In this document: one piece after another, positions 1-64,000 of the stretch | Layout: each line of letters starts with the position of its first letter | Numbering within the stretch: the stretch's first letter is position 1 | Source of the DNA: Basidiobolus meristosporus CBS 931.73 | Taxonomy: Eukaryota > Fungi > Basidiobolomycota | Assembly (NCBI GenBank): GCA_002104905.1 | Contig: MCFE01000323.1 | Coordinates: forward strand, 1-64,000 | Direction of reading: 5' to 3' | Length of the DNA stretch: 64,000 bases | Program-made: the position numbers and the translations under genes | The notes under the pieces: generated by a model | Databases searched by the model: none | Seen by the model: only the letters and a program-made list of their open reading frames with translations | What the model was told of the DNA's origin: nothing

Positions 1-393
1 ATGTTGAAACCCATCTAAATGGATCTGGTTAGGTGCATTTCTGGCCTAGAGCTGGTTGGTTGCCATGGCGAATTTCAGCTGACAATGGTCTGTTCTAATT
101 ACCTGGTCCTTTCGGCCACTGAGGGGGTCATTCAATACGCCACCCCGCGTGACATGGTGGGTGAGGGTAGCTGCATGTAATAAGCGTCTCAATCAGATCT
201 AGTGGCCACTCCCAATCATCCGTTGGTTTGGCCAAAGATGGATTCATTTCTGTCTCTTTCGGGTGTTTAGCAAATTGCTTTGCATGGTCCTGTCCATCGC
301 CTCCACGGTCAACCATGGCCAAATCGATCGATTCACACGGACGCATCACCAGTTCGATTGCGTTTCATGGATTCAATACAACTACTTTATTAT

Positions 394-2827
394 TCAGTCG
401 GTGGGGTTGGATGTATGGTACTGCACGAAGCAGTTTCTCTTGGGCGTGTGACATAGCACCACGTCACAAGCTTGGCACTTTGTGTTTGATTGATATGCTT
501 TGGATGAGGACTTCCCTTCTCTTTGGCAATTGTGCCGGCAGAGGTAGCACCGCTTTCGCTTTTCGATGTGAATGGGCAGGTGTGATCCTGGCTCTAGCCG
601 ATTCTTCGGCATTTGAACCTTCTTTTTGACATAGGGCCCACGCATCCGTGTTGGGGTATTGCTGAGGTTGGGAATGCTATGTGGGTGGCCAACAAAATTC
701 GTGGAATCATCAGGGATGAATGAGGATTCGCTCTCGTCGAGGCCATCGTTCAGATGGGGCACCTGCCCTGGCGTATTGCTACGGGGAGTAGACGGGGACT
801 CGGATGTGGTAAGTGCTACTTCATTTGTGATGATTTCTACAGGCCGATAAGGTGTGTGGCTGTCATATGAAAATGCATGCTGTGCCTCACAACTCATTGG
901 TTGGGAATTTCGTTCAGTAGTGATATCGGGCAGGTTTGGTGTCTCAGAGTTAAATATAAGTGGGTTTCCCACTGAATGATCGCCTTCTGAGGAGGAATGT
1001 GAAACCGGCGCTGTAGCTTGTAAAGGGTGGAAGGGGCTCGAGTCATACTCATGAGGCGAGCTGAGCTCCGGTTCTATCTGCTCGTTTGGATTATAGCATG
1101 GATTTTCTACGACCTCAAGTCGCTGGTCTAACTCATACATTTCTTCTAAGCTTTGTATCAACATATCAATATCAATGCGCTCTCGTCGGTCTTGTTTCCA
1201 GCAAGCATGCATTAGGTGAGTGAAATTGAGAAACGGCGGCTCCACAAAAAGCGGTGGTCGCTCGCCGTTTTGGACTTTCTGTCGGATCTCAGACTCACTA
1301 AGATCATGAAAGGGTACCGATTGTGCCGCCAGCTCCCACCTACACAGAAACACAGGGTCAGCAGTAGCACTTGAATCGGCATCGACTGCCTAGAGGTCTA
1401 CTTACATCACGAAACCAAATGAATAAATATCGCACTTTATATCCAGTCGACTTCCGGGGGTGTATAATTCTGGCGCGCACCAGGGAAGTATGTGCGGAGG
1501 AATCCTGTACCGACTGGCATAGTTCGGCTGCACCGTTGAGTTCAAATCCCAGAATGCAAAATCACTCAGGTGCACTCCTTCATTGGTGTCTAACTTTCGA
1601 ATAATTAAGTAAAGGCTTTAATATAAAAGCTGAACACAGCCAGCCTTGAACTATCAAGCTGCAAACTCACCATGATGTTGCTGCATCTCAGATTCCCGTG
1701 TGCCATGGGTACACACTTCAGGTAGCGTAATCCACGCGCTATATCCAATGCATACTGAATTCGCCGCCCCCAAGAGAATTGTGACGATCGAAGGTGCTGG
1801 GCCAAATCCCTTTTGGCCATGTATGGCATGACAATACAGTATCTTCCTGGTTCTAAACATGCCCCAATCAAACCATTGATATGCTGCGATCGTAGTTCAC
1901 TAATTTCTCAATAAATCGAATAAAAGGATCAATTGCTGGAAACTTGGGGAGTGGCTAATTTGCAAGACTAACCACAGTGCATGTACTCTTTGCCGCAGCT
2001 GCTTAAGCCATTCATGTGACGCAAAGGATTCGAAATTCAATTGCTTAATGGCCACATCCTCTCCTCGGTAGATTCCACGATAGACAGACCCAGAAGGGCT
2101 GGAACCAATGTGTTCCAGAAATGAAAGCTCAAAGAATGGGATTTCTATGGAAGAGGCAAAGACTAAGCAATATCGAGAAGATATCGTTAGCGACAAGGTC
2201 ACCCTATTATATTGCAGCAGCATAAATACCTTCGGCAATATCCTCACTCTCTTTGATCTTGATTATCTTCGAAAGTTTGCCAAGCTGATAGTCTAAAGAC
2301 CTTTTCAGTTTTACTTGAATTGGATCTTGTAGAGGCAGTTCGGCAATTCCCTCCAAAAATTTACTCTTTATTTCGTCCCATCTTTGAACTAGTTCGTTGT
2401 AATCTTCTGTGCTGGCAGAAAATATGAGGCTCTCATCGAAATCATGCTCCAGATTCAGGGCGATGGATAAAAGGTGAGTGGCGCTTGAGGTGAGTTTATG
2501 GATTCGTAAGAACTCGAGGTTTTGAACCCCATGTCGAACTGCTTCATGATACCAGTTCTCGGATTTCGGCTGGTTGAGGTTTGGGGTAAACTTCTCGATA
2601 ATATCCTCAGTTCTCTCCACGGATTGACGTAATAAACATAAGCTTTCTTGTATGGTAGGGTCGACAACCTCGTGCTGCTTCAAACATATTAGAGCATTGA
2701 GGAGTACGCTTAGGCGCTCGCATACTCTTTGTGTTTGTCGTTTTATGAGCTCCACTCGGCCCAATTTCTGTTCTATTCGATGAAGGGTGAATATAAGTGT
2801 TGAAACTTCGTTAGGTAGTTGTTCCAT
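394..2827 (-). CDS. MLKL-like protein: N-terminal helical bundle + TKL-type pseudokinase + S/P/T-rich linker + C-terminal piggyBac-type Cys-rich zinc finger; 716 aa; exons complement(join(394..1339,1406..1593,1671..1899,1973..2162,2230..2827))
   Basis: Four GT-AG introns (67, 73, 77, 66 nt) join the ORF-track fragments in frame: 2151 nt = 716 aa + stop. Kinase motifs: HIGSSPSGSVYRG, VAIK, HGNLRCSN, LSDFAFW, WCAPE, DIYSFGFVMWEL. C-terminus: CYLC..CQACDVVLC..CFVQYH. The MLKL-like call for the N-terminus is by pattern only. Confidence 0.85.
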
Positions 2828-4059
2828 GTCGAGCTAGCTATCTAGAGGAGATGTTTCGTAGGGAGAGGTTTCCAGGATTCCAAACGGTGTAAGGCAGGAA
2901 TAAACTTAATGTCTATGGAGAAGACATACCAAGGAAGGTCTCGAAGCTTTGAACACACACTGGTACCTCTTACAAGCAAAGATAAAATATACTCTGTAAA
3001 TCCGCGCCAGTGGGTATCAAACAAGAATTGGCTGTATGCTGCTGGCAAGTAGAGGTCAAAAATATTGGATACCAATTTGATCCCAGAAATTGGATTATTT
3101 TCTATGGGGATTGGTGGTTTTGAGGAGAAGCAGGAAGTGGCACGGCCCTCTTAATTGGTTAAATCATCGAGTCGGGTGATTTGATTGGTTTATTGGTCAG
3201 TACGCATATGATCACCTACCATATCACCCAAAAGATCCATGAAGTGGAAGAGAAATGAGTACCACGATAAGAACAACTCGCCATCGAGCACCTCGAGGTG
3301 GCCAAGAGAAAACAGAGCGCATGACGAATAGCCGGCATCAAGGGGCTATTTTATGCCAATGGCCCTTGCCTTTTGATGGTTGTTGATCAAGTTGCTATGT
3401 GTGGAGTAAGATAAATGATGCGGCAACCTCTTGAGAACAAATCGTCATCGCTCTATTACTTATAGAGGTGCCTATTCATTCGCATGCTTGGTATCAATGC
3501 ATTGATCACTCGGGTCGTACTTTCGTCACATCACGTGATCGAGCATGGCTTAGACCTCACTCGAAATGAATGAATGCCATAAAAGAAACATAAATACAAC
3601 ACAACCATTAACATAGGTTTCAGGCACTCTAGCTGAGTAAGAACCAGGGGGCACAAAGGAGCTGTTGGGTTGTCAGATGATATCCATTGGGAATTGCCAA
3701 CCTAGAAACTGGTGAGCCAATGTCTACCCCTTCCTCTGGGATACAATTTACATCGTTTGTGACTTGAACTAACCAAGTGGCCATTATATAATAGCAATTT
3801 ATTGGCTGAGCCACCAGGTTTTTAACTGGTTTCGATTGATGTTGCTCCTTATTCTCCCCCTTGGCAACCCTGGTTTTCCACAAGGTCATATAAGATTGGC
3901 CCATATCAACTACGGATAAGCTACGTTAGTTTGAGAATCGTTGTCATTTGAGGACCTATTTCAGTTGGGATACTCTGTTGATCCTCAAGAGTATTCCTTT
4001 ACGACTTGTTAGACCTTCAAACCGCACGCTATTGCTGCACCCAAGAAAACTTGCGTGAG

Positions 4060-7000
4060 ATGACTTCTACTTTCAAGCGCTGGAAATGGCTGATACCACT
4101 ATTTCTATTAAAATGTATGACCTTTGTATATGGTGGAGAGGTGTCCATCACAAAAACTAGTTTTCACAATCTACCCACCAAGCTATTCTATTTCGAAGAT
4201 TCTGGGGTATGCCAACCTGTACTTTGCAAACGGAAGGGTGCGGATCTCTGACATTCTCTGTAGGTAATTCTTTACTTAGATACCATCCTGAAAACGGTCT
4301 ATTACTCTTCGGACGAGGGAAAATCATGGGCACCCGTGTCTGGAGTTCCTGAGCGAGTAGCCCTAGAGATGTATAATCACCCATTTGACAAGGACACGGT
4401 AATGCGCTACTGATATTGGGATATTGATATTCAATGGGATTAACTCGTCTTGCTACTTTGCAGGCATATATATTGACGAATTCTCAGACGCAGTACATCT
4501 CGCAAGACAAGGGGGCAAGTTGGAAATCATTCGAGACTCCGTTAACGCCTAGCACAAGCACCCCAGCACTGAGTTTTCATGCAGAACGAGCTCACTACGT
4601 GATATTCACGGGTGTCCGGTGTAATTCCTCCGGGGGCTGGGGCAGAGAGACATGTACGGATGAAGTAAGTTACTTGATTCGAGCGATGCGATTGTACCTG
4701 GTAGTAACTTCCATCATTGTTCCTAGTCTTATTACACAAGAGATGCGTTCAGTACTGCTCCCAAACTACTACTTCGGAACACAGCTAAATGCATTTGGGC
4801 ACGATCCACACCGCATTTTCAATCAGTGCCGGAACAAACAGTCTTGTGTATCGAAAGCGTGGTTGATGAAATAATGACGAATGCGAATAACATGAGACTG
4901 GTTCAAAGTGAGGATTACTTTGAGCATTCTAAAGTCGTAGTCCAGTTCAATGAGGAGGCTAGAGATATGAGCGGGATCGTTGGACTAACTGTGATCGAAA
5001 GATATTTAGTGGCCGCCCTGGTAAGGTTTACAGACCTCTGCTGCTCAATGAAACTGCTAATGAATGCATGGTCTGCCCCTCTAGAAGCACAAGAATAGTG
5101 ATGACATGAGCTTGTTCGTTACCCAAGATGCCATTGAGTGGGATATGGTAGAGTGTAGGCGAATAGGCAGTGATAGGTATTGCGAGTTGCTAAACGTTTC
5201 TTGCAATTCCTTAGGCAAACATTCCGTTGAACTCCGGCTTGAAGCAAAATGTACGATTATTAATTCTGCACTATTTTGAAATCTACATGTTACTAACTTG
5301 GTTTGGTTCTTTTGACCAGGCCTTTACCCTCTTGGAATCCTCATCACATTCATTGGTGCTCGACGTTGTATACTCAAACTCGGCAGCTTACGGAAATCTC
5401 TACCGATCCAATTTCAACGGCAGTTTTTACACGACCTCCCTCAAATACACTAACAGAAATGCCGCGGGGATTGTTGATTATGAGAAGATTCAGGGCGTTG
5501 AAGGCATCGTGCTATCGAATGTTGTATCGAATTACGAGATTGTCGATCGGAATGGTCCTTGGGTTGAGAAAAAACTGAAATCCATGATCTCATTTGATGA
5601 TGGTTGGTACATTCCATCGTCGTTGATGTAAGCCAGCCAAGCTAACATATGCTCTTAAGGTGCCCACTGGAGATATCTTAAGGCACCAGAAGCAGACCAT
5701 GAAGGGAGACGATACCAATGCCATTCCGGACAGAGTGTAAGACTACTCTTATCACCTGCATCTTAATATATATTAATCTGTTTCTACTTCCTGTGAAAAG
5801 TCGGATGAGTGCACATTGCATTTGCACTCTGTAACAAGGCCGCACAACTTTGGCAGAGTCTTCTCCTCCAGCGGAGCTCCAGGAATTGTTATGGGTGTTG
5901 GTAGTGTTGGCGATTCGCTTTTACCCTACGACCAATGCGATACTTTTCTCAGCGCTGACGGTGGCTTAACTTGGAAGGCAGTCAAAAGCGGCGCGCAAAA
6001 ATATGAATTTGGCGATATGGGGGCACTACTAGTCATTGTGAATGACGAATCTTCCACTGACCATTTTCACTACAGCTATGACAGAGGTCAAAGTTGGAAA
6101 AAAGTGGAATTGGGAGCCACGATACGAGCTCGGCTGTTGACCACTGACCCGGAGTCTACTACACAGAAGTTCCTGCTCCTCGGTACCACCAGCAACAACT
6201 GGGAAACGGACGGAGCGCGGCATATCATGTTCCAATTGAACTTCGAGAATGTCCTGGACAGGAAGTGCCAGTTTGAGGAAGGGAATACGAATGGTGATTT
6301 CGAGAAATGGATCGCCCGAAACCTAGAGGACGGCCCTGACTGCATTATGGGGCATACCACTTCCTACTGGAGACGTAAAGAAAATGCCAATTGCTATGTT
6401 GGCGAGAAGTTCAAAGATCCAAAACAAACACTGGATACCTGCCCATGCACCCAGGAAGATTTCGAATGTGACTATAATTTCGTTCAAGATGACAGTGGAA
6501 AATGCGTGAAGGCAGGCCCGGAGATTATTCCCGCTGGTGAATGTCAAGGAGGCAAAGAGAGGTATCTTGGAAGCTCAGGGTATAGGCTTATCCCAGGGAA
6601 CACATGCGACCGGGACAGGGGCCAGAAACTTGACGAGCCTATAGAGAAGCCGTGCAGCGCTGGAGAGCATCGAGACTCCAAGCCAACTGGAGTAGTAAAA
6701 CACAAATCCACCATCTTTTCTTCGCCGATTGATAGATTCTATTACTTCCAAAACTCCTCAGTTATACTGATCCATACTATGATGGGAGAGATCTGGAGAA
6801 GCTCGGATGAAGGGGCCACTTGGATCAAGGTCATGAAGGAGCAGGGCCCGATTGCTATATTGATCATGCACGAATGGAGCAATGAGCGGGCCTATTTCTT
6901 TACCGAAAACAACGAGTTGTGGGCCACCGTTGATAAAGGCGCAACGTTCTCCAAGATCTCGATCCCCCTGCCCGGAAATAAACTGGGCTTGCCGCTGCTG

Positions 7001-10000
7001 GACTTCCATCCCGATGAGTCGGAGTGGTTACTCTTCATGGGAGGCACTGATTGCCCAGGCTGTCACAGCGAAGCTTTCTTTAGCAACAACCATGGGGAAT
7101 ATTGGACCAAGGTTGAGACATTCGCACAAAAATGTATCTTTGGAAAGGATGCAAAGTTCACCAAAGTTCCGAAGGAAACGATCTTCTGCTCATCCTATAA
7201 GAACAAGGACGCCGGAATTAGCCAGGACGCGTTGGGTGGCATATCCACCAATGCCAATCCGCTGCAGCTGACAATGACCACCGATTTCGGGGACAACTCG
7301 CATATGGTTTTCCAGCCAGTGTCCGAGTTCATCATTACTGACGAGTTCATGGCAGTGGCAACAGAGCATGGCGGCGATCTGGTGCTCTATGTGTCTGTGG
7401 ACGGAGAGAGTTTTGCGGAAGCGGTGTTCCCCCCAAACACACGGGTCGACAAAAACGCATTCACCATTCTTCAGTCCAACACCGGCACCATCTTCCTGGA
7501 CATCTTCAGGTCAACCACATACGGGTCCGAATACGGCACCCTGTTTGTATCGAATTCCAACGGCACCTACTACTCTAGGTCTCTGGAGAACACCAATCGC
7601 AACAGCAATGGCTTGGTGGATTTCGAAAAGATGCTAGGGATCGAGGGGACCATACTGGCCAATCAAGTGATCAATGCCGAAACGTCCGGAAGGTACAATT
7701 CCAAGAAGAAAGTCCGTACCATGATCTCCTATGACGATGGCAGTACCTGGAAGCCAATCATTGCCCCGAGCGTAGATGCACTAGGCCGGCCAATCAACTG
7801 CGTGACCGACTGTTTCTTGAATCTGCATAGTCGAACCGATATCAAAGGACCAGGTGCCATATTCAGCGTAGACTCTGCTGCTGGCCTTATGATGGGAGTT
7901 GGGAATGTCGGGCCAAGCCTGCTGCCCTACGAACAAGGAAACACATATCTTACAAGGGACGGTGGACGTACCTGGAAAGAGATAAGGCGAGGCGAGAGCC
8001 TGTATGAGTTTGGTGACTATGGCGGATTGTTGGTTGCCATCGATGATGAGGGAGCTACAGACCAACTTCTATATAGCTGGGATTTGGGAGACCATTGGAA
8101 TACGTACACGTTCTCCGATGAGTCGATTCGCGTCTCGATGCTTACAATCGAGCCCACGTCGACCAGTCAGAAGTTCTTGATCATCGGCCATACTGTTTCC
8201 ACCAGGGACCGCAATGCTCAGCAGGTGGTGATCCAAGTGGACTTCAACAACATCGAAGCGCGCCAATGCAACTTCAACGAGAACGAGAACGACAATAACA
8301 ACGACTTTGAGCTATGGAACCCTGCCGGGCTATCAGAGTGTTTACTTGGCCATGAAACTGAATACTGGAGGCGCAAAAAGGATAGAGTCTGCTACATCGG
8401 TAAACCGTACGGAAAACCCAAAACCAAGCAGATCAACTGCAAGTGCACTGAAAGGGACTACCAGTGTGACACCAATTTCTGGAGAGACTCGAATGGCAAA
8501 TGTGTCCTCTATGGAACTGATCCGGATCGCCCACGTACCTGCCAATCTGGACAGAGGTACCTTGGTAGCTCCGGGTACCGGAAGATCCCCAAGAGCACAT
8601 GTGTAGGCGGGCTCCGGCTTGAAGAAAAAGTAGAGAAGGATTGTGGCACGATCACCGGCATACAAACCAAAGCGACCGTGTTTGAGCAAGAGGAAATCGT
8701 CGATTACTACTACTTCAAAAAATCTGACCATGTGCTGATGCGCACATCCACGGGTAGCGTGTGGGTGAGCTATGACGAAGGCTATGAATGGAAAAAACTT
8801 TTGGGGGATACAGGCGAGAAGGTGATCGACGTGTACATGCACCCGTACGACGAAGATAGAGCATACTTCATTACTCAAGGGAAGATCCACTACTACACGA
8901 AGGATGAAGGTAGAAAGTTGGAGCAGTTCAAGGTCCCGGTAGCTCCAAGCACCCTGGGCTCCAATTTGCTGAGTCTGCATCCCGAGGAGCCTGACTGGCT
9001 GATCTATGTGGGCAGCGAGGAGTGCGAATGGTCATTGTCGCCGAACTGCCACACAGACGCATATTATTCGTTGGATGCCGGAAATACGTGGAAAACGTTG
9101 GAGACGTATGTGAAGAGCTGCACCTGGGCCCGGACCGACAAATTCACTGCACCCAAGAAGAATTCGATCTTCTGCGAAAGCTACGCATCGAAACGCGGGA
9201 ACCAGAAGCAGTTTAGTGGGCAGCCTGTCGATTTCTTGCTGAGCACTGATTTCTTCCAAGATCAACGCCGCCTATTTGAAAACACCGGAGGCTTTGCTAT
9301 CTTTGAAGAGTTCATGGTGGTGACGCAGTTGGATAGCAGCGGGGGCGGGATGTTTCTTCAGATGAGTGTTGATGGGGAGAACTTCGCATTAGCACAATTC
9401 ACTGGCGATATCTCCAAGCTTCATCAGGCATATACAATCCTCGAGTCCACGACACATTCCGTATTCTTGCACGTCACCACGAACACGCGCACGAACGCCG
9501 AATTCGGCACCATCTATATCTCCAACGCCAATGGAACCTTCTTCACCACCTCAGTTGAGTCAGTCAACAGAGACGCTCGTGGGCTGGTTGACTTCGAAAA
9601 GATGGCTGGCATTGACGGAATTGCTATGGTGAACCAAGTCGCAAACCCCACTCAGACCAACCGGGGTGACAAGAAAAAATTGCGCTCGTTGATTTCGCAT
9701 GATAACGGACGATCATGGAAACCGTTAACGGCTCCGAAGGCGGACGTTTATGGAAGAGCGTATGCCTGTGCGGCAGAAGAATGCAGCCTTAACATCCATA
9801 GTTACACGGAGCATCAGGATCCGCAAAATCTGTTCAGCTCATCATCGGCTGTCGGGTTAATGCTAGCAGTTGGCAACGTGGGAGACCATCTAACGGATTA
9901 TGTCGAAGGAGATACTTTCCTGTCCAGAGATGCTGGTGTAACTTGGAAGGAGATCCGCAAGGAAGCCCACATATATGAATTTGGCGACCATGGAGCCATC

Positions 10001-10924
10001 CTGATTCTGGTCAACGATGAAGAGCCAACTGATCACATACTATATTCATTGGACGAGGGATTGCACTTTAAGGAGCACTATTTTGCCAAGCCAAGTGAGA
10101 AAATCCGGATTTACACTATTGCCACTGAGCCACAGTCAACTAGCCGAAAGTTCTTGCTCTTCGGACGCACTACCGGATACAAACCCAATCAAGTGGTAGT
10201 TCATGTTGACTTCTCCGGGCTGAATATTAACCAATGCTTACTCGACACGGGCAAACCCGACACAGATGATTTTGAGCTATGGAGTCCGCAACAAGAGATG
10301 GAATCCAAATGTTTGTTCGGCAGGGATGTGCAGTACTACAGGCGCATTCCCCAGAACATCTGCTACATTGGCGGCAAGTTCGAGAACCCGGCCAAGATCG
10401 TATCCAATTGCACCTGTACTGAGCACGACTTCGAATGCGATTACAACTTTGCTCGCAAAGGGAATGAATGCGTGCTGGTTCCGGGACTTGAGCCATTGAA
10501 GACCGGGTGCGATGGAAGTGCAGACTACTACTACATCTCCTCCGGGTATCGCAAAATCCCGATGTCCAGTTGCGTTAATGGATTGGATCTTGATCAACGG
10601 CAGCGATATTGGTGTCCAGGCAGAGAGTGGAAGCGCGCAGTTAAATACACAGCGATCATGGTTCCGATATTACTTGTTGGCTGTGCCGTCTATGTGTATC
10701 TACGCCGACGCGGTGTAGAGTTCCCTACATCCATTCGTGCCCCATCGTTCGCCAAACTACGATTCCTGGGAGGATTAACTCGGATCAGGGTTCCTAGGTG
10801 GAACTGGTCATGGCTACGAAGGGGCACCAGCTCTAACTATGGATACGGCTATACAAGAGTTAATCAGGATGAGCCAATGGATGTGCTCATGGAAGACTAT
10901 GATTCGGACGATATGGATATGTGA
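4060..10924 (+). CDS. VPS10: Vacuolar protein sorting receptor Vps10/Pep1 (sortilin family) with three tandem Vps10 domains; 2119 aa; exons join(4060..4206,4264..4398,4464..4664,4727..5020,5085..5147,5215..5250,5320..5602,5660..5736,5801..10924)
   Basis: Signal-peptide-like N-terminus (WLIPLFLLKCMTFVYG). Repeated Asp-box/BNR motifs (SxDxGxTW) and three Cys-rich 10CC modules. One TM helix (TAIMVPILLVGCAVYVYL) and a cytosolic tail with YTRV and an acidic cluster. Eight GT-AG introns restore one frame of 6360 nt. Confidence 0.95.
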
Positions 10925-11070
10925 TGGGATCGCACCACGAATCGACCTAGTGCAAAACTATGAATGGCAACTCGCGCATACGGACATCAGCCCCTTTCGA
11001 TTTGCATAGCTGACCTCGTTTACATTCACGATACATTACCTTTTACAAGCACTAATCATTTCTTCATACT

Positions 11071-11828
11071 TACACTCATGTCAAATGATCGAAGTTCCGC
11101 CAGTGGCTTCAGCAGTTGTTTCTCGAGCTGATTATAAATCCAGGCAACACACACTTGCAAATATAAAAGCTCCGTTTGCTTGAGACCTAAATAAAGTGAG
11201 CATAGTAAGCACCAACTCGTGAACCCTTCCCTATGATCTGAAACGGTGCGGTGTGTGGGATAACGCGCACTGGTCACTTCATGCGCTACCCAGTTACTTC
11301 GATAGGCAATTATTGAGTCCAGTTGTGTTTGCTATATCTGAGTTGCGAATTGCCCAAGAATGCATGCCAACTCGATTGCGCTCCTTGGCCTGCAGGTTGA
11401 CTCGGCCATATCTGGCGATGCTTAGAATAGGCATTTGAGCCAGCACGCTCATCATACAAGTCACTCTTGGCTTGGGAGACTGTAGCGTCAAGCAGCGTCA
11501 GCATGATGAACATCTGATCCATTATTTCCACCCATCCACGATCGCAGCCCAACATCTGGTCCACGGTTCGCGAATTAAGCGGTGGGAACACACTCCATTA
11601 GTGGGGGCTGCGCTGCTCTCCGAATTTGGAAAGAGAATATTTATAAGTACTGACTTCTTTGCGGATTCAGCACACCCAGAAGTCCGCACTCGGGGATGAT
11701 AATAGGCTGAGCCATGGGTTGATACCTTGGCAACAGATGAATGGCAATTTGAGGACTCTTCAGAGACTTACATCCTTGATTCGCTGTTGGAAAGAAACTG
11801 TCTTAATATTTACAAAATACATGATCAT
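11071..11828 (-). CDS. Possible small multi-exon gene of unknown function; exon structure not resolved
   Basis: Several donor/acceptor-like sites on the minus strand (CCAACAG|CGAATCAAGGAT|GTAAGT; TTTAG|; |GTAAGT at about 11072) and helical-looking coding stretches (LKQTELLYLQVCVAWIYNQLEKQLLKPLAEL). No homology recognised. Coordinates are approximate. Confidence 0.25.
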
Positions 11829-12062
11829 TGGCCAGGGGCTGGCAAATCCTCATGGTGATCTCTCGTCGCCTGGTCATATGCAAGTTATGTAAGATATGTT
11901 TATCAAAAGTTGTGGAGCTGGCCAAGGCTGACTAAGACATGCGAACTCCAGGATTGGCGAAGGGGTGCCGAAGAGGAAATGGCGAAACTTGCCGCGTGAC
12001 GTATATATAGGATTGGAAATGCCTCGCCACAGGCATTCCTACCGTTGTTTGTGTATCTGGCT

Positions 12063-12524
12063 ATGTCAAACCTTCGCTATAGGCATAGCCCATTCCGCCA
12101 ACAAGAAAACCTCACGATTCAAAACTGTGTAGACGAGCTCCTCAAAAGTCGGAGAGCCTCTCCGGACCCATCCCCCAGCAAAAAGGACGGAAGAGTGCTG
12201 ACCATCGGTGACCTGGATAAGCTTTCTAAACGATTGAGCTCTTTCAATCAGTGTGAAATATCCAACTGCACATTCCTCGACCGGCTCCTTAGCAAAAACA
12301 ATCTTCCTCACGACCATAGCACTGCTTCCACTCATACGGTCTCTTCAACAAGCCTAGATTCCGACTCTGATACCAACTCAAGTGTTTCCTCGGTGGGCTC
12401 GACACGAGACGAGCTAGTCGCGTATGCACAATCCTTGAGGCCATCTCCGAAGCCAGAGATGGCCAAGCCTACGTGTATGATGCCTACGACCCCTTTACTC
12501 TACGTCAGCAAACGCCACACTTGA
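12063..12524 (+). CDS. Hypothetical protein, 153 aa, Ser-rich C-terminal half
   Basis: ATG-initiated intronless ORF with a TATATA about 60 bp upstream (12002-12007). No recognisable domain. Confidence 0.45.
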   Translation: MSNLRYRHSPFRQQENLTIQNCVDELLKSRRASPDPSPSKKDGRVLTIGDLDKLSKRLSSFNQCEISNCTFLDRLLSKNNLPHDHSTASTHTVSSTSLDSDSDTNSSVSSVGSTRDELVAYAQSLRPSPKPEMAKPTCMMPTTPLLYVSKRHT

Positions 12525-13070
12525 CTCCCTTACGTTGAGACGTCTTTTCCTTATATCATCTGATCCATCTGTATCCACGTTGGTTGACCCATCATCGTAA
12601 TATTTTCAATAAATAAGCTTACATCCCAGCTAGAACTAAGATCGAACGAATTCGGTTGTGCAATTTCCTCGTCGGTATTCGTCAAACGCGTTTTGTTTAC
12701 GATGGTGACTTTACAAACTAATCGCCCATCAAACTCGAAATGATGTCACACACGCAAGGCCAACTATGAACGAGTAAGTATGTACGTGTTGGATCTTGTG
12801 ACTTGGCAACTTCGATTCCTTTATTCTGAACTATTTCACAATCGATTATCAAGGCTCGATATTTGTAACGGGTTAAATTGGCTGGGCGAAAGGTTGATAA
12901 AAAGGAAGTGGAGCGAAAGTTCCTCCGGCATGGAAGAAATTGGGTTACGTGAAGAGCAAATGGATTATATGTGATAGAGGGCTGGTAAAGGATTGGTGGC
13001 AGCAGTTGGTGCGGGACGATCGGATGTTTGAGACGCGTTCATCCACATTTCCCCGTGTCCACTAAGCCGT

Positions 13071-13238
13071 TTAGTTCTTAGCTTTGGCTTGGAAGTTGAT
13101 ATAAAGAACTTCCTCACCACGAGCTACCTTGCTGCCATACCAGGTTCCCCCGGCAACCCCTGCACCAACCATCCCGAGCCTTGGTCCATTCGTGGCTACC
13201 CGAGTGATTGCGCTGCGGAATACTCCTATGCCATACAT
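13071..13238 (-). CDS. Microprotein type B, 55 aa (MYGIGVFRSAITRVATNGPRLGMVGAGVAGGTWYGSKVARGEEVLYINFQAKAKN); NDUFA4/B12D-like (tentative)
   Basis: ATG..TAA, 168 nt, below the 60-aa cutoff of the ORF track. Gapless alignment to type A (25/54 identical) with many synonymous changes. Confidence 0.8.
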   Translation of the reverse strand: MYGIGVFRSAITRVATNGPRLGMVGAGVAGGTWYGSKVARGEEVLYINFQAKAKN

Positions 13239-13907
13239 CTTGCTATGGGTTATGTGCTATGTGCTTTTCTGGTGGGAACCTCGTTTCCTTGTCTGATGAA
13301 GTCTTCCAACGTTCCTGCTGGTATGAGCTTCCCTGATCGAGCCTTCAAGTCGATGAGTTATGAATGGATTGAGACAGGTAAAGTCAGCGCTAGGGCTGGT
13401 GCCTGGACTGATTGAAAGAGGTGAAGAAGCTAACAAGCAAGCTTGTTGACGCATCCTCGGTTCGCACTTCTCTCGCCTTTATACTGCCTGAACCCTCTCA
13501 GCAGGAACGCCCTTCAGATCATTCACCACTCCATCCATGAGCTGATTGGCTCAGCTACTCGGAGGGTAGTACGAGCCTTGTCTGGCAAGCGGTACCGAAC
13601 TCCACTCGGCTTCCTGTCCACCACATCATCCCCGCTGCATCTCCTCCTATCCACTCACCCACAGAGAGCCCACCGTTTGAGCACACCGTGATGGAGATTC
13701 AGCGAATATTCCTCCATGGCCGATGACAAGCAGCCATCAGGATTCATGTGGACGAGCATAGTATTCAGGCTTGTCCAGCCGGGCTACACCTGATTCCCCA
13801 AGATACGCTATCATGAGCTCAGATAGTCATAGTTCCTATCATGAGCTTATCGCGTAGCTGCATACAGAAATAAGCCTCCTTAATCTGCCATGTGCCTACC
13901 AATCTCC

Positions 13908-13911
13908 CTCG

Positions 13912-13942
<31 letters not shown>

Positions 13943-16750
13943 CCTCACTCTTGACCTTGTTCATTCCCATTTGCGGACATTGTATTTGCCATTATCATTA
14001 TCGTTGCCATTGCCACTGCATTATCCTCATGGTCACTCGCCTTCCTTTCGCCTGTCCGGCACACATTCCACTGACTCCATCATGACGAAGTATCCTGCTT
14101 ATCGTAAGAAGTGAGGCAGCATTTCGAGACTGATTGCATCATTCCGGCTGGTTTGCAAATTCATGCGCAACCTAGTACTTGCATACATTGTCCTCATCCT
14201 TCCGGATTTCACTCATCTTCATGTGTATACATACTCGCTCTTCCTCACTCTTCCTTACTCTTCCTCACTCTTCCTCGCTCTTCCACTTTCTTTCGGAATG
14301 GGTAGCCATCAGTGTGGGTACATGACATTGTGTATGTGCAACATGGAACAGCCATCAGAATCAGGGGTCAGTCCGCGAGGGATCACCATTCATTGGTGAG
14401 CATACTGGTCGGCCCAATCGGAGCAAACCAGGCGAAAAGAAATCTACCCAAAGCAGAGCAATGGGAAGGCAAGCAATAATGTGGTCAGGTGAAGGATCAC
14501 AAAAATGGCACGAAACACCGTTGCTATGAAGAAGTGGAGTGGGACAAGACGATCAGCAACGAGAATAGTGCTGATGGTGTGTGGTGCGGTGTGGTGTGGT
14601 GTGGCGTGGTGCAAAGCGATGGGATATTCTATTTCACTGAGCACCCTGACCAACAAGCTTGAGGGATATTGAGTGGACATTGAGTGGACGGATGATTGAT
14701 AGGTAACACCAACCAAATGACTTCCTTGCCACTGATCGCGTGGCTCCAGATCAAGATTTCCTTGAATCGCCCACCATTCACCTCCTGTCCCACCATCACC
14801 GCCAAACCAGCCCATATATAGATCCTTCATACAGCACCCAACCTCAACTCCCTGACGTCCATTCCGAAATCCTCCGAACCTTCACATGTCAATGTCATTT
14901 CAATGTCACCTTGGCGAAGCTGGCTCAATCACCTACGTGAAATAGATCTGTCAAGAATCAAGGCTTCTTCATTGGCCCGCCAATTTCTTTCACATAATCA
15001 TTCTCACTCAGTAATCAAGACCAGATTTTGCTTCACCTCAACCATCAGTTCTCAAACAAACCAGCGCCGACACGCTTACTCATCACTGATGGTAGAGTGA
15101 TTATCGCGAGTAGGGCCCTGAGGTTCCCACCCAAAAGGAAAAGATCTTTCATGGGAGTGATCTTGCCATTTCCCCTTCCCCTTCCCCTTCCCCTTCCCCT
15201 TTCCATTTCTTCCACACGAACCCTGAGATGGTTGTGTGGTGCGGTTGGTGTGAACATGTAGAGTGCACGAATAGCACATTTGTAATCACGCTCACCATAT
15301 TCACCCCGCTATCTCCCAAAATAGATATCTCCCAATCATCGTCTGTCGTTTACGATTCTGGTGGGTAAATTTGCCGCCATTGAGGCGAGTGCATGGATTT
15401 CTACTGTTGTCTGCGGCCCGTATATTACACAAGCTGGACCGGGATGTTATGAGTAAATATCCCCACTGCCGCTAGCACTATCATCCCCGATCGTCATATA
15501 TTGGAATGAATGTCAGTAAGGAGCTGCAAAACGATGCTTTTTGCAGGATCCCTCTTATTTCAAAGGGCATCTTCACTGTTACGATGATTGCTGCAATGGT
15601 CGTGACCACTATTACCATTATGGCAGCTGCCACTGTAGCCACATACTGTTATGGCCATGACCATGGTCACGGTCATAACTATTGATTTTTGTGCTGCTCG
15701 AAGAGAGAGGGAGAGTGGGACGGAGAGTGAGGGGAGGGGAGGGGAGGGGAGGGCAGGGGAGGAGGGGAGAGGAGAAGGGAGGAGGCATCTTGACTCATTC
15801 ATCCACATACTGGGTCATTCAGATCTAAGATTAGCACATACATGTGATATCACTATTCACTGCTGGTGATGGGAAATTGTCAGTAAGGCTGGTTGTTGAT
15901 CACGTGGGTGGTGAGTGGTGGGCGGTGGGTGGTGAGTGGAGCTATGGATCCTAGAAGAGTGATGGTGATCAGTGAACCCTGGGGCCAATATGGTTGGAAT
16001 GAGTGATCTGGATCATGACCAAATATGGCGGGTGTCTTGATTCCATCCCGTCCCTCATCAGAAGTGCAACCATGCCATACCACACCTCACCACATCATCC
16101 ACTACTCTACTCTGCCCTTCCGCCATTGCCACCACAATCCCTTCAGTTCCCGATTCACCCCTCACTCGTACCAGGTTGACCAGAATGGTTCGACGTATAG
16201 TGGCCACTTTGATCTCTTTTGAACACGATCCATCATGTCTATACCACATACTGAGCCCCGCTCAAAACCACCAATCTATTCATTCTAGTCAGTGACCGCT
16301 TCCTTCACAATCCCTTATATCTCTTCTCTTCATGTCTTCTCCTTACCACCTTCACCTTGAGCTAGCCCCGCGTATGACTACTTCCTTCGCACCATTGTAG
16401 TCGATGTTGCTGTGACTTCGAATGCGTATTGATGCACCTCGTACTAAGGCCAGAGGAAAAGCCACTTGCTTGACACAATAAAACCGCCAAACCATCACGC
16501 ACTCACACATTCGCTCAGACACCGACGCGCGCGTATTCCCATCCATATTATCACCAAGCTTTCCACTGTCTTTGGTACTACCAATGCTCTTTTATTGTTC
16601 ATTTGCAAACATCCTTGCCATGAACTGACATCGGGATCTACGTTTCGGCGCATTAGTGTTGGTGTAAGGTGGTAGGAGGCATGAGGCATGAGGCTCGAGT
16701 ATGGGCGTATGTTCAGGTAAAGGCAAAGGCAAAGGCAATGGCAATGGGAT
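13908..16750. repeat. Cluster of short tandem repeats in the left arm: (CTCACT)n ~13915-13950, (GTGGT)n ~14577-14610, (CCCCTT)n ~15170-15200, GGGGA/GGAGA tract ~15730-15783, (GGCAAA/GGCAAT)n ~16718-16748
   Basis: Read directly. They produce the low-complexity spurious ORFs (PLPLPL, GKGKGK, LTLTLT). Confidence 0.9.
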
Positions 16751-16946
16751 GGCTGATAAGGGGCTGGGGCGCTTGGCCATAGTTTCGTGTATGTACAGGC
16801 ACCGCCATACCCATCGCCCCACTTCTCAACAACCAGCCAGGAAATATGATCATTCGGTTCAGTCTATCTCAATAGGGAGGAGGGGAATCTAGTCTAGTTC
16901 AGTGTCACATGTCGCGAGGGGGAGAGGCTGTGGCAGGGCTGCACTC

Positions 16947-17111
16947 TCAGGCGGTTTGCTTTTTGAAGTTGATGTAGAGGACCTCTTGGCCGCGAATGAC
17001 CTTGTTTCCATACCAGCCAACCCCTAGAATCCCGACACCGAAGGCGGCTAGCTTTGGAGCTTCGGAGACGAAACGAAGGGTGGTGGAGCGAAGAATACTG
17101 GTGGAAGGCAT
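16947..17111 (-). CDS. Microprotein type A, 54 aa (MPSTSILRSTTLRFVSEAPKLAAFGVGILGVGWYGNKVIRGQEVLYINFKKQTA); NDUFA4/B12D-like (tentative)
   Basis: ATG..TGA, 165 nt; TATAAAT about 54 bp upstream; Gly-rich hydrophobic segment; paralogous to the other three micro-ORFs. Confidence 0.8.
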   Translation of the reverse strand: MPSTSILRSTTLRFVSEAPKLAAFGVGILGVGWYGNKVIRGQEVLYINFKKQTA

Positions 17112-17164
17112 CGGGAAGCTTCTTAAACGAGGTGGATGATTTTTGGGACAGGCGGCACTTCGAA

Positions 17165-17171
17165 ATTTATA
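17165..17171 (-). promoter_or_regulatory. Putative TATA box (TATAAAT) for the left type-A micro-ORF
   Basis: About 54 bp upstream of the ATG at 17111; positionally symmetric with the TATA at 18253. Confidence 0.45.
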
Positions 17172-18252
17172 CCATCAAGGAAGGTGATCAAGGTGCGGCA
17201 ACCTGCTTACCAATTGGGTGGGTGTGCTAGAGAACGATGTGCTCAAGATTTGGTTATGGAAGAGATTTGGTAAGCCTGCTCATTGATACTTCAAACGATC
17301 CGTAGGAAACGGTACCTGCCACTATCACATGCTTCATGACCCACTGTGACCAATATCCATTGCAGGATGAGGTTGGTTGGACCTTCATTCCGAATATCTC
17401 CGGGGAGGCGTGGATTTCGAGAAGTCCCCGAAATTCGAGATAATCAGGGAATTGGGTTTAATCAATTTCTATGATCATTAAAGAGCAGGTGCAACGAAAG
17501 AAAAGGCATCGCAACACTCAACCAGTTGATTAGAGGTGTTGGAGCAAGTCACCACATGGTTTCCAGAGCAGCCAAATTTCTCATAGTCATGTTACCAATG
17601 TAACTTCAAACGGTGCGGTAATGATCTATGTATGAACTATCTATCATATCAGCCAACCACATGCACATTCGAGTACGATCCATTATGCCAAGTGACATGA
17701 AATCCCCCAGTAGGTATTGGTTATGGAGAAACACCTGATACTGCTATCTAACGGCGCTACTCGAGCACATGTGTCATTATGATGATTGCACTAATAAAGG
17801 CTGGTCATAACTTACGGTAACGTACAGTGGGAGATTTCCAAGCAACGCCGTGACAGTCATGATTAATCAGGTTATCCTGCAATCGAGCATGTCAACGGTT
17901 TGTCATATTCCATACGGTCTTCAATGCAGAAAACTTATCTAGAATGGGCTAAAACGGATTCACCATCCGTCAAGGGTTCAGTATTCCGCTAAATTGAATT
18001 TCAATACAGATGTCAAATTCCCCTCGGGCAGAATCGGAGGGTGGTGGGGTTCTTTCCGGCACCTCAAATGGGATTTTGATTAAGGTGCAACAGGGATTGA
18101 CTCATTTAAGCTCATTCCAAAGATAGTTCGAGGAAATGAAATTTGTTTATTTCGACCCATACCTTCCTATTTTGGCAGTGTTCAGATCACGGTTCATTGG
18201 CTATCAAGAACTTGTAATTGACGTATCATTGAAATTAATGCCATATCGAATG

Positions 18253-18259
18253 TATAAAA
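18253..18259 (+). promoter_or_regulatory. Putative TATA box (TATAAAA) for the right type-A' micro-ORF
   Basis: About 57 bp upstream of the ATG at 18316. Confidence 0.45.
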
Positions 18260-18315
18260 AGACTTGCCAACGATGTCAAGCAGCCATCAATATTCCGTCT
18301 CATTTCAATATCGAC

Positions 18316-18480
18316 ATGTTTGCTATTCCAGTCGTTCGTTCCACAGCCCTTCGTATTGTCTCCGAAGCTCCAAAGCTAGCCGCCTTCGGTGTCGGGATTC
18401 TAGGGGTTGGCTGGTATGGAAACAAGGTCATTCGCGGCCAAGAGGTCCTCTACATCAACTTCAAAAAGCAAACCGCCTGA
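18316..18480 (+). CDS. Microprotein type A', 54 aa (MFAIPVVRSTALRIVSEAPKLAAFGVGILGVGWYGNKVIRGQEVLYINFKKQTA); NDUFA4/B12D-like (tentative)
   Basis: ATG at 18316 inside track ORF 18136..18480. Same length as the left-arm A copy; TATAAAA about 57 bp upstream. Confidence 0.8.
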   Translation: MFAIPVVRSTALRIVSEAPKLAAFGVGILGVGWYGNKVIRGQEVLYINFKKQTA

Positions 18481-20120
18481 GAGTGCAGCCCTGCCACAGC
18501 CTCTCCCCCTCGCGACATGTGACACTGAACTAGACTAGATTCCCCTCCTCCCTATTGAGATAGACTGAACCGAATGATCATATTTCCTGGCTGGTTGTTG
18601 AGAAGTGGGGCGATGGGTATGGCGGTGCCTGTACATACACGAAACTATGGCCAAGCGCCCCAGCCCCTTATCAGCCATCCCATTGCCATTGCCTTTGCCT
18701 TTGCCTTTACCTGAACATACGCCCATACTCGAGCCTCATGCCTCATGCCTCCTACCACCTTACACCAACACTAATGCGCCGAAACGTAGATCCCGATGTC
18801 AGTTCATGGCAAGGATGTTTGCAAATGAACAATAAAAGAGCATTGGTAGTACCAAAGACAGTGGAAAGCTTGGTGATAATATGGATGGGAATGCGCGCGC
18901 GTCGGTGTCTGAGCGCATGTGTGAGTGCGTGATAGTTTGGCTGTTTTATTGTGTCAAGCAAGTGGCTTTTCCTCTGGCCTTGGTACGAGGTGCATCAATA
19001 CGCATTCGAAGTCACAGCAACATCGACTACAATGGTGCGAAGGAAGTAGTCATACGCGGGGCTAGCTCAAGGTGAAGGTGGTGAGGAGAAGACGTGAAGA
19101 GAAGAGATACAAGGGATTGTGAAGGAAGCGGTCACTGACTAGAATGAATAGATTGGTGGTTTTGAGCGGGGCTCAGTATGTGGTATAGACATGATGGATC
19201 GTGTTCAAAAGAGATCAAAGTGGCCACTATACGTCGGACCATTCTGGTCAACCTGGTACGAGCGAGGGGTGAATCGGGAACTGAAGGGATTGTGGTGGCA
19301 ATGGCGGAAGGGCAGAGTAGAGTAGTGGATGATGTGGTGAGGTGTGGTATGGCATGGTTGTACTTCTGATGAGGGACGGGATGCAATCAAGACACCCGCC
19401 ATATTTGGTCATGATCCAGATCACTCATTCCAACCATATTGGCCCCAGGGTTCACTGATCACCATCACTCTTCTAGGATCCATAGCTCCACTCACCACCC
19501 ACCACCCACCACTCACCACCCACGTGATCAACAACCAGCCTTACTGACAATTTCCCATCACCAGCAGTGAATAGTGATATCACATGTATGTGCTAATCTT
19601 AGATCTGAATGACCCAGTATGTGGATGAATGAGTCAAGATGCCTCCTCCCTTCTCCTCTCCCCTCCCCTCCCCTCACTCTCCGTCCCACTCTCCCTCTCT
19701 CTTCGAGCAGCACAAAAATCAATAGTTATGACTGTGACCGTGGTCATTTAGGGTTAGGGTCAGAGTGGCGATATGATGCTCGTTGGAATGAGACCGAAAA
19801 GATGTCCCCAATGGGCGAATCAAAAGGCTCTTCCCATTTTTGACAGATCAATTTCGCATAGGTGATTCAAACCAAATCACCCTCATTATTCTTTTGTAAC
19901 GCGATGGTGAAGATGACATTGACATGTGAAGGTTCGGAGGATTTCGGAATGGACGTCAGGGAGTTGAGGTTGGGTGCTGTATGAAGGATCTATATATGGG
20001 CTGGTTTGGCGGTGATGGTGGGACAGGAGGTGAATGGTGGGCGATTCAAGGAAATCTTGATCTGGAGCCACGCGATCAGTGGCAAGGAAGTCATTTGGTT
20101 GGTGTTACCTATCAATCATC

Positions 20121-20180
20121 CGTCCACTCAATGTCCACTCAATGTCCACTCAATGTCCACTCAATATCCACTCAATATCC
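20121..20180. repeat. 11-bp tandem repeat (ACTCAATRTCC) x5 in the right arm; only 2 copies in the left arm (~14663-14690)
   Basis: Read directly on both arms. Confidence 0.85.
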
Positions 20181-21589
20181 CTCAAGCTTGTTGGTCAGGG
20201 TGCTCAGTGAAATAGAATATCTCATCGCTTTGCACCACGCCACACCACACCACACCACACCGCACCACACACCATCAGCACTATTCTCGTTGCTGATCGT
20301 CTTGTCCCACTCCACTTCTTCATAGCAACGGTGTTTCGTGCCATTTTTGTGATCCTTCACCTGACCACATTATTGCTTGCCTTCCCATTGCTTTGCTTTG
20401 GGTAGATTTCTTTTCGCCTGGTTTGCTCCGATTGGGCCGACCAGTATGCTCACCAATGAATGGTGATCCCTCGCGGACTGACCCCTGATTCTGATGGCTG
20501 TTCCATGTTGCACATACACAATGTCATGTACCCACACTGATGGCTACCCATTCCGAAAGAAAGTGGAAGAGCGAGGAAGAGTGAGGAAGAGCGAGTATGT
20601 ATACACATGAAGATGAGTGAAATCCGGAAGGATGAGGACAATGCATGCAAGTACTAGGTTGCGCATGAATTTGCAAACCAGCCGGAATGATGCAATCAGT
20701 CTCGAAATGCTGCCTCACTTCTTACGATAAGCAGGATACTTCGTCATGATGGAGTCAGTGGAATGTGTGCCGGACAGGCGAAAGGAAGGCGAGTGACCAT
20801 GAGGATAATGCAGTGGCAATGGCAACGATAATGATAATGGCAAATACAATGTCCGCAAATGGGAATGAACAAGGTCAAGAGTGAGGGTGAGAGGGAGAGA
20901 GTGAGAGCGAGAGCGAGGGAGATTGGTAGGCACATGGCAGATTAAGGAGGCTTATTTCTGTATGCAGCTACGCGATAAGCTCATGATAGGAACTATGACT
21001 ATCTGAGCTCATGATAGCGTATCTTGGGGAATCAGGTGTAGCCCGGCTGGACAAGCCTGAATACTATGCTCGTCCACATGAATCCTGATGGCTGCTTGTC
21101 ATCGGCCATGGAGGAATAATCGCTGAATCTCCATCACGGTGTGCTCAAACGGTGGGCTCTCTGTGGGTGAGTGGATAGGAGGAGATGCAGCGGGGATGAT
21201 GTGGTGGACAGGAAGCCGAGTGGAGTTCGGTACCGCTTGCCAGACAAGGCTCGTACTACCCTCCGAGTAGCTGAGCCAATCAGCTCATGGATGGAGTGGT
21301 GAATGATCTGAAGGGCGTTCCTGCTGAGAGGGTTCAGGCAGTATAAAGGCGAGAGAAGCGCGAACCGAGGATGCATCAGCAAGTTTACTTGTTAGCTTCT
21401 TCACCTCTTTCAATCAGTCCAGGCACCAGCCCTAGCGCTGACTTTACCTTCGGTCTCAATCCATTCATAACTCATCGACTTGAAGGCTCGATCAGCGAAG
21501 CTCATACCAGCAGGAGCGTTGGAAGACTTCATCAGACAAGGAAACGAGGTTCCCACCAGAAAAGCACATAGCACATAACCCATAGCAAG

Positions 21590-21757
21590 ATGTATGGCAT
21601 AGGAGTATTCCGCAGCGCAATCACTCGGGTAGCCACGAATGGACCAAGGCTCGGGATGGTTGGTGCAGGGGTTGCCGGGGGAACCTGGTATGGCAGCAAG
21701 GTAGCTCGTGGTGAGGAAGTTCTTTATATCAACTTCCAAGCCAAAGCTAAGAGCTAG
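21590..21757 (+). CDS. Microprotein type B', 55 aa (MYGIGVFRSAITRVATNGPRLGMVGAGVAGGTWYGSKVARGEEVLYINFQAKAKS); NDUFA4/B12D-like (tentative)
   Basis: ATG..TAG, 168 nt. Identical to the left B copy except the last codon (AGC vs AAC) and the stop (TAG vs TAA). Confidence 0.8.
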   Translation: MYGIGVFRSAITRVATNGPRLGMVGAGVAGGTWYGSKVARGEEVLYINFQAKAKS

Positions 21758-22259
21758 GTGGCTCATTGGAAAAATTGAGAACTAAGCTCCTCCCGTATGC
21801 TAGATAGCTTTACCATTCCAAACCGTGTCAATTGCTCTACAGATACGTTTATCTTCGGGCAGAAATATATCCTCTACTGCCAAGGAAATTCGGTTTCAAA
21901 TCATCACATCCTTATCTACATGCATATCCATATCCGTATTCTATACCCCACAAACTTAGCACGCAGCCTGTCATGTCGGGCATTTTTCATAAAGATCTAC
22001 GAAAACCGAACGCACTTTATTTTCACCATGTATTCCAAGTGGCGCTTCCCACATCTTTTGAGACGCGCCAAACCTCTCGCCAATCATCATTTCCACTCAT
22101 CTCCAATTCTGTATCCCATGTGGAGCAACGGACCATCGATTCCCTTCTCCATGCCCTGACAATTGACAGTTGTGGGTATAACATGCTTGCAAGCCGTTTG
22201 AACCTGGTACTCAAGTCATTTCGTGGTGTCATGTAGAGTTTCCCTTGAAGCTACATCCG

Positions 22260-25200
22260 GAAATGCCTGCTTTACTATAATCACCACTTGCATATTGGGA
22301 AAGAGCCTTGCGTTACTTTGCCAATATACTCCTTACCGTGAAACAAATTGGTCACTTGTAACATCAAAGCCAGCTTTACTAACTAACTTGTTGTCCATAC
22401 ATCAGTGTTGTTTAGCTTAGCTATTCAATAGGCATGTGTCTACTGGTGAAAATCCCGACTTAAACTACTTACACAGTTGCTATAGATATGTCATATTGGC
22501 TTTAATGGTCCGTGTCGGATTGATTACTCCTATTATATAAGTATACAGTTCCCAGTGCTTACAATGTGCAGTTGGCAGTAACCACTTTAGGTGGCCTATC
22601 TATTCATCAAATCTGCAGCTCATCCAATCCTCAAGTGTACGTTGCAGTTTATCCACGAGTGTGATTATTATTTGGAGCTCATCTGGATGATTTCTGGTAA
22701 TGAACACTTGGTGGTAGCTTATCAATCTTCCCAATTTTCTCGGGCATTTCAAGTATCGCATTTGACCTGAAACGCCCTTGGTACAACTTTATCATTGGTG
22801 TTGGGTTGGTAGACTTGCTCAATATGCCTTTGATTGTAGTGGCAAAAAGTACTGGTTGTAGTAAATTATATAGCTACATTTAGGCACTCCTTTGACTCTG
22901 TCACTTTGATCACAACTTATGTCTGTACTGGATTCATGGTATATCTTGCCTAAGCTATTTGCCAAAATTCCCTGAAAAGATATGACAAAAATATTAGGTA
23001 TCAAGGATATGAAAATTCTCATACTTTTCCAAGTTCCCCCTGACATTGCACACATGCTCTTGAGCCTGCTAAGCATAGTCAATATGTGTATTGTTCTAAG
23101 ATCCCACAGAAGTATCAATATCTCTCTTATATTCAATAAGTCCATGACCAAAAGCCACATATCAATCTGTATTCATAACCAATCTAATACCTCTAAGGTT
23201 AGATCATTCCTAGTCATTTTGCATCTGATTTCATAACACTTGGTCATATGCAGGTCAGTTTGATCCCAATCAAGCACAATATAGAGCTCCCTAGCTCTAT
23301 TTAACATGCTCAAGTACCTATAGCTAATAGGTTTTGCTACCAGCATACTTGTTCTTTAGGATACACCTTGTGCTAGGATACAGTGATGGTCATATCACCT
23401 TTGGAGAAGCCTTTGCACCTGGTGTGTTGCAGTGATTCATATCCAGCAGAGAGGTAATACTTAAGGCCAATCAGCATTTGCAGAGTATAATTGAGCATGG
23501 TCATACCCATGTTACTGCATTAGAGTCCATACCAGAGACTCTTAAGATAAGCATGCGGAGGGAAAGCAACATTGATGTTTAGTTGTGATAGATTCTTTAC
23601 AAGTTCAATACTTTGTGGTGGATTTCTTTGCTGATGGCAGTAACTTCCATCACAGAAAAATGTCACATTAGTTTCCAAGGCTGTGATGGCAAATCACACT
23701 ATGGTCTTACACAACCATCAAGTATATGTTACAAAATCTGTAACAACACTGAAGTATTCACCCAACTTGCATACATATATCAGGGTTTAAAAATCTGAGA
23801 GAACCATGTATAAACTCCTTATCAGGGTTAACTTTGAGAGTCTCCATGTTCTGATTATCTGATCTCTGGGTAAAATATTGCAAGTTGTCCAGTGGAGATA
23901 ATCCCATCAAAAGGCTGCCACAACATCTAAATCCCAAGACTAAGAGGTATTGAAGCTGCCAGAACACCATGCCAAAAACTACTGGAAAAACATTTCACCT
24001 CAGATTTCACTAAAAGTTAGGCAAAACATCTCATCAGAGTGGTCCCTAAGTTTTTTTAATTTGTTTACTGCCATTTCTTTCACTTTCTTATCCCAGACAC
24101 TACAAATGATGAGGCTGTTATAATGTTAGCAGTTTGGAAATCTTGCCCCACTTGACAGTCCTATGATGGGATTGTGACAATGTCTTGCACATTTTACTGG
24201 CAGTTAAAGTTGCTCTCTTGATGATGTCTTGATGGTCTTTCCGTGGGGCTTGCATGAGACTCAGGTGGTTGTTATGTAGTTGCTACCTATTAAGCAGGCC
24301 AAACCAGCCAATACATATGGTTGCCTTTCATGGTAGAAAACTTGCAGTCTTTGGATTGCCTCAATATCAATCTCTGCCGGTATTATTGTGGCAGTACAGC
24401 AGCCTGCAGCTAGTCACATATTATGCTTCTGTACCAACTTACCAAGTGGTATCTGATTCTTATATCTCCCTTGTGCCATTGATACATTCCATTGTAGAAT
24501 TATGCCTCTTAATTTTGTCATTCCCTATTGACATAGGTACACTACCTATTTTGAATCAAAGGAACCTACAACCTCTTTCTTACTGACCACTACATATGTG
24601 CACACATGCTACAATTGACACACTTCTATGACTTCAACTTAATGGATTTTTAGTGTGGTACTTCCAAAGTTGCTGTATGCCTTGTATTGCTGGTTACTTA
24701 TTCATCTTGCAAACATATGCTTGCTTGCCACTGCTTTTGCAGTATATACCTTTTGAATAGGAATTGAAAAATACTGTGCACAGATGGGAGTATGGAGACA
24801 CCTATGCCTTGAGCATCAATCTGCTGAGCATTCAAGATGCATTAGTAATCAGTAAGGTAAGCCAATATTGAGCTGGATGGAACAAGTAGCTAATCCTTAT
24901 TAGTGCAACTTTACCAGAGTATTCCCGGTACCACCAGGATATTATGCAAATTCTCCACCATTCAATTTAAAACTCACACAAACATGAGCTGGAGCACACA
25001 TTTAAATAGGATTAGAGTGGAGCAAAGGTAAAGAATATATTGACCAAATAATGAGAAGTGCTTTGCAGATATTCAGGAGGTATTGATTGCAAGAGATGTT
25101 ATGCTGGACACCCCTTTGAGAAATGACTGCATTGATACTGTCAAAAGGCCTTCACAAATTCTAATCCTGTGACTAAGCCAAACTGATGCCATTAGGACAC

Positions 25201-25900
25201 CATGTAAAGATTGTAAAAAATATTTGTCCTCAGATTTCACAAGCAACATGGTCAAAACTTTTCAGCACAACTATACCGCTGTGAAAAATAATTGTGATGA
25301 TCCTGTCAAAAGGCAGCCACAGAATTTAAATCCCATGCCTTTGAGGTATTGATGCCATGCAGACACTGTGTAAAGAATGTTTCAGGAATTGCACCTCTGA
25401 CTTCACAAAATTTTTCAACAGAACAATTTATAAGTGGCTTTGGATTAGCTCTGTGGAAATTCTTTTACTTTATAATCTTGGACACACAACAGCCTCCTAT
25501 GAATGTGTACACTAATTGGATATTTCCCTTTTTCACACTCCTTACTTGATGACCCAGATAATGCTCTTACTATTTGCACCATAGTGTATTGCTACTGGCT
25601 TAGCATCCAACTCTTGCCCTATGAAATATTATTGAGATGATCCCATCAAAAGGCGGTCACAAAGTTAATGTCCCATGACTAAGAGGTACTGATTGTGTCA
25701 GGACACCATCCAGAGACCATTGAAAAATAATCACACCCCAGATTTCACAAAGAACTTTCTCAAAATTTTTCATCACAACAATGTATAAGTGGCTTTTGAT
25801 TGGTTCCCTGCCAATTTGCCCACTTTATGATCCTGGACACTCTATTGCCTCCTACATTTGTGTGAATTGATTGGCTATTGCCTCTTTTTCACACTCCTTA
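22260..25900. mobile_element. Degenerate CACTA/tnp2-like transposon fragments in both orientations, with a recurring ~120-bp motif block
   Basis: Minus-strand translation of 22480-22830 gives EMPEKIGKI / R*APNN / HWELY-like motifs matching the transposase at 40130-40330 and 60100-60450. 24770-25060 matches the transposase C-terminal region. Many stop codons. Confidence 0.6.
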
Positions 25901-26480
25901 CTTCCTGACTCAAGCATTTCTCTTACTTTTCATGCGCACAAATGATTTATTTCCATTGAAACTTCAGTTGTACCTCAATTGCCAATTGTATTAACCTATA
26001 TAAGTCTCTATACCCTACACCAACATTAAGCCCAACCCCACACTCAACAAGTAACTCCATTAAAATCCATCACTCAATATGTATTTCTGCTGTAATACTT
26101 TGGTTCCACAACTTTGGTGGGAACCCAACAGCTTTATGCCACTGTTCATTCACTGGTTCCCACACTTCCTGGTCTTCAGCTGGCACTGCAAGGTCTAGCT
26201 CCTCATCTGCCAGTCTTTGCAATAAATCCTTGCAATATTCCAGGGCATTTTCTTGAGCACTGCTCTTGAAGAAGTGCTACAACCTCTTGGTGTGCCTATT
26301 AATGTTGCAAAACTCCACTGAAGGCATTGTGGTAGTCTTTTGAGCTCTTGATGTTGTAGCCTTGTCTGTCAGTGGGATCTCCACTCTGTCAACAATGGAG
26401 GCTGTGGAGGCTGTGGTAGACAAATTGCCTTTTTCAGCAAACTCATCAACCTTGCAGGAGTGTAGCTCAACTGGCTGCAC

Positions 26481-27551
26481 TGTGGTGGTGTATAGGTCCA
26501 AGGGAGAGATACGTCCAACACTTCTCAAGTGTTTTGTGTGTGGAGTGTTCACTGGGTGCAATAACCTCTGGCAAAAGCTTGCTAGGAATACTTGGGTTCT
26601 GTCTCTAATCTAATGTGTAGGGGAATAAAGCCACAAGCTTGTCAAGGGAAAACTATTGAGCTAAAATCCCCAACTTAGTTGGCATCTTAACAAAAGTATG
26701 TGCTGGGCTCAGCGTCCTTTGAGATGACAATGTACTAAAGCTTCCAAAGTCAAAACAACTGTAAACTCCACCAGCAGGGACTTGATAAGAATGCAGCTGT
26801 GATCAATAGTTACAAAGACAGAAAAGTATCTTTGCCTGTACAAGAACAAACTTGGGAAAGAATCAAATATAATAAAAGATACCTACTCTGAGTATTCCTC
26901 ACAATTAGTGCCTCCAAGGTCAGTTGGCTGTCAGCACGGTTTCCTGGGAGTGTCCTGTGGTCTAGGATTGGAAGTTCAGGTAGCAGCAGGTAGCAGTGAT
27001 CACACTAATCAACAAGTTGGTATATTGATAAAAGGGATGATGATTTATTGTAGAGGGATAGCCTCCCTTATATACTTTTCTCACTGGCTAAGTGATTACT
27101 AATCATCGTGTTCCAGAAGGTTCCAGACATCAATAGAAATCTTAATGACATCAGAATGACCTAGGAATGTTCTAAGTAGGTGCTGGAAGGTTCTAAGAGG
27201 CACAGCACATCCAACCAATCAGGAATCAGTATTCTGAAACCTGTGTAACATGGGGATACCATATATGGTATGGAAATGCTAGGGATGGTGACACAGGTTG
27301 ATCATGTGTCACGGGTACTGGTGCAAGTAGTTGCCTAATATAGAAGCACTTATAGCTAGTAAACTTACATAAAGTGAGGGGTAACTTATACAATAAGGTA
27401 AGCAGGTGTGATAGTCAACCGGCTTATGGGATAGTTCTGATTGGGTAAGACAAATGGGATAAAACTAAAATACATGTAGTAGAGATATAGGGAAGTAGAA
27501 AATGAGGGAATGAGCACATCTGTCAGTGGGTGTCACTGTCACCCCACTACA
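26481..27551 (-). mobile_element. Solo LTR of the Ty3/Gypsy family at 40769-47943 (1071 bp; TSD GCAC)
   Basis: TGTGGTGG...CCCCACTACA termini, same length as the full element's LTRs, GCAC on both sides. Confidence 0.95.
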
Positions 27552-28223
27552 GCACCTCCAACTCTTGTGAAAGTAGCTGTTTTCTTACTGGTAATTCTTC
27601 TTGGCTATGATGAGATTTAGTCTGTTCCTGGCTTGCAGCGTTAATTGGTGAGAACTGCAGTTTTTTTTGCATGCCTCCCTGTCTCAGGCTTGGGTAGACA
27701 TTTTTCTCTTTACCTTTTCCGTTCTCACCGCCAGGTCTTTCACTGCTACTTTGTCTGAGTGCTTCTTGTAATGAGCTACGTTTTCTCCCGGATAAATTCT
27801 GCTCTGACGCATCTGTTTTGGCCTGCTTGTCCCTTGCTGGCACTCTTCTGGCAACCTGAAGTTTCTTTTCAGCTTGTTTTGAGCTCTCAACCGTAGTTGT
27901 GACAGGCTCCTGTAAAAGCGGCTGGTTTTTATCACTGCCAGGTCCTTTAATTGGCACTCTTCCAGCTGCCTGATGTCTCTTTGACCCTTGTCTGGAGCTT
28001 TTGGCCCTACTTGTAACAGGCTCTTGAAGAAATTGCTGGTTTTTAGCCATGGCACCCTTGTTCTTCTGCCTTTGATAGTTTCTGCTATTCTTAAGATACT
28101 TTCTCAGCATATCAATGCAGGCCCAAAATCTGTTTGCCCGTTTAAATCCAGGATAATGCTCATGGAACAAGTCAAGTGCATTCTGATTGGCCTTGAGTTC
28201 CTGATGGTCCCACGGTATGCCGG

Positions 28224-29744
28224 TGTGGTTGTGTAGAAGTACTCCTGGGAGAAGCTACACAACTCAAGGTGTGTGAGTTGTCTGATGGGTGCAATAACCT
28301 CTGGGTCCAAACTACAGGTGTCCTTGTCATTATGTCTCTATGGTAAAAGCTGCTGCTTCTCTAGCTCCTAGGTGCTCCAAGTGTCTCCAAAGGCCTCTGT
28401 GTGTCTTGTGCACTACCCTGAAAAGCTCCTTGATGGCAGGTCTGAGATGTACTGTTGAAGGCAGGTGCAGTATTCATCTGCTAATCAATAAGGGAGAAGT
28501 GTTACTGATAGAAAGGATGATTTATTGATGAGGGATTAGACTTGTTCTGTTGGATAGTGCCACATAGGGCCAGCCTGTTTATGGTGCCTGATTGATCTGG
28601 CACTCTACGGCACTATCTGGCACTATAATTTCTACCATGATGCCAGTGGTATGATACAGTTACTGGTAATTTTACTCAATCTTACTTATGTTGCTCAGAA
28701 TAGTGCTTTCCTTGCTTTATTTACTATTCATAATGCTCCAGACACATTTCTCTCAGTGGATGTCTTCTTGTATGAACATACTGCGCATTAATAAGTATCT
28801 AAACTATTTTACCTATTCTGCTGTATTCTCCTATATATGACTTTCCTCTGTATTTACCTACCAATATGCTGAATCTCTTCAGATACCCAAATGTATACTC
28901 TACCCTCACTCTGAAATGACTAAATATCTCATTGTAGAGCTTCTGCTTCCTGCCAAGCACACCATTCCTTGGCTTCCTATAAGCTGTAATACATCCTAAT
29001 CTCTGACAATCCTCTCCTATATAGGCTAAGTCTGCCATACATTTCTCCCCTCTACTGAATTCAGGATGATTCTTGATCATCTGTGCCAACCTCATTGTGT
29101 CAGATTGTGCCATAGTGTGCAAGATTGTCCTGCATAGTGCAAAATTGCTCAAGAACAATCCTGCCTTCTGGTAGCTATAATATTGCGCCCAATTGTTTTT
29201 TACAACCGCGGATTGCACCGCGTGCCCTGGCATGGTATGATGGAACAAGTCTATTGCTTTCCCTTAAATACTTTTCCTGATTGCCAAGTGATTACTAATG
29301 ACAAGGTTCTAGAAGATTCTGGGTATCAGTGGAATTCTTGATGACATCACTATGAGCTAAAAATATGCCAAGAATGTCCTGGAAGGTTCTAAAAGGAAGA
29401 GCACATTGAACTAATTAGGAATCAGTAGTCTGAAACATGTGCAATATAGAAATACCATATATGGTATTGCAATGGTAAAGATGGTAACACAGACCTAGGT
29501 CATGTGTCACAGGTACTGACATGTGTACTTGCCTTATGTAGATACATATACTGATCACAAAGCTGAATAACATCTAGGATAACTAATACTAATAACTAAT
29601 CAGGGTAAACATCATATGGGGATAATACTGATAATATGGGCAAAAGAAGAATGGAATAATACTGATAAGATAAAATATGGATAAGTATATCATAATCACT
29701 ATATGAATAAAATTGTCTGTGGGAGGTATGTTTACCCTACCACA
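28224..29744 (-). mobile_element. Older diverged solo LTR of a related subfamily (TSD CCGG), interrupted by a DNA transposon derivative at 28538-29252
   Basis: Begins TGTGGTTGTG and ends CCCTACCACA. Patchy identity to the 1071-bp LTR (GGGTGCAATAACCTCTGG; GATACCATATATGGTAT-like block; TCATGTGTCAC). CCGG at 28220-28223 and 29745-29748. Confidence 0.8.
28538..29252. mobile_element. Non-autonomous internal-deletion derivative of the Harbinger-superfamily (Pangu-like) element; TSD ATT
   Basis: Termini AGACTTGTTC..GAACAAGTCT; ATT at 28535-28537 and 29253-29255. Retains the transposase C-terminus fused directly to the right end. Confidence 0.92.
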
Positions 29745-29831
29745 CCGGCCTTAAGGTGATGGCATGCTAGACTTCTGACAGCCTCTTGTATATTAGCCCA
29801 CTCTTCATTATTGAACTCAAAGGCTTTACGG

Positions 29832-30902
29832 TGTGGTGGTGTATAAGTCCAAGGGAGAGATACGTCCAACACTTCTCAAGTGTTTTGTGTGTGGGGTGTT
29901 CACTGGGTGCAATAACCTCTGGCAAAAGCTTGCTAGGAATACTTGGGTTCTGTCTCTAATCTAATGTGAAGGGGAATAACGCCACAAGCTTGTCAAGGGA
30001 AAACTATTGAGCTACAATCCCCAACTTAGTTGGCATCTTAACAAAAGTATGTGCTGGGCTCAGCATCCTTTGAGATGACAATGTACTAAAGCTTCCAAAG
30101 TCAAAATAACTGTAAACTCCACCAGCAGGGACTTGATAAGAATGCAGCTGTGATCAATAGTTACAAAGACAGAAAAGTATCTTTGCCTGTACAAGAACAA
30201 ACTTGGGAAAGAATCAAATATAATAAAAGATACCTACTCTGAGTATTCCTCACAATTAGTGCCTCCAAGGTCAGTTGGCTGTCAGCACAGTTTCCTGGGA
30301 GTGTCCTGTGGTCTGGGGTTGGAAGTTCAGGTAGCAGCAGGCAGCAGTGATCACACTAATCAACAAGTTGGTATATTGATAAAAGGGATGATGATTTATT
30401 GTAGAGGGATAGCCTCCCTTATATACTTTTCTCACTGGCTAAGTGATTACTAATCATGGTGTTCCAGAAGGTTCCAAAGATCAATAGAAATCTTAATGAC
30501 ATCAGAATGACCTAAGAATGTTCTAAGTAGGTGCCGGAAGGTTCTAAGAGGCACAGCACATCCAACCAATCAGGAATCAGTATTCTGAAACCTGTGTAAC
30601 ATGGGGATACCATATATGGTATGGAAATGGTAGGGATGGTGACACGGGTTGATCATGTGTCATGGGTACTGGCGTGGGTACTTGCCTAATATAGAAGCAC
30701 TTGTAGCTAGTAATCTTACATAAAGTGAGGGGTAACTTATGCAATAAGGTAAGCCGGTGTGATAGTCAACCGGCTTATGGGATAGTACTGATTGGGTAAG
30801 ACAAATGGGATAAAACTAAAATGAGTGTAGTAGGGATATAGGGAAGTAGAAAATGAGGGAATGAGCACATCTGTCAGTGGGTGTCACTGTCACCCCACTA
30901 TA
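29832..30902 (-). mobile_element. Second solo LTR (1071 bp; TSD ACGG/ACAG)
   Basis: Same LTR sequence. The terminal ACA is mutated to ATA, and the two TSD copies differ by one CG>CA change. Confidence 0.93.
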
Positions 30903-33424
30903 ACAGATCTCAATGTCTTTTGATTTTAGGCTCTGGTATAAACACCACATTGTCTCCCTCCTACACTGTGATAGGTTTTTCTGTGGGCTTAATCTTTGGG
31001 CACTGTTGTTGTTCTTCAAAGACTGTATGGTGTTCCTCTGCTATTACATTGGGAAACGGCTCAGTTCTTGGCTGTGACATTGAGCAACTAGAGTTCCTTC
31101 TTTGCAGCAAAGATACTGCTTTCTCTACCTGGGATATTGATTGCTCTACATGTATTATCTGCTCATCCTGCTTCTGGACTACTTCTTGATTTCTCTGGGC
31201 CATTGCATCTATCCTATCAGCCACTGCACCTAATTGCTTCATTAATGCTTTGGTATGAGCTGACAACATACTTGCTAATATGGGTGGTGGTGATGTTATC
31301 ATGGCCACCTGCTGATCTTCAAGTGAGGGTACTGCATTTGCTACATTCTCATCTGCCTGAGCATAACAGTCAGCTTGTGGCTTCACAGAGGTTCTGAATT
31401 GCCTACTTGACTGAGAGCCTGAGGAGTCTGCATTATTACCTTCAATGGGCACACTGTCCACAGGGCCTTTTTTGGATGTAGCCCCACTTGTTGCACTGAA
31501 TGTCAAAGCAAGCTGTTGTCCAACCATTCTTCAGTTGCTGTCAGTGGTAGGGTTTGGTTGAGAGCCAGACAACTTTGCTTTATTTTTTCGCGGTATATAT
31601 ATGGAAGTCTGTCAAACCAAAGGGGAAATAGTGTTACATATACATGCGTATGTGGTGCCACAACTTTATTTATAATGCTTACTATGGCAGGTCATCATTG
31701 AATCTTACATTCATGTTGGTGCAATGTCTCAAATACAAGACTGTCTTAAGTTCACATGAGTATTGACCAAATGTGATATAATAGCATTACATTGTTGAAA
31801 GTCAAGCTGTTTGCCCCATGGACAAGACAACTTTGACTCAATGCTGTAAGAGAAGAGAAAAAAGACCATGTGGCTATTGTGGCAAGCCTCTCAGCCATGA
31901 AGCATGCAGACAGTATAGAAAGTATTACAGGGTTCATGGCCAGTGTTTTGCCACCCAAGTCATATTTGACCATTCATTGGTCACTATTGTACCAACATTA
32001 TCTTGCCGGCCAGTTAATACTTCTATATTGGCACCTGGCTCACTTTGTCACCTTGCACAAACTGAGTCAGGTGAGTTTGTGACACCTTCAGGCTCACCTC
32101 AGCCTTCTGAATATGGCACGCAGAGTGATAGCTCTGACAAAGAAGGTTCACTGATGGATTTTGATCCAATCTCCCCCAACAACAGTACCACATATGAGCC
32201 TGGTCAAATCCCTATATTCAATGAGACAACACCTGCTGAAACAAATGCCAAGGATACTTTATGGAGCCAAGTGAGCCCAGCAATTGATCTACTGGTGAAT
32301 GATGTAATGTTGTGGCAAGAGAAGTGGTGCATTTCCACTAATATCAGTAATGGGGGCTTTGGGGATTTATTACTACTTCTTGCCAAAATCATATGGGGAT
32401 GCAACTTACCATGTACATGGTACTAGTGGACAACTGTCATGTGGCTGGCAACATATGATTCAGAGGCTGTGCTGATTCCAGCATGTGTTAACAGTTGCAT
32501 GACATTCACATCTACAAATGCTACCATTGCAATGTGTCCAAATTGTCAGGAATCCACCACCATTGAGGGAAAACATTGCTCACACTCCGGATATATTCCG
32601 GTCATACCCCATCTGAGGAGGCTGATGCAGTCTGACAAATATTGCAAAGCTATAGAGTACCACACTCAGTATCAATCAAGCGTAAACATATCTGATATAT
32701 TTGATGGCAAACATTACAAACAGCTAAGAAGCAAGGGCTACTTTGAAGGTATGTATGACCATGCCTTTGCTTTAGCACTTGATGGATTCTCATTAAACAA
32801 GTACTCTACCAGCAAATCCTGCTGGCCACTGATTCTTGTCAGTCTGAATCTGCCGTCCATCTTATGGTATCAGTGCAATAATCTAATGGTAGTCTCACTG
32901 GTATCTGGGCATAAATCACTGTCTAACCTGGATAGCTACCTGTATCCATTGCTGGATAAATCTTGTATGCTTTCCAGCAGGATAACAGTAAATAGACTTG
33001 ATCCGTTGGATAGAGCCACATAGTGCCAACCTGTTTATGGTGCCGGATCATTCTGGCACTATCTGGTACTATAATTTCTACCATTATGCCAGTGGTAGGC
33101 TATAGTTACTGGTAATTTACTTAATTTTACTTATGTTGCTCAGAGTAGTGCTTTCCTTGCTTTATTTACTCTTCATAATGCTCCAGACACATTTCTCTCA
33201 GTGAATGTCTTCTTGCGTGAACATACTGTGCATTAATAAGTAGACTTGTTCCATTGGATAGTGCCACATAGTGCCAGCCGGTTTATAGTGCCGGATTGAT
33301 CTGACACTCTACGGCACTATCTGGCACTATAATTTCTACCATGATGCCAGTGGTATGATACAGTTACTGGTAATTTTACTCAATCTTACTTATGTTGCTC
33401 AGAATAGTGCTTTCCTTGCTTTAT

Positions 33425-34309
33425 TTACTCTTCATAATGCTCCAGACACATTTCTCTCAGTGGATTTCTTCTTGTCTGAACATACTGTGCATTGATAAGT
33501 ATCTTAACTATTTTACCTATTCTGCTGTTTTCTCCTATATATGACTTTCCTCTGTATTTACCTGCCAATATGCTGAATCTCTTCAGATATCCAAATGTGT
33601 GCTCTACCCTTACTCTGAAATGATTAAATATCTCATTGTAGAGCTTCTGCTTCCTGCCAAGCACACCATTCCTTGGCTTCCTATAAGCTGTAATACATCC
33701 TAATCTCTGACAATCCTCTCCTATATAGGCCAAGTCTGCCATACATTTCTCCCCTCTACTGAATTCAGGATGATTCTCTACCCAGAGTGCTTTGTCATGC
33801 CTACTTCCAGCAAATGGCCCACTAAACCAGATGATGTTACCCTCAATGTCAGACAGTGCTTGAAACTTCACACAGTGTGCCTTGTACTTGCCAGAATAAA
33901 AGTGCCTCTGCCCTCTAGAAGGTCTGTTAATCCTCACTGGGAAGGTATCCAAAATACTCCTGATATGGAACCTGTTGCTGAACACTCTGGGATATGGAAG
34001 TCTATTGGAGCTTCTGAACCTAGTATTCCAAGCTTGCTCTAAGTCATTCATACCCTCTGCAAGGTGGTTCTCCATTGCTGTCAGCTGGGAATGAAAGCTT
34101 CTAGGACTTTTGTTGCCATGGATGGTGGGATGAAACCTTGTAGGGCAATAGTTCTTGTAATAGCAGAGAAGCTTAACAAGGGATCTCCTTGAGTAGATTG
34201 GGGTTGATGGTCCACAGTACTTGGAATAGATCTCCTCCAGTGTGTCAAAAGGAAATCCAGTGGTAATGATGGGATTGATGAGAAAAGACCATTCAGATGA
34301 GTAAGTCAT
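33425..34309 (-). CDS. DDE transposase (DDE_Tnp_4 / IS5-PIF-Harbinger type), 294 aa, intact
   Basis: ILDTFPVRINRP, FYSGKYKAHCVKFQ, GSRHD, MADLAY and RVRVEHTFGYLKRF motifs; ATG..TAA with no interruption. Confidence 0.93.
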   Translation of the reverse strand: MTYSSEWSFLINPIITTGFPFDTLEEIYSKYCGPSTPIYSRRSLVKLLCYYKNYCPTRFHPTIHGNKSPRSFHSQLTAMENHLAEGMNDLEQAWNTRFRSSNRLPYPRVFSNRFHIRSILDTFPVRINRPSRGQRHFYSGKYKAHCVKFQALSDIEGNIIWFSGPFAGSRHDKALWVENHPEFSRGEKCMADLAYIGEDCQRLGCITAYRKPRNGVLGRKQKLYNEIFNHFRVRVEHTFGYLKRFSILAGKYRGKSYIGENSRIGKIVKILINAQYVQTRRNPLREMCLEHYEE

Positions 34310-34628
34310 ATTAAAATTGATGGATGATTGTATGGAGGCGGTTTGAATCGATTTGGCACGATCTGAGTTATTTATCTGATTTTTAACACATTATGGTTAA
34401 ATCTCCATCAATTGCCATGTATCCCATCATTATGTCGCAAAAATCATCCGCAAACAATGCCTTGGTACTTTTGTTGATGCTTTAATCATAGGTCTATAAT
34501 CAAATAGGAAATCTGCAATTGATGTGATCTGATCCGTGTCAACGCGATACAAAATGCATCATGCATAATATATGGAAAATTCAACAATCACTTTAGTTTT
34601 CATATATATTTCATAAAAGACCAGGTTG

Positions 34629-35899
34629 ATGCCAATATACAGCTGTATAAGTATCCAAATCCGTTGCTATGGTCCCCATACCAAGCCTCAACTCATCCTT
34701 AGTACAACCCAGACAAAACCCATCCCCAGCTCACAAGCGCGGTCCGGACCGGAAAAGTTGATGTTGGATCCGTTTGAGTTCTTGCCAAATGATTTTAGTA
34801 TGGCCCAAGTGTCTATGATGAGCCTTCATACAGATATTTGGGCACTACTGATTAATCTAGCAGAACTAGATACCTCAGAGAGTTGACAAAGATGGAAGAA
34901 TTTGAGTAGAAAGCTGTGGCATGAGTTCTACATCAAGATGCCAGCCGATGTATGTGAAAGATATATAACAAGACAAGTATTGAAATCAAGAATGAGCTGA
35001 GAGTGAGGGGATTTGACGAGGAAGCCGCGTGGGAACGATTTTGCACGCAATTTGCACAGTACGGGCCGGACGCGTCCGTTTGTGCCTCAACTTTGGGAAC
35101 CAAAGAGATTTTGAATGAGTTTTTGCCTCAAATGACTAATGTACTACGTGATATATTAGTAGAGCTAAGTGGCTTCCAAGAGCAATATACACAGGACTCA
35201 TCCAGGCAACAGCTCCAAAGTATCAGACAGAGGGTAAGTGAATACCTTGAGGAATCAGATGGTGAGCTCCAGGAGGAAGAATACAGACCGCGAGCAACAT
35301 CGTCCAGATTGCGCCAGCACACCTCGCTGGATTCCCTACCATCTCTTGCAACCACAGCGCGCCGGCGCACGTCAGTCCAGACCACGCCAACACCCTTTAC
35401 CAGAACGCCCTGCGTTGAGTCAACGCGCGCGCTTCAGAGCAAAACTACCAGAACTCGCCAAACTGCTCATTTAGACACAAGTCCATTGGAGCGGACCAAG
35501 TCACGTCAACATGCGGCATCACATCAAACTCAGCCAAGGGCCATCTCAACGCGTCAAGGCGCGCCTGCGCGTGCCGTTTTGCCTGACCATCAGCGATTTA
35601 CTTCTGGTGAACTGACTGATGATGACCAACATGAAGTGACTCAACCACCAGAGCCCTTGGCAAGTAAAAGAACGTGTCAGCGCGTGGCACTACAGGCCGG
35701 TTCAGTTGGTTCAGTTGGAGCGATTCAGCGTGGCCAAGCTGCAGCATTGCACTCATCAACTAGGAGGCAGAATACTGACTACAAATACACAAGTAGCCAA
35801 GATGATAGTCAGACAGGAAGTAGTATAGGTGTGCAAAGTGAGTCACTACCAAATGCTTCAGTAGTAATCCCTGTGAGAAAAAAACCCAGGAGAAGATGA
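34629..35899 (+). pseudogene. Accessory ORF of the inner element (unknown function; basic NLS-like end PVRKKPRRR), broken by a TGA at 34884 and a 1-nt deletion near 34958
   Basis: The outer copy (ORF 37807..38274) reads through both lesions, so the two copies together give one continuous ORF. Confidence 0.8.
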
Positions 35900-36642
35900 T
35901 GCGATCGCTTTGAATCGCTCACATTTGTAATGATCCCAACAACCCTTTTTTTTTGCAATCCGAATCGAGCCATCGCAAATCAGTGATCATCAAATTTTTG
36001 ATATAAGTAATATCAAGGTCATCTCACATTTGAGACAGAACCCCTATAAATAAACACCCTGCATATATATACGTCATCTGTAATACCAGTGCAGCTATTG
36101 GATCTGTTTCACACCTACACGATCGCTTGCGTGCTAGCTATGACACCTTGCCCAATCACTAGGATCAGGGATTTACTTGCTCAATGGGCAAAATGGGATA
36201 TTTGATGGCAAATCAGGTAGCTTTTTCAGCAGTCAATGAGCCAATTGGGGGCTGCCAGCTTCAGGATACTTTTGGACCAATTAACCACTGAGATACCGTC
36301 CAATTGGAGTGAGGGTAACCAAAATGGTAAGTATCAGTGTAGCTTATAGTGTGATACACATTTATTTCCAGTTACATTAAAGAAACATATCCAAATACCG
36401 GATTTTACCTGCCATTATAGCGCTATCCAATTGCGCACGTGATGCAAGCATTACAAGTTGGCGCAATCATCCGTGCCAACCTCATCGTGTCAGATTGTGC
36501 CATAGTGTGCGAGATCGTCCCGCATAGTGCGAAATCGTCCAAGAACAATCCTGCCTTCTGGTAGCTATTATATTGTGCCCGATTGTTTTTTGCAACCGCG
36601 GATCGCGCCGCGCGCCCTGGCACGGTACAATGGAACAAGTCT

Positions 36643-37454
36643 AGTATCTTAACTATTTTACCTATTCTGCTGCTTTCTCCTATATATGACCTTCCTCTGT
36701 ATTTACCTACCAATATGATGAATCTTTTCAGATATCCTAATGTATGCTCTACCCTCACTCTGAAATGATTAAATATCTCATTGTAGAGCTTCTGCTTCCT
36801 GCTAAGCACACCATTCCTTGGCTTCCTATAAGCTGTAATTTATCCTAATCTCTGACAATCCTCTCCTATATAAGCTAGGTCTGCCATACATTTCTCCCCT
36901 CCACTGAATTCTGGATGATTTGCTACCCAGAGTGCTTTGTCATGCCTACTTCCAGCAAATGGCCCACTAAACCAGATGATGTTACCCTCAATGTCAGACA
37001 GTGCTTGAAACTTCACACAGTGTGCCTTGTACTTGCCAGAATAAAAGTGCCTCTGCCCTCTAGAAGGTCTGTTAATCCTGACTGGGAAGGTATCCAAAAT
37101 ACTCCTTATATAGAACCTGTTGCTGAGCACTCTGGGATACAAAAGTTTATTGGAGCTTCTGAACCTAGTACTCCATGCTTGCTCTAAGTCATTCATACCC
37201 TCTGCAAGGTGGTTCTCTATTGCTGTCAGCTGAGAATGAAAGCTTTGAGGACTTTTGTTGCCATGGATGGTGGGATGAATCCTTGTAGGGCAATAGTTCT
37301 TGTAATAGCAGAGAAGCTTAACAAGGGATCTCCTTGAGTAGTTTGGGGTTGATGGTCCACAGTACTTGGAATAGATCTCCTCCAGTGTGTCAAAAGGAAA
37401 TCCAGTTGTAGTGACGGGATTAATGAGAAAAGACCATTCAGATGAGTGAGTCAT
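36643..37454 (-). pseudogene. Transposase of the outer copy (nonsense codon at 36840; C-terminus displaced to ~33120-33241 by the inner insertion)
   Basis: Near-identical protein to 33425..34309. Confidence 0.9.
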
Positions 37455-37766
37455 ATCAAAATTGGGAGGATTGCGCTGAGATTATTTGATTTGGCACAAT
37501 CAGCTTTATTTATCTGATTATCCATGCATTATGATTAAATATCCATCAATTGCCATGTATCCCATCATTATGTTGCAAAAGTCATCCTTATACAATCACT
37601 GGGTATTTTTATTGATGTTTTACTCACAAGTCTATAATCAAATAGGAAATCTGCAATTGATGTGATCTGATCTGTGTCAATGCAATCCAAGATGCATCAT
37701 ACATAATATATGGATAATTTAACAATCACATTAGTTTTCATATATGTTTAATATAAGACCAGGTTG

Positions 37767-39052
37767 ATGCCAATACACCACTGTATAAGTATCCAAATCT
37801 GTCACTATGGTCCCTATACCAAGTCTCAACTCATCTTTAGTTCAACCCAGACAAAATCCATCCCCCAGCTCACAAGCGCAGTCTGGACCAGAAAAGGCAA
37901 TGTTGGATCTGTTTGAGTTCTTGCCAAATGATTTCAGTATGGCCCAAGTGTCTATGATGAGCCTTCATACAGATATTTGGGCACTACTCATTAATCTAGC
38001 TGAACTAGATACCTCAGAGAGTCAACAGAGATGGAAGAACCTGAGTAGAAAGCTGTGGCATGAGCTCTACATTAAGATGCCAGCGGATGTATGTAAGAAG
38101 ATATATAACAAGACAAGTATTGAAATCAAGAATGAGCTGAGAGTGAGGGGATTTGATGAGGAAGCCACACAGGAACAATTTTGCACGCAATTTGCACAGT
38201 ATGGACCAGATGCATCCGTTTGTGCCTCAACTTTGGGAACCAAAGAGACTTTGAATGAGTTTTGCCTCAAATGACTAATGTATTATGTGATATAGTTGTA
38301 GAGCTAAGTGGCTTCCAAGAGCAATGTACATAGAACTCATCCAGGTAACAGTTGCAAAGTATTAGACAGAGGGTAAGTGTATACCTTGAGGAATCAGAAG
38401 GTGAGCTTCAAGTGGAGGAATACAGACCGCAAGCAACATTGTCTAGATTGTGCCAGCATGCCTTGCTGGATTCCTTACCATCCCTTGCAACTTCAGCGCA
38501 CCGGCGCACATCAGTCCAAAATACGCCAACACCCTTCACAAGAGCACCCACATTGACTCAATGCATATTGGGTCAAGGTGCGCACTGCAGAGCAAAACCA
38601 CCATAACCCACAAAACTGCTCAAAAAACTACAAGTCCATTGGAGCAGGCCAAATTGCATCAACAAGCGGCATCACATCAAACTCAGCCAAGGGCCATGCC
38701 AGCGCATCAAGTTGCATCTGCACATGCTATTACACCTGACTATCAACCAGTTACTTCTGGTGAACTGACAGATGATGACCCACTTGAAGTGCCTACACCA
38801 CCAGAGCCTTTGGCAAGTAAACAAACATGTCAGCACGTAACACTGCAGGCCAGCTCAGTTGCATCATCTGGAGCAATTTAGTGAGGCCAAGCTGCAGCAT
38901 TGCACTCATCAACCAGGAGGCAAAATATTGACTATAAATACACAAGTAGCCAAGAGGATAGTCAAGAAGAAAGTAGTTCAAGTATGCAAAGTGAATCACT
39001 ACCAAATGCTTCAGTAGTAATCCCTGTGAGAAAAAAGCCTAGGAGTAGATGA
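37767..39052 (+). pseudogene. Accessory ORF of the outer copy (frameshift near 38262, several stops)
   Basis: Collinear with 34629-35899; many differences are CG>TG/CA. Confidence 0.85.
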
Positions 39053-41839
39053 TGCAATTGCATTGAATTGCTATTATTTGTAATGATCCAAACAACACAT
39101 TTTTTTTGCAATCCGCATTGAGCCATTGCAAATCAGTGATCACTAGATTTTTGATATAAGTAATATTAAGGTTGTCTCACATTTGAGACAGGACCCCTAT
39201 AAATAAACACCCTGCATATGTATACATCATCTGTGGCATCAGTACAGCCATTTGATCTGATTTGCACCCATATAATTGGTTGCGTGCTTGCTATGACACC
39301 TTGTCCAATCACTAGGATCAGGGAATCACTTGCTTATTGGGCAAAATGGGATATTCAATGGCAAACCAGGTAGCTTGTGTATTGGTCAAAGAGCCAATTG
39401 GGGGCTGAAAGCTTCAAGATTCTTCTGGACCAATTAACCACTGAGATACCATCCAATTGGAGTGATGGTAGCCAAAATGGTAAGTATAAATGTAGATTAT
39501 ATTGTGATTTGCATTTATCTCCATTTACATTAAAGAAACATATCCAAATACCAGACTTTGCCTACTATAATAGTGGTATCCAATTGCTCACATGATGCAA
39601 ACATTACAAGTGGGCGCAATCATTTGTGTTAACCTCATTGTGTCAGACTGTGCCATAGTGTGCAAGATAATCCCACATGGTGCAAAATTGTCCAAGAGCA
39701 ATCCTGCCTACTGATAGCTACAATATTGAGCCTGACTGTTCTTAGAAACTGCAGATTGCACCGTGTGCCCTGGCACGGTACAATAAAACAAGTCTAATGG
39801 CTGTCATGTAAAAGCTCATAGTATTATATGCATTGGAGATACCCCAGCCATCAGCAAGATAGCAGGCTATTCCAGGCACAATGGACGGTATTGCTTTCAA
39901 ATGTGTGAGATCCAGGGGATTTACTCCATAACTCACACACATTATTATTACCCAAACACCAGCACTATGAACATCATCTTTCTGCAGAGAGAATGTACAG
40001 AAGTAAGCATGCAGTTGCAGCAAAGTTGGCAAGCTATAAGCCATTGGCTGGAATATGGAATCAATTGGAAACCGGATATACTTAAGATAGAGGGTATCTG
40101 TTGGAGCAAAAGCTTTCCACTGGGAGCAATGCATTTGCTTTTCAACAATATCCCTATACTGATGACCAAGTTGTACATGGGGCACTTTAAGCTTAATGAG
40201 CCCTTTGAGATACCAGAGAAATTTGAAAAAATTGGCAAGATATTGGAGAGTATCTGCTACCCTAGGTACTTCTCATAGGCTCCAATTAATATTCATACAC
40301 ATATGCAACAATACAAATCCAAAGACTGGATGAACTAGATATGTATATATTCAAGTGGTGTGCATGTAGATCTCTGCTGCTACTGTATCCATTCTCTACT
40401 CCATCTTGCACAACATGTGGAGAATATTGGGCCTTGCTTCACCTTTTGGGAGTTTCCTATGGAGCCAATGTGTGAGGAGATAGGAAGCCAAGTCAAGTTG
40501 TAGGTACTAACATATCCCAATCTCATCAAGAATATTACCCTTAAGTCCATCATGGATGTGATGAGTTGGCACATGGAGGACAGCCAGAAAGAGTTGGAAA
40601 ATACTAAGGACAAATGTGCACATGGAAACACCTATGCCTATGGCATTAAGAAGCTAAGCAGCCCCAATGCGTGGGTATTCAGTCAAGTAATGCAAAGTTT
40701 GGTTGGGTGCAACAAGCAACTAATTTTTATCAGGAAAACTCCACCAAGGTATGCTGGATTTCTTGCGGTGTGGTGGTGTATAGGTCCAAGGGAGAGATAC
40801 GTCCAACACTTCTCAAGTGTTTTGTGTGTGGGGTGTTCACTGGGTGCAATAACCTCTGGCAAAAGCTTGCTAGGAATACTTGGGTTCTGTCTCTAATCTA
40901 ATGTGAAGGGGAATAAAGCCACAAGCTTGTCAAGGGAAAACTATTGAGCTACAATCCCCAACTTAGTTGGCGTCTTAACAAAAGTATGTGCTGGGTTCAG
41001 CGTCCTTTGAGATGACAATGTACTAAAGCTTCCAAAGTCAAAACAACTGTAAACTCCACCAGCAGGGACTTGATAAGAATGCAGCTTTGGTCAATAGTTA
41101 CAAAGACAGAAAAGTATCTTTGCCTGTACAAGAACAAACTTGGGAAAGAATCAAATATAATAAAAGATACCTACTCTGAGTATTCCTCACAAGTAGTGCC
41201 TCCAAGGTCAGTTGGCTGTCAGCGCGGTTTCCTGGGAGTGTCCTGTGGTCTAGGGTTGGAAGTTCAGGTAGCAGCAGGTAGCAGTGATCACACTAATCAA
41301 CAAGTCGGTATATTGATAAAAGGGATGATGATTTATTGTTGAGGGATAGCCTCCCTTATATACTTTTCTTACTGGCTAAGTGATTACTAATCATGGTGTT
41401 CCAGAAGGTTCCAGAGATCAATAGAAATCTTAATGACATCAGAATGACCTAAGAATGTTCTAAGTAGGTGCCGGAAGGTTCTAAGAGGCACAGCACATCC
41501 GACCAATCAGGAATCAGTATTCTGAAACCTGTGTAACATGGGGATACCATATATGGTATGGAAGTGGTAGGGATGGTGACACGGGCTGATCATGTGTCAC
41601 GGGTACTGGCGCGGGTACTTGCCTAATATAGAAGTACTTATAGCTAGTAATCTTACATAAAGTGAGGGTTAACTTATGCAATAAGGTAAGCAGGTGTGAT
41701 AGTCAACCGGCTTATGGGATAGTACTGATTGGGTAAGACAAATGGGATAAAACTAAAATAAGTGTAGTAGAGATATAGGGAAGTAGAAAATAAGGGAATG
41801 AGCACATCTGTCAGTGGGTGTCACTGTCACCCCACTACA

Positions 41840-41853
41840 TCCACCCCCCTCTC
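41840..41853 (-). other. Polypurine tract (GAGAGGGGGGTGGA) abutting the 3' LTR
   Basis: Read directly on the minus strand. Confidence 0.8.
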
Positions 41854-41878
41854 AGCTTTGAACTTGGGTCAAAGCAAA

Positions 41879-44800
41879 CTAATCTTGATGTGCGAAATTC
41901 CTATGCTTGAATAACTTAAGTCGATTTCCAGCAACTGGTGCTCTCAACTGGGTGTTGTCAAGCTCAGATATGTAATAACTTCCATTTCCAATCACTTTGG
42001 AAATGAGGTAGGGGCCAGTCCATTTGTTGTCAAACTTCCGACTCCATTGCTTGTCCAAGGTAGAATCGTAGAGTAATACTGGGTCTCCTAGTGATAGTGG
42101 TTTTGGCCTTGTTGGGTGTGATTTGTCAAAGGGCACCTTGTTCTTTAGTCGTGTATCCTTAAGTTGTTCAGCAGCTCTGCTGATATTCAAGTCATGGTGA
42201 TCAAGTTGCTGTATGCGAGTTGCAAGGAGGTCTTCAGTCTGCATATTGGATCTCCAATTCAATGAGTTCCAAGTGACTGTGTTTAACTCAACTGGTAGTA
42301 TGCAGTCATGTCCATAGAGTAGCTTGAATGGCGATGATCCAGTTGTCCTCTTAGTAGTAATTCTATCTGCCCACAGTGCAAGATGTAATTGCTGTGGCCA
42401 CAGTGTTGTGTTATTCTCACAGGCCTTGACAAGAGAGTTCACCAATGGTCCATGTCCTCTCTCTATCATTCCATTGGCTTGAGGGTGGTAAGCTGTTGTG
42501 AAAGCTATGTGTATCTTGTACTTTGAGCACAACTCCTGGATCATTTGGGATGTCATCTCTCCTCTGTCAGCAACAAACTGTTGGATGCAGCCAAATCTGC
42601 AGATGATGTCTTCAAGTATAAATCTCCATATGGTATGGCTCTTGTTGTTGGGCAAGGCTCGAGCCTCTGCCCATCCACTAAGGTCATCTCTAGCAACAAT
42701 CAGGTACTTTTTTGATCCAGCTGTTGGCATGTGGACAAGGTCAATACCAACCTTTTGCCATAGACAGATTGTGTAAGTAGGATGCAGTGGTTCTTCATAA
42801 CGCTTGGAGGATCTCTTCTGGCAGGCTACACATGACTCAACAAAGTGCTGGACATCATAGTACATGTTTTCCCAGTAGTACCTCTGAGCTGTGGTATTGT
42901 ATGTGGCTTCTCGTCCTCTATGTCCTCCTGGTTCTCCTTGGTGGATACTTGTCATGATGTTCAGTTGCTCTTGAGGGGTGGTGACTACTCTTCTTGGCAT
43001 AAGTCCAGGCTTCACTCGCTTAAAGAGAAGATCATCTTTAAGATAGTAGTGGTGTGCCTTCTTCCTGAGTTTTCTAAACTCCTGAATATCCATCCAACTA
43101 GGTTTCTTAAGTGTCCTTAGATATTCCTTGATCAGACTCCAGGTAGTTCTCTCTTGGTCTTTGATGGCAATCTGTCGGATCTCTGCATCGATAATATCGT
43201 CAAAGTGAGGGTCCAAGTCTTCAAATAATTGTGGTCCCTTCCTGGAGAGTGCATCAGCCACAACATTTGTCTTGCCAGGGATATGTTTGACCTCAAAGTC
43301 AAACATTTTCAGCCATGCCATCCATCGGTTTGTGGCATCATCAGGTAGGTCAGGCTTGTTGATCATTCCTATAAGTGGCTTGGCATCTGTCTCCAGGATA
43401 AAATGTGTCATGTAGAGTTGTGACTTCAGTTTCCTCAGCATCTTCACAACTCCTAGTAGTTCTCTCTTAATCTGTGAGTATCTTTGTTCTCTAGGAGAGA
43501 ATAGGCAGCTCTCATATCTGCAGGCATAGCGGTTGCCATCTTCATCATCTTGTCCAAGTAGTGCTCCAGCTCCTATGGGGCTTGCATCCACTGTCAAAAT
43601 AGGTGGGCATTCAGTGTTTTGATAGTCAAGAGGTCTTAGAACTGGTGGAGATACTAAGGCCTCTTTCAGTAATTGCATGGCTTCTTCTTGCTCTTCTCCC
43701 CAGATAAATGGGGTATTCTTTCTCTGTAGTCGGTAGATTGGTTCTGCTATCTCAGAAAATCTTGGGATCCAGATCCTAAAGAACCCACAAGCTGCCACAA
43801 AGCCACGAGCTTGTGTTAGATTTGTGGGGGTAGGCCAGTTGCATATCTTTTGTGTCTTGGAGTCTCCAGGTGAGCGACCAAAGGTGTTGCATTTTTGTCC
43901 AACAATGGATATCTCTGATACACCAAAGCTGCTTTTCTCACCACTGATGGTGAGTCCAGCTTCTTCAATGGCTCCTAGTATGGCATCATTGTCTGCAATA
44001 TGGTCATAGACAAACTTTCTTACTCCAGGCATAACTTCAGTGGTGTCCCGGAATTTTGATCCTTTGATGCCTATGTCATCCACAAAGACAGCAAGTTTCT
44101 CAGGTATAAACTGGTATAGCACATTCACCATGCATCTCTGGAACTGAGCCACGGAGTTTGTAGCCCCTTGGCTGAGTCTTGTCATCCTTAATAGTCCAAA
44201 TGGTGTCTGTAGTGCAAACATATCTCTTGATGTCTCATCAAGGGGAATCTGGTCATATCCTGAGTAGAGATCGTATGTTGAGTAGATGGAGTGGCCACTA
44301 AAGCTTTCTGCAAAGTCATCAATAGATGGAGGTATAGCAGCATCTCTGATAGTGACAGCATTTGCAGGTTGCATGTCTTGAATGAATCGGAGCTTTCCAT
44401 TCTTCTTTTTGGTTACAAACCATCTGTTAGCATAGGGCCCATGGCAAGGTTCTAGGATACCAGCTTCTATCTTCTTCTTAAGTAGGTCATGCACATCAGC
44501 TTGGAGTCCTCTGGGCAGTGGGTAAGGCTTAAATGACCAGGGTGTGTGGGGCACTGTATGAATCTTGATGGGTTTTTCAACCGATGTCTTTAAGAGTCCC
44601 ATCTCCTTGTCATTATATGAGAAGACCTTATCATGCCTTTTCAAGGTCTCCTTAAATAATAGTATCTCCTCTGGTGTAAGGTTTCCATCACCAATGATAA
44701 GTTGCTTAAGTCTCTCAGGTGTAAGTCGTGTATCATCTGGTGTTTCTTCTGGTGGTCTAATGTAATCAGCAGGTCGGGATCCATCAGTCAAAGGTGTAAG

Positions 44801-46732
44801 TGATGGTCTAATCTTCTGTTCTACTGTCTTGTATTTTGTTCGAACCATAGCTGTTTGCTCCTGTATACCTAATGAGCAGCTCCAAATGTTGGGGTGTATA
44901 TTGTCAGGCTCTTCATCTTCTTCCATAACAAGATGTGTCTTCTGGCAAGCAGTATGTGTCCTCTTATTGTTGGGTGTTACACCACAGAAGGTTGACTGTA
45001 GTCCTGGATTGGATCCTTGTATGGTGTACCATACTGACCCATCGGAATAGTTGGTAGTTGTAGCCTTAGTACTGGTTTCCCATGGTCTACCTAGCAGAAG
45101 GTCAAAGTTTGCCTTCTGGCAGATGAAGAGGGGAAGCCAGACCTTGATTCCTTGTACCTCAATAGGGAACTTGTGCACTACACCGTAGAGTGGACTAGAT
45201 CCTGAGTTTGCATCAGTCATGTTCCATCCAATATCTCTATCAACAGGCAGTAGCTCCTTGCTTCTAAGTGTCTTCCAGAAGTCTAGCGGCATAACACAAA
45301 TCTCTGAGCCACTGTCAATATGGCAGTCAACAGGGTCATCATATATATATCCTTTCACCACAGCAGTTGCAACTGAGTAAAAGGTCTTATACTCAGTAGT
45401 GTTGTCATCTTTTTGGTGGTCTTCATGGTTTGTGTGAATAATATGGGTGTCCATATGTTCAACAGCTTGTCGTCTTGTTCTAAGCTGCTCATCAAAGGTC
45501 TTCCTAACAGATGGGGATACACTCATGATTTCTCCAACCGACAAAGTGAGGTTCTGCTTCAGCAGCTTCTCAGTAATCAGTTGAGGGCTTGAGTAGCTTG
45601 TTATCTTTGAGGTCATCTGAAAGTGAGGCAATGGATCTTGGGTGGGCAGCATACTAGGCCTCTTGTCAATAACAACTTCAGGTTCTTCAAATCGTGGTCT
45701 TCTAAGGATGGGTTTGGCAGGTTCTTCAGGGAGGTGTCTTTTGGTAGCAAAGGCATCAACTTCATATTGTCTGTTGTCAGAGCTGCTTGGACTCACTTTA
45801 TGGGTCCCAATAGGGGCATCAACAGTAATCTTTCTGGTTGCTGAGTCAGATTTCTGGAAAAGGGCTCTCATCCCTCCTCTTCGGAAATTAGTGGGAATCC
45901 TCCTTCCTTCCTTGTCAGCAAGCATTCCATCAGCATCAAACTGTACTGCTCCTTCTCTGAGTAGCTGACTAAGCTCTGAGCATTCTCGTCTGGCATGCTG
46001 AGTAGAGTCACACCAGATGCAGTGCCTGGGCAAAGGTCTTTGTCCCTCAGTAGGAACCTCAGCTGAGCCATTAATCTTGAGGGCTAGCTTTTGTAACTGT
46101 TCAGCAAGTTGGTCAATTCTGTCGGTAGTGTAGGTCTGATTGTCAGCAGCAGCACTCCTTGGCTCCTTGGTTGACTGGTCTGGCAGATTAGATGTCAGGA
46201 GTCTCATAAAGGTAGAAGTTTGCTTTGCCTCTAGGAGAACACGTTTCATCTCTGCAAAGCAAGGAATGCCAGACTTGTCATCCTTGGCAGCATGTAAGTC
46301 AACTTTCCTTGCCAAGTCCTGGGGAAGCCCTTGTGCAAGGTAAAGTGTCATGGTAAACTCAGTTATAGCCTGGGACTCTAGGAGTGGCTTGGCCATATCT
46401 TCATACTGTTGAATGAACTCTTCAAGTGGTAGCTTGGAAAGTCCAGTTCTTCCAAAGTGCCTGAGATCTTCAATTCCATAGTATATCTGGGGTCTACCAT
46501 ACTCGGTCTGTAGGTAGGTCTTCATTAAGGCCCAGTCAGTGAGAATGTCTCCTTGTCTGAGAAGCTTAGTGGTAATATCATCGGTGCAGTAGTAGGGGAA
46601 GTCTTCAGCCATTTCTTGTTCAGATAGACTGCACATCTTGCAGAGCTTCTCCCATTTGAATATGAAGCTTTCCACATTCTTTCCATCAAACTGTGGGGCT
46701 CCATGTGAGAGTGGTAATGGCATAGAGTTCAT
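41879..46732 (-). CDS. Gag-Pol polyprotein, single ORF, 1617 aa (Gag-CCHC, PR, RT, RNase H, IN)
   Basis: CIWCDSTQHARREC knuckle; IDSGS protease; YDLYSGYDQ..FVDD RT; VDAS..ETDAKPL RNase H; HHCC plus DLVH..ADRGE..MIERGH integrase; GPY. Order PR-RT-RH-IN; no chromodomain seen. Confidence 0.97.
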   Translation of the reverse strand: MNSMPLPLSHGAPQFDGKNVESFIFKWEKLCKMCSLSEQEMAEDFPYYCTDDITTKLLRQGDILTDWALMKTYLQTEYGRPQIYYGIEDLRHFGRTGLSKLPLEEFIQQYEDMAKPLLESQAITEFTMTLYLAQGLPQDLARKVDLHAAKDDKSGIPCFAEMKRVLLEAKQTSTFMRLLTSNLPDQSTKEPRSAAADNQTYTTDRIDQLAEQLQKLALKINGSAEVPTEGQRPLPRHCIWCDSTQHARRECSELSQLLREGAVQFDADGMLADKEGRRIPTNFRRGGMRALFQKSDSATRKITVDAPIGTHKVSPSSSDNRQYEVDAFATKRHLPEEPAKPILRRPRFEEPEVVIDKRPSMLPTQDPLPHFQMTSKITSYSSPQLITEKLLKQNLTLSVGEIMSVSPSVRKTFDEQLRTRRQAVEHMDTHIIHTNHEDHQKDDNTTEYKTFYSVATAVVKGYIYDDPVDCHIDSGSEICVMPLDFWKTLRSKELLPVDRDIGWNMTDANSGSSPLYGVVHKFPIEVQGIKVWLPLFICQKANFDLLLGRPWETSTKATTTNYSDGSVWYTIQGSNPGLQSTFCGVTPNNKRTHTACQKTHLVMEEDEEPDNIHPNIWSCSLGIQEQTAMVRTKYKTVEQKIRPSLTPLTDGSRPADYIRPPEETPDDTRLTPERLKQLIIGDGNLTPEEILLFKETLKRHDKVFSYNDKEMGLLKTSVEKPIKIHTVPHTPWSFKPYPLPRGLQADVHDLLKKKIEAGILEPCHGPYANRWFVTKKKNGKLRFIQDMQPANAVTIRDAAIPPSIDDFAESFSGHSIYSTYDLYSGYDQIPLDETSRDMFALQTPFGLLRMTRLSQGATNSVAQFQRCMVNVLYQFIPEKLAVFVDDIGIKGSKFRDTTEVMPGVRKFVYDHIADNDAILGAIEEAGLTISGEKSSFGVSEISIVGQKCNTFGRSPGDSKTQKICNWPTPTNLTQARGFVAACGFFRIWIPRFSEIAEPIYRLQRKNTPFIWGEEQEEAMQLLKEALVSPPVLRPLDYQNTECPPILTVDASPIGAGALLGQDDEDGNRYACRYESCLFSPREQRYSQIKRELLGVVKMLRKLKSQLYMTHFILETDAKPLIGMINKPDLPDDATNRWMAWLKMFDFEVKHIPGKTNVVADALSRKGPQLFEDLDPHFDDIIDAEIRQIAIKDQERTTWSLIKEYLRTLKKPSWMDIQEFRKLRKKAHHYYLKDDLLFKRVKPGLMPRRVVTTPQEQLNIMTSIHQGEPGGHRGREATYNTTAQRYYWENMYYDVQHFVESCVACQKRSSKRYEEPLHPTYTICLWQKVGIDLVHMPTAGSKKYLIVARDDLSGWAEARALPNNKSHTIWRFILEDIICRFGCIQQFVADRGEMTSQMIQELCSKYKIHIAFTTAYHPQANGMIERGHGPLVNSLVKACENNTTLWPQQLHLALWADRITTKRTTGSSPFKLLYGHDCILPVELNTVTWNSLNWRSNMQTEDLLATRIQQLDHHDLNISRAAEQLKDTRLKNKVPFDKSHPTRPKPLSLGDPVLLYDSTLDKQWSRKFDNKWTGPYLISKVIGNGSYYISELDNTQLRAPVAGNRLKLFKHRNFAHQD

Positions 46733-46850
46733 GTTGGGCAGGTAGGTTGGTGTTGTAATCTTGGTAATATCGGTAGTCTCTTTTCAATAGGTGGATAACA
46801 GCTCAAATCTTCAGGTAAATCTTGTTGGGTCCTAGGGAGCTTGTATGAAC

Positions 46851-46868
46851 CCCCCACGTTGGGTGCCA
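46851..46868 (-). other. Primer-binding site, tRNA-Lys type (TGGCACCCAACGTGGGGG)
   Basis: 4 nt inside the 5' LTR; 16/18 match to the recalled tRNA-Lys(CUU) PBS TGGCGCCCAACGTGGGGC. Confidence 0.75.
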
Positions 46869-49800
46869 AATATGTGGTGGTGTATAGGTCCAAGGGAGAG
46901 ATACGTCCAACACTTCTCAAGTGTTTTGTGTGTGGGGTGTTCACTGGGTGCGATAACCTCTGGCAAAAGCTTGCTAGGAATACTTGGGTTCTGTCTCTAA
47001 TCTAATGTGAAGGGGAATAAAGCCACAAGCTTGTCAAGGGAAAACTATTGAGCTACAATCCCCAACTTAGTTGGCGTCTTAACAAAAGTATGTGCTGGGT
47101 TCAGCGTCCTTTGAGATGACAATGTACTAAAGCTTCCAAAGTCAAAACAACTGTAAACTCCACCAGCAGGGACTTGATAAGAATGCAGCTTTGGTCAATA
47201 GTTACAAAGACAGAAAAGTATCTTTGCCTGTACAAGAACAAACTTGGGAAAGAATCAAATATAATAAAAGATACCTACTCTGAGTATTCCTCACAAGTAG
47301 TGCCTCCAAGGTCAGTTGGCTGTCAGCGCGGTTTCCTGGGAGTGTCCTGTGGTCTAGGGTTGGAAGTTCAGGTAGCAGCAGGTAGCAGTGATCACACTAA
47401 TCAACAAGTCGGTATATTGATAAAAGGGATGATGATTTATTGTTGAGGGATAGCCTCCCTTATATACTTTTCTCACTGGCTAAGTGATTACTAATCATGG
47501 TGTTCCAGAAGGTTCCAGAGATCAATAGAAATCTTAATGACATCAGAATGACCTAAGAATGTTCTAAGTAGGTGCCGGAAGGTTCTAAGAGGCACAGCAC
47601 ATCCGACCAATCAGGAATCAGTATTCTGAAACCTGTGTAACATGGGGATACCATATATGGTATGGAAGTGGTAGGGATGGTGACACGGGCTGATCATGTG
47701 TCACGGGTACTGGCGCGGGTACTTGCCTAATATAGAAGTACTTATAGCTAGTAATCTTACATAAAGTGAGGGTTAACTTATGCAATAAGGTAAGCAGGTG
47801 TGATAGTCAACCGGCTTATGGGATAGTACTGATTGGGTAAGACAAATGGGATAAAACTAAAATAAGTGTAGTAGAGATATAGGGAAGTAGAAAATAAGGG
47901 AATGAGCACATCTGTCAGTGGGTGTCACTGTCACCCCACTACAGCGGTCACAAGCCAACTTCTACACAATTCTATACAGAATTCACACAAACAAAAGCCA
48001 GAGTACACCTATCAGGGGGACTAGAATCCAGCAGGGAGAAGGAATATATTGGCCAAATACCAAGAAGTTCTTTGCCAATAATGAGGATGTATTCATGGCA
48101 GAAGTGGCAACAACCAAGCATATGTTTGCAAGATGTATATGCTACCAGCAGTACAAGGTATACGGCAACTTTGCAAGTATCACACTAAAAAGCCGTAAAG
48201 TTGAGGTGATAGAAGTATGTCAATTGCAGCAGGTGTGCGCATTTGTAGAGATTAGTAAGCAGGAGGCCATAGTTTCTTTTGGTTCAAACTATATGTGGAA
48301 TACCCAAGGTAGTAGTGGGTAAGCAAATAAAGAAAGATGATTCTACAGTGGAATATATGAATTGCCCAAGGGGAGGTAGTAAAAGGAAATACCATTTGGT
48401 AAATTGGTACGGTAGCATTATACTGAACCAATGGCAGGCTGTCATACTGCCAAGAAAAAGCCATCAGAATCTTGGTGTGAGGCTGTCAAAATACTGTCAT
48501 GTTTCTTGCCATATAAGGCAGTTGGAAGTCCTGGCCAACTGGATCCACTTAAAATAGTAATAGAGCACTGAAAGACCGCAACAATACCATGCAAATATAG
48601 TGACAGCACCAATCAAAAATTGTCTAGTTTTATCCCTTTATTTGGCTGTAAAATTTGCAAAACACTGTCATGATCTTGTTATAAGATCATCAGGAGGGTC
48701 ACTAATTCCAAGCTGCTGTTATTATGACAGTCTCTAAGTGGGATCTTGATAGATGATCCGGATTGGATCCACCTGTGGGACCAAATTATTTTTCATAGGG
48801 TTGTGACAGCAGCTGTTGTCTTATTGATAATTCTTCTTGAATATTACGGGCTTCATATTGTTCCGGGTTGATAGTACTGATTGGTGGGCACTGCTGCATT
48901 TCTGTTGCACCTCTTTGCCTCTAGCTTTGGTAGCCTTTTCTTCCTTTACCTTCACCACACTCACTACCAGGTCTTTCCCTGCTAATTTGATTGAGTACTT
49001 CTTGTGTTGATCTATGTTTTCATGCTGATAAATGCTGCAAATATGCATCTGTTTTTACCTGCTTGTCCCTCACCAGCACTCTCCTGGATACCTGATGTTT
49101 CTTTGCCACTTATTTTGAGCTTATTTTTGGTTATTTTCACTCCCAAGTCTGGCACTGCTACTTTGGCCAAGTACTTCTTGATTTCTACTATATATTTACC
49201 ATGAAAATGCTGCACTGGTGCATATGTTTATGCCAGCCTGCCGCTTGCTGGCATCCTTCTATTACCTGCCATGGCTTTACCACCTGTTTAGAACATAGCC
49301 TATTTGGATTTAGCCCTGCTTGTTGCACTGAATGTGAAAGCAAGCTGCTATCCAACTGCTCTTCTGCGGCTGCTTGTTGGGGGATTTGGTTGGGAACCAG
49401 ACAACTTTGCCTTATTCATTGGTGGCATGCAAATGAAAGTGAGTCAAACCAAAGGAGGTATAGTAAATATATACATGTGTGTATGGTTCCATAACTATAT
49501 CTATAATGCCTGTTGTATCCAAGAGATGATTGTAATAAAGCTTCTTAGTGGTTAATTGAACCAAAGGGGCAGCTTACCGGAAATTCTCAGAACTGTCAGA
49601 GTGTAGTAGAAATGTTAGCAGAAGAATTCTAGCTGATACTGATCTTGGATGTAGCTAGATTTGGCTATGAAGGCAATGGAGTTTGTTTGCAACAAAGGCT
49701 AGGCTTAGTGTACTTGGAAGTGCTAGTTATGCTAGGCTTGAATAGAAGGTAGAGCAGAATGGTTGAACTTCTACTTTTGTTGGGAAACAATCATGATTTT

Positions 49801-50387
49801 ACTGAGACATATACTTCACCAAAATGTTCAGTAAAGCTTATTTATACATTTCTGATCAAGCTGAGTTAGTAAGCACCAAGAGACTGGGTGAATGGAAATC
49901 AATTTGGGCAATGACAGGTTCACAAGATATTTGAAAATTGCATCACCAGTTAGTTGACGCCTAGGCAATTACTGAGTAGTTGTATAGATTGCAGATAACT
50001 ATCTACTTAAAAAGGCTTGGAAGATCAGCCAACAACATAATGGCCATATGATATTGATCATGTGTTACGGTTGAAAGTTGATTTTGAGATGGATTAGAAC
50101 AGACCATAACTGGTATTGGTTATGTTTGGGTTAGGGAACAACAGTTAGGGTACTAAATCTTCCAACAGATTAAGGTTAGCTTGGTTGAGATCATAATGCA
50201 CAACATTACTTCCTTGTAGAAGAGGAGTCTTCTGATACCTTCTGGGTTGCCCTGTGGCCCCAATAGAGAGCAATAAAGTCAAAATCATCAAAGTTGGTGT
50301 AAGCTTTATAGGTGCTGAGTTTGGCCTTAATACCTTTGCACTTGACTAAATAAAAGCAAAATGGTTCTTCTCCATCATCCAGGTATC

Positions 50388-53300
50388 CAGAACATGAAAA
50401 TTCTCACAGTTGTCCAAACAGCCCCAAGCTTTGCACACATGTGCTTGAGACCTTCCTTAATTTATTCTATGTGCTTGTAATGCCAAGACCATGTAAAAGT
50501 ATAAATACTACTTTTATATTCAATAAATCATTGAGTGAAAACTACATAATCTACTTGTCCTCCCAATCACTTCCAACATCTCCAATACTCTTACAGCAGG
50601 TTTTGAGCCCCAAGCTGTCACTCTCTGCAATATCTACTATTGCTATTACTGGAACTTTTCCCTCTGCTGAAAAGTTGGATGGAACTAACTACCAATTGAG
50701 GGAGGTGAAGATGAAGATGCTGCTACAAAAAAGAGGCCTTTGGGATATTGTCATAGGAGAAGAATGCTCTCCTAAAAACATGGCAGAGGAAGCCTCAAAG
50801 TACCAGAAGAAAGAAAAAAGTGCCTTTAACTGCATTTGCCCTAATGTCAAAGACAAATTGCTAATTCAATGCTCAAAAGCAAAAACGGCAAAGAATGCTT
50901 GGAAGGCATTAGAAGACACCTACCAGTCATGTTCAGCTGCTAAGAAAATGTATCTGAGACAAATATTCTTTACTTTAAAGATACTGCTGGGAGAAGAAAT
51001 GAAAAATCTAGTTAACAGAATTACCCTGCTATTGGGTGCAATGGAATTTGTGGGTGTATCTACTACTGATGTGGATGTGATAATTACCATCCTGAATAGC
51101 CTGACAGACAAGTTTCAGGGCCTTGTATCAGCTATAGAGTCCAGAACTGATGATTTGACCTTAAATTGCATTTATGGAAGGCTCCTGGATGAATAATTAG
51201 GAAAATAAAGCGCCAATAAGAAGCAAGAAGAAAATGCTTTAATAAGCAATGATAACCAACAAAGGAGGTGCCCAGGACCCTAAAAGGGCAAGAGCAACCT
51301 GCTTGGTAACTACTGCAAAAGGAAAGAACATACATCAGACCGGTGCTTCAGAAAGAGTGATAGTCAACAGACAAAGCTTGAATATGGAAATGCTGCAATA
51401 ACTAAAGATTGACTATTCATATCTGCACTGAATATGACCACAAACAAAATTCTCAGACATGGTTTATTAACTCTGGAGCATCTCAGCACTTTACATACCA
51501 AAAAGAACTGTTTACCCAGTATCAAGGAATACCAATTAACAAGGTTTTTATTGGTGACAATAGGACAATTGATGCAGTGGGAGAAGGAACTATCCAAGTA
51601 AACCTTAGAAGCAGTGAAGGAAGCCATACACTGACCTTTAAAGATTTACTCTATGTATCAGAAATAGCCAAGTACCTACTATCTGTGAGCAAGGCCATTG
51701 AAGAAGGACTTAGTCAACTTTGACAATTCTGGATGCAAGAGCACTGATCAAAATGGTGGCCATATTGCTTTGGGTATCAGAGATTGGAATCTGCACAAGT
51801 TGACTTATATTCCATTATATTTGTAAGCCAATATAAGTAACTTAAATGAAGAAACACCAAAGCTTTGGCACAGGAGATTTGGGCACACCAGTTTTGATTT
51901 TTTGCGCAAAATGATCAAAGATCAGCTAATTTTGGGAGTAAATATTGATCCCCCAGCTAATTTGGAGCACTGTGAGTCTTGCATATATGGGAAACAAGCC
52001 AGACAACTGTACAAAAGCTCTGGGTTGATCAAAACTAAGAAAAAACTAGATCAAACTCACTTGGATCCATGTGGTCCTATGCAGAAATTATTCTTAGGCA
52101 GGATGCAGTATTCAAACACTGTGATTGATGATTATACAAGATACATGTGGGTTTACTTCACGGAGAGAAACAAAGAAGCTCTGTTTAGGTTCAGGGAGTT
52201 TAAAGCTATGGTGCAGAGAGAAATTGGTGAAAAAATCAAGAAAATACGCTCTGACAATGGTGGACAATATACCTCAAAACTCTTCATCCACTTGTGCAAA
52301 ATTCATGGGATAAAGCAAGAGACTACTATACCATACTCCCCACAGCAAAACAGAGTAGCAGAAAGTGCTAATCAATCAATAATTGTTATGGCAAAATCTA
52401 TGATCCATGATCAAAACTTATCCTATGATTTTTGGGTGGAATCAGTTGCCACTGCAGTATACCTTGAAATTAGGAGTTACAACAGAAAACCTCATTACTT
52501 TACTCCATTTGAAGCATGGTATAGGTACAGACTAAGCACAGAACATCTCAGAATACTTGGGAGTACACCATATGCCAGGAAAATGCCCTGAAATCAATCA
52601 AAATTTGGGCCAAAAAGTGTAAAATGCATATTGCTGAGTTACTGCAATGAGAGTAAAGCCTTTAGACTCTACAATACCAAAGCAAAGAGGCTGATCAAGT
52701 CCAGGGATGTGCTGTTTGATGAATATTCAAAACTTTCACAACAAATTACATTAGATGATGACAAAAATCTGATCTCAAGTCCACCAATTGTCAGGATTGA
52801 ATCAGAGCAAAACACTGAGAATTTTTTCACTCCTGAGGACTCTAAAACAATGATTCAAGCAGAATCAGTGCCCAGGAATATCCTAGAAGTGATCATTCCA
52901 GTATCAAATGCCAGCAGATCCATTTGAACAAGAAATAGCCCAAATTACTATATCAATGAGGGTACAAACTTAGCCTATGCCTATTCAGCCCATATCTATG
53001 AGCCCCAGACTGTAAAAGAGGCCCTAAATAGCCCTCAGACAGAGTTTTGGAGATTTGCAATGACTGATGAATATCAGGCCCTGATGGCAAATCAAATGTG
53101 GTACTTAGTCAAATTACCAATCAACCAAAAATTAATTGGATGCAGGTGGGTCTTTAAGACAAAATACAAGGCTGATGGCTCAATTGATAGATACAAAGTA
53201 AGACTTGGGGCCAAAGAATACTCTCAAACAAAAGGACTTGACTATACTGAGACCTTTGAACCAGTAGCCATGTTTAATTCCATCAGATTGATATTGGCTA

Positions 53301-55109
53301 TTGCTGCCAAATACAAGCTTTTATTCATCAAATGGAAGTAAAAGCTACATTTTTGAATGAAGAAGTTGATGAGGATGTGTATATGGACCAGCCAGATGGG
53401 TTTGCTGACCAAGATAACCCCCAATTGGTTTGGAAGTGTAAAAATCTCTATATAGTCTCAAACAATCACCAAAAGCCTGGAACTGCAAAATAGATTCTTA
53501 TTTGAGGTTTTTGACTTTTAAAAGGAGCAATGTGGACTATAGTATATACTAGGCTTTTTCCATTGCGCCATTGATCATAGTGCCAGAAAGTGCTCTATAT
53601 TTTGTTATCAATTTGATATTTCAGGATCATATGCATGTCAATTTTGATCCCAAATTGGCACTGTATGGCACCATCTGGCATGCTATGGCACTATTGGTCA
53701 CTATAATCAGCTGGAATGATGGGACAAGTCTAGTATAAGCTAGATAGAGCAAATCTAGTTCCATTAGCTCTATATGTGGATGATCTTATTATAGCCTCCA
53801 ATAACCTAGCAACATTGGAAGAGACTAAATCCAGCCTATCTAAGGAGTTCAAGATGTCCAATCTAGGAGAACTCAGTCACTACTTAGGGATTAATTTCTC
53901 CATAGACAGAAGTACCCAGACTAGCACTCTAAGTCAATCCAAGTATATTCAAGACATACTAAAGGAGTACCAAATGGAAGACTGTAAACTGGCAGCTACC
54001 CCAATGGAGACAAACCTTAACTTGGTCAAATTCAGCCAAATCAAGAGAGCTTGATACCATCTGAAAGCCCTGAATTTCCTTATCAATCTATGGCCAGCAG
54101 TCTGATGTATATCATGTTTGGAACATGTCCAGATATCCCATATTCAGTGGGAGTTATCAGCCAACACAATCAAATCAATGGATATAATCATATTGCAGCA
54201 GTCAAGTGGATTTTTAGATACCTAAAAAGAAATGCTGATATCTGCTTAAGATACACTTATAAGGACTCAGAACAGGAACTTTTGGGATACTCTGATGCAA
54301 ACTGGGGACAAAATTTGGAAGACAGAAGATCCACAATAGGATACACCTTTCTTTACTGTGAAGGAGCACTTTCATGGAGCCCAAGAAAGCAACCACCATC
54401 ACACTTTCTACCACAGAGGCAGAGTACATGGCAGCCTGTAAAGCTACAAAAGAAGTAATGTGATTAAGAAAGCTTTTTACAGATTTAGGCCTATATCAAA
54501 ACACACCAATTGCATTGTTTCAAGATAATCCAGGATGTATACAATTAGGTAGAAATCCAACTTTTCTTGCTAGAACTAAGAACATAGATATCAGGCATCA
54601 TTTCATATGTGAAACTATAGAGAATAACTTTTTTGCTTAGTTGACTGTCCTTCAGATGAAATTATTGCAGACATATTTACCAAACCATTAGCTAGAGGCA
54701 AACTTGAATATTTTAGGTCAAAATCAGGACTAGTCAGTATGAGCATTTAGCTGAGTGGAAGTGCTGTAAAATTTGTAATTCCACCTAAATATTCACCTAA
54801 CTTTGTCACTTAGATTAATACATTCAAATCCTAAAAATTACTGACCAAATTTCTTGTTGGGATTTACTTATAATATTTTCACCAAAATACCAGGTACCCA
54901 GGACCTGAAAATTCTCAAAGTTGTCCAAACAGCCCCAAACTTTGCACACATGCTCTTGGGACCCTCCTTAATCTGTTTTATGTGCTTGTAATGCCAAGAC
55001 CATGTAAAAGCATAAATATTACTTTTAGACTCAATAGATCATTAAGTAAACACCTCATAATCTACTTGTCCTCCCAATCACTTCCAATATCTCCAAGACT
55101 CTTACAACA
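50388..55109 (+). mobile_element. Decayed Ty1/Copia LTR retrotransposon; partial 5' LTR (~50388-50598), 3' LTR ~54765-55109
   Basis: Gag LDGTNY..LWDIV, CCHC-like knuckle, WFINSGASQH protease, integrase HLDPCGP/SDNGGQY, RT WVFKTK..LYVDD, RNase H GYSDANW. Order PR-IN-RT-RH; many stops and frameshifts. GGTTTTGAGCCC PBS-like site at 50599; LTR copies clearly diverged. Confidence 0.92.
53551..53731. mobile_element. 181-bp MITE related to the Pangu-like family, inserted in the Copia RT
   Basis: AGGCTTTTTCCATTG..ATGATGGGACAAGTCT termini, GGCACTAT-type repeats, flanks ACT/AGT. Removing it restores DYSIYYKLDRANLVPLALYVDD. Confidence 0.8.
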
Positions 55110-55111
55110 AT

Positions 55112-55500
55112 ACTGACTAGTCCTTATTCTGACTTGAAATACTCAAGGTTGTCTCTGGCTAATGGCATGGTAAATATGAATGCATCCATTTCATCTCAAG
55201 GACTGCAAGCCAAGTTAACTTAGTTATTCTCTGAAGCTTCACATATGAGGTGATGTTTAGTATCTTTGTGATTAGTTCTGGCCTGAAAAGTTGGATTTCT
55301 ACCCAATCTCATACATCCTTGATTATCTTGAAATACGGTAATAGGTGTTTTTTAAAATATACTTAAGTTTTGAAATAGCTTTCTTAGCCACATCACATTT
55401 TTTGTAGCCTTGCAGGCTGCCATACACTCTGCCTCTGCAGTAGAAAGTGCTTTGGTTGGCTGCTTTCTTGAATTCCATGAAATTGCTCCCTTACAGTAAA
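55112..55500 (-). mobile_element. Second Copia fragment (RNase H end), inverted against the first
   Basis: Minus strand encodes GAISWNSRKQPTKALSTAEAECMAACKATK, homologous to 54360-54460. Confidence 0.75.
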
Positions 55501-55699
55501 GAAATATACTTGCTCATTTGGATAGTGCCACATTGAGCCATCAGTGCCCAATAGTGCCATTGTGTGCCATTGAGGCCAAGTAGACCTACACTTGGCAACA
55601 GACTGTAATGCTTCATAAACTACATAAAATGCAGCCCTTATGTTTCATGTACTGTGCTGGAGAAAAGTCATTTTTTGACCTTTTTTTTAGGATCAATTT

Positions 55700-58600
55700 T
55701 GTACCTGACATCTAAGTGCACAGAAGGACTGAATATGGAGACACCTAAGCCTTGAGCATTAATCAGTTGAGCATTCACAATGTGTTGGTAATCAGTAAGG
55801 TAAGCCAATATTGGGTTGGATGGAACAAGTTGCTAATCCTTACTAGTGCAACTTTACCAAAGTATACCAGGTACCTCCAGAGTATTAAACAATTTATCCA
55901 CCATTCAATTTAAAAATCACACAAACATGAGCTGGAGCACACACTTAAATGAGACTAGAGTCAAGCCAAGGTAAAGAATATATTGGCCATGTAAAAAGAA
56001 GTGCTTTGCAGATATTCAGGAGGTATTGATTGCAAGAGATGTTATGTTCAACACCCCTTTGAGAAATGACTGCATTAATACTGTCAAAAGGCCTTCACAA
56101 ATTCTAATCCTATGACTAAGCCAAACTAATTTCATTAGGGCACCTTGTGAAGATTGTAAAAAATATTGTCCTCAGATTTCACACGCAACATGGTCAAAAC
56201 TTTTCAGCACAACTATACCACTGTGAAAAATAATTGTGATGATCCTGTCAAAAAGCAGTCACAAAGTTTAAACCCCATGACTTTGAGGTATTGATGCCAT
56301 GGGGCCACTGTGTAAAGACTGTTTCAGGAATTGCACCTTTGACTTCACAAAATTTCTGTTCAGAATTTTTCATCAGAACAATTTATAAGTGGCTTTGGAT
56401 TAGCTCTGTGGCAATTCTTTACTTTATAATCTTGGACATGCAACAGCCTCCTATGATTGTGTACACTGATTGGATATTGCCCTTTTTTGCACTCCTTACT
56501 TGATGACGCAGATAATGCTCTTACTTTTTCTCTCTATTATGTAATGCTACTGGCTGAGCATCCAACTCTTCTGAGAGCAGCTGTTGTCTTATTGATAATT
56601 CTTCTTGAATATTATGGGGTTCATATTGTTCTGGGTTGATAGTACTGATTGGTGGGCACTGCTGTATTTCTATTGCACTTCTCTGCCTCTGGCTTTGGTA
56701 GCCTTTTTTTCCTTTACCTACACCACACTCACAACCAGGTCTTTCACTGCAAATCTAATTGAGTGCTTCTTGTGTTGATCTATGTTTTCATATTGATAAA
56801 TGATAGCTGGTACTATGTATCAGCAGACCAAGAAAGGGCCATGCATTTTTGTGGCATGGTACATACCTCTGGAGCTAGATTCAGAGTACCATGCATAGTG
56901 AGTATCAAGTGCATGTCTTCAGTCAATATGTGCTTTTCCCAATCATAAATAACTAGGTCCCATGAGTAGATCTGCCATCATGAGACCATTATTATATCAG
57001 CAGCTTGGAATTAATGGCCCTGTACAAAATCTCATAATGGGATCATTACATCATTTGGCCAACTTTATTGCCTAATAAATCTAAAAAAATTACAGTGCTA
57101 AGCAGTGTCTTGCCAAGTGTAGCATGGCATTGTTGCAGTGTTAGAATGCTCTACAACTATCTGAGTGGATATAACCAGCCAGTACAGCCAATGCCTGATA
57201 TGGCAAAAAATATGACTGCGTTTTGATGGCTTTATTGCAAGCCTCTAGTGGTATTGTTACAGCAGTCTCCATTCAGCCCAATATTGGCTTACCAAGATGA
57301 TTACCTGTGCATTAGGGCTGCTTAGCTTCATAATGCCATAGAAATAGGTGTCTCCATGTGCATATCTGTCCTCAGTATTTTCCAACTCTTCCTGGTTTTT
57401 CTCCATGCACCAACTCATCACATTAGTGACAGACCTAAAGGTAATAAGCCTGATGAGATTGGGATATGGTAGTACTAGCAACTTGACTTGTCTTCCTACC
57501 ACCCCACCCATCTACTACATAGGAAACTCCCAAAAGGTGAAGTAAGGTCTAATATTCTCAACACACCATACAAAATGGATTACTGAATGGACACAGTAGT
57601 GGCAGAGATATATGCATTCAGCTTTATGCTTGTAGTATGGCAACTTAAATCCAATCACAAACTCCTGCACCAATGCTGTGGATGTGTATAGTTGGCATTG
57701 GTGATCTGCTTCTGGATAAGTATTACTACCATGTCCACATATTACTTCAATGCTTCCAATGTACTCTTGGTAGATATGACTTCAGAAGGCCACTGGAAAA
57801 AGCATATTTCTACTCAAGAAGCGCTCAGTCAAAGTAGCAGTGAAGGACCAGGCAGTGATAAAAACCAGCAGCTACCTAGAGGGCTTGTCACAGCATGGGC
57901 TGCAAGCTCAAACCAGTGGGAAAGTGTGGTGAGCTTGCCTGCAGAGTACCAGCAAGAGACAAGCAGGCCAAAGCAGATGCATGAGAGTAGCATTAACCAA
58001 GGAGAAAATTTAGTTCAATACCAGAAGCACTCAGACAAAGTTGCAGTGAAAGACCTGGTGATGATAAATGAAAAGGTAAAGGGAAAAAAGTGTATTCAAG
58101 CCAGAGACAGGGAAGAGTTAGAGAAAAGCTGCAGGTTTTTCCAATTATCACTGTAAGCCCAGAATAGACTGAATCCTATCATTGCCAAGAAGAATTACCA
58201 GCAAGGAAACAGCTGTTTTCAAAAGAGTTGGAAGTGCAGCCAGCTGAGCTACATTGCAGTGTGGTAGATGAGTTTGCAGAGAAAGGCAATTTGTCTACCA
58301 CAGCCTCCATGTCCTCCATTGTTCAAAGAGTGGAGATCCCACCACAGAAAAAGTAACAACATCAAGAACTCAAAAGATTATCGCAATGCCTTCAATGGAA
58401 TTCTGGAACATTAGTAGGCACACCAAGAGGTTGCTGCACTTCTTCAAGAGCAATGCTCATGAAAGCACACTAAATATTGCAAGGATTCATTGCAAAGACT
58501 GGTAGATGAGGTGTAAGACCTTGCAGAGCTGGCTGAAGACCAGCACATATGGGAACCAGTGAGTGAACAGTAACATAAAGCTTGTGATATTACATATACA

Positions 58601-61600
58601 TGTGTATGTGTTGCCACAGCTTTTTTGATCATGCATACTATAGCAGGTCATCATTGAATCTTACAATCATGTAGGTGCAATGTCTCAGATACAAGACTGT
58701 CTTATGTTTGCATGAGTAATGACAAACAAAGTGATATAATAGCATGACATTGTTGAGTGCTGAGCTGTTTGCCCTATAGACAAGACTATTTTGATTCAAC
58801 ACCGTAAGAGAAGCAAGAAAAGTCCATGTGGCTATTGTAGCAAGCCTCTCAGCCATGAAGCAAGCAGTCAGCATAAGAGGTATTAAGAGGAACATGGCCA
58901 GTGTTTAGCTACACTGTGATATTTGACCATTTACTAGTCACCGCTGTACCTATACTATCTTGCTTGCCACTTGATACTTAATTACTTGCACCTGGCTGTA
59001 CTTGTTACCTTGCTCAAACTGAGTCAAGAGAGTTTGTAATGTTTTAGGCTCACCCCAGTCTTCTGAACATGACAAGCAGAGTGATAGCACTGAAGAAGCC
59101 GGCTCACTGATTGATTATTAGCCTATCTTCCCTGACAACAGTACCCTGCATGAGCCTGGCAAAATCCAATTATGCAATGAGACATTACCTGGGAAAAAAT
59201 GCCAAGGATACTTCATGAGGTCACGTGAGCCCAGTAATCCATCTACTGGTGAATGATTTGATGTTGTGGCTGGAGACATGATGCGTTTCATCTTATATCT
59301 GCAATGGGGGCGTTGAGGATTTACTACCACTTCTTGTCAAAAACATGCTGGGATGTAACTTACTATATACTTGGTATAAATGGACAACTGCTGTCTGGAT
59401 GGCAACATATGACCCTGAAACTGTCCTGATACCAGCAAGTGTTAGCTGCTGCATGGCATTCACATCAGAAAATGCCACTATTGCAATGTGTCCAGCTTGT
59501 CATGAACCCACCACTGTTGTGGGAAACCATTGTTCACACTCCAGATTTATTCCAGTAATACCCTGTCTAAAGAAGCTCATGCAGTCCAACAAATATTGCA
59601 AAGCTATAAAGTACCACACTCAGTATCCATCAAGCTCAGATATATCTGATCTATTTGATGGAAATATTACAAATAGCTAAGAAGCAAAGGCTACCTTGAA
59701 TGTATGTATGACCATGCCTTTGCCTTGGCCCTTGATGGATTCTCATTAAACAAGTGCACTACCAGCCAATCCAGCTGCCTACTAAATTGCCTCAACCTGC
59801 TTCTGCCACCTATCCTATAGTATCAGAGCCAAAATCCAGTTGTAATCTCTCTGGTACTTGGGCCTTGATCACTATCCACCTGGATACTACCTGAATCCAT
59901 TGCTGGATGATTTTGTCAACTTTCCAGCTGGACAACAATAAATGGCCATCATGTCAATGCTCACATTATTATCTGCATTGGAGATACCCAGCCAGCAGCA
60001 AGATAGCCAGCTTTTCTAGGCACAATGAACGGTATTGCTGTCAGATGCAAAGTTGGTAAGTTAAAGTCATTGGCTATAATATGGAATTAATTGCAAATCA
60101 GAGATACTCAAGATGGAGGATATCTCTTGGAGCAAAAGCTTTCCACTTAGAGCAATGCATCTGCTTTTTGGCAATACCCCCATACCAATAACCAAGATAT
60201 ATAGGGGATATTCCAAGCTAAATGGGTCCTTCAAGATACTGGAGAAATTTGAAAGAATTGGCAAGGTATTACAGAGTATAGGCTACCCTAAGCACTTCTC
60301 ATGGGCTCCAATCAACATTCATATGCATATGCAACAATACAAGTGAAGGACTGAGTGAGCTGGATGTGTTTTTATTTGAGTGGCCTTCTGAAGCCATTTA
60401 AACCAAGATTACATTGGAAGCATTGGGAGTTATATGTGAACATTGTAGGAAAATTTATCCAGAAGCAGATCACCAATGCCAACTTGACACATCTACAGCT
60501 GTTGTGTGAGGAGTCTGTAACAGGATTTGAGCAGCTATACTACTATTGTTGGGGAAGATAGGCTCACAATCCATCAGCGAGTCTGCTTTTTCAGAGCTAT
60601 CACTCTGCATTCCGTATTCAGAAGACTTGGGTGAGCCTAAAGGCATCACAAACTCACCTGACTCAGTTTGCTAATGGTGACAAGTATGACTAGGTACTGT
60701 TATAGAAGTATTGAGTAGCTGGCTAAATATTATTAGTACAGCAGTGAATGGTGCATGGCCAAATATGACTTTTGTGACAATACTCTAACACTGATCCTTA
60801 CAATACTTCCTATGCTGTCTGTGTGTTTCATAGCTGAGAGGCTTGCTACAATAGCCACAGGGTCTTTTTTCTCTTTTTGTACAGTGCTAAATCAAAGTAG
60901 TCTTGTAAATGGGGTAAACAGCTTGACATTCAATAACAAAACACTATTTTATCACTTTTGGTCAATACTCATGCTTCTCTTATGGTATTGAATCAAAGTA
61001 GTCTTGGCCATGAGGTAAACAATTGGATACTCAACAATGTAACAGTATTATATCCCTTTTTATCAATACTCATGTGAATTTGAGTCAGTCTTGTGCTTAA
61101 AATTTTGCACCTAAATGAATGTAAGAATTAGCAATGACCTGCCATGGTAAGCATCAGAGATAAAGTTGTGGCACCACAAACACACAAATATGTAACACCA
61201 TTTCCCCTTTGGTTTGACTCACTTCCATATATACGCTGCCAAGAAATAAAGCAAAGTTGTATGGTTCTCAACTAATCCCACCTCTGACAGAAGCAGAAAA
61301 GGAGTTGGACAAAAGCTTGCTTTGACATTTAGTGAAACAAGCTGCGCTACAACCAAAAAGGGCCCTGTGAGCGGTGTGCCCACTGAAGGTAATAATGTGG
61401 GCTCCTCAAGCTTGCACTCAAGTAGGCAATTGGAATCTCTGCAGAGCCACAAGCTGACCATAATGCTGATGCAAATTTAGCAAAAGCAGTACCTTAAGAT
61501 GAAGGCCAGCCTGTGTCCATTGAAACATCACCACCACCTGTATCAGCAAATATATTGTTAGCTCTGCCAAAGCATTAATGAGGCAATTATGTGCAGTGGC

Positions 61601-64000
61601 TGATAGGATAGATGCAATGGCTTGCAGAAAACAGAAAAAAGTTCAGAAACAGGATGAGCAGAAAAAATGTCTAGAGCAATCACTATCCTAGGTAGAGAAA
61701 GCAGTATCTTTGCTGCGAAGAAGGAACTCAGGTAGCCAATATTACAGGCATTCAGCTGTTTCTCAATGTAGCAGCAGAGGAACACAGTACAGTATTTGAA
61801 ACACAACAACAGTGCCCAAAGAGAAAGCCTACCAGCACCCACCACAGCATGTGAGGTAGAAAATTTAGTGCTTATACTGGACAGTACATCCAATTGCCTT
61901 ATACGCCAAAATATTTGACAGTGTTTTGATGGCCTCACAGCAAGACTCTGATGGCATTGTAACAGCAGTATGGCAGCTTACATCTAGTTCAGTATAATGC
62001 TACCATACCAATTTACCTAATAGTATTTCCTTTTGCTACCTCCCCTTGTACAATTCATAGGGACCACAACAGCATTTTGCTAATTTTACTGCCAAATGAG
62101 GTTATTGTTACAAGTCTTGGTATATGGGTTGTAGAGGAAATAAGGAGTTTAGCTAATATTGAATTCACTAAAACTTGAACTGATTTTTATTGAGGTTCCA
62201 GCAGCTCCTTATATACATTTTGCCAGATCAAATGCTGGCTAATTATATTTCCTAATGCAGGCTGTGGCTGGTGACTCATCTGATTGCATCATCATCACCC
62301 AATAAGATCCTACTTAATATATCTATTTCTGTCTGATAAGGATCTGCTGATTCATTTGCTTACTAATGCTAATGATTTGATAGATATATTGATATATTGA
62401 TAGGCTAAATATATAACTAGTTGATATGACTAAAAACTGATCTAACTTAAACATACAAGCAGTAGATCATAGGATTATAAACCTTGACAGGATTTGGTTG
62501 GTGATGTGAAAATGTTTACATAACATTGTTGCAGTCTTATTGACCTCTACAAGTATTGTAAATGGATCCAATTAGCCAGTAAATCCAATTGCATTATATG
62601 GCAAAAAACATAATGGTGTCTTGACAGCCTCTTTGCAGGCCTTTGATGGCATCATCACAGCAGTATGGTGGCCTATAGCTTGCTATATATAATGCTACCA
62701 TACCAATTTACCAAATGGTATTACCTTTTTCTACCTCCCCTTGTGCAACTCATATATTCCACTGTAGAATCACCCCTCTTTATTTGCTTACCCACTACTA
62801 CCTTGGGTATTCCACACATATTTTGAATCAAAAAAAACTATGGTCTCCTGCTTATTAACCTCTACAAACATGCACACCTGCTGCAATTGACATACTTTTA
62901 TCAACTCAACTTTACAGCTTTTTAGTGTGATGCTTGCAAAGTTGCCATATATCTTGTAATGCTGGTAGCATATACATCTTGCAAACATATGCTTGGTTGC
63001 CACCACTTCTGCTATGAATACCTCCGGAATATCTGCAAAGAACTTTTTGGTACTTAGCCAATATATTCCTTCTCCCAGCTGGGCTCTAGTCCCCCTTATA
63101 GGTGCATTCTGGCTCTTCTTTGTGTAAAATCTGTATTGAATGGTGTAGAACTTGGCTTGTATCCAAAAGAAAGTCAGCATACATTGGTAGAGTTTTCCTA
63201 ATAAAAATTAGGTGGTTGTTGCATCCAGCCCAACTTTGCATTAACAAACTGTTTACCCATGTATTGGGGCTGCTTAGTTTCTCAATGCCATGGGCATAGG
63301 TGTCTCCATGTGCACATTGGTCCTCAGTATTTTCCAGCTCTTCCTGGCTGTCCTCCAGGTGCCAACACATGATATTCATGACGGATTGGAAGGTAGTATT
63401 CTTGATGAGATAGGGATATGGTAGTTCCTGCAACTTGACCTCTATTTGTGTCTCCCCACACTTCTGCTCCATAAGAAACTCCCAAAAGATGTAGCAAGGT
63501 CCAGCATTCTCAATAAATCAAGCAAGATGGAGTTGCAAATGGATATAGTAGCAGCAGAGATCCATGAATTCAGATTTATGTTTGTAGTATTGCCACTCAA
63601 ATTTCATTACAAGCTCTTTCCACAAAAGCTGTAGATGTGCCAAGTTGGCATTGGTGATCCACTTCTGGATAAATTATCCAACAATTTCCACTTAAGACTC
63701 CCAATGCTTCCAATGCAATCTTGGTAGATATGGCTTCAGAAGGCCACGCAAATAAAAACACATCTAACTCATTCAGTCCTTCACTTGTATTGTTGCATAT
63801 GCATATGAATGTTGATTGGAGCCCATGTGAAGTACTGAGGGTAGCAGATACTCTGTAATATCTTGCCAATACTTTTGATTTTCTCCAGTATATCAAAGCA
63901 CTCATTTAGCTTGAAATTCCCAATGTTGCACTTGGTCATCAGTATTGGGATATTGTTAACAAGTAAATGCTGTGCTCCTAGTAGAAAGCTTTTGCTTAAC
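55700..64000. mobile_element. Multiple decayed CACTA-like copies in both orientations (transposase + at ~58700-60600; - at ~57250-57700 and ~62500-64000; second ORF + at ~57800-58560 and ~61300-61940)
   Basis: Track ORFs 59345, 60113, 62788 and 63086 align with 32439, 39901, 47918 and 40552; numerous stops. Confidence 0.8.

Follow-up and report, generated by a model that had tools for sequence, protein, structure and literature searches.

Closest Described Systems and Overview of the Locus

NDUFA4 (COXFA4; Pfam B12D, PF06522) is a small basic protein in which a proline precedes a hydrophobic segment of the GxGxxG type with a tyrosine at its end, and behind this segment lies a C-terminal domain with the vertebrate-invariant motifs P-D-V, N-P-E-P-W-N-K and Q-Y-K. 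The proteins described here are also small and basic, with the same order of proline, hydrophobic segment and tyrosine and a weak local similarity there, but they are 27 residues shorter, have a presequence-like N-terminus and end in an invariant tail of their own, WY..K..G.EV.Y.N. NDUFC1, COX7B, NDUFB11/ESSS, COX6C and plant SDH7 are alike in size class, in their basic and acid-poor N-terminus and in their single moderately hydrophobic, Gly-rich segment; the high transcript level of one gene of the locus (A') is a further likeness. They differ in that no Pfam or PDB sequence-profile match links them to the family, and the language-model scores of 0.70-0.80 lie at noise level by the calibration of the tool and are a lead only. 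For the layout of the locus, palindromic segmental duplications with arm-to-arm gene conversion offer a parallel, with near-identical arms flanking a unique spacer and an alternation of identical and diverged tracts; here, the scale is small (arms of ~4 kb) and the boundaries coincide with gene ends.

The window, i.e., the whole stretch of 64,000 nt of contig MCFE01000323.1 of Basidiobolus meristosporus CBS 931.73 that was analysed, contains the following features:

4100..10924, plus strand: Vps10/sortilin gene, ~2100 aa, with Sortilin-Vps10 Pfam matches; 5' limit approximate
13058..17092, no strand: left arm of the inverted duplication, 4035 nt (repeat search and MAFFT arm alignment)
13071..13238, minus strand: microgene B, left arm, 55 aa, ATG-initiated ORF
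14899-15656, no strand: arm-specific segment of 758 nt, left arm only
16947..17111, minus strand: microgene A, left arm, 54 aa, ATG-initiated ORF with a chimeric N-terminus
17093..18334, no strand: unique spacer, 1242 nt, carrying the divergent 5' regions of A and A'
18316..18480, plus strand: microgene A', right arm, 54 aa, ATG-initiated ORF with the ancestral-type N-terminus MFA..
18335..21770, no strand: right arm of the inverted duplication, 3436 nt (repeat search and MAFFT arm alignment)
21590..21757, plus strand: microgene B', right arm, 55 aa, ATG-initiated ORF

The explanation proposed for this locus, two paralogous types of microgene that were doubled by an inverted duplication, belong to a family so far found only in Basidiobolus and would have a mitochondrial role, is given a probability of about 0.6 as a whole.

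Four Microgenes of Two Types

The four ATG-initiated ORFs picked out by the first-pass annotation are all present, each encoding 54-55 residues. A and A' align without gaps, as do B and B', which differ at one residue. The identity of 25/54 reported between the two types is exact for A' and B, and amounts to 23/54 for A and B. By tblastn within the window, the types find each other with E-values of 1e-13 to 1e-14, and a search of the window with either one returns only the other, with no further copies. Judging from these comparisons, A and B are true paralogues.

In the WYG..INF core, eight codon pairs differ by synonymous changes only, exactly as had been listed (GGA/GGC, GTC/GTA, CGC/CGT, GGC/GGT, GAG/GAA, GTC/GTT, CTC/CTT and TAC/TAT), and over core codons 33-49 pN is 0.098 vs. 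a pS of 0.885 (A vs. B). The purifying selection that had been read from these changes is borne out by this comparison and by the orthologues P0010 (B. meristosporus) and P0002 (B. ranarum), with a dN/dS of 0.07 overall and 0.08 in codons 1-32, and a conserved stop position. The deposited annotation has a 64-aa model at A' (18286-18480) and, instead of B', an antisense model of 118 aa (21410-21766), and misses two of the four copies in the window. The microgenes are genuine protein-coding genes under purifying selection, mostly missed or mis-called in the deposited annotation.

A Young Inverted Duplication

The mirror-symmetric cassette B<-A<- ->A'->B' of the first-pass annotation is present as a layout; that it stems from an inverted duplication was not stated there. 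The arms are 96-100% identical, with long identical tracts alternating with tracts diverged by 1-5% in the MAFFT alignment, so that the four genes are not independent but two pairs of recent copies (A/A' and B/B'). The mirror layout is a young inverted duplication of ~3.4-4.0 kb with two gene types. Among the reads of the DNA run X1, k-mers reach a depth of ~187 in the arms, compared with ~109 in flank and spacer. Both the outer and the inner junctions of the duplication are bridged by contigs, one of them spanning 17040-18334 before turning into the opposite strand. The two halves of the spacer show no mutual similarity. By blastn, the spacer shows none to the rest of the window, and the arm-specific segment has no other copies in the window. 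Between A and B, the arms for the most part hold no convincing gene.

The outer repeat boundary lies 13 nt beyond the stop codon of B. The inner one falls inside codon 7 of A, so that the first six codons of A are outside the repeat; this alone makes the N-termini of A and A' different. The right arm is the original copy: A' retains the MFA.. start of the family, and its N-terminus matches those of P0002 and P0010. The left-arm copy, A, was truncated in codon 7 and reads in from new spacer sequence. The palindrome illustrates how a breakpoint within a gene of 54 codons can yield a new in-frame N-terminus.

Transcription

Run X3 is labelled "DNA?" and was read as transcriptome-like on two grounds only: its contigs amount to 27 Mb, and its coverage is patchy and gene-sized and varies 70-fold. 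It contains two contigs from the microgenes:

18298..18841, plus strand: A' transcript, 545-nt contig, depth 427
13050..13388, minus strand: B transcript fragment, 339-nt contig, depth 6, colinear with the genome and with 0 differences

The A' contig, colinear with the genome, covers 18298-18334 and then continues on the arm. The five positions at which it departs from the left arm are precisely the five at which the two arms differ in 16586-17092, and it therefore represents the right-arm copy. It starts 18 nt upstream of the ATG of A', which is the first ATG of the contig; TATAAAA is found at 18253-18259, 39 nt upstream of the contig start, and AATAAA at 18831-18836, at the contig end. The B contig is specific to the left arm, since many of its positions read differently in the right arm, and the ATG of B is its first on the minus strand. 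The specific 5' end of A (17093-17240) has no coverage in X3, the sole transcriptome-like run examined. A TATAAAT at 17171-17165 of the minus strand precedes the ATG of A by 54-60 nt, and TATA boxes stand 54-63 nt upstream of the ATGs of A, A' and P0002. With X3 read in this way, A' is abundantly transcribed as a monocistronic mRNA of ~545 nt and B weakly; the four genes are at least partly transcribed.

A Protein Family of Basidiobolus

Three full-length relatives of 51-54 aa were identified, one elsewhere in B. meristosporus (P0010) and two in B. ranarum (P0002 and P0006). HMMER searches against 1.84 billion representatives returned only two full-length relatives, and a word-index search of 5.8 billion added P0010. 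A scan of JGI metagenomes with the family alignment gave 88 pattern matches, with no relative among them. The microgenes and these relatives belong to an uncharacterised family of 51-55-aa proteins, found so far only in Basidiobolus.

All relatives keep the initial Met and the stop. In P0006, codon N48 is interrupted by a canonical intron of 67 nt (GTGAGT..TACTAAT..TAG); once this is spliced out, the conserved N..KQ.A tail is regained, and the unspliced frame stops after FK. Besides the C-terminal motif, G30 and G41 are invariant, and P0006 is without the first two glycines (S-x-L-xx-G). In a blastn comparison of the L004 locus with the window, matches are found only at 16946-17092 and 18335-18481, i.e., the similarity is confined to the ORF.

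The Vps10/sortilin neighbour is conserved at three loci in two species and adjoins each of the three relatives; the copy in the window is 65-72% identical by blastn to those of loci L002 and L004. The microgenes lie on its 5' side in L002 and L004 and on its 3' side in the window.

A Putative Mitochondrial Membrane Protein

The description of a short, basic and acid-poor N-terminus followed by a Gly-rich hydrophobic stretch was fair: by composition, the first 18 residues of all members include 2-3 Arg/Lys, 0-1 Asp/Glu and 3-7 Ser/Thr. The Kyte-Doolittle maxima over 19 residues are 1.28-1.54 (0.72 in B), which is below the classical membrane-segment threshold of 1.6. AlphaFold2, run on a six-sequence alignment, predicts one long helix with low confidence (pLDDT 63, pTM 0.31). 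The nearest named language-model neighbours in the ESM Atlas are NDUFC1, COX7B, ESSS, COX6C, SDH7, MITRAC7, EMRE and ATP-synt_J, a set that holds with and without the N-terminal 16 residues. In the PDB, the family profile has no match at E <= 10 to any solved subunit of the respiratory chain or the ATP synthase.

The best guess, by inference only, is that the proteins act as single-pass membrane proteins of mitochondria, with a little less than an even chance; at a looser level, a small mitochondrial membrane protein of the respiratory-chain type is a plausible candidate. In such a role, the basic N-terminal segment would direct import into mitochondria, and the Gly-zipper segment (GxGxxG, of moderate hydrophobicity) would seat the protein in the inner membrane. 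The invariant WY..K..G.EV.Y.N could, as a short hairpin or strand, mediate docking to a partner complex, in a manner resembling the supernumerary single-pass subunits of respiratory complexes.

Several named proteins were compared with the family. UQCR11, the 6.4-kDa subunit of cytochrome bc1, has 56 aa and a G-rich helix, with a W and a ..V.YIN..FKK tail behind it that is comparable with the V.Y.NFKK of the family, and is 32% identical over 34 columns; the alignment is gapped, and UQCR11 is without a presequence-like N-terminus. Profile-profile comparison supports membership neither for UQCR11 (hhalign probability 2.7%) nor for ATP18, subunit j of the ATP synthase (0.3%), both query sequences having been verified against the PDB. 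Bacterial PEP-CTERM-type sorting signals, returned by a first ESM Atlas search (0.72-0.81), are a compositional look-alike, with a proline, a Gly-rich helix and a basic tail. Pfam scans of all members and two fragments gave only sub-threshold matches (DUF3313, E 0.088; AlaDh_PNT_C, E 0.2; B12D, E 0.21), and the PDB searches with profile and single sequences only LSm6, a cupin, ND2 and thioredoxin reductase, with E-values of 0.07-1. None of the leads to UQCR11, ATP18, LSm or Rossmann proteins reaches significance.

Alternative Explanations

The first-pass annotation had read the proteins as probable members of the NDUFA4/COXFA4 family, which could be a fungal cassette for switching isoforms in complex IV. 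The ungapped pattern P-x5-G-x-G-xx-G-x3-Y is indeed common to both, with P19, G25/G27/G30 and Y34 spaced as P17, G23/G25/G28 and Y32 of NDUFA4, a spacing that is generic to many small membrane proteins. The fragment P0002:15-51 reaches the best B12D score (11.4 bits, E 0.21), below the Pfam gathering score of 21.5 bits; as this match repeats the resemblance seen at first reading, it is not independent evidence. None of the seven full-length members (A, A', B, B', P0002, P0006 and P0010) matches B12D in hmmscan at E <= 10. With hhalign, only the hydrophobic segments are paired, at probabilities of 2.2% against human NDUFA4 (sequence verified against PDB 9i7u_N) and 4.4% against a profile of 12 species, all vertebrates, which narrows that comparison, and B12D is not among the nearest Atlas families. 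A word-index search yielded NDUFA4 sequences of vertebrates only. The invariant C-terminal block of NDUFA4 is absent; since the family ends 16-20 residues past the hydrophobic segment, there is no room for it. The switching cassette with three N-termini was over-read, as two of the genes are duplicates (98-100%) and the third N-terminus, that of A, is a by-product of the breakpoint, its specific 5' end being uncovered in X3. Homology to NDUFA4 is thus quite improbable. It is unlikely, too, that the paralogues, independently of B12D, serve a respiratory complex or ATP synthase as a supernumerary subunit (or assembly factor) restricted to Basidiobolus and are exchanged by condition. The paralogue set in that case would comprise a highly expressed A-type, a weakly expressed B-type and a P0010/P0006-type.

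The conserved stretch also fits the fingerprint of a Rossmann beta-alpha-beta unit, which would imply a soluble fold: residues 20-49 would be beta1-GxGxxG-alphaA-G-beta2, not a membrane helix, and the family would have been domesticated from the N-terminal part of a (mitochondrial) FAD/NAD(P) oxidoreductase. The spacing is canonical (GxGxxG-x3-[A->Y]-x6-G-x2-V-x-[VY]-h-[DE->N], with G30 and G41 as its fixed glycines), the hydrophobicity of the segment in B falls short of that of a typical membrane helix, and positions 30-61 of AlaDh_PNT_C are matched. Residues 21-53 of P0010 fall ungapped (E 0.72) on the opening 33 residues of the FAD-binding fold in thioredoxin reductase, sharing GxGxxG, the second conserved glycine and the hydrophobic beta2 pattern; the rest of that domain is absent here, the family ending 5-7 residues past the invariant Asn at the end of beta2. 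This origin is improbable, as all E-values are non-significant (0.2-0.7), P0006 deviates at the first glycines, the Asn replaces the terminal Asp/Glu that serves as acidic ribose ligand, no Rossmann family is among the Atlas neighbours and no parental gene was identified; moreover, we know of no independent fold or function for a 35-residue beta-alpha-beta unit. A membrane microprotein of the ER, Golgi or vacuole (a type II signal-anchor) tied in function to the adjacent Vps10/sortilin is a somewhat better candidate, though still not likely. The linkage to Vps10 paralogues at three loci speaks for it, and a basic flank before a hydrophobic segment would also suit an N-in signal anchor; yet, the linkage is explicable by descent from one segmental duplication, the side relative to Vps10 varies, and ER signal anchors are not typically as Gly/Ala-rich and as weakly hydrophobic as this segment. 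That the ORFs are terminal exons of larger genes, such as one for an LSm6-like Sm protein with ..RG.EVLYI.. as the Sm2 motif, is very improbable. In the PDB, the family profile scores best against the Sm2 hairpin of LSm6 (E 0.07-0.12, 19 residues), but no Sm1-like segment is seen by eye in any spacer frame upstream of A and A', the relatives are complete at 51-54 aa with conserved Met and stop, and the reading is contradicted by the colinear X3 contigs of A' (starting just before its ATG) and B and by the selection on codons 1-32. The small size, the missing Pfam family and the apparently gene-poor arms would suit chance ORFs in duplicated non-coding DNA; this has hardly any probability left, being contradicted by the between-species dN/dS, the homology confined to the ORF, the conservation across an intron and the transcripts in X3.

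Implications for Basidiobolus

Nothing here bears on a long-standing open question. Basidiobolus is an early-diverging and medically relevant fungus, to which the locus adds a clear and checkable, taxonomically restricted family of microproteins of 51-55 aa, with one abundantly transcribed member and poor handling by standard annotation, which in the window left one model truncated, one antisense and two copies overlooked. If these proteins are mitochondrial membrane subunits, they would be a lineage-specific addition to the respiratory machinery, and if they are exchanged by condition, a lineage-specific counterpart of switching in the style of NDUFA4/NDUFA4L2 would have arisen independently.

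Organization of the locus

The mirror symmetry of this region is the result of a young palindromic duplication. Two arms, 96-100% identical by repeat search and MAFFT alignment, surround a unique spacer, and four ATG-initiated ORFs are found at exactly the positions proposed in the first-pass annotation:

Features of the locus (window coordinates)
about 4100-10924, Vps10/sortilin gene
13058-17092, left arm
13071-13238 (-), B, 55 aa
14899-15656, left-arm-specific segment, 758 nt
16947-17111 (-), A, 54 aa
17093-18334, unique spacer, 1242 nt
18316-18480 (+), A', 54 aa
18335-21770, right arm
19748-19912, right-arm segment of 165 nt, unrelated to the left-arm-specific segment at the same place
21590-21757 (+), B', 55 aa
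13890-14000, 15076-15260, 15650-15800 and 16700-16830 with their mirror copies, repeat-rich tracts

The mirror-symmetric layout described earlier thus stands, but not as four separate genes: given the inverted duplication, the cassette consists of two gene types, each recently copied. The inner arm boundary falls inside codon 7 of A/A', and the outer one 13 nt past the stop of B/B'. In X1, a DNA sequencing run possibly made from the sample behind the assembly, the k-mer depth is ~187 in the arms vs. ~109 in the flank and spacer, and both left-arm junctions are bridged by contigs; the palindrome is therefore present in the reads. Divergence between the arms is patchy, with identical stretches of 200-500 nt next to others diverged by 1-5% (MAFFT), a pattern that would be compatible with gene conversion. 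Arm-specific SNPs lie at 17070-17088 and at 13062-13075, 13312 and 13332. No other copy of either arm-specific segment occurs in the window. In an X1 contig, position 14898 is joined to 15657, as in the right-arm form.

Between A and B, no convincing gene was found. The arms are rich there in short dinucleotide- or hexanucleotide-type repeats, with translations such as LPLPLP, GKGKGK, GRGRGR and TLTLTL; two small, low-depth contigs (13777-13896 and 15786-15928) of run X3, described below, adjoin such tracts.

The two types align without gaps, with 25/54 identical residues between A' and B, as had been claimed, and 23/54 between A and B. Either type retrieves the other by tblastn in the 64-kb window (E 1e-13 to 1e-14), and neither retrieves a fifth copy.

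Relatives and genomic neighborhood

HMMER, run exhaustively against 1.84 billion representative proteins, yielded P0002 and P0006 (both 51 aa) as the only full-length relatives. They are arranged in tandem in Basidiobolus ranarum AG-B5 (GCA_040143965.1; 10.1101/2025.03.31.646025); the remaining matches are long repetitive proteins, over short stretches only. A further relative, P0010 (54 aa, K493DRAFT_320860), came from a word-index search; it is encoded on contig MCFE01000735.1 of the B. meristosporus CBS 931.73 assembly (GCA_002104905.1), to which the window (contig MCFE01000323.1) also belongs. The JGI metagenomes yielded no relative. The family is apparently restricted to Basidiobolus and uncharacterized.

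At all three loci, from two species, the family (B. ranarum locus, 5249-6156; P0010 locus, 7848-8012) adjoins a gene for a Vps10/sortilin protein of some 2100 aa. The microgenes lie 3' of Vps10 in the window and 5' of it at the other loci, which also have thioredoxin and TPR neighbors in common. The Vps10 gene of the window has only 65-67% DNA identity to the other B. meristosporus copy, and the B. ranarum gene is about equally distant; the regions are thus old paralogues.

Coding evidence

The proposal that these are coding genes under purifying selection is borne out by substitution patterns, ORF-confined similarity, an intron, TATA boxes and transcript contigs. Between A and B, the eight codons said to differ only synonymously were reproduced in the codon alignment, and core codons 33-49 have a pN of 0.098 vs. 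a pS of 0.885; codons 1-32 are near neutral (pN 0.48, pS 0.54). Between P0010 and P0002, the dN/dS is 0.07 (pS 0.64, pN 0.09) and the stop position is kept. As the ratio is also low in the 29 shared N-terminal codons (0.08), the whole ORF is constrained. Moreover, DNA similarity between the P0010 locus and the window is limited to the ORF (16946-17092 and 18335-18481). P0006 contains a canonical 67-nt intron (GTGAGT..TACTAAT..TAG) inside an invariant Asn codon: unspliced, a stop follows two codons on, and splicing regains N-x-x-K-Q-x-A. The ATGs of A, A' and P0002 are each preceded by a TATA box, at a distance of 54-63 nt.

The run X3 is labeled 'DNA?', but its 27 Mb of contigs, confined to gene-sized patches with 70-fold depth differences, lead us to read it as a transcriptome. 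A 545-nt contig (depth 427) starts at 18298, 39 nt after TATAAAA, runs into the arm and ends 5 nt after AATAAA (18831-18836). It departs from the left arm at five positions, precisely the five at which the arms differ in 16586-17092, which identifies it as A'; the A' start is its first ATG. Over the left-arm B region (13050-13388), a 339-nt contig of depth 6 aligns colinearly and without a mismatch. Coverage of the A-specific 5' end (17093-17240) is zero, bearing in mind that contigs can hide rare variants, and A may be silent.

In the deposited annotation, A' is a 64-aa non-ATG model, A and B have no model, and B' is covered by an antisense 118-aa model (21410-21766, -). The latter is probably spurious, since the sense frame is conserved at the A loci and the equivalent of the antisense frame is not; perhaps the annotation took the longest ORF from an unstranded transcript.

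Parent arm and copy

A' starts with MFA.., like P0002 and P0010, which makes the right arm the parent. The MPSTSIL.. start of A is encoded by spacer sequence. A is a copy truncated at its 5' end; by chance a new ATG, preceded by a TATA-like box, lies in its frame. This frame is open for 21 further codons upstream of the ATG within the spacer (17093-17174, -), and the new N-terminus may be owed to this chance openness. The 'three N-termini', which the first-pass annotation tied to a possible isoform-switching cassette, are a by-product of the duplication breakpoint rather than evidence for designed isoforms, and the switching claim is left unsupported.

Likely function

All family members have a net charge of +4 to +6 and an acid-poor, Ser/Thr/Arg-rich stretch of 18 residues at the start. 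Next comes a moderately hydrophobic, Gly/Ala-rich segment (1.3-1.5; only 0.72 in B), and then an invariant tail, W-Y..K..G-x-E-V-x-Y-x-N. The repetitive protein P0007 (274 aa) contains four copies of ..HVVWYGN.V.G.EQE.FYS.N.., matching this C-terminal motif (E 8.5e-7), probably by convergence; the repeat looks like strand-turn-strand, which suggests a beta-hairpin for the microprotein tail.

Membership of the NDUFA4/B12D family, as first proposed, failed every test run and is very improbable. No full-length Pfam B12D match exists at E<=10, the best score being that of one fragment (11.4 bits vs. a cut-off of 21.5). With hhalign, probabilities were 2.2% against human NDUFA4 (query identical to PDB 9i7u_N) and 4.4% against a 12-species vertebrate profile. 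The P-x5-GxGxxG-x3-Y pattern common to both is real but generic, and NDUFA4's invariant C-terminal block has no counterpart here; the weak HMMER match is not independent support, being the same resemblance from which the assignment began. UQCR11 (hhalign 2.7%) and ATP18 (0.3%) were rejected as well.

Over the conserved C-terminal half, sub-significant matches were obtained to the Sm2 hairpin of LSm6 (E 0.07-0.12) and to the Rossmann beta-alpha-beta unit of thioredoxin reductase/AlaDh (E 0.2-0.7). The transcript structure, together with the fact that no Sm1-like segment is visible upstream, rules out an LSm protein. A soluble Rossmann-derived fragment is a minor rival with a slim chance: 33 residues align without a gap at the canonical spacing, a fit that accounts for the invariant G30 and G41, but two of the glycines are missing from P0006, the acidic residue is an Asn here, and nothing follows beta2. 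An endomembrane microprotein linked to the adjoining Vps10 is unlikely, if less so.

Whether or not the N-terminal 16 residues are included, the nearest named language-model clusters are NDUFC1, COX7B, ESSS, COX6C, SDH7, MITRAC7, EMRE and ATP-synt_J, all small presequence-bearing single-pass mitochondrial subunits; the scores of 0.70-0.80 are only leads by the tool's rating. Together with the charge and hydrophobicity profile and the high A' transcript level, these neighbors make a mitochondrial inner-membrane accessory protein the likeliest single reading of the family, with a probability of roughly 45%.

Follow-up and report, generated by a model that had tools for sequence, protein, structure and literature searches.

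A small gene palindrome in Basidiobolus meristosporus with arms that are probably kept alike by gene conversion

We analysed a palindrome that carries four microprotein genes in a 64,000-nt window (the whole stretch of DNA considered here, positions 1 to 64,000 of contig MCFE01000323.1 from Basidiobolus meristosporus CBS 931.73). Two inverted arms surround a unique spacer, and the divergence between them forms a mosaic, with a near-identical core and higher divergence at the ends of the homology and beside a large heterology. Judging from the sequence, we put the probability at roughly 0.6 that this is an older inverted duplication of a tandem gene pair, homogenised by arm-to-arm gene conversion whose tract ends would have been unable to reach the edges of the homology.

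Anatomy of the palindrome

The repeat search, blastn and global alignment placed the left arm at 13058/13072-17092 and the right arm at 21770/21756-18335, each about 4 kb and inverted relative to the other. The aligned blocks are 13072-14902 against 21756-19908, and 15657-17092 against 19747-18335.

13058..17092, no strand, left arm, with high-identity blocks at 13072-14902 and 15657-17069
17093..18334, no strand, unique spacer of 1242 nt, GC 43% against 50% in the arms
18335..21770, no strand, right arm, with high-identity blocks at 18358-19747 and 19908-21756

The core of the arms differs by 0.88% (28 substitutions in 3197 sites), along with several microsatellite indels and one large heterology, and at least seven indels separate the arms. 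The spacer holds the 5' regions of the two genes nearest to it, A and A', plus the first 7 codons of each. When its halves were compared with each other we found no internal inverted homology (z=1.2), and the outer flanks showed no further homology beyond the arms (z=-0.7). The differences between the arms, together with a spacer and outer flanks that are all unique, mean that this is neither a fold-back artefact nor a pair of alleles. The two inverted arms around a unique spacer are real, and we are left with no artefact explanation for them. It is very unlikely that the assembler produced the arrangement through a fold-back chimera or by joining two haplotypes head to head or tail to tail: besides the substitutions and indels there is a heterology of 754 against 160 nt between the arms, the unique spacer (1.2 kb) and flanks lie well within the window, and the heads of A and A' are both intact yet different. 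Alleles would also share their flanks, whereas these are not shared.

About 3.7 kb of each arm has no Pfam-recognisable ORF and is still 99% identical, so selection can be ruled out as the cause of the identity. No Pfam family matched the intergenic ORFs or those of the flanks, and the Rfam and tRNA scans of the 64-kb window gave no matches. GC content is 0.50 in the arms, 0.43 in the spacer and 0.40–0.47 in the flanks and interior, with the substitutions unpolarised. The excess in the arms is compatible with GC-biased conversion, and sequence content alone may also be the cause of the difference.

Genes and their relatives

The gene order is B then A, both pointing outward, in the left arm, and A' then B', again outward, in the right arm. 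Only A' (P0001) is a called protein.

13071..13238, minus strand, gene B, 55 aa, paralog of A, stop codon TAA
16947..17111, minus strand, gene A, 54 aa, head MPSTSIL, the same as A' from codon 15 on
18316..18480, plus strand, gene A', 54 aa, head MFAIPVV, the ancestral type, common to P0010 and P0002
21590..21757, plus strand, gene B', 55 aa, the same as B except for the final residue (S for N) and the stop codon TAG

A and B share 43% of their amino acids and their synonymous sites are saturated in the conserved C-terminal motif, which supports the view that they are a paralog pair older than the palindrome. The original prediction had A and A' identical in nucleotides from codon 15, and the global alignment bears this out with zero differences across 16535-17069. 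It also had their first 14 codons as homologous and heavily diverged. That holds for codons 8-14 (18 of 23 nt match) and is not supported for codons 1-7, where only 6 of 18 nt beyond the ATG match. The transmembrane helix that it gave to both proteins was not established (Kyte-Doolittle hydropathy 0.9–1.6).

Because the head of A' is of the ancestral MFA type, the inner arm end probably marks the junction of the original duplication. A conversion tract ending inside an old, full-length A, as was first proposed, therefore appears less likely than a junction of that kind at which A acquired a new start. Both predicted gene copies are presumably expressed. A more elaborate proposal is that A and A' would give one mature microprotein of a Basidiobolus-only family from two unrelated heads and promoters, with the conversion limit at codon 15 following the boundary where a cleavable head that resembles a presequence gives way to the mature part. 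Conversion and selection together would then maintain a single mature product subject to two distinct inputs, for targeting or for regulation. We regard this as quite unlikely.

No genus other than Basidiobolus yielded relatives of the microprotein family. In B. ranarum two members, K7432_006034 and K7432_006035, sit side by side as a plain tandem pair on a contig of 19.3 kb, and a second locus in B. meristosporus, on a contig of 41 kb, holds the relative K493DRAFT_320860. The exhaustive profile search gave two true relatives, and its other six matches were long repeat proteins that share a Gly-rich or strand-turn-strand motif. A word search with A alone as the query matched only A' of the same window, tblastn with the family members as queries showed no fifth copy in the window, and a metagenome scan with the family alignment had no matches. 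A tree of seven proteins gave weak support either way for orthology between B and the second B. ranarum gene. Residue R13 is invariant across the family.

The proteins could not be tied to a named family. None of the seven members had a Pfam match at E<=10, and searches of PDB by single sequence and by profile gave no usable protein name. For membership of NDUFA4/COXFA4 there was no Pfam match, and when all PDB chains were searched by profile the sole results were motif matches to LSm6 and a cupin, with none to solved subunits of complex I or IV. For UQCR11/QCR10, a small subunit of complex III considered because of a suspected resemblance, there was no match to the family profile in Pfam or to solved complex III subunits in the PDB profile searches. 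The Sm/LSm fold takes up about 70 aa and requires both an Sm1 and an Sm2 motif, and we found only a 19-aa Sm2-like stretch and no Sm1 motif. That stretch scored E=0.07 with four sequences and 0.2 with seven, and the same motif also matches a strand pair of a cupin. The best ESM Atlas score was 0.81, for a bacterial PEP-CTERM-like protein, under the significance level, and AlphaFold with the 7-sequence alignment gave a poor model of one long helix (pLDDT 60).

Divergence at the edges and in the interior

Close to a homology boundary (within 25 nt) there are 13 substitutions in 100 sites, compared with 25 in 3134 for the core (13% vs 0.8%, 16-fold, Fisher P=3e-11).

13058..13075, no strand, diverged outer edge, pairs with 21770-21753, 6 of 18 nt mismatched, over the stop codon of B and just after it
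14899..14978, no strand, interior island, pairs with 19911-19813, 72.5% identity with 19 gap columns, best 52 nt about 80%
14979..15656, no strand, left-arm-specific segment of 678 nt, whose right-arm counterpart is an unrelated 65 nt (19748-19812)
17070..17092, no strand, diverged inner edge, pairs with 18357-18335, 5 mismatches in 23 nt (18 of 23 match), codons 8-14 of A/A'

The inner edge departs both from the core rate (P=1.5e-6) and from random sequence (P=4e-7). At the outer edge, identity does stop at the last codon and stop of B and B', as first noted (N against S, TAA against TAG), followed by a trace with about 10 of 15 matches; 9 of 14 matches is above chance (P=0.004). The inverted match of 28/32 that had been noticed inside the apparently unique interior (14927-14958 against 19836-19867) was recovered as well, and extends to about 52 nt at about 80% (local score z=13.7). 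This island, at 73–80% identity, contains three indels. It directly adjoins 100% identical sequence, and it also adjoins the non-homologous block of 754/160 nt.

Three of the four diverged islands adjoin structural junctions, where a single complex, error-prone duplication would also place changes.

The left-specific interior has no transposon ends and no other copy within the window. A Foldback-type transposon whose terminal inverted repeats span 4 kb and whose cargo is the microprotein genes would fit long inverted arms that are rich in microsatellites and a downstream region that is rich in transposons. We nevertheless consider it extremely improbable, as there is no target-site duplication or direct repeat at 13057/21771, the arms are mostly unique sequence rather than arrays of subrepeats, and the window has neither a transposase nor a further copy. 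The arms also end where the coding regions of host genes end, and the relatives of these genes in B. ranarum form a plain tandem pair.

Conversion or a single recent event

Conversion of an older duplicate predicts a divergence mosaic, and the mosaic along these arms therefore counts for conversion. The proposal of an old inverted duplication of a still older A-B pair, converted in patches, thus survives in part: the paralogy and the divergence at the edges and in the interior stand, and the patchiness within the core does not. The longest run in the core without a substitution is 535 nt (P=0.17), so the near-identical patches were not confirmed, and substitutions are spaced as a constant rate of 0.9% would allow (CV^2 P=0.35). 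Taken by itself, the core looks like a simple young duplicate.

13438..13466, no strand, substitution cluster, 5 in 29 nt where the core is otherwise 99% identical, P=0.002

This cluster may have been left over unconverted, or may be the product of an ectopic tract.

The even spread of substitutions in the core also suits a rival account. In it, the inverted duplication would be recent (about 1% divergence) and would have arisen in a single, complex, replication-based step through template switching or break-induced replication, with error-prone synthesis at the junctions, an interior swapped by a template switch and no later conversion. On such an account the diverged stretches at both arm ends and at the interior heterology are the junctions, and homology does stop at both ends. 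The first 7 codons of A look recruited and the head of A' ancestral, as if 17092 were a true breakpoint. We consider such an event possible and on the whole somewhat unlikely. The mismatch density reported around replication-based breakpoints is far below the 20–30% over 15–80 nt seen here. The 5-in-29-nt cluster also lies away from any junction, and the three indels of the interior island resemble accumulated divergence.

We therefore return to homogenisation of an older duplication by conversion, and infer that conversion, and not the formation of the duplication, caused the mosaic; which arm is the copy is read in the same way. The course of events would be as follows. An inverted copy of a 4-kb segment with the tandem Basidiobolus-specific microprotein genes would have been placed about 1.2 kb upstream of A'. 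One end of this segment would lie near codon 8 of A' and the other some 14 nt beyond the stop codon of B'. The truncated copy, A, would have picked up a new start codon along with 7 new codons supplied by the DNA next to it. Afterwards, non-allelic gene conversion may have repeatedly overwritten one arm with the other, and would hold about 3.2 kb, mostly apparently non-coding, at 99.1% identity. The edges and the DNA flanking the heterology would escape because a conversion tract needs homology on both sides. The last 15–25 nt at each end of the homology and the DNA beside the 754 vs 160 nt heterology would thus retain an older divergence of about 20–30%.

Discussion

The palindrome is an ordinary kind of feature, arm-to-arm conversion is well known, and nothing here changes what is known of gene conversion. 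What it offers is a small and clean fungal gene palindrome in which the expected edge effect of conversion tracts can be seen at nucleotide resolution. It also uncovered four microprotein genes, unannotated or mis-called, of a family seen in no other genus than Basidiobolus, and in one of these genes the N-terminus looks recruited. The palindrome is of value for annotation and might feed into a genome-wide survey of Basidiobolus palindromes.

Papers on fold-back priming and template switching describe how inverted duplications form (PMC10622511, PMC10766186). The Basidiobolus palindrome shares with these an inverted copy near the original, a short unique spacer, and breakpoints that are independent of gene limits. 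By analogy, its origin could be fold-back priming or template switching. However, formation alone leaves the roughly 20-fold contrast in divergence between edge and core unexplained.

Gene-bearing palindromes of the primate Y and X chromosomes are maintained by arm-to-arm gene conversion. The one described here differs from them in being a thousand-fold smaller (4-kb arms), fungal and without a link to a sex chromosome, and its concerted evolution is proposed from a single genome. Its inner arm end also cuts a gene, creating a chimeric head. It resembles the primate palindromes (cf. PMC6790999) in its inverted gene-bearing arms, unique spacer, identity of about 99% that includes non-coding sequence, sharp boundaries and GC-richer arms.

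Structure of the palindrome

We delimited the arms by repeat finding, blastn and a global MAFFT alignment, and the three methods agreed. They bore out the gene-bearing palindrome on which the original prediction rested.

13058-17092: left arm, pairing with the right arm at 21770-18335
13072-14902 vs 21756-19908: high-identity block 1
15657-17092 vs 19747-18335: high-identity block 2
17093-18334: unique spacer between the arms, 1242 nt
13071-13238 (-): microprotein gene B, left arm, 55 aa
16947-17111 (-): microprotein gene A, left arm, 54 aa
18316-18480 (+): A', the counterpart of A in the right arm, 54 aa
21590-21757 (+): B', the counterpart of B in the right arm, 55 aa

The arms differ by 28 substitutions at 3197 comparable sites (0.88%) and by indels, nearly all of which fall within microsatellites or short tandem units. 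The interior, between the two blocks, is 754 nt long on the left (14903-15656) and 160 nt on the right (19748-19907). GC content is 50% in the arms, 43% in the spacer and 40-47% in the flanks and interior. We detected no inverted homology between the two halves of the spacer (z=1.2) and no homology between the outer flanks (z=-0.7). At the outer end, homology continues for about 14 nt beyond the B stop codon and then ceases, which leaves B and B' with unrelated 3' flanks.

Because the arms carry substitutions and indels relative to each other, and because the spacer and flanks are unique, an assembly artefact (a fold-back read, or two alleles joined head to head) is very improbable. We give even less credence to a foldback transposon, as the arm ends lack a target-site duplication and the 64-kb window holds no further copy of the arms.

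The 64-kb window is eukaryotic, with no sign of human DNA. Apart from a few genes its open reading frames are short, and tRNA and Rfam scans of it gave no matches. The gene directly upstream of the palindrome, for a Vps10/sortilin receptor, is an ordinary housekeeping gene, and a cluster of transposons lies downstream.

5816-10924 (+): Vps10/sortilin gene, one uninterrupted 1702-aa ORF with two Sortilin-Vps10 plus Sortilin_C units
33425-34309 (-): Harbinger/PIF-type DDE_Tnp_4 transposase
41879-46732 (-): intact Ty3/gypsy pol ORF, 1617 aa
50441-51196 (+): copia-type gag

At the start of the window, the minus strand carries an ORF containing an MLKL_N (four-helix executioner-like) domain (2207-2827), followed closely downstream by a second ORF in which a kinase-domain tail is weakly recognisable (394-1353); together they could form a fungal MLKL-like pseudokinase gene.

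Divergence along the arms

Conversion. The original prediction held that the arms appear to be homogenised by arm-to-arm gene conversion. The core, meaning the high-identity part of the arms, does not by itself demand this. Its longest substitution-free run (535 nt, 16535-17069, ending at codon 15 of A) is unremarkable given 28 substitutions (P=0.17), and the spacing of core substitutions is not over-dispersed (P=0.35). The sole outlier within the core is at 13438-13466, where 5 substitutions crowd into 29 nt (P=0.002). In 16164-16534 vs 19263-18893, the left arm has A/T and the right arm has G/C at eight of the ten substitutions, a mild and not significant skew.

The edges contrast sharply with the core. 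Of the 23 nt of the inner edge (17070-17092) 5 are mismatched, as are 5 of the 14 nt of the outer edge (13058-13071), with P about 1e-6 and 1e-7 at the core rate, and both remain more similar than chance (P=4e-7 and P=0.004). Pooled, the 100 sites that lie no more than 25 nt from a homology boundary have 13 substitutions, vs 25 in 3134 core sites (P=3e-11). The interior opens with a clearly homologous, old-looking island directly beside 230 identical bases. Identity in this island reaches about 80% over the best 52 nt (z=13.7) and is 72.5%, with three indels, over 14899-14978. The rest of the interior, 678 nt vs 65 nt, is unrelated.

A conversion tract requires homology on either side, so sequence close to the end of a homologous stretch, within some tens of bases, and sequence adjoining a heterology are rarely converted and retain older divergence. 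The mosaic of edge, core and island is what we would expect of conversion between older duplicates. The conversion reading is thus partly supported: the mosaic speaks for it, but patchiness within the core is not significant.

Recent duplication. A single recent, complex and error-prone inverted duplication would also place changes at the junctions, could swap the interior, and matches the even spread of core substitutions. We consider it doubtful, given the 20-30% mismatch density, the indels within the interior island, and the substitution cluster at 13438-13466, which lies away from any junction.

Heads of A and A'. Codons 8-14 of the two genes are homologous (18 of 23 nt), but in codons 1-7, the head, homology is not detectable (6 of 18 matches beyond the ATG). 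The earlier description of the first 14 codons as homologous yet diverged therefore stands for the second seven only. The proteins start with MFAIPVV in A', MFATQAI in a second B. meristosporus gene and MFA in a Basidiobolus ranarum gene, so A' keeps the ancestral head and that of A (MPSTSIL) is derived. Most simply, the inverted copy began near codon 8 and took a new start from DNA at its landing site, which would make the inner arm end the original duplication junction. Since the head of A' is ancestral, this is simpler than a conversion tract ending within an old full-length copy. If the inner end is the original junction, it would be coincidence or selection that both heads are 7 codons long. 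An alternative is a longer old duplication whose flanks eroded up to constrained coding sequence.

The microprotein family

The products of A and B share 43% identity. Their C-terminal motif (WYGxKVxRGxEVLYINF) agrees at 14 of 17 residues despite synonymous differences in 9 of those codons, so both are genuine coding sequences and old paralogs. Among the four genes, only A' has a called protein (P0001) in a large protein collection. The longest ORFs of the arms (14444-14830, -, 128 aa; 19981-20325, +, 114 aa) have no family assignment. They resemble the C-terminal motif very weakly in tblastn (E about 1-4), which may be chance or the trace of a third member of the family, now decayed, that lay between the other two genes.

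An exhaustive profile search over 1.84 billion representatives returned two true relatives, K7432_006035 and K7432_006034 of B. ranarum (51 aa each), which have consecutive locus tags on the same 19.3-kb contig. Word search with alignment added K493DRAFT_320860 (54 aa) of B. meristosporus CBS 931.73, on a different contig (41 kb) from the palindrome. All relatives found come from these two fungi. K493DRAFT_320860 is 78% identical to K7432_006035 and only 59% to A/A', so the palindrome is a paralogous, more diverged locus. The neighbouring B. ranarum pair supports an old tandem arrangement, although a 7-protein tree does not demonstrate orthology of B with K7432_006034. The profile also matched P0007 (E=8.5e-7), a metagenomic 274-aa repeat protein with several copies of HVVWYGN..EQEIFYS, so the family's C-terminal motif may not mark kinship but represent a strand-turn-strand unit of a generic kind.

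The proteins have three parts. The N-terminus is basic, without acidic residues and with an invariant R13, and looks like a presequence. Hydropathy in the Gly/Ala-rich middle is only moderate (0.9-1.6 over 15 residues), which allows a transmembrane helix but does not establish one. The third part is the conserved C-terminal motif.

No family member matched Pfam, even at E<=10. Profile searches of all PDB chains gave only a strand-turn-strand motif of 17-19 residues in LSm6 and a cupin (E=0.07-0.2), the ESM Atlas gave nothing above 0.81, and AlphaFold predicted a single long helix (pLDDT 60). On these results three candidate identities failed: NDUFA4/COXFA4 and QCR10/UQCR11, neither of which was matched in Pfam or PDB profiles, and the Sm fold, for which the LSm6 motif was the only match and was seen in the cupin too.

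The most useful by-products of this analysis are, in our view, a microprotein family confined to Basidiobolus and the chimeric head that A carries. The process of gene conversion itself is textbook. For Basidiobolus, a text search turned up no paper that deals with it or with palindromes. In its structure and probable mode of maintenance the palindrome resembles those that carry genes on mammalian sex chromosomes, but it is a thousand times smaller.
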